A stretch of 64,000 nucleotides of DNA from Nemertoderma westbladi (taxonomy: Eukaryota > Animalia > Xenacoelomorpha), in contig JAUCBJ010008813.1 in NCBI GenBank assembly GCA_032718475.1, positions 1-64,000 on the forward strand, given 5' to 3'. The notes beneath the pieces were generated by a model. It saw only the letters and a program-made list of their open reading frames with translations, was not told the DNA's origin and did no database searches. Below, piece after piece: positions 1-64,000 of this stretch. Position numbers and translations under genes: made by a program. Numbering within the stretch: position 1 is the first letter of the stretch; the number at the start of each line of letters is the position of its first letter.

Positions 1-121
1 ATATGGCTACAACTGATGTCTTATGGGCTGGGCTGGCTTCCATTATGGGGCACAGGCTCATCTGCTGCACGGAAAATTATTGTCTACGCCTACATTATAT
101 TATTATTATGTATTATTATAG

Positions 122-250
122 TATGTGTTGAGCTACCAGACGGGAATGAGTTCTGTGCAGGTTGGGCTGCTTCCGGGGAATGCAACTTTAACATGGGTTA
201 CATGCACGCTCACTGTCAGACCAGCTGCGACTTCTGTCAGAATGGTGGAG
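122..250 (+). CDS. Multi-ShKT-domain protein, internal exon A (one ShKT domain); the gene starts upstream of the window
   Basis: AG at 120-121 and GTAAGT at 251; 129 nt, phase 1/1; translates CVELPDGNEFCAGWAASGECNFNMGYMHAHCQTSCDFC, the 6-Cys ShKT pattern C..C..WA..GEC..N..YM...C..SC..C. Confidence 0.9.
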
Positions 251-1087
251 GTAAGTAGCCATGCTACAGCTACAATAACAACTGTCTGTACCTATGTCGC
301 TGAGTCTGTCTGTATGGTACATTTTAGCAAATAGACATACATACCGAAAGACAAACAGAAAGAGGGAAAGACGCATATGAATACAGACATACAGACAGAC
401 ATAACGATATTTAGTCATTCAGACAGACCATCATACAGTCAGAACAAATTCGATTAAAATTCGCCAAACATTAAAACTGACTTCAGAAATGAAATTAGCG
501 AGAATAATAGTTTATCTAAGAGAAACGCTTTCTTACATTTTACATTTTTAAAACAATATTCACTAAGCCACTTTGAGCTTAAAATTCCGTTAAAAATCCT
601 TAAAAATTCAAATCCGCACTCGGTAAAACAAACGAAAAATATGCAGTACCGACCCAGAACTCGTTCACACTGAACTTCCATGATGCAAGATTAAAATTCA
701 TTTTAAAATTAAATGGTTGTCAGTAGACAGCGATGGCCTCCATGGACTCCCCTGTTTGAAGAGCGCTAGCCACCATACCTGCACCACAGCATGATAAATA
801 ACATTACGCAGCTGTGGAGTATCATCCATACTGGAACCACATGAATAATGGGAAGTGCGAGGACGATGTTACCTTGGTTAGCTGGAGCAGAGGTCGTGCT
901 CTGGTGTAAGATCCCACTGTTGTGTACCCACTCGCAACCAGCAACCTTCCCACAAGTCAAACCGTGGGCGTTTGTATAGCGGAGCAGAAGGAGGACCATA
1001 AGATAGGGAAATATTGGGAGCTAATCGACTTACCCCGGTGGTGTTTGAGACATTTGGTCGACACAGTAAAAAAAATGGGAAATTGGA

Positions 1088-2540
1088 AGGAGGATCGCAT
1101 CTCAAACACAAGAACCCCACTCCCACCAGTTTCTAGGAGGATCGCATCTCAAACACAAGAACCCCACTCCCACCGGTTTCTAGGAGGATCGCATCTCAAA
1201 CACAAGAACCCCACTCCCACCAGTTTCTAGGAGGATCGCATCTCAAACACAAGAACCCCACTCCAACTAGTTTCTAGGAGGATCGCATCTCAAACACAAG
1301 AACCCCACTCCCACTGGTTTCTAGGAGGATCGCATCTCAAACACAAGAACCCCACTCCCACTAGTTTCTAGGAGGATCGCATCTCAAACACAAGAACCCC
1401 ACTCCCACTAGTTTCTAGGAGGATCGCATCTCAAACACAAGAACCCCACTCCCACCGGTTTCTAGGAGGATCGCATCTCAAACACAAGAACCCCACTCCC
1501 ACCAGTTTCTAGGAGGATCGCATCTCAAACACAAGAACCCCACTCCCACTAGTTTCTAGGAGGATCGCATCTCAAACACAAGAACCCCACTCCCACTAGT
1601 TTCTAGGAGGATCGCATCTCAAACACAAGAACCCCACTCCCACTGGTTTCTAGGAGGATCGCATCTCAAACACAAGAACCCCACTCCCACTAGTTTCTAG
1701 GAGGATCGCATCTCAAACACAAGAACCCCACTCCCACTAGTTTCTAGGAGGATCGCATCTCAAACACAAGAACCCCACTCCCACTGGTTTCTAGGAGGAT
1801 CGCATCTCAAACACAAGAACCCCACTCCCACTAGTTTCTAGGAGGATCGCATCTCAAACACAAGAACCCCACTCCCACTAGTTTCTAGGAGGATCGCATC
1901 TCAAACACAAGAACCCCACTCCCACTAGTTTCTAGGAGGATCGCATCTCAAACACAAGAACCCCACTCCCACTAGTTTCTAGGAGGATCGCATCTCAAAC
2001 ACAAGAACCCCACTCCCACTAGTTTCTAGGAGGATCGCATCTCAAACACAAGAACCCCACTCCCACTAGTTTCTAGGAGGATCGCATCTCAAACACAAGA
2101 ACCCCACTCCCACTAGTTTCTAGGAGGATCGCATCTCAAACACAAGAACCCCACTCCCACCAGTTTCTAGGAGGATCGCATCTCAAACACAAGAACCCCA
2201 CTCCCACCAGTTTCTAGGAGGATCGCATCTCAAACACAAGAACCCCACTCCCACTAGTTTCTAGGAGGATCGCATCTCAAACACAAGAACCCCACTCCCA
2301 CTAGTTTCTAGGAGGATCGCATCTCAAACACAAGAACCCCGCTCCCACCGGTTTCTAGGAGGATCGCATCTCAAACACAAGAACCCCACTCCCACCAGTT
2401 TCTAGGAGGATCGCATCTCAAACACAAGAACCCCACTCCCACTAGTTTCTAGGAGGATCGCATCTCAAACCCAAGAACCCTGCTCCCTTCTGTTTCTAGA
2501 ACAATCACATCTCAAACACAAGAACCGCACCCCCACCAGT
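1088..2540. repeat. 47-bp minisatellite, ~31 copies, intronic
   Basis: Unit AGGAGGATCGCATCTCAAACACAAGAACCCCACTCCCACTAGTTTCT; successive copies start at 1088 and 1135; highly homogeneous. Confidence 0.97.
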
Positions 2541-2744
2541 TCTCCTTCAGTGGATGATGATAGCTATCCAGATTGGGATGAATACCATCTCAATTCTGGA
2601 ATCCACTGACTTCACCTCCGAGGGGCTATATCCTGGTGGCATAGAGCCCAGATTATATCACCTATGTTTAATTATTACGAACCTGCCTGAATGGGTGGGG
2701 TGAGTATTTTGCCCAATCTTTTTGTCTACACCATGTCCTGGAAT

Positions 2745-3134
2745 ATAGTGTTGTTATTCAGGTACCTGCACCCCCCCCCCCCCCCCCCCCCCTCCCCACC
2801 CCCAAAAAAAGAAATCGTAATGAGATTCGAATGCGCCTATCTCAGCTATTTCTCAACCAAATCCAAATATTTTTGGTCAGCTTTCCACTAAAATCACTAA
2901 AAGTTTGAAGAATAACTGCGGTGTAACTCAGTGTATTATAGATGGAGGCACTTTTTTTAATCGCTTGTAGCTAAAGAATGAAAGCAAAAATAAAAATTCT
3001 GGCTCACCCAGCAAGGAGGAGGGAGTACTAACTAACTCTGTTTCAAATTTCATGCAATCTCATTACGATTTGTAGAAAAAATTGGGGGGGGGGGGGGGGG
3101 GGGGGGCAGGTACCTGAATAACGAACGATACTAT
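2745..3134. mobile_element. MITE-like element with terminal inverted repeats and subterminal poly-C/poly-G
   Basis: Left ATAGTGTTGTTATTCAGGTACCTGC-(C)n; right (G)n-GCAGGTACCTGAATAACGAACGATACTAT is its imperfect reverse complement. Confidence 0.7.
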
Positions 3135-4458
3135 GTGTATGTGTAAGTATGTAAGTAAGCTTGCACTGGTTAAAGCTATATACTAACCTTTTGGGAACTG
3201 GGGACATCCCAAGAATGTTCAAACTAGAAATTCGTAATCTTCATTGCCAAATGAGTCTAAATGTGAAATTTCATTGTAATTAGGCTCAGTCGCCACTTTG
3301 TTTATGTTACCCAAACTTGTGTGTGTTCTGTGTGTAAATGGTGTGCATACCCCCAATTCATACTATAACATTCTTAAGTATACATTATATAAATCACTTA
3401 GGCCCGTGCTCCACTGGTAAGTCGTAGGTCATAAGTCAAAATAAATTAAGGAACACATTGGTTTCAATGGGATCGTCATTGGGACCCATGAGTCGAAAGT
3501 GATTATGTCCCTTGTTCCATCTTTGACATACGACTCATGTGTTATATCCGGAAAGAGGCCTATGATTGGTTTCTTTGGGTAGCAGCAAGCCAGAAAATAG
3601 GGTACAGAGAAAAAATGTGGGACGCATCTTATATTTTTTAAGAAAATACTTATGACTTATGACTTACCAAATGACTAGACAAAATCTGAAAACGACTTAT
3701 GACATACGTACGACTGAGTTTAGTTTTAACGACCCCAGTTTGTGGTTGAGATTATGTAGATTGTGTTATGTTCAATTATATAGCTCAGGCAATCCCTAAA
3801 TAATGTTTTTGCTTTATACACTTGTGAATCATAAAAGTTAATATTTTCCTATGAGTTACCTATTGTCGTGCCAGTTTCCTCAGTTAAGAATATTGAATAT
3901 ATTGACGAAAACACACCATTCTAAATACTGTCCCATGCGCACATCTGTGGACATTAGTTATTTAATGCTGGGAGTATTATATTAGGCCTTATGTATCTAG
4001 TTGCAATGTTTCTTTAAAATATAAGGGTTTATGTATGTATGTCAGTATGTATCCATCTGCCATAAATCAGCAGTTACTCATACAGTTTCGAGACTTAGAC
4101 TCGCATAGATATAAAGGTTGTCAGTCTGCGCTTAGGAAAAATATTTTATGACAATACAGGACAATGCGCAACGAGGCGTATAATGAAGACGAGCAATGCA
4201 AGTTTTACAACTTCTTATTATGGTTTTATAACTCCACTGAAGTAATACTGTAACCACTATGTTAATAGACTCCATCATATACGAGCTGACCAATTAGCGA
4301 AAGGTTGATTGAGAACTGAACATAGTGATCTACATAAGTAATTTGTAATATAATTAATTTTATTAAAAGCATTGCAAAAACTGAAAGTGCCAATGGTCGT
4401 CAATTGAGAGTTTACAAAAAAATCCTGTGAAATCTTATTATTCTTCTTTCCATCTCAG

Positions 4459-4590
4459 CATGCATCGAAGATATTGACAGAAACGAACACTGTCCAGGGT
4501 GGGCTGCAGCTAACCAATGTATCGATAACCCATCCTACATGTACAACTACTGTCAAACCTCATGTGATTACTGCAGTGATGGGCCTGGAC
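4459..4590 (+). CDS. Multi-ShKT protein exon B (one ShKT domain)
   Basis: Pyrimidine tract + CAG acceptor, GTAAGT donor; 132 nt, phase 1/1; CIEDIDRNEHCPGWAAANQCIDNPSYMYNYCQTSCDYC; absent from the ORF track. Confidence 0.9.
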
Positions 4591-4769
4591 GTAAGTAACA
4601 AATTAACATTATTATTTTTGTTTAGGCCTATTAAGTTATAAATAAGCAGTCGTTATTTAACTCAGTTGCCTAAACGATAGCAAAATTTATTTTTTATACA
4701 AAATACAAAATCTACTTACTATGGACCAATTGATAATAATTACAAATTATATACTTTTTTTCATTTCAG

Positions 4770-4790
4770 CAAACAACTGTGCAACAATAG
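4770..4790 (+). CDS. Probable 21-nt microexon of the ShKT gene (linker PNNCATI)
   Basis: TTTTTTTCATTTCAG|CAAACAACTGTGCAACAATAG|GTAAGT; near-consensus splice sites, frame-preserving, phase 1/1. Confidence 0.7.
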   Translation, partial: QTTVQQ

Positions 4791-5839
4791 GTAAGTGATT
4801 TTTATGTGTGTAATGTAAATAAAATCTCCATTGTACATAAAATTTAAAATTTTAATTGAAAAAATTCGGTTTTTAACTAATATTTTAAAAAATGAGTGAC
4901 CTTTCTTCACAAATTATTCAGAATATTAGTTTAAAAAAAAGATAAAAAATTAATATGTTAAAACTCTTTTTTCACAAATTTTGAAATTATTGAGTGAGAG
5001 TAGGCCTACCTGTGCGGTACTAAGATATATTATGTCTAGGCCTACAATAAGTAAGGTACGGTGTTGGTATACAGTAAAACAATAATAATAATGTATTGTA
5101 AAGGTCTGGTCCATCCTACAGAGCCGAACACCTGGTAGGCCTAGTAGTAACATCCTTCTTGACGATAGACCTATGGATGAACCTGACTACTTTAATGAGA
5201 GGATGACACTATGTTATGGGTGCTTCCACTTAAGACAAAATTATGATCTTGCATTTAGTCACACGTACTTTCACACTAACAATTTGAAACAAAATTATCA
5301 TTCTTGAAAAAATAATCTCAGATAACCCCTAGCGGCGACCACTTGAACTGGAACAAACTTATCTAATTCTTGGCATCGACTTAAATTCTTCGTAACTAAC
5401 TTATTCGGATTCAGCGCATCAAATTACATAAAAGTTATGCTTTTTATGTACAAAGGTTAGTTTTTTTTAATTTTATTCAACTTTTTAACAATACTGAGGT
5501 CAATGACCTCAATAGAGGTAATTTTTCAAAAATATGGTGAAAATAAACGGTCAATGGATATTACGATTTAGTCAAAAAGTATAAATTTGGTGGGTACTAC
5601 GAAAGTCATCAAAATGAGACCAAAATTGGGGCGTTTGATGAAAAATTGACTAAGCAGATTCATGTCAGAAAATGGCAAAAATGTAAAACATACAAGATAT
5701 TTCGATATTTCAAAAATTATAAATGCTCTGAATACTATTAAAATATTATTTTCTGACTAATTCTGAGGCGCTGAATCGAATGGAACTGGATTTATGAGAC
5801 GAAACCGAAGATGAGGACCCCTATCACAAAAGCTAGTAA

Positions 5840-5960
5840 GCTGTCTGTGTGTTGTCTGCTGTCTGTTGAACCCTGTCGGTTGTCGTCTCTGCTGTCGGTT
5901 GAACCCTGTCGTTTTTCTGCTGTCGGTTGAACCCTGTCGGTTGTCTGCTGTCGGCTGTCT
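5840..5960. repeat. Short degenerate (TGTCTGCTGTCGGT)-type simple repeat
   Basis: Same motif family as the larger array at 40739-41450. Confidence 0.6.
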
Positions 5961-6759
5961 CAAATTAGTATCTTAATATAGTCGAAAAAATGTAAACCTC
6001 GAGTCGTTATATCAGCTGTAACTCGAAATCTAAAAAAGATACAGACAGCCATACCGTAAGGGAAAACACTCCTTTCCACTAAATGTTTAGCGAAATTCAG
6101 ATATCTTGCCATATGTTAAGGGTACTGCACATGTTATCATTCTAGCTTGAACAGCATTCTAGCCAAAAACTTGCCAACGCATTGCATTAAAACTCAACCA
6201 CTAGGTTGAATTTCGCTAAAGTGGAAGTGTGAAAAAAGCGACGTTTTCCGCTTAATTTGTTTATATAATAATAGTCTTTTTATATTTACTCGTCTTCATT
6301 ACTAATTAATAGATGTATAGTGACCTTATCAGCTGATAGGGCAGTGCGGTGGTGGGAAGTAATAATTGTAATATGTAATGTAAAATGTTAGATTTGAATT
6401 TGTACTATGAATTATAAAAGTAAATTTAGAATAAAAAAAAATATATAATCTGCCATAAAAAAAAATAAATAAATAGATGTATAGTTACTTTATAGTTTCA
6501 CCAATTACCAAACTAAAAATTAAATTATTTTAAATTATCTAACAATTATTATTATTATTAACATACACGAGCCGAGGCTCAGTACAGCATACATACAATG
6601 AACATAAACCAAAAAATATATAAAGAAGCACAATAAATTGACATGGACACTACTAATACCCAAACCTATTAAATTGAACACAAACAAAGAAAGAAATATA
6701 ATAATGAAAGGAATAACAACTATTCGTAAGCAATTCACACATAGTCATATAAACATTTT

Positions 6760-7310
6760 ATTTCATCCGAACTGAATCCCGGTACTACACATTCAGTAAT
6801 AAGAATGTTGGATAACTCTAACTATTACAAAAAAACAGTAATAGCAAAATGAAATTCTTGTCTGAGTTTAGCTAATTTGGAAATAAATTCCGCTCTCTTA
6901 CGAAGTACATCACTATTTATTAAACACTTGTAATCTAATTTAACACCTAAATCTGTCGCCTCTTGCACCCATGGTGAAACAATATCATTTACAGTAATTC
7001 TACAATCAGGGGGGGTTCCACTCAAACTGAAAAGGGATACATTTACATTCATAAATTGTAAACCTATTACAGACGGACATAACAATAAAACATCATTGGC
7101 ATACACTGGGCATCCAAAATACTGAGAATCTATATAACAACCCACCTAAGATAGTTTCAGTCTATGTATTAAAATATTTAACACTATACAGAAAAGCACA
7201 GGCGAAACTATAGAGCCTTGTCTAACTCCATTACGAACATTAAATTTCACTGAACATGAGCTATTACACCTCACATAGCATTCCTGAACACGATAAATAA
7301 ACAGTAAGCA
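6760..7310 (-). mobile_element. Degenerate LINE reverse-transcriptase fragment (CR1/L2/Jockey-like)
   Basis: Minus strand gives GVRQG..VSP, then GCYIDSQYFGCPVYANDVLLLCPSVIGLQ (YADD-like box) and DLGV; interrupted reading frame. Confidence 0.7.
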
Positions 7311-7445
7311 CCTTAGAAATTACAATTAACAATGATTATTACAAATAATTATTACTAACTACAATAATTCCAACAACAAAATGAATATTTAAAATCAGAA
7401 ATATATTGAACTACAGTAATGCTATGTTATTTTTTAATAAATTAG

Positions 7446-7574
7446 GTTGCTTTGAGGAACAAGATTTGAACTTCCATTGTCCGGGTTGGGCAGTTGATGG
7501 CGAATGTATATCAAACCCATCCTACATGTATGAAAAATGTCAGACTTCCTGCAACATGTGTAACGATGGAACAG
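7446..7574 (+). CDS. Multi-ShKT protein exon C (one ShKT domain)
   Basis: TAG acceptor, GTTAGC donor; 129 nt, phase 1/1; CFEEQDLNFHCPGWAVDGECISNPSYMYEKCQTSCNMC. Confidence 0.88.
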
Positions 7575-8585
7575 GTTAGCTATTCACACAACTTGTAATA
7601 AAATATATTACAGGTCCTTTTATATATGGAACATACACTGGCTTCTGGTCCTCATGGTAAAAGAAATGTCCTGCAAAGCGAAGGCGGCTCTGTTGAAGTG
7701 TCAAGTGTGGGGAAACTGTGAAACACATATAATGCTGCATAGTGTCTGGTTGGAGATTTGTGTATTGTATTTGACACAGTGAATCTTACATAGCATTCTG
7801 GTGTATATGCATCCACAGATTTGATGTCCTCAGCAGTTAGAGCAAAGAATGGACTCAAATATGGGTCACGAGACCATGAGACATAGGAGTAGTACTGGTT
7901 CCATAGCTGATCCAAATAATCAAATCGAATCTAAGTGACTTCCGAATCAGATTCAATGCTGTCTATGCCTTCCCTTCATTATTCGAAGGTAATCAAATCA
8001 CACGATTACCAGTTCCATGATCCTAGCCTCAGTACCAGAAGTCAACCACATGATCAATCACATCATACTTACAGCTTATGTTCATATGATGAGACATTTT
8101 AAGAGACTGTCAAAGTTGACTGTCAAATTTGTTGTCTACTTGGAGTAACAATAAGAACAGCACTAGAAGCAGCCTGTTCCAATGAGCTGAGTAGAAGTTG
8201 GGCTTTCTCTAGTGATGCTAAGAGCCAATACCAGTTAGGTGTTTGGCTGGATTTCCTCGATTTCGGATATATATATCTTGGTACATACAAAGTACATATA
8301 ATAGAGTAATATGTGTGTGGTGGTATGTTTGTGGTACTGTTTGTGGTAGATACTGGTATATATTTGTTTAATTGCCCATTCTTTCTCCCTTTGGGTCTTC
8401 ACACTCAAAATGTCATATCTTGGCTTCGAATCCTGAAAATGCCTTCCTTCGGAAGGTGAATTTCCTCTCCTTTGGTCTCCTTGGATTTGTAGTCACCATC
8501 ACGATATGGATGCTAACTGAGCTGATTTCCTTTGGTTTGTAGTCTCCATTCCGATATGGATGCTAACTCTGCTGATTTATTTCAG

Positions 8586-8843
8586 TTTGTCCTTTCCGAC
8601 CCGATATGAATGATAACTGTGAAGGATGGGCTGCGGCTGGAGAATGCACTGCTAACCCTCGCTACATGTATAACTACTGCCAGGTCAGCTGTAACTACTG
8701 TGACATCCAAGGGACCTGCATAGAACAACCTGATATTGGTCCCGAGTGTGATGGATGGGCAGCGGTGAATGAATGTACTAACAACCCGGATTACATGTAT
8801 CAACACTGTCAAACTGCTTGTAACAAATGTAACGATGGTATAG
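8586..8843 (+). CDS. Multi-ShKT protein exon D (two ShKT domains)
   Basis: TTTCAG acceptor, GTGAGA donor; 258 nt, phase 1/1; CPFRPDMNDNCEGWAAAGEC...SCNYC and CIEQPDIGPECDGWAAVNEC...ACNKC. Confidence 0.92.
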
Positions 8844-9149
8844 GTGAGAGTTACTTTCTTATATTAATAAATGTGTGTAATTAAATTGTATACTCTACAG
8901 TACCCTACCAAATAACACTGTATACTATACAGCTTTACTTATTGTATTATTAATTTAGGGGTGAAGAAAATATATCACATTATATTTATCTAAAAATAGC
9001 TCTAAGTCCAAAATATCGGACACATCAGTTGAATCCTAAATTGAACTAAATCCGAATTAATTTTGTTATAATTTAATTTAATTTATTTTAATTTAATTTC
9101 AAGTTAATGTGTTGCAAAAAACATTTTATAATATATTTCTATGTTTTAG

Positions 9150-9206
9150 TTTGCATTGAATTGCCTGACGCAATTGGGTCAGACTGTGCAGTATGGGCAG
9201 CCGCTG
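9150..9206 (+). CDS. Multi-ShKT protein exon E (N-terminal half of the last ShKT domain)
   Basis: TTTTAG acceptor, GTAAGT donor; 57 nt; CIELPDAIGSDCAVWAAA(G). Confidence 0.88.
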
Positions 9207-10868
9207 GTAAGTAACGGTAACTAAGAAACTAAAACTTTAAAAATATAAATATAATATTTTAACATATAATAGTACAAGGGCCAGCCAGCATAGGGGATAC
9301 TTTTTGGTAACCACCGGAACTTATATTTTTGGGAAGACCTAGCTTCTGGCCATTCATTTTGATATGATAACAAATCTGAATCGGTAGCTGACTAGGTGTT
9401 ATCACCGGTTGTCATGGAAATGGTAAAACAACAAACATGCTGTAGTATTCTAATAACTCAATATAAATTCATTGCATCTTTTGAAAAAGATAGCTACTGG
9501 TCCAACAATTCTAAATGTGACATAAAATTCTGGAATATAATTATTGTTACCATGGGAATGCTGCTATATGAAAACTGACATGTTTTAGAAAAATAGCTAC
9601 CATTCTAGAACCATTATTTTAAAAACAAATTACCACATTTTATTGAATATTAGTTTTGGAAAAGAGGGCTAAACCTGTTTTGTTATAATGGTGATATATG
9701 GTTCCAAAGATATACCCATGTTTGAATTATTTTTATTTTCCATCATTTTAATCTCATTCCACTCTGTTTCAAAATAATGACTTTAACAAATTTTATGTCA
9801 ATAAAAAACAATCAAGATGTGACTGCAAATCACTTTAAAATGACAAGTGACATCTAAATGGCATTTCAGGCCAATCACTTGTCCCGACGTCCTCTTCACC
9901 AACATCTCCTCCTCCTCTCCTTGTTCGGCGTCGTACCGGTGGCCCCACCGTCGCCGTTCCGGTGGGCCGTCCATCGCCCTCAGCCTGTGGCTGGCCGGCG
10001 ACTTCGGTACTCTGACCACCATCATGCGTCGACTCGTCCCTCCCTCGTGGGTGACGGCCGCCCTCCGCTTGGGGTACCGGATCGTTCCTCGTCAGCGAAT
10101 CCGGCGTCGCAGGTCGATACCGTCTCGTCGCGGCCTCGCGGATCATTTGGTTGGTGTCATCCGGGGTCCGCGGCGGCGTCCTCTGTCCCTCTGAATCTCG
10201 GGGCTCTCTATCGCTCATCTCTCTTTGCTATGATAACTGGCAGTCACAGTTTAGTGGTTGTTGCAATTGTCTTACTGTGACGGGATCAGGGATCCCGACT
10301 GGGTTAATGCTTGTACGCATCGCCCTAGGCTGATATCAGGTAACTTGGCCGAGGCCATTGGAGAAAAATGTTTTAGAGTTTGATGTTCCTTGGGTTCCAA
10401 CATATATATAATAATAATAGCACAGTTGATGACGGAATGACAAACCGGTAATAGTAGTAACTGAATGACAGCGTATAACAGCACTTAGTGACGACGGTAA
10501 GACAATGTTGCTGGTCTGCACTGAAACTGATAACTGGGTAACTGAATGATAAACCGGTAGCAAGGAGATAATATATGATATACCAATATTACTTTACTCC
10601 TACGCTACATTGGCCTGCTACCTAGTGGATGCTCTCCTTTGCCCTTATTGGCTAGTAACCCACTTCTCACCCTTCCTGTCTCTGGGAGTGTTTCCCCTCT
10701 GTTGCTAGCCCCTGCTAGCTGTGTCCCCTCTGAGGTGGTTTGACCTCTAACCTCCCCTTGTGTGTGGCTTTGGGGATTGTACTGTCCCCCGATGTTGGTT
10801 GTGATACGAGATTAATTATTGCTAATCCTGTATCTCCAACATATTGCTGAAAATGCCACCATCCCATT

Positions 10869-11533
10869 TTATGAGGGTAATGAGGCGGAATTGAATCCGC
10901 TTACAGATTTCGTTGTTCTGCTAGCACGCACACTAAGTCTTACCTTGGCCACAATAAGGCGGTGATCACTGGAGAAGGATCGTAGTGTAAATGCATTACA
11001 GTCTTGCATAGAGCTCCTGTATTTCCTACGAAACAGGATATGGTCTATCTGGGACTTGTGACCACTGGGTCCACTATGAGTCCATAGCTTTCCAGCTCGC
11101 TTCTTGAACTGGGTTCCAGCCGAAAACAATCCATTTCCAGAGATAAAATCCTGAAGATGGACGGAATTTCGGTTAACACTATTTCTATAGACCCAGGGCG
11201 ATGTAGGTGATTGATGCAGACTTGCATTAAAGTCTCCCAGGAATGTTAAGAATGCATGCCGATCCACTCAATCAGTAGCTGCTTGTAGATTCTGGTAGAA
11301 ATTTTCCACCTCCTCTACAGGGGCAACACTAGTTGGAGAGTAGCATACAATCAGAACCACCTTAAGAAACTTCTTAGCCAGTCTTCCAGAACATGAGAAG
11401 TGGCAATGGATGATGCGGTTAGAGATTTGGTCTATTTTGTCCAATGCTGCATGTGCAGTTGGATTCATCAATAGACCAATTCCACCATTGCCACTATCAT
11501 CAGCTGAAGAGAGGCCGAGTCGCCAACCGCCCC
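10869..11533 (-). mobile_element. LINE (RTE-like) AP-endonuclease fragment, truncated by the LTR element
   Basis: Motifs GIGLLM, CYSPT..A..EEVENFY, LGDFNA, SQIDHIL, SDHRLIVAKVRL; in-frame stop at 11268. Confidence 0.85.
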
Positions 11534-12661
11534 TGTTCGCGCTTTTAGACCTTTAGCAGTTTAACCTGCCAATTTTAGTTGTCTTCTTGTTTATAAATCG
11601 ACTTTAGCCTAGACCAATTATTTAGTGTACTGAAGTTACATCCTCCGAAGCCAGTCTGTGCGCGATCATTCACCCACAGTTAAGGGAGACTGGATTCGGG
11701 TGCTTTGAAGTTATTGCGGTGCAGACCTATATGTATTATTCGATTGATCGTTACTATATAATCTCTGACAAATATATTTGCTTTCGGGGAAATATTAACA
11801 GTTCCTTTAGGACGTGGCGCTTTAAGTATAAAATCAGAGTTATGACTTATACTAATCACAACTAGATGGCTACTGAGTTTCGTAAATAGCGCATTCTTTA
11901 GGAGATGCTTTATTATCTGTCAAACTACTTCACACGACTTCACACTACTTCACACTACTGCACACTGATCTGCCGACCGTCACTGAATTTGATCATATAT
12001 AAGGAAGATCGCAACTGACACGTGTAGGGATTATGAAATAGCATTTAATTCACACAAAAAACCACTATAATGTAAGTCGCAGTTGCTACCGGTAACCTGT
12101 TCCTCTCACCTTCAGTAATCAAGAAGATTGGGGGTTTTATGAGTATTCATCGGTATTATCCAAATATATCAGCAATATATATCCATATAACAACAATTAA
12201 TAACAGAAGTAAAATAATGCGGTGAACAATCAGTATGTGTTACAACAGTAATTAAGCAATGTTACGAGTCATGGGCGTAATGCATTGAATTGATAATAGA
12301 TTTACGTTCTTGTAATCAAAGCCATCAGATGTTTAGGCCAAAGTCTGAAACTTCCAAAACAGAAGCACAGAAGAATTCTAAGCCGGTTCTCTGGCTCAGA
12401 AAGGTAAACAAAGACCGTAATGCATTGCGCGGTTTTCCATAGGCCCCTGTTCAACATAAAGTGAAAATCGCTCTGATTGGCTGAGCAGAACAAAGAGGTT
12501 CCACGTCTACAGGAAATCAGCTGACAGATTTCGTCATCTGAGCTCCAATCTTTTAGAGTATTATGCGCATTGCGGCAAAAATGACTTGTTATGTCCGCTA
12601 AAGCACCTACACTGTGCATTGCGGGGAAAAATGACTTGTTATGTCCACAAAAGCTTTTACA
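11534..12661 (-). repeat. 3' LTR of the BEL/Pao element
   Basis: TGTTCGCGCTTTTAGACC...AAGCTTTTACA; preceded on the minus strand by purine-rich GGGAGCGG (PPT-like). Confidence 0.88.
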
Positions 12662-12764
12662 CCGCTCCCAGAAAATGGGATTTAATTCTATAAAATATAA
12701 AAAATCACAGTTTCTAAAATATAAAAATACTCTAAACAGTTAGTCCTTCTTTCGTGAACGGCGT

Positions 12765-13754
12765 TTACAAAGTTTTTTTGAGGCTAGCAAGAGTCCTTTT
12801 CTCTTTGGGGCGAGCCACTTTACTAGGAGGGCTATAACTCCTGGGTGAGGGGTGCAATACAATTGCATCGGAAGGTTTAGGGTTACGGTCGGTGTATCCG
12901 CCGGTCGAGGTACCCGGTTGATCGATATCAACCTCAGTGGAACGAGGTCGAACAACCTTCAGAGCGCGTTTCAAGACAGCAGCTCTTACTGGTCCCTGAC
13001 GAGTCGTCTGCACGAGAGCAGTAGGTGGACCATGAGTAGTGAGAAATTTCCTTGGTTTGATGGTTCTTTCTAACTCGCGTTCTTGGGCTCTATATTCATA
13101 GGGTCGTCTATGAACTTCCTGTAGTTCTGGATGCGAGTTGATGAACAAGTCACCATATTCCGGATCTTGACGGATGAAGTTGATCAAGTTATAGGAATTA
13201 AGGTCATTAGGATTAATGTTCCTGAGGTACTTGCGAACAAATTTGCTCGAAATATTCTCGCCAACACGCTTCATTAGTTTGTAGCTCGGTGTGCGAGATT
13301 TTTGCTCAACGGAAGCAAAGAGGTACGGGTGAAACGCATAAACTCCTTCATAGGCACGTCCAGGGTAGTATCGATGACGTGACTCGCAATGGAGATCCGC
13401 GTTAGCTTCCCAGGCTCGAATGTAGCGCAGGGCAACCATTTCGTCTACGCTTTCCAGATCTCGGTTGAAAGGGCAATCAAAACTTGCGTGTCCTTTAAAC
13501 TGGCAATGATGGCATTGAGTCATAAATTGAAGGCAGACTGCGAAGATTTGTAAGTTATTGAGTCTACAATACGCACAATAGATCTTCATTGTAGGTTGGT
13601 CTTGGAAGTAGGAGCAGGGTACGTTGGAGTCCACTGGGGTGAAGTGGTCTCGTGATGCGCATAATCGGCAACGTTTCCTAATTGGCATGCCGATAATCGT
13701 AGGCGGTGAGACATTGTGGACCTTGATACCATTCCAGAACATAGTTGTTGTCAC
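12765..13754 (-). CDS. BEL extra ORF, C-terminal part: Cys/His-rich protein with CCHC zinc knuckle and basic tail
   Basis: CRLCASRDH, CAYC and CHHCQFKGHASFDC (Cx2Cx4Hx4C); 329 open codons ending ~100 bp before the 3' LTR; overlaps the previous ORF by 4 nt. Confidence 0.6.
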   Translation of the reverse strand: MTTTMFWNGIKVHNVSPPTIIGMPIRKRCRLCASRDHFTPVDSNVPCSYFQDQPTMKIYCAYCRLNNLQIFAVCLQFMTQCHHCQFKGHASFDCPFNRDLESVDEMVALRYIRAWEANADLHCESRHRYYPGRAYEGVYAFHPYLFASVEQKSRTPSYKLMKRVGENISSKFVRKYLRNINPNDLNSYNLINFIRQDPEYGDLFINSHPELQEVHRRPYEYRAQERELERTIKPRKFLTTHGPPTALVQTTRQGPVRAAVLKRALKVVRPRSTEVDIDQPGTSTGGYTDRNPKPSDAIVLHPSPRSYSPPSKVARPKEKRTLASLKKTL

Positions 13755-15190
13755 TGCTTCTGGGCTCTGTGGGTTGAATCTCCTCGGACTCTAAGCAAAT
13801 TGGTTCGTCTTCCCAATTGCATAGCTGAGGTAGGCATAGCTGTCTCCTCAAGCGAACCCACTGTCTGAACTTCCATGATAGAATAACCCGTAGGGATTCG
13901 GGGTCTTTGTATGACAGAGGAATGTAAGTTCTGTATACAAACGTCCTTGAAAATGGCGAATCTCGCGCTGTCTAACTTCTCAGCAGCTGAGTCTCTTAGG
14001 CTGAGCTTAGTCAGAGCGCGGTCCTTGAACTGACTATCAACGTTACGGAACGGAGTCAGAAAGTGCCTAAAGCATTCGAATCGGATGAATTTATTATGTT
14101 CATCTAGCTTGGCGAGTTTGGTTCCAAGTAACAAGGGATGGGCGCGTATAGTACGACTGCACACATCGGCTAGCCAACCGGCAAGTGCGGCGTTCTCGAA
14201 GATAGTGTATATAGCTAATGAGGGACGAAGTGGAACACTCATGTAGCTATAAACGACGCCAGGTGCGGTCAATGGTCCGTCAAAGTATAATCGAGAATAA
14301 TGATCTCCATATACTTGTTGATAGTTGATAAGGTTTCCGACTTTGAAATTCCATCCGTATTCTTAAAAGGCAAGATGTCCGATGGAGGTTTGTTGTACTT
14401 TATTGATGCCGCTCGATGTATTGGCATACATAGTGCGGAAGAAACCTCGGCCTTCTGCCCAGAGAGCAATCAGCTGGGTGTCTACGAAAGGATATGGGAT
14501 ATTCTCCATGTTCCTGAAGTCGTTTTGGAGATCTCCATAAACAGCTGAGCCGATTTTAAGGATTCTTTCGTTAAACAATATCTCGAGCACTGGCTGGGGT
14601 AACATCGATCCATCTATACCCATGGCCGGTTTGCGCTCGGTATTGGTGACGTAGCGCTGCGCGAGTTCGAATTGTCCATGTTGGAGTTTCATTTGGATCT
14701 CGGTGAGAGTCTCAAAAGAATAATCGATCACGTCGGAACACGCTCGGGTAAACACATGGGTAGAACCAGCTAGTCCACGTATGTGTATCATCCGCATAGT
14801 TCCCAGTTCTCCAACCGGAATGCTACCTTCATTATCGTAAGTGACAACTCCATACATTTCGATAACGTTAAGAGTTTCGTTCCACTCTTTGGTGGCATTT
14901 TCTATGGTCATACCCACCGGATGCCATAAGGTGGCGCGTTCGCTAGTGTTAGGTAGATCGCTATACTTCAGATAATGTGTAGTATACGTCTCTACATCTC
15001 GATATCGCTGTATTCTCTCTTCCTCGAATAATACATCGAGATTCCAATGGACTAATCGAGTTTTAATAAATCCATTGAGATTATATGGGGGAATTATATC
15101 CTTTTCTATTCTAGAAACATTGTAAGGTTTTCTGAATGAGTTTACTTTCACTAACTGATCCAGATGTTTCTGTAGTTGTTCCCGCTCCAT
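13751..15190 (-). pseudogene. BEL extra ORF: DEDDy 3'-5' exonuclease-like (WRN/EXD/Mut-7/Egalitarian type) domain, one internal TAA at 14365-14363
   Basis: ExoI-like VVTYDNEG; LPQPVLEILFNERILKIGSAVYGDL (ExoII-like); FVDTQLIA; ExoIII-like YFDGPLTAPGVVYSYMS. ORFs 14363-15190 and 13751-14272 are in one frame, joined by 30 open codons. Confidence 0.7.
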
Positions 15191-15196
15191 ACGCTG

Positions 15197-18100
15197 TTAC
15201 TTTGAGGAGTCCCTAGATGTTTGTTGGATTAGGGAGGTGGTCGTGGGAAGAGTATCTTTCCTTCCATAGTTTCCGGATAGTTCTCTGTCTCTTTCCAGTA
15301 AACATAAACGACCAACTGGGCGATTGAGTTGTTGTGTTTCGAATACAATTCCAGGTTTCTTAAAGTTATGTCGCATGACGACGAGTTCTACCGATCGCAC
15401 TAAACTATCATCGGATATATGAGTCTCGATGATACGACCTGTCTGCCACCGCTTACGTGGAAGATCTGATTCCACAATAAGGACCATGTCTCCGGCGCTG
15501 ACGTTTTCTTGCTGCACAAACCACTTGGTTCGAAGTTGTAGCGTAGGCAGATAATGTTTTTCGAAATGGTCAGCGAAACGACGGGATAATAACTGCATGA
15601 GTTGCCAAGTTTGTCGGCAGTATTCGTCTCCGTCCGTGATTTCCGATTGTGGGAGCATGGCTACAGGTTTCTTTAGCAGGAAATGCGCGGGAGTTAGCGC
15701 TTCTAGGGAGTCGGGACTCGATGAGACTGGCATAAGCGGTATCTCATTAAGATAGGCGGCGATTTCTTCCATTAACGTCCGCAAAAGTTCGTCGGTGAGA
15801 TAAGCGCGGCACGGCACGGCACTATAAAGTGAAATGCGGTCTTCATGCTCCTGATTAATCTCTCCCAACTTCCTCCCCACCAAGGGGCGTCGGCGGCGTT
15901 GAAGGTCCAGCTAGACGCTGTTACCCTTAGCTGATCGTCCACCTGTCTTTGGTTCCAATCTTTGATGTAAGCCTTGATTTCATTGTTGGCATCAATGAAG
16001 ATCGTTCCTGACGACGACGACGAATGACGACGAGTTCTACCGATCGCACCAAACCATCATCCGAGATATGAGTCTCAATGATACGACCTGTCAGCCACTG
16101 CTTACGTGGAAGATCTAAGTAATCCCTAGGTAATTCTGCCTCTCGCTGTGTTAAAGGCCTACTGAATGCTTTCCTACAGGGTATGCAGTTCCTAAGAACT
16201 TGGTTCAGAGCTCTACGGGGTTTATGAAAATAATAGCGAGTTCGAATTTCGCTAAGAACTCGTTCTCTACCAGCATGGTAAAGCCTACTGTGAACATCTA
16301 CAATCATCTTGATTTGTATTTCAAGATTTCTAATGAGTATGGGAAATTTAGTGTCAAAGGACAATGGAGCATTAGTTAATCTCCCTCCGACACGTATTAA
16401 CCCATCTATCATCATGCTAGAGAAACGATCCCTTAAGCGCATCTGTGGATTTCTCAACAACAGGAAATACTTATCGGAATCTTCATAGCATTGTAGGAGT
16501 CTCAGTATCTGCTTATTGGTATCCTCATGCTCTTGGTAACTGATCTTCTCTGTCAGAAACCTATCCGACACTTTATAAGCGGGAAGGTCTTTAATAGCAT
16601 GGACCTTTTCGGATATGATTGGAGCAGTATCACTAGCTATCTTCGTCCTGGAATAGTGATGATGGAAACACCTCTTGAGATACACGACGGCCTTGCAAAG
16701 CCAATTCCAGGAGCTATAGTGATTTATTGCTCTCTGTAGGAGAGGGGAGAGTCCTTGCGAGACATCTGGTATTCCAGATTTCCAGTCTCTTTCTCTGATT
16801 TCTATAACAGATTTGTTCGTGGTGGGGGAGTTTAGATCCACAGCGTCGTCCCCAGAGATGTGTAGTAAAGACAGATCTATCACGGGTTTAAATAACTTTG
16901 ATTTACTCGTCCGGGTTTTAGGTTTGACTTTCTCCGCTCCCTTGGCTTGTCTAATCTCAGCCGTGGTGAGATGAGGAGGCCATTCATCCTCTTCTTTACT
17001 TAGGAAGGCGGGTCCACCTAACCAGTCTGGAGTATCTATCAGTTCTTGAGGAGTTGCTCCTCTAGAGGCGATGTCGAATTCCATCCGGAGTTTCAACCCT
17101 CAGGTAGGCTACTATACCTATTCCCATATCGCTGGCGTCTCCAAACACATGGAGTTGATAGGAATATGTGGGGAGAACGTGACCAAAATATGAAAGGGAA
17201 ATCTTAAAGTTCTCGATGGATGGTAGAGAATCTTCCCATTTCATCCACTTATTTTGTAGTTCTCCCTTAAGTGGATCATTCCACGAGTGGTTTTCGAGCC
17301 ACATTTGTTGCACTAAGCTCCGAGCAACTAATATAACTGGGCTAATAAATCCCAATGGATCAAAATAAGTGCTCAGGATACTTAGACAAATCCGTTTAGT
17401 TCTAACTGGATTATCTCGCTGTTTTAACTGGAAAAACAAGATATCTCTCTCCGTGTCCCATTTTAAGTCAAGTGTCTTGGTTTCCGGAAGATCGTCCTTG
17501 ATGAGGTCCAGATCTTTAACACCTCGGTCTTCTACCGGGATCGATTCCAGAAACTCACGGGAGTTACTAGTGAACTTGGTTAGCCGAAATCCACCATGTT
17601 GCAAGCACTCCACCGTTCTCTTGGCAACATCAATGGCTTCTTCCACCGATGGGAGTGACTTTAAATTGTCGTCCATGTATATATCCCGTTTGATGTTGTT
17701 GATAACCGCTTTAGAGAAGGCGTCTCTGTTGTCATCGGCAGTGGTACGCACTACCGAACAAGCGTTCGAGGGGCTCGAGATGATCCCGAAAGCCTGGATG
17801 GTCATCCAGTACTCCACCGGTTTTCGGTTGAGGTCTCCTTCAGGCCACCACAGAAATCATAGGCTGTCTCGATCCCTATCCAGCGCCTTGACTTGTAAGA
17901 ACATGCCTTCTATGTCCGAAGCGAATGCGATAGAATATTGCCGCAGTCTCAATAATATTCCCAACAAAGATTGGAGTAAGTTGGGTCCCGGCAACAGTTC
18001 TGAGTTCAGGGATTGACCCATGTAAAGGGCGGAGCCGTCAAACACTACCCGGACTTCGTTGGGTTTACCGGGTTTGGGAATGTAATGATGTGTTAGATAA

Positions 18101-18420
18101 TACGTTCTCTCCATTATGGGTTTTTCTTCCGGAACTCGCTCCGCGTATCCTTTATCGATAAATTTCTTCAGCTGGGTTTTATACATTTCCCTGGCTTGTA
18201 CGTTGGCCGTAAGACGCCGATGTAGTTGCGTGATTTTCTTTTCCGCTAAAGGTCGGTTATTTATAAAACTGGGTTCTCGCCGTCGGAACGGAAGACCAAT
18301 CTCATAGCGACCTTCGTCTTTCAGATAATGGGTAGTCGTTTCCTGAATCTGCTTGGCTCTCTCTTCCTCGATGGACAAGGCTTTGTCGTAGGAATTGGGC
18401 TCTACGGCTTCTTGAGTAAA
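15197..18420 (-). pseudogene. BEL/Pao pol (RT, RNase H/Peptidase_A17-like, integrase, DUF5641-like), frameshifted and partly deleted
   Basis: RVVFDGSA, SLNSELLPGPNL, SDIEGMFLQV, FGIISSP, IYMDD, FDPLGF, LHVFGDASD, GLIRVGGRL, H..LYHAG...CIPC, WWGGSWERLIRS, LTPAHFL, YLPTLQLRTKW. Confidence 0.93.
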
Positions 18421-18423
18421 GAA

Positions 18424-20686
18424 TCATACGGTGTGTTCATCACGGATTTTGTTATTGTATCGATCTATCACTTCGTTTAATTCGTCATTATAAGTAAATT
18501 GTCCACCATGTTGATTGATAAGATGGCATAAGTTGGCTTGGTTTAACCAAGTTTGGTTCTCGGTGAGGAGATCGATTGCGTTTTCCTCATCATATAATTG
18601 ATTGATATCGTCATTGTCTGAGGAGTATGGGGTTCCCTCAGTTGTGGTTTCTCCCTCACTGATTTCTTCTTCCCATTCACTCACCTGATGTATTCTTTCA
18701 TTAGGGAGTCTTTCCATTAGGGTTCTATGGGAAGGTCCAGTGAAGTACCAACCTACTCTCGTTCTTCCCGCATACGTCTGGAATGGTTGCGGTCGAGCAG
18801 GCCGTTTTTCTAATGTCTCCAGCGCTTCATGCGCATTTTGGCCGATTAATATCTGCACCCCTGGGTAATCGGTGTTGAATCTAGGTATATCATATTGCTG
18901 GGTAAAATGGTCTTCATCCCAGTTGTAAGGTTCCACTTGGCTAGTAGCAAAGTTCTTTATAGCAACCATTTTGACCAACCTTACACTATGTTCTCCTAGT
19001 TCATCCTGGGGAGTGGACAACACACCAACGTAGTAATCTGTGGCTACTGTGGATTTCCAAACCTGCATAATTCCGGAAAGGTTCAACTTAGTTCGGAACT
19101 TGGGTTGTCCAGCAAAGATGTCTTCGGCTAGTTCTTTGTCAATGAAGGTGCCTGTGCTGCCGGAGTCAAGGAGGGCGTTTACTATGAGGCTCTTCCCTAG
19201 CCCATGGACTCTCAATTGCACCACAGGGAATTCCCGGATTCTGACAGAGGAAGTTGGCGCTTTCCAAGATGGCTGTCGATCCGGAATAGTCAGCTGAGGA
19301 TCTTCATAGTCAGTTTCAGTCTCGTACGTAAGTGCTCGATGCACAGCGGTGTTGATCATGTAACAGGATTCATTTTCGTCGGAGAATTCGTCCGTGTAGA
19401 ATCCTTCCAACTCAGAACTGTGGTCAGTGTCGTTCACATCACTGAATTGGACATGTAGTTCGGGCTCACTTACCTGACTCATGCGGGTTCTGTCAAATTC
19501 GGTGTGCAGCAAGATATGATGTTTCGCGCCGCACTTAGCACACCTCGCGTCTGAGTAACAGGTCCGTCTTTGATGTCCTCGTCTAAGGCAATTACAACAC
19601 AACCGCTTATCCCACATGACATCACGTCTATCCTTTAGGGATTTCTTCAAGAATTCATCACACCCACTCAAGCGATGTGGCCCGTCGCACAATACACATT
19701 TGGGTTTGATGTTACTTACTTTAACATGTGCTGTGTTGTGCACACTTGTTCTTTCCTTGGGCTTTCTTCCATGAATTCTCTTAGGAGACGTAGGAGGAGT
19801 TGTTACCTGTTCTCTCCTGTGACTGGTTCGAGACTTAGATTTACTTACGTCTTTCCTAGTTTTATTGACATAATAAGATCTTTTGGTGTCTTTACCGCTG
19901 TTCTCCTCGTACGAGGTTTGGCTTTCGCCATCGTCTGTATAACAGACTGGTGTTACCTTTCTCCTAGAAACGGGTTTTTCACTCACCTTATTTTCCGGTG
20001 TCTTCTCTCTGGACTGCTTTAGGAGCTGTAATCTTACCTCTCCATTTAAGAATGACATGAGATCAGCCATGGTAGGGTCTCTTTGTTGCTGGTCCATCAT
20101 ATAGAGAACCTTTTTGTACCAGCGAGTACCTACTCCACCCTTTGATAAAGTAGATGCTACGGCTCCAACAACCATAGAACTCTGGTATTCTTGAGACTTA
20201 CCTAACCAATCTAGCTGTCTACAGATCTCCTGAATCTCATCGGAAAACTCTATAATCCCATTGCTAAGAAACTTTCGGGGTGCTACTAATTTCGCATATA
20301 AATACCTAGCTATGTTAGTCCTATTACCATACCTGATGTTTAGTGTATCCCAAACTTGTCTTAATCCGTCTGGATGTCCAATAAACTTTAACGCCATTAA
20401 CTTGGGAGGTCCTTCCAAGCACTCGATGAGGAATCGAAGTTTCTCTCTGTTGGATAGTACAGAGTTCTGTATTGTTATCTTTATAATATTCATTAAAAGG
20501 TAACCATTTCATCTCATTTCCATTGAACTTGACGACCTCTCCCACCTTTACCGCTTGACGGGCTTCGGTTCTAGCCATTTGACATGTAAAACTTTCTTGA
20601 GCCATCGTATTATTTAATATCGAGTTATCGGTATATAAATTTCTCGGATTATTACAATCTCTAAATAAACAATAAAAGTTACACAT
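18424..20686 (-). pseudogene. BEL/Pao gag-protease (frameshift near 20493)
   Basis: KFNGNEMKWLPF / EKLRFLIECLEG (DUF1759-like); CVLCDGPHRLSGC, CCNCLRRGHQRRTC, CAKCGAKHHILLH; aspartic protease motif ALLDSGSTGTFI. Confidence 0.92.
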
Positions 20687-21802
20687 ACAATTTTTAGGGT
20701 AATTTTACAAGAAATCTATGAACCAGCCTAACAAGGAGTTAGAATTTCTGGTTCTTACAAACTGACAGGAAACTACGGTATTTGAAAACAATAAAGTAGT
20801 AGTAAGTAAGTTGCGTTGTCCAGATAAGGAAATACCACCGTCTGACGACGTATAGTCTTAGCTCTATAAGTACTACGTTATGTACCCGGAGTGTCCTTAC
20901 CAAGAGGTTAATTACCAAAGCCAACCAGAGCTAACGTGCCTATTAACCATGTTACAACACAAATATACTGTCTACACCCTAAATTACTTTCAGAAAGCAC
21001 TGTACTCTAAACCCTAAATTAGGTACAAGTACTTATACAACAAATAACCAGCAGTTAAATATACTTGAACAGCCAAAAGAACCACGGTATCTGCTGGAGT
21101 GACCGGAGCACAAAATCAACAGTCTTTACCTACGCCAAGCAGCCCTGATGTAGTACCGAGGTTAATTTAACTATAACGGTATGTATAACAAGCACAATTA
21201 CTGTAGGAATAAACTTGGGGAGTTGGAGGTTGCGAATACTCGCATAAACTCTGAATAATAAATATTACGCTACCCATGCAGACTATTCAAATAAAACACA
21301 GACCAAATGCTGGCAGACTACTGTCAAGCCTAAATAAACTACAGTATATGCAGACTCCGAAATGGTTAGTTAGTAGGCGTTCTAACCGAGTAGTACGACT
21401 TACTTTCGGGGGGGATTTACCTTACAACACTGGATGCCCCCACCTTCCTAACTAGCACTTTATCGGACAGACACTCTACACACACTGCAATCGCCTCAGA
21501 CCTAACAACAGTTAGACAACAATCCGGCCTACAAATTATTTATACAATCTGAGCAGGCTTACACGCCTTCTGCTCAATATTACACTTACAGATAAATAAA
21601 ACTGACAGAAATAAGTAAAATCTCAATAAAAACCAGGGCTGCAGTCCCCGATTAAATATCAAGACCTACCGGTATATATTATCACAATCGAAATAATACT
21701 GCTGTACCTGTAAGTACCGGTTCGGGTGGTTGGACAGCTTACCGTCCGACCGGTACATTCGACTTTATTGCCTACGGTGCAATAAAGAATCAAATCTATT
21801 AT

Positions 21803-22913
21803 TGTTTGCGCTTTTAGACCTTTAGCAGTTTAACCTGCCAATTTTAGTTGTCCTCTTGTTTATAAATCGACTTTAGCCTATATCAATTACCTAGTGTACT
21901 GAAGTTACATCAGCCGAAGCCAGTCTGTGCGCGACCTTTCACCCACGGTTTTGGGAGACTGGATTCGGATTCCTTGAGAGTTATTGCAGTGTAGACCTAC
22001 TGTATTATTCGATTGATCGTTACTATATAATCTCTGACAAATATATTTACTTTCGGGGAAATATTAACAGTTCCTTTAGGACGTGGCGCTTTAAGTATAA
22101 AAACAGAGTTATGACTTATACTAATCACAACTAGATGGCCACAGAGTTTCGTAAATAGCGCATTCTTTAGGAGATGCTTTATTAACGTTCACACTGCTTC
22201 ACACTACTTCACACTACTTCACACTGATCTGCCGACCGTCACCGAATTTGATCATATATAAGGAGGATCGCAACTGACACATGTAGGGATTATGAAATAG
22301 CATTTAATTCACACAAAAACCACTATAATTTGAGTCGCAGTTGCTACCGGTAAACCTGTTCCTCTTACCTTCAGTAATCAAGAAGATTGGGGGTTTTATG
22401 ATTATTTATCGGTATTCTCCAAATATAACAGCAATATCCATTAATATAACAACAATTAATAACAGAAGTAAAATAATGCGGTGATTTAGTAATATGCAGT
22501 CAGTTAAGTAAATGAGAAATGAATTGTAGAGTTGAGAGTGGAGTCAGTAGGATAATAGATTTACGTTCTTATAATCAAGGCCATCTGATGTTTAGGCCAA
22601 AGTCTGAAACTTCTACACAGAAGTACAGAAGATTCCGAGCCGGTTCTGGTGCTCAGAAAAATAGTAAACAAAGACCGTAATGCATTGCGCGAGTTTCCGT
22701 AGGCCTCTGTTAGACATAAAGGGAAAAAATGCTCTGATTGGCTGAATGAGGCAGAACAAAGAAAAATTCCACGTCCACAAAGAATCAGCTGATAGATGTC
22801 GTCACACCAGCTCCAATTCCTTCCCGTCGCGTAGTTGGATAAATTTAGGGCTATTTTAGAGTATTCTGCGCATTGCGGAAAAATGACTTGTTATGTCCGC
22901 AAAAGCTTTTACA
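21803..22913 (-). repeat. 5' LTR of the BEL/Pao element
   Basis: TGTTTGCGCTTTTAGACC...AAGCTTTTACA, a direct repeat of 11534-12661. Confidence 0.88.
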
Positions 22914-23373
22914 CAGCTCTCGGGGCAAATACCACACCCTGGTTTGCCATTCCACAGGGTGGGTGTCGCAGTGGAGTCAGATATGAGGCCCATCACCCAT
23001 ATCTAATCTGGCGCACATGACCCACCATTGGCTGTGCAGCTCATCTGCTGGGTCATGCATGCCCTGTACCCCTGCTGCCAGGTGCAGGTCGCAGTGAAGT
23101 GCACTCAGAGTGGACATGAGAACACTCTACTCCTGACCAGCCATTGGTAGATCACCATCTGCCTGGCCAGGCCATATACCCCTGCAGCCAAGTATATGGG
23201 TCCTTAATCCAGGACCAAGGGCGTCCTTATCCCAGAACGTAGGGGGTCCTAATTACAGGACCAGATTTGCCCTAGTAAGAGGGTCTATGCAGCTACAGGT
23301 GGCACCTCCTTTATGCTGCATGGAGGTGGCAAGTTTTCTTGATTAATGACCTAGAATACCTGACCTGACCTTA

Positions 23374-23999
23374 CAAGGTGGCAGCAAGGTTGACTCGATT
23401 TCTCTACTTTTTGAGATTAAAAGACGATACTGAAGCACGTTCACGTCATTAATATCTGACCACCTGAGATATAATTGTCATATAATAAAACTTTCTAAAC
23501 CTCTAGATACGATTCTGATAGTTGCCAATGTTCGCCAATGATGAATATTAACATGTGTTGGAAGGTTAAGAATAATATAGACATCAGTGCAGAGGCAGGT
23601 TTCACTCAAAGGGGGGGGGGGGGGGGTGTATCCAATAACAAACGTCAAAAACTAGATTAAGTATGTGACATACTTGATCTAGTTCGAGATGATAATGAGG
23701 GTGTCGGCAATAAATGGACACAAATCAATGCCATCATGACCTTCAACCAACTCAAATACATTACAAGGGATGAAAACGATGTCCTAAAATGCCAGGTTTA
23801 TCAAAAGTGTTGATCTCGAAGTATAATAACGCATTATAACATAAGCACTATATCAGCTAATCTTGGACCTGACTTATGCATAATAATTATTGCTTTACAT
23901 TAATGTCAGAAGTTAATGACGTGAACGAGGCGACGAGCTTCAGTATCGTATTTTCTGTTCAAAACATGGAGAAATCGAGTCAACCTTGCTGCCACCTTG
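23374..23999. mobile_element. MITE with ~80-bp imperfect TIRs, TA-flanked
   Basis: TA-CAAGGTGGCAGCAAGGTTGACTCGATTTCTC ... GAGAAATCGAGTCAACCTTGCTGCCACCTTG-TA. Confidence 0.85.
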
Positions 24000-24930
24000 T
24001 AAATATTGTTTAAAGAGAGACACCTATCTAGAGCCAACTACCAATCGTATATAAGCTTAGTACCCATCATCAATGTATCTTGTCCCATAGGTCTGGGATG
24101 GCTGTTAGATGAGGAGGATATGGTAATACCTGATTGGATGCATGTTCTACCAGCTCCATAATCTATCCTCTCTCTCTCTATCTATGCTGTATTGCAATTG
24201 TAAACCACCAACATGTATCTTCCGGTTGAGTACAAAACAAAGACCCAAGACTTTACTGCCTGTTCTGTACATAACAAAGAGGTGAAGTCGCGTTAGGTCC
24301 AGAAGAGCGATTAGTCCCATTGCTATTTAAAGGAGCAGGTTAATAAAGGAGCACGTTACTGAGGCGTGTTGGGGGAACCAAAACAATAAACGAAAGTTAA
24401 CACATGTTAGATGATTATGCAGGTCTTTATAATTGGGTGTTGAGTCTTTGTTTTGTACTCACTCTGTATCTGCCTACAAAACAAACATCAGCATCATTGC
24501 ATTGAGTTGTGCAAATTCAAGTCATGTACAGAAAGGAGGCGAAATGTGAATGAACTGAAGCTGTTGACGTGATTTTTGACTAACATATTTGCAATACTTG
24601 TTTTATTCGTACCCCAGGTGACACTTTAAAAATTACAAAAAAATTTCACGAATGTAATATCGCAGTTCTATAATCGCTTTCAGCATCCAAAAAAACCGCT
24701 ATATATCGCAAATAAATTAATTTTAGTGAATTATGAAAACTATTGAAAATCTTAGTACGAAAGTACTGGAGATGGGTGCCAGAAAGGGAGCACAGCACGA
24801 AACTAACATGACCATGTAAATGGCGTTTGCTCTGATGGACAACCCATTAAATTTTAGGAAAAGTCACGAAATCTCGTTTTTCCAAATAAACATTACTAAA
24901 TAAAAGATACAGATTAATTACAAAATTAAG

Positions 24931-25792
24931 CCGGGCGCGTATTCCCAATCTTTACACTACTAGGAACACATCTTGCATTAACACCTGGGATTGGTTAATG
25001 AGTTATTATTTGATTGGACGTTGAAATCATGTAAGGAATGGAAAGAGGGGTCGAACAAGTGTAAGGTTTTTATTAAGTGCTCCAAACGCTCCAAATAATA
25101 TAAACTCTTAAAACCTCTAGATGTCTAGATGGCGCGCTAGTGCAGTTCGATGCACACGAATAGCAGACGGACTATTCATAAGCAATTACTACTGTACAGT
25201 ACAGTACTATAATCGGCCTGCTGCATTGAAACTGCACATTGAGATGCTATGCCAGCTTGGCAAAAGTGTTTTGCCACAACCATGCAATCCACAATTGGCA
25301 AGCCAAATGCCGCGTACATTAAGAATTCTATCCCGGCTTATCAACAAAGTTGCACCGACACAATTCCCTATCCCCCGGCCCCATGACTTTCGCGAGATTA
25401 GCTGCACCTTCAAGGCCAGTGTCCTTTAGGAGGCGTCTTAAGAAAGTCATGGGCTGTCCATCATGCTTATTTTCTCTATGGGGCTGCCAAAGCACAATAT
25501 TGTGCGCAGTGTGGTCCTTATGTGTGGGGGCAGCTCATGCAGCCCTGTATAAACCATTACCCAATGTTCTACTGCCTAGAATAATATCAAACGTTAAGTC
25601 TACTCATCTAATACTGTTGGTGTAATAACCCTTACATGATTTCACCCAATTTCTCCATTCCTTACAGCGTTTGCAACACTTTCTACTGTACCTGCAAACT
25701 GAGTATAAAACTCTTACACTAGTTCGACCCCTATCTCCATTCCTTATATGATTTTTTCCTACTTGTGTAAGGTTTGGGAATACGCCCCCGGC
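24931..25792. mobile_element. MITE with long imperfect TIRs
   Basis: CCGGGCGCGTATTCCCAATCTTTACAC vs GTGTAAGGTTTGGGAATACGCCCCCGG; also GGAATGGAAAGAGGGGTCGAACAAGTGTAAG vs CTTACACTAGTTCGACCCCTATCTCCATTCC. Confidence 0.7.
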
Positions 25793-26675
25793 CCAAGTAG
25801 GATTAAATAAATAGGATTTAGTATTCAAAAATGTCATTATCGAAGGAATCATCTTTGCAGAAATCATCTAGGAACAATTATGATAAATATATATAAATTG
25901 AAGTGAATATAGTAAAAGAACCAACCTCTCTTTTGTGGCAGGTGTCAAGTCATTTGTTTTGTGTCATATCTGAGTCATCTTCAATTGCATCTGTAGTGGT
26001 AGTCATTGTAACCTGTGAAGGAGTGTTGTCTGAAATGCCATTTAGATGTCACTTGTCATTTTAAAGTGATTTGTAGTCACATCTTGATTTTTTTTATTGG
26101 CATAAATATTTGTTATAAAGTCATTATTTTGAAACAGGGTGGAATAAGAGATTAAATTGATGAAAAATAAAAATATTGCAAACAAGGGTATATCTTTGGA
26201 ACCATATATCACTGTTATAACAAAACAAATTTAGCTCTCAGTATACCAAAATTTTCCAAAACTAATATTCAATAAAATGTGGCAATTTGTTTTTAAAATA
26301 ATGGTATTGTTCTAGAATGGTAGCTATTTTTCTAAAACATGTCAATTTTCATTTAGCAGCGTTCCCATGGTAACAATAATTATATTCCAGAATTTTATGT
26401 CACATTTAGAATTGTTAGACCAGTATCTATCTTTTTCAAATAATGCAATGAATTTATATTGAGTTATTAGAATACTACAGCATGTTTGTTGTTTTACCAT
26501 TTCCAAGACAACCGGTGATAACACCAAGTCAGCTACCGATTCAGATTTGTTATCATATCTAAATGAATGGCCAGAAGCTAGGTCTTCCCAAAAATATCAG
26601 TTCCGGGTGGTTACCAAAAAGTATCCCCTATGCTGGCTGGCCCATGGACTATTATATATAATACAATTATTTAAC

Positions 26676-27378
26676 CAGGGGCGGACCGAAGGTGTGCATC
26701 GCCCAAGGGCAAATCGAACTAAAGCCCCCCGAGTATTTAATTGCAATTATTTTGAATTTTTAAATTCAAAATATTGAACTTTTAAATTGTATCGGCCTCT
26801 AATTAAAGTTGGTAAATAATATGTTATATTTATGTTCTGGAATGATTTCACGACTTGGGCTCCCAATGATTACCATGAAGGGCCCTACAGCAGGTTCTCA
26901 TGTCAAGTGATATTACGGCGCTGTTTATTTTGTACAATACTATTTATATGTGGAAGTAATTTATTATACCCCCACTCAGCACTACCTGAAGGGTACAGTA
27001 GCTAAGGTTTCAAAATATAAATTTTGGTGGCAAAAGTGGAGGCACTGTGCCCCCCTCGGAACCCGGTTTGTAAGTATCTGCCAGGTACGGAATACAGAAT
27101 GGAGATAAATATCCCATTCATATGTACTTTGTGTGCACGGTATTTTAAGAATAAAGTAACTTACTGTATGTCTGACTGTATGTAGGCCTACAGTAGAGTT
27201 GCTACGTTTATGTCACAAGTTTATCAATAAAAAATGTACGAATTTCAATAAAATTCCAAGTTTGAGTGCAAAAACGCATAATAATATTTATTTCATTACA
27301 TTTTTGCGCCCCCTTCCCCCCTTAGTTCTCTGCGCCCAGAGGCACCCCCCCCCCCCCCCCCCCCTTTGAACGCCCCTG
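26676..27378. mobile_element. Non-autonomous hAT-like element
   Basis: CAGGGGCG...CGCCCCTG termini with a perfect 8-bp TSD TATTTAAC (26668-26675 and 27379-27386). Confidence 0.88.
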
Positions 27379-28513
27379 TATTTAACTAATGGCTATAAGA
27401 CATCGTCTAAAAAAAATCAAATATGATTGAAATTTGGAATAAAATGAAGGGTGGGGCCTGGACTTGCTAAATTCTATTGTTGTATTAAGGGAGATGGTGT
27501 ATAATTTGTTATTATGATTTATATTGTTTTCATAAAACAAACTAACAAAATGTAGTCTACGTGCCCAATAGTTCACATATCTCTACTACTATAATATCGC
27601 AAAAGTACGACTACTCCTCCCCTGCAAGTTGCTAAATTGCCAATATAATTTATTATTTGTACTTACAGCACTGATCTATTTGAGTCTCAATTATTAATTC
27701 TAATCAATGAATATTCATACTATCATTCCACTGGGTGTACGTTTATGTATTGTATTGTATAATATAGTGTAATATTGTGTATAGTATACTGTAGTTTGTC
27801 TAAGCATTGCATAAAGAGGTCAATGTCGCATTAATTAAAATTAAATACACCGCCACAATTATTAGTAGTTGGTTTATTGTTTGGATATTCACATAGGATT
27901 CACTGGGGAGAGCTATCAGCTGACGGGGCAATACATTGCAAACTAATAGTTTCTGTTTGCTTACTGTACAACTTGGCAAGTAATATACTTCTCTGCAGTT
28001 TGGGCCTATCCATTAAATAGCATAGATAGTAGATACCTGCCAAGTAAAGCAGCTTTATACTGTTTGTTTGGGAGAACGCTCACTCATGTGACGTTTTGAT
28101 TTTAAATGGTGAAGAAGTTTGTATACTAGAAAGATCTTTCTAGTTGTAATAAAAGGGTCGGGGTAACGTTTATCTCACAAATCTCTCTCTAATCTTGTTA
28201 CACGACTACACGTCATTGTACAAATTCGGTAAGTCTAATAACGCCACCGGTTTTTTATATGCTGATATGGTGACAATCTGAATTCTGATAATATGGATGC
28301 ATATTCAAGAACAAGGCGGTCTAAGGACTAAGAGTCCAGTGCCTAATCGAAGGGTCTTTGATTAGGTTTTTTTACACATCCGACTTACAATATAATAATA
28401 ACAATTATTATCGCGTAACTATTTATATAGTAACTTCGCCAATTTCGGCTCACTGCACGCCATATTAAACCAACTGCCGTATATTTAAAGTAATATTTAT
28501 TCTTCATTTGCAG

Positions 28514-28584
28514 GCGAGTGCCAAGCAAACCCAGCCTATATGTACACACACTGTCAGACATCCTGTAACAAGTGTAACAACTAA
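28514..28584 (+). CDS. Multi-ShKT protein terminal exon F (C-terminal half of the last ShKT domain, stop)
   Basis: TTCATTTGCAG acceptor; (G)ECQANPAYMYTHCQTSCNKCNN* completes exon E in frame; AATAAA signals downstream (e.g. 28802). Confidence 0.88.
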
Positions 28585-29179
28585 TAATAACCAGAGAGAG
28601 CAAACAGACATAATTTATCTGTCTGTTTGTTAAGTAGAAAGAAGAATACCAACAAACTTACATGTAAAATGTTAAAATTTAACATTTATTTTGTGGTGGG
28701 ATATATTAATCTAGTTAATTTAACATTATTATTTATATGCTGGGATATATTTACTGACTTTAACAAATATTATTGTGTGGTGGGATATATATGATACTAC
28801 AAATAAACTTTATTGTATATGGTGGGTTTATGAACCTTTTATGACTTTTATGAGACTAAGATATTTGATCATGGTGATCGTTATCATTAACATCTTAAAT
28901 TATCTACAGTGTTTGTTCTCCTTTATTTCGAATCAATAAAATTATTATTGGTATGATCTGTACCAGGCCTACATGTGTATGTGGTGTTACTGTATATGAA
29001 TATTGTCAAATTGGAGAACCTTTAAATAAACATTGATTGCTCGGTGTGTGAAACAAACTCCATATTAACTTTTACGACTTTTCTTAAAAAATATTTAGTC
29101 TTCGTAATAGTGACAACGGTTTCAAAAATATATAGAGTGCGTCTTCAGTTATAGCCCCATTTTTGAACACTACTTTTGG

Positions 29180-30340
29180 TACCGTCAAGTGGGGTGACTT
29201 GGATAGATTTTTTGGGTTTTTTGTTAATTTCAAATAGATATTATGGTTGCAATGGGCCCAAATTTGGAATATATATCACCACACTATTTGGGTACCTCAA
29301 TTTAATGTATTTACCATAATATTATGATAGAAACAGTGATAAATTGGCATCCGACTGACTATCTAACTCGCCCCACCAGTTGAGGCGACTTGGATAACAG
29401 ATATAATTTATGCTAAAATGAACCATGATTACCAGCTAGATGGGGTGAAATGGATAGGTTATTCACAGTGCCCCCACCCACAGGTAGTCGGAGCAGGGAG
29501 TTTTCACATGATTGTATCGAATAAGTGGATTCCAGTTTCAGGTACATCCTGAAAACAAACACTGACCGAATCAGTAAATTTCATCAAGGTTTTTATTCTC
29601 TTGGCATATTTAACATTACATTCATTATCCTCTAGAGTCACAGACAGAACTTGGGAAACAACGTTTTTTGAGGCAACTGAACATGTTTTGTCGTAAGATC
29701 TATTCACAGATACTAGAAGCCAATCGCCAATATGCAGTTCTCTACCTATATCTTCTTCCGAACTACTGTTGCTTATTTCACTCCACACAGAAACATCCAC
29801 GTCAACTTCATCACCTGGATCAGCATTGCAGCTACTGTTTAAATCCTCTGGGGTATTTTGTGGTACCGGTATAGAATTTGGGGTGTTCTCCTCTGAATGA
29901 GAGTCGAGTAAGTCATCTGCTGTAATTGGTTTACCTGGTATCACTTTCCCACGTTTACGGTTTTGTAGTTTTGATGGGCCAACATGTTGCTGTAATAACT
30001 TAACTACAGCATCTCCTAAATCAGCCCGGACTTGAGCTTCTGAAATCGTTGAACTAGCAGATGGTAAACGCTTCAGAACTTGGTTAAGATCTATAGGGTA
30101 CAATCCACATGCTTTAAACCCGGAAATAAGGTTATGATTCTTCTTTACAAGTTCAAAAAATACATGTTTGAGTAGAACTGGAAAGACAGTTCTTGGAATA
30201 CCACCAGTAAAATTAGACTCTCTCCTCCATTCTGCAAGAATAGATCTCCAAGTAGCTCTCAGTGGCCCAAAGACCGCAACGTCAAGCGGTTGTAATAAAT
30301 GTGTTGAGTTTGTAAGAAGACATGAATTTAATGTTTCTAT
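29180..30340 (-). mobile_element. pogo/Tigger-like (DDE_1) transposon, 3' fragment
   Basis: Minus strand NSTHLLQPLDVAVFGPLRATW...NLISGFKACGLYPID; terminus TA-CCGTCAAGTGGGGTGACTTGGATAG with subterminal GGGGTGA.TGGATAG-like repeats. Confidence 0.8.
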
Positions 30341-33174
30341 ATTCTCACAACTACAGTCACGCTCTCAACCACAATCATTTTGTTCCACCTACTCCACCTA
30401 AAATCCATCTGAATCCACATTAATGGCCACTTCCACCTGATATCCACCCATAGTCCACGTACTCAACTTATATCTTAATGTTGTTTGTCTGTCAATAATG
30501 CAACACAGTTCCCTATCGTAACAACTATTCTTTGTAACTTTATCTCGGTATCGGTTCAATTGTGGGAATGGGGTTCACGACTCAAATTCAAAACCAGATT
30601 AATTAGATGCAATAATATCACAGAAACACAATGGCGTTTACATAATTCAATAAGATGCTAAAATAGCCGAGATATTGGTGTTTTCAGTTAAAACTTATTC
30701 AGAATATGAAAACGATCTGTGATTGGTCGTGACGTCACTATACGCCTCCGAATCCCATTGTCATCAACATTCAGATACCTAATACAATCTTTAATAATAA
30801 TAAATGAATTATTGAACATTATGGAGAGCATTATCATATTGTCCTATCTACATAATACTATCTTTGTATAAATTGGGGTAGTTTGTTACTGCAGCGACTG
30901 TTATTTTTACGGCGAATGGAGAGTAAACGGGACAACGGCAAGGTACAAGGAGGAGTGAACAGGGGTTCCCGGAACAACGGCAACGGCAAGGAGGAGCGAA
31001 TACGGCGAATGGGAGTACCTGGACTGCTGGAGCTGCGAGCCGGAACGGAATGCCCATGGCAATGTCCCATTAAGCCTACTATGACGGTACGACGGCGACG
31101 TACGACGGCAAAGGAAAAAAATGATGTACGTATAGGCCTACATAGATATTATGACCTGGCGGGTTCAGGCAAGAGGAGAATGAATGACATTGTATATGTA
31201 TGGGCCGTATCAGATGTGTACTGTACAGTCAAGGAGGAATCGACCAACGGTTAGTGTTAACTCTTATCATGGGGGTCTGAGGATGAGTGTGTGATTCGAC
31301 AAAATGCTAACAATGATACCGGAACTAGTGGCGACGTAGTCGCTTATGTATTGCTGCAAAGCGCTGTTAGAAACGACTGAACATTGAACGATGTTTGGTT
31401 GCCTAACAGGGTTGGTTTAACTATCTTACTAGAAAGCATTCAGCGTATTCAATTGTCCTCGGGGGCAATTCCGCTCCCCACAAGTGCATTACAGCAGTTT
31501 TATCACAATTTGTATGTAGACCATCTCCCTCATTGACCGTGATGACTTAGCCCGTACCCTAATGAGCGTTATATCATATCCCACCCCACCCAATGGTTAG
31601 TGATAGGAAATAATAAAATCTTACAATGTCATGAATTTGTATGTAGGACACCCCCCCCCCCCCCCTCTTGACTTTGGAATTAATATATTCATCACATCTA
31701 CTCTTTCCATCCCATCCTTATAATAAATTATCATTTACACATTCATTGCAGTAGAAATCATCGTCGTTATCGTTGCAGATATCGCACTGATATATTTGAT
31801 GTTTCAGAGGCCCTATACTTGTACGTGGCGAAAGTAACCCTGTTGTCCGCCATGTGCACCTGGGTTACTGTCAGTCAGTCACAACCCACCGTCCCATCCA
31901 AGGCATATTATATACTACGCCTTGGCATATAGTACGTCTTGGTCCCATCCCCAGGGCCGTATTTAGGGGGGGGGGGGGGGGCAGGCCCCCCACCACAGTC
32001 CCCCCCCCCCCCCCCCCACCACGATATAGGGATCGACAGAACTATAGAGGAGTCGGAAGGAACCGTAATCGAACATGGTAATTTTGAATTTTACCACTTA
32101 TTAAATCCCAAAATAGGCCTATGTGAGAAACAAAAATAAAAAGTTATGAAATGAACGTGAAATGAGAAGGGGTAAAATCCGTATTAAAAATAGGTCAATT
32201 TGACCTATGGGTAAGTGTTTTAAAGGGAGATTAAAAATAGGTAAATGTTGGGGTAACTGCCGATTTACTAAATTTCAATAATAATATACATTATTACACT
32301 CTGTAACCGTAACAAAAACATATTACATCGAAATATCGAAAAAGTATACCGAGAAACGGTTGATATCGTACGCATATTGCATACACGAGATCAAATACAT
32401 GTAATTCAATTATTATTATAATAAATTTCTAAATTAATCACAGACAACCAGAATTATAGTTTGGCCTTCGCTGAGTCATCTATCCGTTGGTTCCGGTAGT
32501 CTAAAATCAGGCGTAAAGTGAAGATGTGATTGACCGGCTTCATTTTGTTCAAAAAATGAATATCTCGTATGAGTAACACGAGGGCTCGTGTTAGAAAAAT
32601 ATTTTTCTCATGTCCCTTCCCGGGCTCCGTAGGTTAGTGCATTGCAGGCATTGTTTCGCCACATTTAGGTCGAATTGTAGAAGAAAGTAAAGAAAATGTG
32701 TCACTTGCAACTGAAGGAATGCTTAAAGTAAACAAACCTTACCTAAATTTACAAAGCGTGGGATCGATATCTGGGTGTAATTTGGTCGCATCGTTAGCGT
32801 GGAATAGGGGAAATTCACTTACTTTGATAGGACTATGTGTTAGTAACACGAGCCCTCGTGTTAGCTATCACGAGCCCTCGTGTTAGTATCACGAGCCCTC
32901 GTGTTAGTAACACGAGCCCTCGTGTTAGTAACACGAGCCCTCGTGTTAGTAACACGAGCCCTCGTGTTAGTAACACGAGCCCTCCTGTTAGCTAACACGA
33001 CCATTTACGTTAATATTACAAATTTGGAGTTGTTTGATTGGTTGTAGTAACATAGGAGAACTAAATTGGAGGGAAATTAAAATTGTATATCAGTGGTTCC
33101 TATGTTACTGTTCAGTATAGGCCTATTATATATTTCGCGTTTCTCTTAACGGCTGCAGGTATACTGACTTAAGT

Positions 33175-34527
33175 GTGAATATGAATAACGAACTTGAAAC
33201 ATTCATGAGAGAACGAAGCTTGGGCGAGTTCATTCCTCGGATGGTAACCGACAAGATAAGCCCAGAAATTATATTACTACTAAATGATGTTGAACTGAAA
33301 CTTTACTTACCAGCATACGGCGACCGAGTTTCTGTAAAGGCATTTTGTAGGCAGATGAACGGTGCCAGTAGTTCTAATAATCCTAACCCAACCTCTGAAT
33401 CGAACGCCGACTCTAATGGAAATACTGTATTGGATCGGATACGAAATAGGCTGGGAATAGCTAAAGGTTCAAAACGAATCCGAGATCAGGATGTTAATAT
33501 GAAAGGTACATATGCTAAGAAATCTTGCTCGAGGTTGGAGCTTGGTTGGCTTCACTACCGATCTGAGGATCGAGGTTTTGTTCAAGTGCGGCAGAAGTCT
33601 GGGGGTGGAATACGCCATCTGACTGAAGATAAGAAAACGACATTGCGAGAAATTTTAGATAAGGGGGTGGCTCTATTTTTCGTTGGGGGGATTTCGTCTT
33701 GGGGTGCTTTAGCGGACATGGATGTTGATATCCGAGATTTTAAAGGGTCGGTTTTTACTAATCTTTCTGTTAGTTGGAGAATTTTATGAAGAAACAAAGC
33801 TAGGTATACTTCGATTAATTGGTTCAAAATTAAAATTAGAAGTTTCCTCAGCCGATCCACCGGCTGAAATCTTGTCAACCTATCCAGATCCACATTCCGC
33901 TATCACGGAAGATCATCCTTCATCCATCTCTGAAGATCATCCTTCTGTCATCTTGGAAGTTCAGCCCTCTGTTAGATTCTCGGTCTCGGAAGATCGGCCT
34001 ACCGTCATGTCCGAAGATCCGCTTTCCTCTATCATCTCTAGGGATACGGCAGTTGAAAGTAACTTTGACGTCAACGATCAACTTGTTGTGAATACGCCGG
34101 ATTCACTCCATGGAATTTAATTAGTTTGGTAGAACAGCTTAACGAGGAGGGAAGAAACATCATCAACGTCGATAGAGAAGATGTTATGGTTGGAGCAATG
34201 CGGGGGTTTACTCGAAGTACCTTCAATCCCTGTTTACCCTTGGATGTACAGTTTAGTGACGAGGACGGAATGTATGCAGGGGGTCCTCGTAGGGAGTTCA
34301 TGCGACTCGCCATGCATGCTATTTCCAGAGCACCTTTGAAGGACCAGATACTGCTAAATGATTTGCTCTTGATTATAACAGTTAAATATTTAGACCAATT
34401 TGTTAGTGTCTATTTTTTTTTTGCAGGTGTAATTAACAACAAATATGTCATTATTGGCCGCATGATTGCATATATGATAGTCCATCGTGGCCCACTTCCC
34501 TTATTCTTTTCACCATTTACCGTTTAG
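33175..34527 (+). pseudogene. Transposon cargo gene: SAM-like N-terminus plus G2E3-like HECT N-lobe, frameshifted and truncated
   Basis: LLNDVELKLYLPAYGDRVSVKAFC; RLELGWLH...QVRQKSGGGIR; INVDREDV...FNP..PLDVQFSDEDG..GGPRREFMRL. Confidence 0.65.
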
Positions 34528-34989
34528 GCGAACAATACATAATATTAGGTCGACCTCTTGGAACGTTGGGATTTCTTGAAGGACGAATAAGATGGTGGTT
34601 CCAAACTGTCTAGTTCGTTTTGAATTAGTGAAGTAAAACAGAACTGAACAACAGCCTTTGAAACAAAGTCTCCAGGGAGTTTACCTTCTGCCTGCAATTC
34701 TTTAAATAATTCTATCCAGAACTGTGCGTTATCCTTCCGAAGAACCCCCCACCAATCCAGCCCCCCACCTTCCCGATCCAGCCAATTGATTTTTAATAAA
34801 TTCTACAACTTCTTCCAATGGTGTATAATTTCGACGTTGTAATCCGAAATCTCTAAATAAACGTTTTAGTTGTCGCTCACCAATGTTTATCCCATCATGA
34901 TCATTGGCGAGTACAGACGAAATATCTTTATAAGGCATGCTAAGGTCAAAATACATTTTGAGAAGCGGCATTAACTGATCAGGCCACAT
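34528..34989 (-). pseudogene. Transposase remnant (Clr5-like HTH N-terminus fused to integrase-core C-terminus; catalytic middle deleted)
   Basis: LLKMYFDLSMPYKDISSVLANDH..IGERQLKRLFRDFGLQRR...FIKNQLAGSG; then FWIELFKEL...QFCF..LIQNELD and, after a frameshift, WNHHLIRPSRNPNVPRGRP. Confidence 0.72.
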
Positions 34990-35720
34990 AATGTCAAAAT
35001 GTGCTGGGCATGCAATAGTTCGCGTTGCTAAGTTGAATTACTGCGAATTCAATTAAGTGGCAAACCTCGAACTGTTGTCATACACGAAACATACAGGAAC
35101 AGAACAGAAACGTAAGAACCACTGAGATACAATTCTAATTTCCCTCCAATTTAGTTGTCCTATGTTACTACAACCAATCAAACAACTACAAATTTGTAAT
35201 ATTAACGTAAATGGTCGTTGGAGGTAACATGAGGGCACGTGTTAGCTAACACGAGGGCTCGTGTTAGTAACACGATGGCTCGTGTTAGTAACACGAGGGC
35301 TCGTGTTAGTAACACGAGGGCTCGTGTTAGAAAAATGTTTTTCTCATGTCCCTTCCCGGGCTCCGTACTAACCGGACCAAAGTAGAAAGTTTTAGTTTAC
35401 CAAGCAGCCAAGTCAGCAAGTTGAAGTAGGCCTAACGACTATGGTAAAGTAGTTATAAACAAGTTGACAAGCAGAACAAACAAAATTCCGATATTTTTAT
35501 TTAATTTACCACTGATTTTTTTCATTATATTTCAAAATAAAATAAACGTTATGCATGTGGTGCTCTGGTTCCATATACAATTCGCCATCAATTATGTTCT
35601 GCGGCCGAAAAAATGCAAGTCAGAACAAAACTTTTGGTCCCGAGTACCACATTGCTAATATACAGTACTACCAAAGCGAATCAATTCCACGAACCATTTA
35701 GGGCTTAAATCTCGTCTGAT

Positions 35721-35930
35721 CGATATATTTTGGAGATACTTCATTAATTTTAAACATTACACAATTGATAATTCTTGTAGCTGGACAGTGTATTGCAGCT
35801 ATGTCTTAATGAACTGTTGAAACACGATATATTTTGGAGATACTTCATTAATTTTAAACATTACTCAATTGATAATTCTTGTAGCTAGACAGTGTATTGC
35901 AGCTATGTCTTAATGATCTGTTGAAACAAT
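35721..35930. repeat. Tandem duplication, ~104 bp x2
   Basis: CGATATATTTTGGAGATACTTCATT...CTGTTGAAACA repeated with few substitutions. Confidence 0.9.
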
Positions 35931-36814
35931 AACTATCATCTTCGATGATAGATGATTTTGATTTATACCCATAGATAACGACGTATAATGCTTTTATTAA
36001 TACATATTTTATTTCACTTCACATCCACTCTGGCCCTTTTAATACGCATATATTTCATCTAAATTTAAATTTAATACGCATATATTTCATCTAAATTTAA
36101 ATTTAATACTCATATATTTATCTCATTCCATATGACATCTAGTCTGTCTCATAATTATTAGCAATGAAAAATAATTTTGCCAAAACCCATTAATGGAATA
36201 TTTATTATCTATTATATTTTTAAGTGTAACATTAAAATACAGTAATAATTTTAATTCGGTGTATTTTAATGTACTTTATTTATTGACTCACATTTTAAAA
36301 TACGTATGTTTATTTTTATGAGGGAACCCCATCATCATAATACTATAGTTAATTTGTCAGCATAAGTTATCTTTGTTCTAAGTTACAGAATGGTGTAAAT
36401 TTATATTAATAAATAATGATAATAATAATATTACATTAGTTATTATTTATAAATATAATGTAGAACTTCGATCTTGACGACTTTCAAACAGGTGTCGGAG
36501 CAGTTCCTACTGACTACTCCTCTTGTAACGAACGTAACAACTAAAAAACAAATATATTGAATAACTTATTATTAATAGCTTATTTAAGGGAGTAAAGTGA
36601 ATCTTTGGGCCAAAACGTCCGACAAGCAAATCTTGTTTTTCACTCATTGGGCCGAAACGTCCTAGGCCAAAACGTCTTAGACCGAAACGTCTGTTACACG
36701 GATTTTACCTCTACCCTGTGAAATGGGAAAAAAATGTAAATCAGTCCAATGGGAACCTGAGGTTGGTAGGGTGGCTGCAATGCGATTGCACAACGGTAGT
36801 ACCGGTAACTCTTC

Positions 36815-37190
36815 TATACTACTACTACTACTACTAGGTCGAGCGAACTCGGACAGTGGAAATGAGATCCTTCCAGGCTTCCCGATTCTCCAACTACTAC
36901 TAGGTCGAGCGAACTCGGACAGTGGAAATGAGATCCTTCCAGGCTTCCCGATTCTCCATAGTTGTCGCAATTTCGTTTCTCCCAAGTTCAGTATCCCTTT
37001 CAAGATGATCTATATATGTTATGGCAGGTCGTCCACGACTACGCTTTCCATAAGTTGGTTGCCAGAAAAGTAGATCTGGTATGACCTCTTCTTTACTTCG
37101 CCAGCAGTGCCCACTGAATCTTAATCTGCGTTCACGGAGGGTGGTTGATACAGGTGGTATTGTACCATAAAGCTCGGCATTAAACTCTTC
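36815..37190 (-). mobile_element. RTE-clade LINE 3' end with (TAG)n tail and a 66-bp tandemly duplicated terminus
   Basis: ELYG..PPVSTTLRERRLRFSGHCWR...RSRGRP..TYID.L.RDT...MENREAW; terminal segment present twice, each copy followed by TAG repeats. Confidence 0.85.
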
Positions 37191-38019
37191 TATAACTATA
37201 CTAAACGGAAGGGGTGGAAGTGTAGTAAGGGAATTTGAGGGTCGGTCGTTTGGGGGGGGGAGGGGGGAGAACTGGATCCAATTCATTGACTTATCCACGA
37301 GGTATTTACTAGTTGGTTACTACTATATGGGACCAACTAGTAAACTTGTTAAAATAAATAAAACAATATATATACAGTAGGCAGTTCTGTTTATTCGCGA
37401 GACACGGCATACGTGTATAGTTGAAATTACAATTATTGCACTACTGATATTTAAATTACATGATATTAAATGCAACAAGGTTATTCTTATAATTATAATT
37501 AGTTTTATTATTTTTATACTCTTACCCAGTGCCATAGGGAAAAAAGGGAGGAAAGATAAATAATTACATGGGCAATATTACAATTTGATATACAGTACAG
37601 TAGTACATAAACTACATTCGCAGTGCCATAGCTCTAAATAAATACTGCAAGTTTTCTATCTTTTTTGGAGGTCACTCCCTAAATTTTTCCACTGCTTGGT
37701 TTGATAATAAGACGAAGGAATAAAGTCAACCCTGAAGGAGAGGAGTTTCGGACATTTTAAAAGTAAATGGAATTCATCTGTCCCATTGAAATTACATAAT
37801 TCATTGAATTCGTTAATTATTATTCTGATATTTAAGTCGATTTTCCCCTGGAGAGGGATGAGCGTCGAAATTAACCCCCATATCTGGCAGCCAAGACTAA
37901 AAAGGACTGATGGAAGAAATGGCGATCCTCTTGCATTATGAGTGCCATTGGTATCCCCACTTTAGAGCTACAAACTACAACTAGTTATTGAACTACAGTA
38001 CAATCTTTAGATTATATTA

Positions 38020-38510
38020 CTCAACACGATTTGAAGCAGCTTCTCACATTGCTTAGATCTTCCATGATCGGTAAGGACCTAAGCAATGTGTTCTTCAGCG
38101 ACGAGGCAACTTTCCATATCAATCAAACCAAGTGAACCAAGTCAACAAGTGGAAATGTAGGATTTGTTGAAAGGAAAATCCTCACAAAATTTTAGAAAAG
38201 TTTAGGGAAAAAAAGCTCAAAGGTTATAGTGTGATCTGCGAAAAGGTCTCAAAAGGGTAATGGATGGGGCGATATGGTCCTGTAATGAGGACACCACGTA
38301 CCACGATCACCGTACCGGGGAATGACCCCTTTGGATTTTAGTCTTTGTGGGCTTGTGAAGAATCTAATATGCGCTCAGAATCTTCAAAATAGTAACTGAA
38401 GACGGAAATTTGAGATCCTTTAGTTCGTTGCCCCTAGATTACTTCACTAATTGCTTCAAGGAGATGCCCAGAAGACTGGATCACGTCCAGAATATTCGAG
38501 GTGTCACACT
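38020..38510 (+). mobile_element. Highly degenerate Tc1/mariner-like transposase remnant
   Basis: VFFSDEATFHIN, VNKWKCRI..ENPH, and PRSP..MTPLDF.LCG-like motifs across frameshifts. Confidence 0.55.
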
Positions 38511-39568
38511 AAACTCTTTTTTTCTACTTATATATATAAAACTCTATACTGTATTAATAAGGTAAACTGATGCAAAAAACATATTAGCAAATAAATTTTA
38601 TAATTTCCACTAATCTTAGCGGAGTTTTTTCTCATAATAATATTGAGATAGTTGTATTGAATTTAGGTGTGATTTATTTATATTTGTTAGTTTAAAAAGT
38701 TTATTTAATACTATTTAATATTACTATTAATATATTTTTTTATATTTGTTAGTTTGTTAGCTTGCTGTATTGTTTGCTCACCTGGAAACAAAATTTGTAA
38801 CTAAGTAAAAGTGCAAAGTTAAGTCAATCGATAGTCAGTGAACTTAAAGGTTTGTGAACTAAAGGCGCAATGGAAAGCTAACTGTGTAAGGATTCCTAAT
38901 TAAAGGTCGTAGGATTCCTTATAAGTAAAAATGTTTGTGTTTGAATTTGGTTGGAAAACACCTGAGATATGGAAATTCGCATAAAATTTGTTTTTCAATA
39001 AGTTAAGGGGGGGGGGGGGCTAATTGGCTAATTAGAAAAAATGGTAATATTTATCAAAATTCCATAAGATAACTTTTAAAGAGCTTCCAAAGTTCGTTCG
39101 GATGAGCCAAAAATGAAGAAATTTGGTTGAAAAATGACGGAGGAGTAGTAATTTGAAAATTAAAATTGTCATTCCGAGAAAATGCCCTTCAAAGTTTAAA
39201 CCGTCCCGCCAAAATTGGCTGTCTGTGTTCTGGTTGGTTAATTATTTCTGGCACGAAGGATGCACACCAACGAGCTAAAATGTTTATTACGGGGGTTGGT
39301 GGAATCTAGTCTATCTGTCTGTCTGTCGGTCTTCTGTCTTTCTTACAATTTGACGGACAGACCGTCATACGGAAAAACAGTGATAACTCGAGAACTGAAA
39401 TAGGTCTCACTAAGCGGTTTTCAAATTTGTAATCCTCATTAAATTCGGCTCTAGGTGAAATAAAGAAACAACCCCCCCCCCCCCCCCCCCCACTTAATAC
39501 GTGTTATACAGTATTGAGTTGGCCTAGAAAACATTCACTATTCACTTAACGACGTTGCAGCTACACAA

Positions 39569-39845
39569 TTATATACAATGAAGTGCAAGGGAGCTTCTGC
39601 AACGAGTAGAACCTCTAGCTGTCTTGCAGCCACATTTAATTAATTCTTTGCACACTGATGCTGCTACATCCTCCGTTATCCACACAGGGCACCACCGTTC
39701 ATTGCACAATTCCCACCCCCATTGCTCAAGGATTGTCTGAATTATTTGTGGGAGCATTGGCCCCAATGCTTGCTTGGTAAATAGCTCGCTTGGTATGTTC
39801 AATGAAAGCATTCTTTGTGAGTGTGGAACTTTGTGGCATACTTTC
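39569..39845 (-). mobile_element. DNA-transposon C-terminal fragment with Cys-rich tail (Academ-like)
   Basis: TKNAFIEHTKRAIYQA, then GWELCNERWCPVW....A.SVCKELIKCGCK....RC. Confidence 0.5.
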
Positions 39846-39854
39846 ATTATATAT

Positions 39855-40445
39855 CGGATTCCTGATGAAATTATTGCAGCAATCAGATCAGTATACGATG
39901 GTTCGACGACAATTGTGTCTACTGTTGACGGTGACACAGAACCATTGAAATTGTTATGGGGAGTCCTTCAGGGAGACACACTTGCGCCATTATTGCTCAT
40001 AATTGTGGTTGACTATGTTCTACGCATGTCCTTAGATCATCATAATGATGATGGGGTGATGGTAGCTCCACCTAGTGCCTTCCCAACACTTCAAATGATT
40101 CAGTGTCACCATGAATAGTGGACACAAATGTTGTCGAACCATCGTATACAGATCTGATTGCTGCAATAATTTCATCAGGAATCCCATATGATGAAAGTAT
40201 GCTGAACATACGTGAGCGAGAGACTGAATCAAAGGCCTTGAAGAAGTCAACAAAGATAACAGCCAGATGCCTGTCTTTCTTTTTTGATAACTCTTCAATT
40301 ATCCTTCTAAGTGCCAAAATGGGCTCCATGGTCTCACGACCTTTACGGAACCCATTCTGATTTCCACGGAGCAGTCTCTCAATGGGATCTCTGATGCGAT
40401 TTAATAGAATTCTATTGTACAGCTTTGCAGCAATCGAGATCAATG
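39855..40445. mobile_element. Two RTE-like reverse-transcriptase fragments in opposite orientation (+ 39855-40075; - 40076-40445)
   Basis: Plus: IPDEIIAAIRSVY...GVLQGDTLAPLL; minus: AKLYNRILLNRI...QNGFRKGR...FVDFFKAFDSV...IPDEIIAAIRSVY. Confidence 0.85.
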
Positions 40446-40738
40446 AGATTCACCGAAAAGAACCATAGAGTGTTAGCAGAGTGTTTGGAACTGGCACCAA
40501 CTGATTTGTTTTCATTTATTGTGGGACTCTTGTTGTTTACAGAACGTCGACAAGTTAACAATGTAACAAGATTACATTTAATAATTGGACAATGGCACCT
40601 TACATATTTTAAGACCCCATATATTTCTGTAAACCTCGCTTCTGCGCTCGCTCGTACAGCACTGTACAATAACAGCTCGCATTAAATCTATTTCTTGGAT
40701 ATTATCTATACCTTGGTTTTCTTTTAAATTCTTCCCGG

Positions 40739-41450
40739 ATGTCTGCTGTCGGTTATCTGCTGTCGGTTGTCTGCTGTCGATTGTCTGCTGTCGGTTGTCT
40801 GCTGTCGGTTATCTGCTGTCGGTTATCTGCTGTCGGTTGTATGCTATCGATTGTCTGCTGTCTGCTGTCGGTTGTCTGCTGTCGATTGTCTGCAGTTGGT
40901 TGTCTGATGTCGGTTGTCTGCTGTCGGTTGTCTGCTGTCGGCTGTCGATTGTCTGCTGTCGGTTGTCTGCTGTCGGCTGTCGATTGTCTGCTGTCGGTTG
41001 TCTGCTGTCGGCTGTCGATTGTCTGCCGTCGGTTGTCTGCTGTTGGTTGTCTGCTGTCGATTGTCTGCTGTCGGTTGTCTGCTGTCGGTTGCCAGCTATC
41101 GGTTGCCTGCTGTCGGTTGTCTGCGGACTGCTCTCGGTTGTCAGCTGTCGGTTGCGTGCTGTCGATTGTCTGCTGTCGATTGTCTGCTGTCGGTTGTCTA
41201 CTGTCGATTGTCGGTGTCAGCTGTTGGTTGCCTGCTGTCGGTTGTCTGCTGTATGCTCTCGTTTATCTGCTGTCGGTTGTCAGCAGTCTGCTGTCGTTTA
41301 TCTGCTGTCGGTTGTCCGCTGTCGGTTGTCTGCTGTCGGTTGTCTGCTGTCGATTGTCTGCAGTCGGTTGTCTGATGTTGGTTGTCTGCTGTCGGTTGTC
41401 TGCTGTCGATTGTCTGCTGTCAGTTGTGCTGTCGGTTGTCTGCTGTCGGC
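40739..41450. repeat. 14-bp minisatellite (TGTCTGCTGTCGGT)n, degenerate, ~50 copies
   Basis: Visible periodicity; explains the low-complexity LSAVGC/VVCCR ORFs. Confidence 0.95.
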
Positions 41451-42403
41451 GAAACGTTTACACCCCTTACACCCTAACACTATAAATGGCATAATCAATT
41501 AATGTATAGGCCTACATTATATGTAAAATCACAACTATTTATGTTATTAGACTACTAGTAACTTGGACTGGCATAATTGGGGTACCGGTACTCCGGAAAA
41601 GATAACCTCGCACGTAACAGAATGCAGGAATGACGACCCAAATCTTATTTCAAACTGTCTTGCTTAACGAATATAACTCCAATATAATAAATTATATTAA
41701 ATATATTAGAATATAACGCCACGACTGTCGCTTATTCATATAAAATGGGGTTACAATAAGCAGACACATTGAATTCGGGGTTGAACCACCACTCATAACC
41801 TGCCAGCCTGCGGGTTTAACTTTTCATGTATTATTACCGGAATTCGAATTGGGAGCGATAAAGATTTATTGCATGGAGGGTGTATTGTCCACAAAAGGAT
41901 ATAGGCTACCGCTACCGTACAGAGTGCAGTACTGCTACTAACAGGACTACATACGCATACTGGTCGGGTACAATACAGTCCTGCAGACAGCCAGCAGTCA
42001 GGCAGTAGCGTTTAGTCTTCTTTGACACAAAAAACTGTTTCATGAACATTTTGTATGATCCCGCCAGAAATTTCCCATTATTTGTAAAGTAAGCAACCAG
42101 AGCCCAGAGCAATTGTAGCTAAGGGATTGGTTGTTTCCATGGTTCCATTTATTACTTATGGACAGCCCTGTTGGCCATAGTGGCAGCCATATTCCACCCG
42201 TGTTTTCCGTGTAACATAGCAAATTTTGTACATGTTTAGCTGCTATTCATGCCCGAAAAGTAGGCTTTCTATATTTGGAAACGAAGCAAAAATACTTGGT
42301 TGCACCTATGACGTCGTTTCAGCTTCACTTATGGGCTGCTTTTCAATAGAAATGGACTGATATTTACGTTTTCATGTGTATGTGTTCAGCACACGGCAGC
42401 ACA

Positions 42404-42556
42404 ATGAGTAAACTGTCGTTTCGTGCAAAGGCCTTGGACGCCCACAAGCAGATGCTGGTTTATCACCAGGACGAGGTGCCAGACCTAGCAGACCATGCAT
42501 CCGGGGCGCGTGCAGTCGCGAAAATCCCTTCTGGAATGGAAAAGGAAGAGGAAAGT
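42404..42556 (+). CDS. EPC1: Enhancer of polycomb homolog, coding exon 1
   Basis: MSKLSFRAKALDAHKQMLVY...GMEKEEES matches the EPcA N-terminus (MSKLSFRARALD...GMEKEEES); GTAAGT donor, phase 0. Confidence 0.95.
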
Positions 42557-44624
42557 GTAAGTATCACAACAGTCTTCACCTATGGCGGCCATTTTGTTTC
42601 ACATTATTTTTTTGTTAATCATTTTTCCCTCCCTTTAAGCTATAGGTTTTAATTTAATTATTATACCACAAGATAGATTATGATATTATGTCACTTTTGA
42701 TCTTTGAGTTTTTTAAATTTAATGTTGATAAACATATTTTTTCCACAGAAATAAAAAAACCAATATAGGAGCTCATTACTTATGCAGGCTTATTACTGTA
42801 GTAACCAAGCCCATTTCCTCTGCTCTGTATACTGCATTGTGATTGGCTGATCCTTCCTTGGCGTGGCCTTGCTCTCTCTGAATCATGAGATTTTATTTTC
42901 GCGAGAGTGATTATTTCGCGCATAATGAGCTCTTAATGAATCAACGTCAGGCCTTTGAACCATTACAGCATTCATTATCCAATGCCCACAATTATTATCC
43001 TATGAAAGTTGTTCTTTATAACTAAGCTATGATTCGCCATGCCAGTCAGTGTTCAGTGATATAAACAGTTGGTGATTTCAGGTTGTAGCATACCACATGT
43101 ACCAAGGATGGTTTACTGGTTTATCCGTGTCAGCGTTTGTACCGGCAGACCGGAGACCGGTAAAGATTTTATCTGTGTCTTGTCTATGTCCTGATGTCTA
43201 AGTCATACAATACAACAATAGTTTTGCTGCTGCTTTGACATTCTGGTAATTTTCCAGGTACCCGTACCTAATAATTTAAACCAGCTTAAATGCCAAAATA
43301 CCTGATTCACGCACATACACACACATCCTGAGTGCGTTATGGAAACTCTACTATGAACAATATAATTAGCTAAAAGTTCCCTAAAGGCACTTTGGCATTT
43401 CTGCATCTAAAATCTGTTTAATTCAAATTCCTGATTATTCTGATATTATTTTCTAACCAAAACAATAAACGATCACTTTACCAATCACCCCTGCCAATTG
43501 AGGGAAATGGGCAGGTACGTTTTAACTACCAAAACGTACCCTTTGCCATGTAGTGGAAACGTTGGCCTCCAAACAGGATAATCTCCAATTATGTTTATTT
43601 CTTTAAACGCTTAGTAAACAAAATTGCACCACAACACCACGTATAAGGTGTAATTAAAATTAATTGTGATATGGATTGAGTGTCTGTGTCATTGTTAAGG
43701 GAAACGGAAAGTTAGGTTGCTAATTAGCAGAGCTGGTAGCCACAGTATAATGTAAGCAAACACAGACTCAGTCAATACTGCGATTGTATTCATTACTGGT
43801 ACATCATTTGTTACAACTGTGTAATTGGCGGTTTCGGTATTATAATCTTCAAAAACCTTTCAGTTTCACATTAACTTACAATTCTGCGCGGGGCACGGGG
43901 TAATTTAACAATTGTTCATATCAGCTATATAATAATACCTACTAACTCTAATATTTAATATGGTAAATGCCAATGTTCCTTTTGGGAACCATTAGTGAGA
44001 CTTAGCCACACGTAATATGTATGTTAATTGTCTTGAGTCCGAAATGTGACGCCACGAGTTGATACGTAGGTTTAACAGCATACGGTACCGCCATACCGGT
44101 AATCTACTTTTGATTAAGTAATAAATAATTTTTATACAAAATAATATGTTTTCTGTATGTTGTATTTTCTACCTTCTTCGTAAACATTATGGGAAACTTA
44201 ACATGGCAGCAGGGGGGTATTAATGTATTCAAGTGCTGCACGAAGTCTTTTATTTTTTGGTTGGGTTGGTTGGGCGGAGATTTGGAAGGGGGAGATGGAA
44301 TGTGAAAAACTTGGTTGGGTGTTTAAGAAGCTGGGATATTGCTGGACGGATAACTTTAAGAAAGCCCGCCTCGGTAACCAGCTCCTTTCCCTCAAATGTT
44401 AAGATCATCGAATATTGGTTTGGTTATAAAAACCCCCATCTACCCTGCTCTTTTCCTTCCTTCTTACATTGGTAGCGACATCGTTTGTTGTTTTGATTAG
44501 AAAAGCCCACCCCTGTAATCTGATCTTTTCTCTCAATTGATTCCATCCACCTGACAGCTGACACTAACATGTTCCTTTACTAACCTGAATTAAACAGTGC
44601 TAAACACGATGAACTGGATCTCTG

Positions 44625-45110
44625 ACAATTCGCCCCCTAGCGGCAGACAGAGGAACTGTAAAAGTCAGTCTGTGTGTAGAATTTCGAATTAAACAATGCT
44701 CGTAGGTTACTACTACCAAATTTCAGATGAATCTGATGGTTGGTTCTATAAATATAATTACTGCTACTTTTACGTTTATGTCATTTCGCCCCCCAACGAC
44801 AGACAGATAAACTATATAAGTCTGTCTGGGTGTACAATTTCGAATTAAACAATGCTCGTAGGTTAATACTACCAAATTTCAGATGAATCTGATGGTTGGA
44901 TCTATAATTACAGCTACTTTTACGTTTCTGTGAATTCGCCCCTAGCCGCAGAAAGAGGAACTATAGAGGTCTGTGTGTGTAGTTTCTAAACTTTTGATAG
45001 TCTAAATGTGTACCAAGTTTGGTTACATTTCATCCATTGTTGACCGACTTATTTAGCGTTCAATTATTCAAACATAGCCAGCCAGCCAGCCACAAACAAA
45101 CAATCTAATA
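44625..45110. repeat. ~155-bp degenerate tandem repeat (2-3 copies) with microsatellite tail; possible Helitron/Helentron-type non-autonomous element
   Basis: TTCGCCCCCTAGCGGCAGA...TACCAAATTTCAGATGAATCTGATGG repeated, ending in (AGCC)n(AAAC)n. Confidence 0.55.
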
Positions 45111-45643
45111 ATAGATGCAGGAACTCGAGATGAGCTCCACCGATAATCTTATATATCACGTGTTAACTTTTCCTCACATGCCCATCCATCTTCCCACTTT
45201 CCCATCTAAACCTCTTCCCAGAATAAAACAAACGAGGCTACTCGTTTTCGATTAGGCCTTCCTGGGCTCTGTGTATTATTCACAACGTCATACATGGGCC
45301 CACAGTGCCACTGATGGACAATAATTACCAATTGGTGGAACATTATTACCACCCGATCGAAAATTATTACCTAGCAGTCGTGGAAAACAATTAAAAACTG
45401 GTGTAAAATATTTAGCAGTCGTTATTTGCGTTATTTACCATGATTTCTTAAAATAACTTAAATCCGTAATTAGAAGAGTCAGTTTTAGTTAGGGTTGAGG
45501 TCAGACAATCTAGCACTAACAAAAATAATAAACCAATATAAATAATTATAATAAACCATTGGTGCCAGAGGCCTTTGATTGTGGGACCTAATGACTGCTC
45601 CCATACGTGGCGACCCAATAACTTTCAGTTTCCTTTCCTCTAG

Positions 45644-45806
45644 GAGCGGCATCTGCAGGAAGCGATCTCGGCCCAGCAATGTCACGGCTCCACCGGGTTC
45701 AAGGTCTCTATTCCGATACCGGAGACCCGTAGATCAGTCACTTACTACGACGATGTCTACCACAGCAGACCCATTAAACTTCCCCGGAGTTACATTAGAG
45801 TGCAAC
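45644..45806 (+). CDS. EPC1: Enhancer of polycomb homolog, coding exon 2
   Basis: TTTCCTTTCCTCTAG acceptor; ERHLQEAISAQQ...IPIPE...YYDDVY...KLPRSYIRVQ (cf. EHHLQRAISAQQ); GTTAGT donor, phase 1; not in the ORF track in this frame. Confidence 0.93.
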
Positions 45807-46267
45807 GTTAGTAACTGAACCTAGACGGGGCGGGGCTAGCCATATAGTAGGGCGAAGCGTTTCTTACCTTACGATGGGTTGTGAGTGTCAATAATTGACG
45901 GTAGATTTTAGATCCTGCAATTAGACAGGAGGGGGGTGGGTGGTTTATTGAGGCAAATGGGCAAACCAACTACGTAATTTATCAAATAAAAGAACAGGTT
46001 ACAGTCTCTGGCAGTTCTAATCAAAACAATAAACCAAGGCCAAAAGCGCAGTGTTCATGTTGAGCAGTTATTTGTATAAGACTTATTGTTTAGTCTGAAC
46101 TCTAAACATTAAAAAAATAAATACTAAAAGTTAACAGCCATTTTTTCATCCCATCCATACAAGAAGATACGTGAAATATATCTACCCACGATCACGTGCT
46201 GCGCGAATACACCACGGGGGATTATCTAGACCAAGCAGCAGCTTGGCTAAATTTTTTTTATTACCAA

Positions 46268-46440
46268 GCAGCAACTTGGTCTAGTGGTGAAATTCCTGGG
46301 CTTCCAATCTGGAAGCCCTGGTTCGATTCCTATAGATTGTGACAACACTTTTTGGGCACAGCGCTTTATATGCTGCCGCCTAGCCAAACCCTGGCTTTTA
46401 TCCTTGGATGGTCGGTAAATGGGAACCAAGGCAACTTGTG
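46268..46440 (+). mobile_element. tRNA-derived SINE head (Pol III A and B boxes)
   Basis: A box TGGTCTAGTGG (46277-46287), B box GGTTCGATTCC (46320-46330), Gly(TCC)-like CTTCCAA between them; runs directly into the satellite. Confidence 0.7.
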
Positions 46441-49400
46441 AAACAGAGTGGAAGGGTTTACTGTGGAAGATCACCCATGGTGGTGAACAGGCATTCCTTT
46501 AGGAAACAGAGTGGAAGGGTTTACTGTGGAAGATCACCCATGGTGGTGAACAGGAATTCCTTTAGGAAACAGAGTGGAAGGGTTTACTGTGGAAGATCAC
46601 CCATGGTGGTGAACAGGCATTCCTTTAGGAAACAGAGTGGAAGGGTTTACTGTGGAAGATCACCCATGGTGGTGAACAGGCATTCCTTTAGGAAACAGAG
46701 TGGAAGGGTTTACTGTGGAAGATCACCAATGGTGGTGAACAGACATTCCTTTAGGAAACAGAGTGGAAGGGTTTACTGTGGAAGATCAGCCATGGTGGTG
46801 AACAGGAATTCCTTTAGGAAACAGAGTGGAAGGGTTTACTGTGGAAGATCACCCATGGTGGTGAACAGGAATTCCTTTAGGAAACAGAGTGGAAGGGTTT
46901 ACTGTGGAAGATCGCCAATGGTGGTGAACAGACATTCCTTTAGGAAACAGAGTGGAAGGGTTTACTGTGGAAGATCACCCATGGTGGTGAACAGACATTC
47001 CTTTAGGAAACAGAGTGGAAGGGTTTACTGTGGAAGATCACCCATGGTGGTGAACAGGAATTCCTTTAGGAAACAGAGTGGAAGGGTTTACTGTGGAAGA
47101 TCGCCAATGGTGGTGAACAGACATTCCTTTAGGAAACAGAGTGGAAGGGTTTACTGTGGAAGATCAGCCATGGTGGTGAACAGGAATTCCTTTAGGAAAC
47201 AGAGTGGAAGGGTTTACTGTGGAAGATCACCCATGGTGGTGAACAGGAATTCCTTTAGAAAACAGAGTGGAAGGGTTTACTGTGGAAGATCACCCATGGT
47301 GGTGAACAGGCATTCCTTTAGGAAACAGAGTGGAAGGGTTTATTGTGGAAGATCACCCATGGTGGTGAACAGGCATTCCTTTAGGAACCAGAGTGGAAGG
47401 GTTTACTGTGGAAGATCACCCATGGTGGTGAACAGGAATTCCTTTAGGAAACAGAGTGGAAGGGTTTACTGTGGAAGAACACCCATGGTATTGAACAGGC
47501 ATTCCTTTAGGAAACAGAGTGGAAGGGTTTACTGTGGAAGATCACCCATGGTGGTGAACAGGCATTCCTTTAGGAAACAGAGTGGAAGGGTTTACTGTGG
47601 AAGATCACCCATGGTATTGAACAGGCATTCCTTTAGGAAACAGAGTGTAAGGGTTTACTGTGGAATATCACCCATGGTAGTGAACAGGCATTCCTTTAGG
47701 AAACAGAGTGGAAGGGTTTACTGTGGAAGATCGCCCATCATGGAGGTGAACAGGCATTCCTTTAGGAACCAGAGTGGACGGGTTTACTGTGGAAGATACC
47801 CCATGGTGGCGAACAGGCATTCCTTTAGGAAACAGAGTGGAAGGGTTTACTGTGGAAGATCAACCATGGTGGTGAACAGGGATTCCTTTAGGAAACAGAG
47901 TGGAATGGTTTACTGTGGAAGATCACCCATGGTGGTGAACAGGTATTCCTTTAGGAAACAGAGTGGAAGGGTTTACTGTGGAAGATCACTCATGGTGGTG
48001 AACAGGCATTCCTTTAGGAAACAGAGTGGAAGGGTTTACTGTGGAAGATCGCCCATCATGGAGGTGAACAGGCATTCCTTTAGGAAACAGAGTGGAAGGG
48101 TTTACTGTGGAAGATCGCCCATCATGGAGGTGAACAGGCATTCCTTTAGGAAACAGAGTGGAAGGGTTTACTGTGGAAGATCAACCATGGTGGTGAACAG
48201 GCATTCCTTTAGGAAACAGAGTGGAAGGGTTTACTGTGGAAGATCGCCCATCATGGAGGTGAACAGGCATTCCTTTAGGAAACAGAGTGGAAGGGTTTAC
48301 TGTGGAACATCACCCATGGCGGTGAACAGGCATTCCTTTAGGAAACAGAGTGGAAGGGTTTACTGTGGAAGATCGCCCATCATGGAGGTGAACAGGCATT
48401 CCTTTAGGAACCAGAGTGGACGGGTTTACTGTGGAAGATACCCCATGGTGGCGAACAGGCATTCCTTTAGGAAACAGAGTGGAAGGGTTTACTGTGGAAG
48501 ATCAACCATGGTGGTGAACAGGCATTCCTTTAGGAAACAGAGTGGAAGGGTTTACTGTGGAAGATCGCCCATCATGGAGGTGAACAGGCATTCCTTTAGG
48601 AAACAGAGTGGAAGGGTTTACTGTGGAAGATCAACCATGGTGGTGAACAGGCATTCCTTTAGGAAACAGAGTGGAAGGGTTTACTGTGGAAGATCGCCCA
48701 TCATGGAGGTGAACAGGCATTCCTTTAGGAAACAGAGTGGAAGGGTTTACTGTGGAAGATCACCCATGGCGGTGAACAGGCATTCCTTTAAGAAACAGAG
48801 TGGAAGGGTTTACTGTGGAAGATCAACCATGGTGGTGAACAAGCATTCCTTTAGGAAACAGAGTGGAAGGGTTTACTGTGGAAGATCGCCCATCATGGAG
48901 GTGAACAGGCATTCCTTTAGGAAACAGAGTGGAAGGGTTTACTGTGGAAGATCACCCATGGCGGTGAACAGGCATTCCTTTAGGAAACAGAGTGGAAGGG
49001 TTTACTGTGGAAGATCACCCATGGTGGTAAACAGGCATTCCTTTAGGAAACATAGTGGAAGGGTTTACTGTGGAAGATCACCCATGGTGGTGAACAGGCA
49101 TTCCTTTAGAAAAAGAGTGGGAGGGTTTACTGTGGAAGATCACCCATGGCGATGAACAGGCATTCTTAGGAAACAGAGTGGTAGGGTTTACTGTGGAAGA
49201 TCACCCATGGCGGTTAACAGGCATTCCTTTAGGAAACAGAGTGGAAGGGTTTACTGTGGAAGATCACCCATGGTGGTGAACAGGCATTCCTTTAGGAAAA
49301 AGAGTGGGAGGGTTTACTGTGGAAGATCACCCATGGCGGTGAACAGGCATTCTTAGGAAACAGAGTGGTAGGGTTTACTGTGGAAGATCACCCATGGCGG

Positions 49401-52400
49401 TTAACAGGCATTCCTTTAGGAAACAGAGTGGAAGGGTTTACTGTGGAAGATCACCCATGGTGGTGAACAGGCATTCCTTTAGGAAAAAGAGTGGGAGGGT
49501 TTACTGTGGAAGATCACCCATGGCGGTGAACAGGCATTCTTAGGAGACATAGTGGAAGAGTTTACTGTGGAAGATCACCCATGGCGGTGAACAGGCATTC
49601 CTTTAGGAAAAAGAGTGGGAGGGTTTACTGTGGAAGATCATCCATGGCGGTGAACAGGCATTCTTAGGAAACAGAGTGGTAGGGTTTACTGTGGAAGATC
49701 ACCCATGGCGGTTAACAGGCATTCCTTTAGGAAACAGAGTGGAAGGGTTTACTGTGGAAGATCACCCATGGTGGTGAACAGGCATTCCTTTAGGAAACAG
49801 AGTGGAAGAGTTTACTGTGGAAGATCAAAGATCACCCGTGGTGGTGAACAGGCATTCCTTTAGGAAACAGAGTGGAAGGGTTTACTGTGGAAGATCACCC
49901 ATGGTGGTGAACAGGCATTCCTTTAGGAAACAGAGTTGAAGGGTTTACTGTGGAAGGTCACCCATGGGGGTTAACAGGCATTCCTTTAGGAAACAGAGTT
50001 GAAGGGTTTACTGTGGAAGATCACCCATGTTGGTGAACAGACATTCCTTTAGGAAACAGAGTGGAAGGGTTTACTGTGGAAGATCAAAGATTACCCGTGG
50101 TGGTGAACAGGCATTCCTTTAGGAAACAGAATGGAAGGGTTTACTGTGGAAGATCACCCATGTTGGTGAACAGGCATTCCTTTAGGAAACAGAGTGGAAG
50201 GGTTTACTGTGGAAGAAAGATCACCCATGGCGGTGAACAGACATTCCTTTAGGAAACAGAGTGGAAGGGTTTACTGTGGAAGATCACCCATGGTGGTGAA
50301 CAGGCATTCCTTTAGGAAACAGAGTGGAAGGGTTTACTGTGGAAGAAAGATCACCCATGGTGGTGAACAGACATTCCTTTAGGAAGCAGAGTGGAAGGGT
50401 TACTGTGGAAGAAAGATCACCCATGGTGGTGAACAGACATTCCTTTAGGAAACAGAGTGGAAGGGTTTACTGTGGAAGATCACCCATGGTGGTGAACAGG
50501 CATTCCTTTAGGAAACTGAGTGGAAGGGTTTAATGTGGAAGATCATCCATGGTGGTGAACAGGCATTCCTTTAGGAAACAGAGTTGAAGGGTTAACTGTG
50601 GAAGATCACCCATGGTGGTTAACAGGCATTCCTTTAGGAAACAGAGTGGAAGGGTTTAATGTGGAAGATCATCCATGGTGGTGAACAGGCATTCCTTTAG
50701 GAAACTGAGTGGAAGGGTTTAATGTGGAAGATCATCCATGGTGGTGAACAGGCATTCCTTAAGGAAACAGAGTTGAAGGGTTTACTGTGGAAGATCACCC
50801 ATGGTGGTTAACAGGCATTCCTTTAGGAAACAGAGTTGAAGGGTTTACTGTGGAAGATCACGCATGTTGGTGAACAGGCATCCCTTTAGGAAACAGAGTG
50901 GAAGGGTTTACTGTGGAAGAAAGATCACCCATGGTGGTGAACAGACATTCCTTTAGGAAACGAGTGGAAGGGTTTACTGTGGAAGAAAGATCACCCATGG
51001 CGGTGAACAGGCATTCCTTTAGGAAACAGAGTGGAAGGGTTTACTGTGGAAGAAAGATCACCCATGGCGGTGAACAGACATTCCTTTAGGAAACAGAGTG
51101 GAAGGGTTTACTGTGGAAGAAAGATCACCCATGGCGGTGAACAGACATTCCTTTAGGAAACAGAGTGGAAGGGTTTACTGTGGAAGATCACCCATGGTGG
51201 TGAACAGGCATTCCTTTATGAAACAGAGTGGAAGGGGGAAGGGTTTACTGTGGAAGATCACCCATGGTGTTGAACAGGCATTCCTTTAGGAAACAGAGTG
51301 GAAGGGGGAAGGGTTTACTGTGGAAGATCACCCATGGTGGTGAACAGGCATTCCTTTATGAAACAGAGTGGAAGGGGGAAGGGTTTACTGTGGAAGATCA
51401 CCCATGGTGGTGAACAGGCATTCCTTTAGGAAACAGAGTGGAAGGGTTTACTGTGGAAGAAAGATCACCCATGGCGGTGAACAGACATTCCTTTAGGAAA
51501 CAGAGTGGAAGGGTTTACTGTGGAAGATCACCCATGGTGGTGAACAGGCATTCCTTTATGAAACAGAGTGGAAGGGGGAAGGGTTTACTGTGGAAGATCA
51601 CCCATGGTGTTGAACAGGCATTCCTTTAACAAACAGAGTGGAAGGGTTTACTGTGGAAGATCACCCATGGTAGTGAACAGGCATTCCTTTAGGAAACAGA
51701 GTGTAAGGGATTACTGTGGAATATCACCCATGGTAGTGAACGGGCATTCCTTTACGAAACAGAGTGGAGGGGTTTGCTGTGGAAGATCACCCATGGTGGT
51801 GAACAGGCATTCCTATAGGAAACAGAGTTGAAGGGTTTACTGCGGAAGATCACCCATGGTGGTGAACATGCATTCCTTTGGGAAACAGAGTGGAAGGGTT
51901 TACTGTGGAAGATCACCCATGGTAGTGAACAGGCATTCCTTTAGGAAACAGAGTGTAAGGGTTTACTGTGGAAGATCACCCATGGTAGTGAACAGGCATT
52001 CCTTTATGAAACAGAGTGGAGGGGTTTGCTGTGGAAGATCACCCATGGTGGTGAACAGGCATTCCTATAGGAAACAGAGTTGAAGGGTTTACTGCGGAAG
52101 ATCACCCATGGTGGTGAACATGCATTCCTTTGGGAAACATAGTGGAAGGGTTTACTGTGGAAGATCACCCATGGTAGTGAACAGGCATTCCTTTAGGAAA
52201 CAGAGTGGAGGGGTTTACTGTGGAAGATCACCTATGGTGGTTAACAGGCATTCCTTTAGGAAACAGAGTGGAGGGGTTTACTGTGGAAGATCACCTATGG
52301 TGGTTAACAGGCATTCCTATAGGAAACAGAGTGGAGGGGTTTACTGTGGAAGAACACCCATGGTGGTGAACAGGCATTCCTTTAGGAAACTGAGTGGAAG

Positions 52401-55400
52401 GGTTTACTGTGGAAGATCACCCATGGTTGTGAACAGGCATTCCTTTAGGAAACAGAGTGGAAGGCTTTACTGTGGAAGATCACCCATGGTATTGAACAGG
52501 CATTCCTATAGGAAACAGAGTTGAAGGGTTTACTGCGGAAGATCACCCATGGTGGTGAACATGCATTCCTTTGGGAAACAGAGTGGAAGGGTTTACTGTG
52601 GAAGATCACCCATGGTGGTGAACAGGCATTCCTTTAGGAAACTGAGTGGAAGGGTTTACTGTGGAAGATCACCCATGGTTGTGAACAGGCATTCCTTTAG
52701 GAAACAGATTGGAAGGCTTTACTGTGGAAGATCACCCATGGTATTGAACAGGCATTCCTATAGGAAACAGAGTTGAAGGGTTTACTGCGGAAGATCACCC
52801 ATGGTGGTGAACATGCATTCCTTTGGGAAACAGAGTGGAAGGGTTTACTGTGGAAGATCACCCATGGTAGTGAACAGGCATTCCTTTAGGAAACAGAGTG
52901 TAAGGGTTTACTGTGGAAGATCACCCATGGTAGTGAACAGGCATTCCTTTAGGAAACAGAGTGGAGGGGTTTGCTGTGGAAGATCACCCATGGTGGTGAA
53001 CAGGCATTCCTATAGGAAACAGAGTTGAAGGGTTTACTGCGGAAGATCACCCATGGTGGTGAACATGCATTCCTTTGGGAAACATAGTGGAAGGGTTTAC
53101 TGTGGAAGATCACCCATGGTAGTGAACAGGCATTCCTTTAGGAAACAGAGTGGAGGGGTTTACTGTGGAATATCACCTATGGTGGTTAACAGGCATTCCT
53201 TTAGGAAACAGAGTGGAGGGGTTTACTGTGGAAGATCACCCATGGTGGTGAACAGGCATTCCTTTAGGAAACAGAGTGGAAGGGTTTACTGTGGAAGATC
53301 ACCCATGGTGGTGAACAGGCATTCCTTTAGGAAACTGAGTGGAAGGGTTTACTGTGGAAGATTACCCATGGTGGTGAACAGGCATTCCTTTAGGAAACAG
53401 AGTGGAAGGGTTTACTGTGGAAGAACACCCATGGTATTGAACAGGCATTCCTTTAGGAAACAGAGTGGAAGGGTTTACTGTGGAAGATCACCCATGGTGG
53501 TGAACAGGCATTCCTTTAGGAAACAGAGTGGAAGGGTTTACTGTGGAAGATCACCCATGGTATTGAACAGGCATTCCTTTAGGAAACAGAGTGGAAGGGT
53601 TTACTGTGGAAGATTACCCATGGTATTGAACAGGCATTCCTTTAGGAAACAGAGTGGAAGGGTTTACTGTGGAAGATCAAAGATCACCCGTGGTGGTAAA
53701 CAGGCATTCCTTTAGGAAACAGAGTTGAAGGGTTTACTGCGGAAGATCACCCATGGTGGTGAACATGCATTCCTTTGGGAATCAGAGTGGAAGGGTTTAC
53801 TGTGGAAGATCACCCATGGTGGTGAACAGGCATTCCTTTCGGAAACAGAGTTGAAGGGTTTACTGTGGAAGATCACCCATGGTGGTTAACAGGCATTCCT
53901 TTAGGAAACAGAGTTGAAGGGTTTACTGTGGAAGATCACGCATGTTGGTGAACAGGCATTCCTTTAGGAAACAGAGTGGAAGGGTTTACTGTGGAAGAAA
54001 GATCACCCATGGTGGTGAACAGACATTCCTTTAGGAAACAGAGTGGAAGGGTTTACTGTGGAAGAAAGATCACCCATGGCGGTGAACAGGCATTCCTTTA
54101 GGAAACAGAGTGGAAGGGTTTACTGTGGAAGAAAGATCACCCATGGCGGTGAACAGACATTCCTTTAGGAAACAGAGTGGAAGGGTTTACTGTGGAAGAT
54201 CACCCATGGTGGTGAACAGGCATTCCTTTATGAAACAAAGTGGAAGGGGGAAGGGTTTACTGTGGAAGATCACCCATGGTGTTGAACAGGCATTCCTTTA
54301 GCAAACAGAGTGGAAGGGTTTACTGTGGAAGATCACCCATTGTAGTGAACAGGCATTCCTTTAGGAAACAGAGTGTAAGGGTTTACTGTGGAATATCACC
54401 CATGGTAGTGAACAGGCATTCCTTTAGGAAACAGAGTGGAGGGGTTTGCTGTGGAAGATCACCCATGGTGGTGAACAGGCATTCCTATAGGAAACAGAGT
54501 TGAAGGGTTTACTGTGGAAGATCACCCATTGTAGTGAACAGGCATTCCTTTAGGAAACAGAGTGTAAGGGTTTACTGTGGAATATCACCCATGGTGGTGA
54601 ACAGGCATTCCTTTACAAAACAGAGTGGAGGGGTTTGCTGTGGAAGATCACCCATGGTGGTGAACAGGCATTCCTATAGGAAACAGAGTTGAAAGGTTTA
54701 CTGCGGAAGATCACCCATGGTGGTGAACATGCATTCCTTTGGGAAACAGAGTGGAAGGGTTTACTGTGGAAGATCACCCATGGTAGTGAACAGGCATTCC
54801 TTTAGGAAACAGAGTGTAAGGGTTTACTGTGGAAGATCACCCATGGTAGTGAACAGGCATTCCTTTAGGAAACAGTGGAGGGGTTTGCTGTGGAAGATCA
54901 CCCATGGTGGTGAACAGGCATTCCTATAGGAAACAGAGTTGAAGGGTTTACTGCGGAAGATCACCCATGGTGGTGAACATGCATTCCTTTGGGAAACATA
55001 GTGGAAGGGTTTACTGTGGAAGATCACCCATGGTAGTGAACAGGCATTCCTTTAGGAAACAGAGTGGAGGGGTTTACTGTGGAAGATCACCTATGGTGGT
55101 TAACAGGCATTCCTTTAGGAAACAGAGTGGAGGGGTTTACTGTGGAAGATCACCTATGGTGGTTAACAGGCATTCCTATAGGAAACATAGTGGAGGGGTT
55201 TACTGTGGAAGATTACCCATATAGTGGTGAACAGGAATTCCTATAGGAAACAGAGTGGAAGGGTTTACTGTGGAAGATCACCCATGGTGGTGAACAGGCA
55301 TTCCTTTAGGAAACTGAGTGGAAGGGTTTACTGTGGAAGATCACCCATGGTTGTGAACAGGCATTCCTTTAGGAAACAGAGTGGAAGGCTTTACTGTGGA

Positions 55401-58400
55401 AGATCACCCATGGTATTGAACAGGCATTCCTATAGGAAACAGAGTTGAAGGGTTTACTGCGGAAGATCACCCATGGTGGTGAACATGCATTCCTTTGGGA
55501 AACAGAGTGGAAGGGTTTACTGTGGAAGATCACCCATGGTAGTGAACAGGCATTCCTTTAGGAAACAGAGTGTAAGGGTTTACTGTGGAAGATCACCCAT
55601 GGTAGTGAACAGGCATTCCTTTAGGAAACAGTGTGGAGGGGTTTGCTGTGGAAGATCACCCATGGTGGTGAACAGGCATTCCTTTAGGAAACAGAGTGGA
55701 AGGGTTTACTGTGGAAGATCACCCATGGTAGTGAACAGGCATTCCTTTAGGAAACAGAGTGGAGGGGTTTACTGTGGAATATCACCTATGGTGGTTAACA
55801 GGCATTCCTTTAGGAAACAGAGTGGAGGGGTTTACTGTGGAAGATCACCCATGGTGGTGAACAGGCATTCCTTTAGGAAACAGAGTGGAAGGGTTTACTG
55901 TGGAAGATCACCCATGGTGGTGAACAGGCATTCCTTTAGGAAACTGAGTGGAAGGGTTTACTGTGGAAGATCACCCATGGTGGTGAACAGGCATTCCTTT
56001 AGGAAACAGAGTGGAAGGGTTTACTGTGGAAGAACACCCATGGTATTGAACAGGCATTCCTTTAGGAAACAGAGTGGAAGGGTTTACTGTGGAAGATCAC
56101 CCATGGTGGTGAACAGGCATTCCTTTAGGAAACAGAGTGGAAGGGTTTACTGTGGAAGATCACCCATGGTATTGAACAGGCATTCCTTTAGGAAACAGAG
56201 TGTAAGGGTTTATTGTGGAATATCACCCATGGTAGTGAACGGGCATTCCTTTACGAAACAGAGTGGAGGGGTTTGCTGTGGAAGATCACCCATGGTGGTG
56301 AACAGGCATTCCTATAGGAAACAGAGTTGAAGGGTTTACTGCGGAAGATCACCCATGGTGGTGAACATGCATTCCTTTGGGAAACAGAGTGGAAGGGTTT
56401 ACTGTGGAAGATCACCCATGGTAGTGAACAGGCATTCCTTTAGGAAACAGAGTGTAAGGGTTTACTGTGGAAGATCACCCATGGTAGTGAACAGGCATTC
56501 CTTTAGGAAACAGAGTGGAGGGGTTTGCTGTGGAAGATCACCCATGGTAGTGAACAGGCATTCCTATAGGAAACAGAGTTGAAGGGTTTACTGCGGAAGA
56601 TCACCCATGGTGGTGAACATGCATTCCTTTGGGAAACATAGTGGAAGGGTTTACTGTGGAAGATCACCCATGGTAGTGAACAGGCATTCCTTTAGGAAAC
56701 AGAGTGGAGGGGTTTACTGTGGAAGATCACCTATGGTGGTTAACAGGCATTCCTTTAGGAAACAGAGTGGAAGGGTTTACTGTGGAAGATCACCCATGGT
56801 GGTGAACAGGCATTCCTTTAGGAAACTGAGTGGAAGGGTTTACTGTGGAAGATTACCCATGGTGGTGAACAGGCATTCCTTTAGGAAACAGAGTGGAAGG
56901 GTTTACTGTGGAAGAACACCCATGGTATTGAACAGGCATTCCTTTAGGAAACAGAGTGGAAGGGTTTACTGTGGAAGATCACCCATGGTGGTGAACAGGC
57001 ATTCCTTTAGGAAACAGAGTGGAAGGGTTTACTGTGGAAGATCACCCATGGTATTGAACAGGCATTCCTTTAGGAAACAGAGTGGAAGGGTTTACTGTGG
57101 AAGATTACCCATGGTATTGAACAGGCATTCCTTTAGGAAACAGAGTGGAAGGGTTTACTGTGGAAGATCAAAGATCACCCGTGGTGGTAAACAGGCATTC
57201 CTTTAGGAAACAGAGTTGAAGGGTTTACTGCGGAAGATCACCCATGGTGGTGAACATGCATTCCTTTGGGAATCAGAGTGGAAGGGTTTACTGTGGAAGA
57301 TCACCCATGGTGGTGAACAGGCATTCCTTTCGGAAACAGAGTTGAAGGGTTTACTGTGGAAGATCACCCATGGTGGTTAACAGGCATTCCTTTAGGAAAC
57401 AGAGTTGAAGGGTTTACTGTGGAAGATCACGCATGTTGGTGAACAGGCATTCCTTTAGGAAACAGAGTGGAAGGGTTTACTGTGGAAGAAAGATCACCCA
57501 TGGTGGTGAACAGACATTCCTTTAGGAAACAGAGTGGAAGGGTTTACTGTGGAAGAAAGATCACCCATGGCGGTGAACAGGCATTCCTTTAGGAAACAGA
57601 GTGGAAGGGTTTACTGTGGAAGAAAGATCACCCATGGCGGTGAACAGACATTCCTTTAGGAAACAGAGTGGAAGGGTTTACTGTGGAAGATCACCCATGG
57701 TGGTGAACAGGCATTCCTTTATGAAACAAAGTGGAAGGGGGAAGGGTTTACTGTGGAAGATCACCCATGGTGTTGAACAGGCATTCCTTTAGCAAACAGA
57801 GTGGAAGGGTTTACTGTGGAAGATCACCCATTGTAGTGAACAGGCATTCCTTTAGGAAACAGAGTGTAAGGGTTTACTGTGGAATATCACCCATGGTAGT
57901 GAACAGGCATTCCTTTAGGAAACAGAGTGGAGGGGTTTGCTGTGGAAGATCACCCATGGTGGTGAACAGGCATTCCTATAGGAAACAGAGTTGAAGGGTT
58001 TACTGTGGAAGATCACCCATTGTAGTGAACAGGCATTCCTTTAGGAAACAGAGTGTAAGGGTTTACTGTGGAATATCACCCATGGTGGTGAACAGGCATT
58101 CCTTTACAAAACAGAGTGGAGGGGTTTGCTGTGGAAGATCACCCATGGTGGTGAACAGGCATTCCTATAGGAAACAGAGTTGAAAGGTTTACTGCGGAAG
58201 ATCACCCATGGTGGTGAACATGCATTCCTTTGGGAAACAGAGTGGAAGGGTTTACTGTGGAAGATCACCCATGGTAGTGAACAGGCATTCCTTTAGGAAA
58301 CAGAGTGTAAGGGTTTACTGTGGAAGATCACCCATGGTAGTGAACAGGCATTCCTTTAGGAAACAGTGGAGGGGTTTGCTGTGGAAGATCACCCATGGTG

Positions 58401-61400
58401 GTGAACAGGCATTCCTATAGGAAACAGAGTTGAAGGGTTTACTGCGGAAGATCACCCATGGTGGTGAACATGCATTCCTTTGGGAAACATAGTGGAAGGG
58501 TTTACTGTGGAAGATCACCCATGGTAGTGAACAGGCATTCCTTTAGGAAACAGAGTGGAGGGGTTTACTGTGGAAGATCACCTATGGTGGTTAACAGGCA
58601 TTCCTTTAGGAAACAGAGTGGAGGGGTTTACTGTGGAAGATCACCTATGGTGGTTAACAGGCATTCCTATAGGAAACATAGTGGAGGGGTTTACTGTGGA
58701 AGATTACCCATATAGTGGTGAACAGGAATTCCTATAGGAAACAGAGTGGAAGGGTTTACTGTGGAAGATCACCCATGGTGGTGAACAGGCATTCCTTTAG
58801 GAAACTGAGTGGAAGGGTTTACTGTGGAAGATCACCCATGGTTGTGAACAGGCATTCCTTTAGGAAACAGAGTGGAAGGCTTTACTGTGGAAGATCACCC
58901 ATGGTATTGAACAGGCATTCCTATAGGAAACAGAGTTGAAGGGTTTACTGCGGAAGATCACCCATGGTGGTGAACATGCATTCCTTTGGGAAACAGAGTG
59001 GAAGGGTTTACTGTGGAAGATCACCCATGGTAGTGAACAGGCATTCCTTTAGGAAACAGAGTGTAAGGGTTTACTGTGGAAGATCACCCATGGTAGTGAA
59101 CAGGCATTCCTTTAGGAAACAGTGTGGAGGGGTTTGCTGTGGAAGATCACCCATGGTGGTGAACAGGCATTCCTTTAGGAAACAGAGTGGAAGGGTTTAC
59201 TGTGGAAGATCACCCATGGTAGTGAACAGGCATTCCTTTAGGAAACAGAGTGGAGGGGTTTACTGTGGAATATCACCTATGGTGGTTAACAGGCATTCCT
59301 TTAGGAAACAGAGTGGAGGGGTTTACTGTGGAAGATCACCCATGGTGGTGAACAGGCATTCCTTTAGGAAACAGAGTGGAAGGGTTTACTGTGGAAGATC
59401 ACCCATGGTGGTGAACAGGCATTCCTTTAGGAAACTGAGTGGAAGGGTTTACTGTGGAAGATCACCCATGGTGGTGAACAGGCATTCCTTTAGGAAACAG
59501 AGTGGAAGGGTTTACTGTGGAAGAACACCCATGGTATTGAACAGGCATTCCTTTAGGAAACAGAGTGGAAGGGTTTACTGTGGAAGATCACCCATGGTGG
59601 TGAACAGGCATTCCTTTAGGAAACAGAGTGGAAGGGTTTACTGTGGAAGATCACCCATGGTATTGAACAGGCATTCCTTTAGGAAACAGAGTGTAAGGGT
59701 TTACTGTGGAATATCACCCATGGTAGTGAACGGGCATTCCTTTACGAAACAGAGTGGAGGGGTTTGCTGTGGAAGATCACCCATGGTGGTGAACAGGCAT
59801 TCCTATAGGAAACAGAGTTGAAGGGTTTACTGCGGAAGATCACCCATGGTGGTGAACATGCATTCCTTTGGGAAACAGAGTGGAAGGGTTTACTGTGGAA
59901 GATCACCCATGGTAGTGAACAGGCATTCCTTTAGGAAACAGAGTGTAAGGGTTTACTGTGGAAGATCACCCATGGTAGTGAACAGGCATTCCTTTAGGAA
60001 ACAGAGTGGAGGGGTTTGCTGTGGAAGATCACCCATGGTAGTGAACAGGCATTCCTATAGGAAACAGAGTTGAAGGGTTTACTGCGGAAGATCACCCATG
60101 GTGGTGAACATGCATTCCTTTGGGAAACATAGTGGAAGGGTTTACTGTGGAAGATCACCCATGGTAGTGAACAGGCATTCCTTTAGGAAACAGAGTGGAG
60201 GGGTTTACTGTGGAAGATCACCTATGGTGGTTGGAGGGGTTTACTGTGGAAGATCACCTATGGTGGTTAACAGGCATTCCTATAAGAAACAGAGTGGAGG
60301 GGTTTACTGTGGAAGATTACCCATATAGTGGTGAACAGGAATTCCTATAGGAAACAGAGTGGAAGGGTTTACTGTGGAAGATCACCCATGGTGGTGAACA
60401 GGCATTCCTTTAGGAAACTGAGTGGAAGGGTTTACTGTGGAAGATCACCCATGGTTGTGAACAGGCATTCCTTTAGGAAACAGAGTGGAAGGCTTTACTG
60501 TGGAAGATCACCCATGGTATTGAACAGGCATTCCTATAGGAAACAGAGTTGAAGGGTTTACTGCGGAAGATCACCCATGGTGGTGAACATGCATTCCTTT
60601 GGGAAACAGAGTGGAAGGGTTTACTGTGGAAGATCACCCATGGTAGTGAACAGGCATTCCTTTAGGAAACAGAGTGTAAGGGTTTACTGTGGAAGATCAC
60701 CCATGGTAGTGAACAGGCATTCCTTTAGGAAACAGAGTGGAGGGGTTTGCTGTGGAAGATCACCCATGGTGGTGAACAGGCATTCCTATAGGAAACAGAG
60801 TTGAAGGGTTTACTGCGGAAGATCACCCATGGTGGTGAACATGCATTCCTTTGGGAAACATAGTGGAAGGGTTTATTGTGGAAGATCACCCATGGTAGTG
60901 AACAGGCATTCCTTTAGGAAACAGAGTGGAGGGGTTTACTGTGGAATATCACCTATGGTGGTTAACAGGCATTCCTTTAGGAAACAGAGTGGAGGGGTTT
61001 ACTGTGGAAGATCACCCATGGTGGTGAACAGGCATTCCTTTAGGAAACAGAGTGGAAGGGTTTACTGTGGAAGATCACCCATGGTGGTGAACAGGCATTC
61101 CTTTAGGAAACTGAGTGGAAGGGTTTACTGTGGAAGATCACCCATGGTGGTGAACAGGCATTCCTTTAGGAAACAGAGTGGAAGGGTTTACTGTGGAAGA
61201 ACACCCATGGTATTGAACAGGCATTCCTTTAGGAAACAGAGTGGAAGGGTTTACTGTGGAAGATCACCCATGGTGGTGAACAGGCATTCCTTTAGGAAAC
61301 AGAGTGGAAGGGTTTACTGTGGAAGATCACCCATGGTATTGAACAGGCATTCCTTTAGGAAACAGAGTGGAAGGGTTTACTGTGGAAGATTACCCATGGT

Positions 61401-62420
61401 ATTGAACAGGCATTCCTTTAGGAAACAGAGTGGAAGGGTTTACTGTGGAAGATCAAAGATCACCCGTGGTGGTAAACAGGCATTCCTTTAGGAAACAGAG
61501 TGGAAGGGTTTACTGTGGAAGATCACCCATGGTGGTGAACAGGCATTCCTTTAGGAAACTGAGTGGAAGGGTTTACTGTGGAAGATCACCCATGGTGGTG
61601 AACAGGCATTCCTTTAGGAAACAGAGTGGAAGGGTTTACTGTGGAAAATCATCCATGGTGGTGAACAGGCATTCCTTTAGGAACAGAGTGGAAGGGTTTA
61701 CTGTGGAAGATCACCCATGGTGGTGAACAGGCATTCCTTTAGGAAACAGAGTGGAAGGGTTTACTGTGGAAAATCATCCATGGTAGTCAACAGGCATTCC
61801 TTTAGGAAACAGAGTGGAAGGGTTTACTGTGGAAAATCATCCATGGTAGTGAACAGGCATTCCTTTAGGAAACAGAGTGGAAGGGTTTACTGTGGAAGAT
61901 CACCCATGGTATTGAACAGGCATTCCTTTAGGAAACAGAGTGGAAGGGTTTACTGTGGAAGATCACCCATGGTGGTGAACAGGCATTCCTTTAGGAAACT
62001 GAGTGGAAGGGTTTACTGTGGAAGATCACCCATGGTGGTGAACAGGCATTCCTTTAGGAAACACAGTGGAAGGGTTTACTGTGGAAGATCACCCATGGTG
62101 GTTAACATTCCTTTAGGAAACAGAGTTGAAGGGTTTACTGTGGAAGATCACCCATGGTGGTTAACAGGCATTCCTTTAGGAAACAGAGTTGAAGGGTTTA
62201 CTGTGGAAGATCACCCATGGTGGTGAACAGGCATTCCTTTAGGAAACACAGTGGAAGGGTTTACTGTGGAAGATCACCCATGGTGGTTAACATTCCTTTA
62301 GGAAACAGAGTTGAAGGGTTTAATGTGGAAGATCACCCATGGTGGTTAACAGGCATTCCTTTAGGAAACAGAGTGGAAGGGTTTACTGTGGAAGATCACC
62401 CATGGCGGTAAACAGGGATT
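46441..62420. repeat. 63-bp satellite, ~250 copies (~16 kb), within EPC intron 2
   Basis: Unit AAACAGAGTGGAAGGGTTTACTGTGGAAGATCACCCATGGTGGTGAACAGGCATTCCTTTAGG; includes a 3491-bp higher-order duplication. Confidence 0.99.
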
Positions 62421-62532
62421 CCTTGGCCTAACGAGCCTAAAAGATTCATCCATTCATTATGTAAATATTATTAATTAAAACATTTTTTAACACATTATTT
62501 TTCATGTTTTCGTTATTAATTGATTGATTTAG

Positions 62533-62777
62533 CGATTACTTTCGGCGACCAAGAGATCCCTGACTACGATATGGACAGTGACGACGAATCTTGGGTCCGA
62601 GCTCGGTGCATCGAGGGCCCTGATCCCCGGCTAAAGTTCGAGTTAATGATGGACCGACTCGAGAAGGGAAGCGGACAGACCGTGGTCTCCCTCAATGAGG
62701 CCAAGGCCTTGCTGAAACAGGACGATGACCTGGTAACGGCTGTTTACGACTACTGGTTAAACAAACGCCTACATTAC
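62533..62777 (+). CDS. EPC1: Enhancer of polycomb homolog, coding exon 3
   Basis: TTTAG acceptor, phase matches exon 2; PDYDMDSDDESW...FELMMDRLEKGSGQTVVSLNEAKALL...VYDYWLNKRL; GTTAGT donor. Confidence 0.95.
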
Positions 62778-63116
62778 GTTAGTGTTACTAACTAACTAAC
62801 TTTATTATAGTTTGCTATTTGTTATTGTTATTTTATTATGAACCAAATTTAGAGCTACTAAACATAAACAATGCCAGTAATACAATTATCATATATAAGC
62901 GACTTCAACCAGGAAGAATAACATTGAATTTCATTTTAGAAGCATTCATAGTAAAAAGATCCTAGAAATAATTTTTTATTATATTAATAATGTTTTTACT
63001 TTTATTTTTAAGGCGCTGTTTACCTGAATACAAAAAACCTCCTTATTTTAATGGATAAAATTGTTTTTATCCATCTAGAGGTTACTGATTAACCGTTGGT
63101 CGCTTTATCTCCTTAG

Positions 63117-63292
63117 CAACACGCCCTGATTCCGTCGGTTAGGCAGGAACGACAGGCGTCTACTGTGACTCCGGACCCTTACATCGCGTTCCGTCGGCGA
63201 ACCGAACGGATGCAGACACGGAAGAATCGGAAAAACGACGAGGTTTCTTACGAGAGAATGATTCGGTTGAGACGGGATCTCGAGAGATCGTT
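63117..63292 (+). CDS. EPC1: Enhancer of polycomb homolog, coding exon 4; the gene continues past the window
   Basis: CCTTAG acceptor; LIPSVRQE...DPYIAFRRRTERMQTRKNRKNDEVSYERMIRLRRDL; GTAAGT donor. Confidence 0.95.
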
Positions 63293-64000
63293 GTAAGTTT
63301 ATCTGTAGAGAGACTTAGAGAGATCGTTGTAAGTTTATCTGTAGAGAGACTTAGAGAGATCGTTGTAAGTTTATCTGTAGAGAGACTTAGAGAGATCGTT
63401 GTAAGTTTATCTGTAGAGACTTAGAGATATCGTTGTAAGTTTATCTGTAGAGAGACTTAGAGAGATCGTTGTAAGTTTATCTGTAGAGACTTAGAGAGAT
63501 CGTTGTAAGTTTATCTGTAGAGAGACTTAGATAGATCGTTGTAAGTTTATCTGTAGAGACTTAGATAGATCGTTGTAAGTTTATCTGTAGAGAGACTTAG
63601 AGAGATCGTTGTAAGATTATCTGTAGAGAGACTTAGAGAGATCGTTGTAAGTTTATCTGTAGAGAGACTTAGAGAGATCGTTGTAAGTTTATCTGTAGAG
63701 AGACTTAGAGAGATCGTTGTAAGTTTATCTGTAGAGAGACTTAGAGAGATCGTTGTAAGTTTATCTGTAGAGAGACTTAGAGAGATCGTTGTAAGTTTAT
63801 CTGTAGAGACTTAGAGAGATCGTTGTAAGTTTATCTGTAGAGAGACTTAGAGAGATCGTTGTAAGTTTATCTGTAGAGAGACTTAGAGAGATCGTTGTAA
63901 GTTTATCTGTAGAGACTTAGAGAGATCGTTGTAAGTTTATCTGTAGAGAGACTTAGATAGATCGTTGTAAGTTTATCTGTAGAGACTTAGATAGATCGTT
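63283..64000. repeat. 36/34-bp minisatellite containing the exon-4 donor site, ~20 copies, runs off the window
   Basis: Unit AGAGATCGTT|GTAAGTTTATCTGTAGAGAGACTTAG. Confidence 0.97.

What the first reader, a model, noticed from the sequence alone, without database searches (positions are those of the whole stretch)
12765..15199. BEL/Pao retrotransposon carrying a DEDDy 3'-5' exonuclease-like module in the env position
Seen: ~2.4 kb of coding sequence between integrase/DUF5641 and the 3' LTR, with VVTYDNEG, LPQPVLEILFNERILKIGSAVYGDL and FVDTQLIA, and no obvious signal peptide or transmembrane segment. Known: these resemble the ExoI (DxE), LP..L..ILxD..ILKVG....D (ExoII) and DTQ/DL motifs of the DnaQ-fold DEDDy family (WRN exonuclease, EXD1, EXD2, Mut-7/Nibbler, Egalitarian), several of which act in piRNA/siRNA processing or RNA transport. 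Extra ORFs of BEL/Pao elements are usually described as env-like. Inference: a captured nuclease-fold domain that could counter or mimic small-RNA defence, process cDNA ends, proofread RT, or localise element RNA. I do not know this architecture as described, but could not search for it.
Basis: partly seen in the sequence, partly recalled or inferred. Interest (0 to 1): 0.85.

Follow-up and report, generated by a model that had tools for sequence, protein, structure and literature searches.

The report
BEL/Pao retrotransposon with RNase D-like gene
A broken copy of a multi-copy BEL/Pao jumping gene carries, where an envelope gene would sit, an extra gene that other copies keep under selection and that likely encodes an RNA-trimming enzyme of the RNase D type with RNA-binding modules, a cargo described in print for rotifer Gypsy-like elements.

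Summary
Observation largely confirmed. A decayed BEL/Pao element (LTRs 11534-12661 and 21803-22913, minus strand) has two non-membrane frames between pol and the 3' LTR: ORF A (15190-13751, one in-frame stop that other copies lack) and ORF B (13790-12765, a CCHC knuckle). The centre of ORF A matches DEDDy 3'-5' exonucleases: RNase D is the top NCBIfam hit (E 0.0016) and RNase D and WRN-type profiles beat all shuffles (0 of 3000, 0 of 5000). ExoI and ExoIII are weak on their own; the ExoIII candidate has Glu for Asp. An HRDC-like motif follows at RNase D spacing, which points to RNase D/Rrp6 rather than EXD/Mut-7/Egalitarian. Sites that vary among other copies fall on third codon positions (26 of 31), so the family kept the gene. 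No homologue was found among 1.84 billion proteins. The concept is not new: DEDDy ORF3s are described in rotifer Juno/Vesta elements (PMC5408684). A BEL/Pao carrier was not found in eight literature searches. Activity and target are untested. New variant of a known kind.

The parts
21803..22913 (-). 5' LTR (1111 bp, TG...CA)
   Evidence: 89.5% identical to the 3' LTR over 1086 aligned columns, K2P 0.113
18424..20508 (-). gag (DUF1759, zinc knuckles) and protease frame
   Evidence: translation; Pfam DUF1759 E 6e-7, Asp_protease_2 E 0.014
17062..18423 (-). reverse transcriptase (YMDD) and Pao-type RNase H region, in two pieces
   Evidence: Peptidase_A17 E 3e-25
15927..17099 (-). RNase H end and integrase zinc-binding domain; integrase core disrupted, with a misplaced second copy of a DUF5641 stretch (16021-16116)
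   Evidence: Integrase_H2C2 E 7e-8; 96-bp repeat D5
15197..15910 (-). integrase C-terminal part with DUF5641, ending in TAA six bases before the ORF A ATG, same frame
   Evidence: DUF5641 E 2e-20; sequence
14366..15190 (-). ORF A, 5' piece (275 aa): unassigned N-terminal ~105 aa, then DEDDy exonuclease-like core
14825..14848 (-). ExoI candidate (D119, E121)
   Evidence: position and order fit; ranks second in block scans, not significant alone
14456..14602 (-). ExoII-containing core (D220) and DTQ strand, the statistically supported part
   Evidence: TIGR01388 E 0.0016; 0 of 5000 and 0 of 3000 shuffles; block p 0.001
14363..14365 (-). in-frame stop, private to this copy
   Evidence: at 14365 all laid depth in 4 of 4 runs reads another letter
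14195..14245 (-). ExoIII candidate (residues 316-332; Y328, E332 where the family has Asp)
   Evidence: pattern in 36 of 100000 shuffles and 27 of 30 RNase D proteins, but chosen after seeing the sequence; PSSM not significant
13922..14002 (-). HRDC-like motif (residues 397-423)
   Evidence: 10.8 bits, 0 of 3000 shuffles; best of 628 window frames but next is 8.4; no Pfam hit
12765..13790 (-). ORF B (341 codons): Cys/His-rich N-terminal third, basic C-terminal half; other frame than ORF A
13473..13514 (-). CX2CX4HX4C zinc knuckle in ORF B
   Evidence: Pfam zf-CCHC_3 E 1.5e-4, 22 bits, under the 27-bit cut-off
12662..12669 (-). short purine-rich tract before the 3' LTR (weak PPT candidate)
   Evidence: sequence
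11534..12661 (-). 3' LTR (1128 bp, TG...CA); no target-site duplication found

Best explanation
The 2.4 kb is an accessory third gene region of a multi-copy BEL/Pao family, broken in this copy and showing the codon pattern of purifying selection among other copies, that likely encodes an RNase D/Rrp6-type 3'-5' exoribonuclease with a predicted HRDC-like domain and a zinc knuckle, and would most plausibly help the element by trimming or degrading the host's silencing RNAs. Shown: element anatomy, motifs, profile match of the nuclease core, third-position bias, copy-private stop. Inferred: two-metal catalysis by D119/E121/D220/Y328/E332; RNA binding by the HRDC-like part and the knuckle; expression from a separate spliced or re-initiated message (the ATG lies six bases after the pol stop, in frame). 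Untested: activity, substrate, and whether ORF A and ORF B are one protein in unbroken copies. My odds: DEDDy fold 0.9; family-maintained gene 0.9; RNase D/Rrp6-type 0.65; catalytically active 0.55; the counter-silencing target is a guess by analogy.
For: Fold: ESM Atlas best hits are PF01612 clusters (0.90; 10 of the 10 best family hits share family or clan); RNase D TIGR01388 is the top NCBIfam hit, E 0.0016; WRN-type profile 12.4 bits, 0 of 5000 shuffles; RNase D profile 15.7 bits, 0 of 3000; hhalign probability 62-66%, E 5-7e-5; blocks fall in the right order. RNase D type: HRDC profile 10.8 bits, 0 of 3000; ExoIII Tyr to HRDC Arg is 71 residues here and 72-75 in 24 of 26 parsed RNase D proteins of 30. 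Selection: 19 of 24 segregating sites are third positions and 18 synonymous, against 4 of 15 for sites where only this copy differs (Fisher p 0.002); 26 of 31 with the rows. Precedent for the cargo: PMC5408684; for exonuclease plus CCHC acting on small RNAs: TbRND trims guide RNAs (PMC7797062, abstract and passages).
Against: No Pfam, PHROGs or PDB sequence hit. Only about 50 residues carry the significant match; N-half profile is matched by 403 of 2000 shuffles and the C-half gives no score; ExoI and ExoIII block scores are not significant (p 0.07-0.5). Two insertions of about 42-44 residues are needed. ExoIII has Glu for Asp. An HRDC profile from RNase D alone gives 0.2 bits (225 of 3000 shuffles), hhalign gives the HRDC 4-5%, and satellite-derived frames reach 8.4 bits. 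The Atlas hit shares only 134 of 256 features. Nothing here bears on the substrate; PMC5408684 found no clear link between DEDDy ORF3 and copy number.
Confidence: 0.4

Rival explanations
1. Active exonuclease that works on the element's own nucleic acids: trims the 3' end of genomic RNA or primer tRNA, or cDNA ends, or proofreads RT.
For: Same sequence evidence as the best explanation. RNase D and Rrp6 trim structured RNA ends (PMC5408684, PMC7797062, passages); PMC5408684 proposes this role for rotifer ORF3s. The CCHC knuckle resembles nucleocapsid-type knuckles.
Against: BEL/Pao elements are generally described with gag and pol only (PMC3118150, PMC11599104, passages), so the core cycle does not need it. 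LTR or copy divergence gives no sign either way.
Confidence: 0.25
2. Catalytically dead or weakened DEDDy fold kept as an RNA-binding or decoy protein (as Maelstrom, EXD1 or Egalitarian are used).
For: ExoIII candidate has Glu for Asp and scores poorly; ExoI is weak; large insertions; PMC5408684 notes inactive DEDD derivatives in piRNA pathways. Unchecked AI notes report dead DEDDh cargo in other elements.
Against: Acidic residues are present at all four metal positions and the Tyr is present; none of these five codons shows an amino-acid change among the 40 of 133 rows shown, and E332 varies synonymously.
Confidence: 0.2
3. The region is a real conserved accessory gene, but the exonuclease likeness is a chance 50-residue match and the protein has another fold.
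For: No library hit above a curated cut-off; single-sequence fold failed; flanking motifs individually weak.
Against: A language-model search, an unbiased NCBIfam scan and two separately built profiles point at the same family and place; four motifs and an HRDC-like motif lie in the expected order.
Confidence: 0.08
4. A one-off host fragment or nested repeat that rides along without selection.
For: No shown contig spans both pol and ORF A (table 8 lists 32 of about 126,100 pieces); this copy is broken.
Against: 30 of 30 bins are covered in 4 of 4 runs; dozens of variant contigs per site; 26 of 31 segregating sites at third positions; no indel row at 25% share in 14100-14880; intron-free, same strand, starts six bases after pol and ends about 100 bases before the 3' LTR.
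Confidence: 0.05

Closest known systems
DEDDy-type ORF3 of bdelloid rotifer LTR retrotransposons Juno and Vesta, also in Athena/Terminon elements (PMC5408684; main text parts 1-3 of 5 and legends read)
   Same: RNase D-like DEDDy exonuclease in the env slot after pol, no transmembrane or coiled-coil region, function untested.
   Different: Those carriers are Juno and Vesta lineages; the paper never names BEL or Pao as whole words. Its motif variant is DEED; here the candidate set reads D-E-D-E. It describes no HRDC domain or separate knuckle frame in the text read. Homology to those ORFs was not tested (sequences not in hand).
RNase D (E. coli, 1YT3; TIGR01388) and Rrp6/EXOSC10
   Same: Best profile match of the core; exonuclease followed by an HRDC-like motif at similar spacing.
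   Different: 17.8 bits against a cut-off of 299; two insertions of about 42-44 residues; Glu at ExoIII; extra N-terminal region; zinc-knuckle frame downstream. Rrp6 sequences were not compared directly.
Trypanosoma brucei TbRND (7C42; PMC7797062, abstract and passages)
   Same: DEDDy exonuclease with C-terminal CCHC fingers that aid RNA binding; trims small guide RNAs.
   Different: TbRND has no HRDC, is one polypeptide and is a cellular enzyme; here fusion of nuclease and knuckle is not shown.
WRN exonuclease, EXD1, EXD2, Mut-7/Nibbler, Egalitarian
   Same: Share the LP..L..IL....ILK.G....D stretch.
   Different: WRN-type profile scores slightly lower than RNase D; these domains are not directly followed by HRDC (recalled).
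Env genes of BEL/Pao elements (phlebovirus-like in Atlas/Cer; herpes gB-like in Tas; PMC9094657, passages)
   Same: Position between integrase and the 3' LTR.
   Different: No hydrophobic anchor, no env-family hit, four Cys in ORF A.

Membership tests
BEL/Pao LTR retrotransposons (Belpaoviridae) | Paired LTRs with TG...CA ends | tested here: met
   11534-12661 and 21803-22913, 89.5% identical without gaps
BEL/Pao LTR retrotransposons (Belpaoviridae) | gag-PR-RT-RH-IN order with Pao-type domains | tested here: met
   DUF1759, protease, YMDD RT, Peptidase_A17, H2C2 integrase, DUF5641 in that order
BEL/Pao LTR retrotransposons (Belpaoviridae) | Placement in an RT tree; clade | not tested
   no reference BEL/Pao RT set was fetched
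BEL/Pao LTR retrotransposons (Belpaoviridae) | Target-site duplication | tested here: not met
   flanks do not match; may reflect age or recombination between copies
DEDDy 3'-5' exonucleases (PF01612) | Pfam score above the curated cut-off | tested here: not met
   no PF01612 hit at E 1 or E 10
DEDDy 3'-5' exonucleases (PF01612) | ExoII Asp in its helix-strand-helix context | tested here: met
   D220; 0 of 5000 and 0 of 3000 shuffles, block p 0.001
DEDDy 3'-5' exonucleases (PF01612) | ExoI DxE on the first strand | tested here: inconclusive
   D119/E121 present, right distance to the next strand block (p 0.023), but rank second and p 0.07-0.13
DEDDy 3'-5' exonucleases (PF01612) | ExoIII YxxxD | tested here: inconclusive
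   candidate Y328-x3-E332: Glu, not Asp; pattern rare in shuffles but post hoc; PSSM not significant
DEDDy 3'-5' exonucleases (PF01612) | DnaQ fold | tested here: inconclusive
   single-sequence model failed; guided model is circular and reaches only Z 5.8
DEDDy 3'-5' exonucleases (PF01612) | Metal-dependent 3'-5' nuclease activity | not testable with these tools
   needs an assay
RNase D / Rrp6 group | HRDC domain after the nuclease | tested here: inconclusive
   27-residue match, 0 of 3000 shuffles with a RecQ-type profile, 225 of 3000 with an RNase D-only profile, spacing fits
RNase D / Rrp6 group | TIGR01388 above cut-off | tested here: not met
   17.8 of 298.95 bits
Rotifer Juno/Vesta/Athena DEDDy ORF3 group | Sequence homology to those ORFs | not tested
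   their sequences were not among the proteins fetched; phmmer found no relative at all
Retroelement env | Transmembrane anchor and fusion-protein homology | tested here: not met

The most novel reading that the evidence does not exclude
A BEL/Pao lineage encodes its own miniature RNA-surveillance module, an Rrp6-like exonuclease-HRDC joined to Air2-like zinc knuckles, which it uses to disarm small-RNA or exosome defence; the same cassette type would have been gained across LTR superfamilies (Gypsy-like and BEL/Pao), making nuclease cargo a general third strategy beside env.
Probability: 0.2. Interest if true: 0.8.

Novelty: new variant of a known kind. Interest (0 to 1): 0.5.

Why it matters
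Extra genes of BEL/Pao elements are described as env. A non-env nuclease kept under purifying selection shows that the enzyme cargo reported in rotifer elements also occurs in a second LTR superfamily, in a form so divergent that Pfam and a search of 1.84 billion proteins miss it. That suggests such cargo is under-annotated, and offers a multi-copy family in which to ask an open question from PMC5408684: what these nucleases do for the element.

Tried and rejected
No whole genome is held, so no copy count, intact-copy search, full dN/dS or tree. Relatives of ORF A: none in the search for homologous proteins (186 and 3749 candidates, near lengths only), none among 1.84 billion representatives, none in viral contigs or phages, no look-alike AI notes. 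PDB sequence searches gave only chance hits. PHROGs: nothing better than E 0.04. Single-sequence AlphaFold: pLDDT 29, unusable. Guided AlphaFold of residues 107-275 with 71 bacterial WRN-type rows: pLDDT 64; Foldseek best RNase D E 0.064, VIA best Z 5.8; circular and below the tool's own noise level, so not counted as evidence; it covers neither ExoIII nor HRDC, whose structure stays open. Plain MAFFT split the DxE motif. The 'longer' search with the WRN-type profile returned 168 proteins, 120 listed, none with retroelement Pfam domains. No RNA holder listed: says nothing on expression. An alternative ExoIII at residues 302-318 has the spacing but no acidic residue; hhalign's placement at 281-295 lacks one at Tyr+4: both set aside. 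ESM Atlas for ORF B gave zf-CCHC/AIR2-like clusters at 0.77-0.85 with low recognition: lead only. Whether the pol stop is shared by other copies could not be read (40 of 2403 rows shown). Env reading rejected.
Full report
Element. The finding lies in an LTR retrotransposon on the minus strand. The LTRs are 21803-22913 and 11534-12661, both TG...CA, 89.5% identical over 1086 aligned columns with 67 gap columns, K2P 0.113; the flanks show no target-site duplication. Pfam finds DUF1759, a weak aspartyl protease, Peptidase_A17 (Pao), Integrase_H2C2 and DUF5641 in gag-PR-RT-RH-IN order. That this set marks BEL/Pao is partly recalled; no RT tree was built. The copy is dead: pol is in several pieces and the integrase core is disrupted, with a 96-bp DUF5641 stretch repeated at 16021-16116.

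The extra region. Six bases after the pol stop, in the same frame, ORF A starts (15190-13751, 479 codons, one TAA at 14365-14363). ORF B (13790-12765) overlaps its end in another frame and carries one CX2CX4HX4C knuckle, further Cys pairs and a basic tail. No piece has a transmembrane-like stretch.

Is it a family feature? No genome is held, so I laid contigs of four public runs of one organism label (three studies; X1 and X2 are one sample and may be the window's source). All 30 bins of the element are covered in 4 of 4 runs, with dozens of variant contigs per site. At 14365 all laid depth reads another letter in every run, so the stop belongs to this copy alone. One search showed 40 of 133 difference rows for 14100-14880; I dropped the row at the stop and split the other 39 at a share of 0.98 (my threshold). 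Of 24 sites that vary among other copies, 19 are third positions and 18 synonymous; of 15 sites where essentially only this copy differs, 4 and 4 (Fisher p 0.002). Seven more varying sites in the extra region (two in ORF A, five in ORF B) are all third positions, giving 26 of 31. This is the pattern of purifying selection in the family with neutral decay in this copy. Limits: the tool chose the rows shown, and no shown contig spans pol and ORF A, so linkage in other copies is inferred. A small indel near 13.8 kb is seen in 53%, 23%, 34% and 1% of laid depth, so the A/B junction differs among copies; whether A and B are one gene in unbroken copies is open.

Is it a DEDDy exonuclease? Standard searches are blank: Pfam, PDB sequences, 1.84 billion representatives, two homologue searches. 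Two unbiased searches give a lead: the ESM Atlas ranks PF01612 clusters first (0.90, but only 134 of 256 shared features) and NCBIfam ranks RNase D first (E 0.0016, residues 199-245). I then built profiles. One from 78 bacterial WRN-type proteins (of 120 loci; validated against WRN, Nibbler and EXD2 structures) scores the 5' piece at 12.4 bits, above 5000 of 5000 shuffles and best of 628 window frames. One from 30 RNase D proteins gives 15.7 bits, 0 of 3000 shuffles. Block scans place a strand pair (p 0.023), ExoII (p 0.001) and the DTQ strand (p 0.001) in the right order; ExoI (D119, E121) ranks only second, p 0.07-0.13. Half-profiles for the N- and C-terminal parts fail. The ExoIII candidate is Y328-x3-E332: its pattern occurs in 27 of 30 RNase D proteins and 36 of 100,000 shuffles, but I chose it after seeing the sequence and the PSSM test is not significant. 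Two insertions of about 42-44 residues are needed. AlphaFold did not help: alone it failed, and guided by outside exonucleases it is circular and weak. I put the fold at about 0.9 and activity at about 0.55.

Which type? Unchecked AI notes on Gypsy elements with exonuclease-HRDC-CCHC ORF3s prompted an HRDC test. A profile of 32 HRDC domains matches residues 397-423 at 10.8 bits, 0 of 3000 shuffles; a mixed profile 9.5 bits, 0 of 3000; an RNase D-only profile 0.2 bits, 225 of 3000. It is the best of 628 window frames, but satellite frames reach 8.4 and hhalign gives 4-5%. The distance from the ExoIII Tyr to the HRDC Arg is 71 here and 72-75 in 24 of 26 parsed RNase D proteins.

How it likely works. 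The gene would be expressed apart from pol or by passing the stop (inferred; PMC5408684 states that ORF3s are typically made from spliced messages). The product would bind single-stranded RNA through the HRDC-like part and the knuckle and trim 3' ends at a two-metal site (inferred from RNase D, Rrp6 and TbRND; PMC7797062). I commit to counter-silencing (0.4) because the gene is dispensable for the core cycle, very divergent and of a kind gained repeatedly; this is inference, with no data on the substrate. Rivals are processing of the element's own RNA or cDNA (0.25), a dead RNA-binding fold (0.2), a chance likeness (0.08) and passive cargo (0.05).

What is known. PMC5408684 (main text and legends read, supplement not) describes RNase D-like DEDDy ORF3s in rotifer Juno and Vesta LTR elements and in Athena/Terminons, activity untested; PMC6431247 and PMC5718144 repeat this (passages). 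BEL/Pao extra genes in what I saw are env: PMC9094657, PMC11599104 (passages). 'Exonuclease' has 0 occurrences in the main text of the BEL/Pao survey PMC3118150 and of PMC13524379. Eight searches listed no paper on a BEL/Pao element with such a gene, judged from listings and the passages named. Subscription journals, Repbase, Dfam, GyDB and all supplements were not seen and could hold one.

Verdict. Real, family-maintained, probably an RNase D-type nuclease cargo; the idea is in print for other LTR lineages, the BEL/Pao carrier and the HRDC-like plus knuckle layout appear not to be. New variant of a known kind, interest 0.5.

Noticed in passing
window 46440-62424: About 250 copies of a 63-bp unit. 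The unit holds a pyrimidine-rich TTTAG followed by G, like a splice acceptor, as in satellites that AI notes report elsewhere in this genome. Its 923-codon open frame gives Pfam hits with no passing stretch, probably repeat artefacts.
   Followed up: partly
window 1088-2541 and 63282-64000: Further tandem arrays of 47 bp (31 copies) and about 36 bp (20 copies).
   Followed up: no
window 10869-11267, minus strand: Endonuclease fragment of a non-LTR retrotransposon just past the 3' LTR (Exo_endo_phos E 2e-4); the BEL/Pao copy seems to sit near a LINE's 5' end.
   Followed up: partly
window 15338-16927: Contigs in 4 of 4 runs join across about 1.6 kb of the integrase region: an internally deleted subfamily that may keep the extra gene.
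   Followed up: no
window 9251-9869 and 26030-26670: Two copies of a roughly 600-bp repeat in opposite orientation, 88-98% alike, on either side of the element.
   Followed up: no
window 20600-21802: A 1.2-kb leader follows the 5' LTR and does not begin with the TGG expected of a primer-binding site (expectation recalled).
   Followed up: no
window 12774: Many contigs of other copies leave the window's sequence at the very end of ORF B (60, 73 and 5 records in X1, X2, X4), so this copy's ORF B end may also be broken.
   Followed up: no
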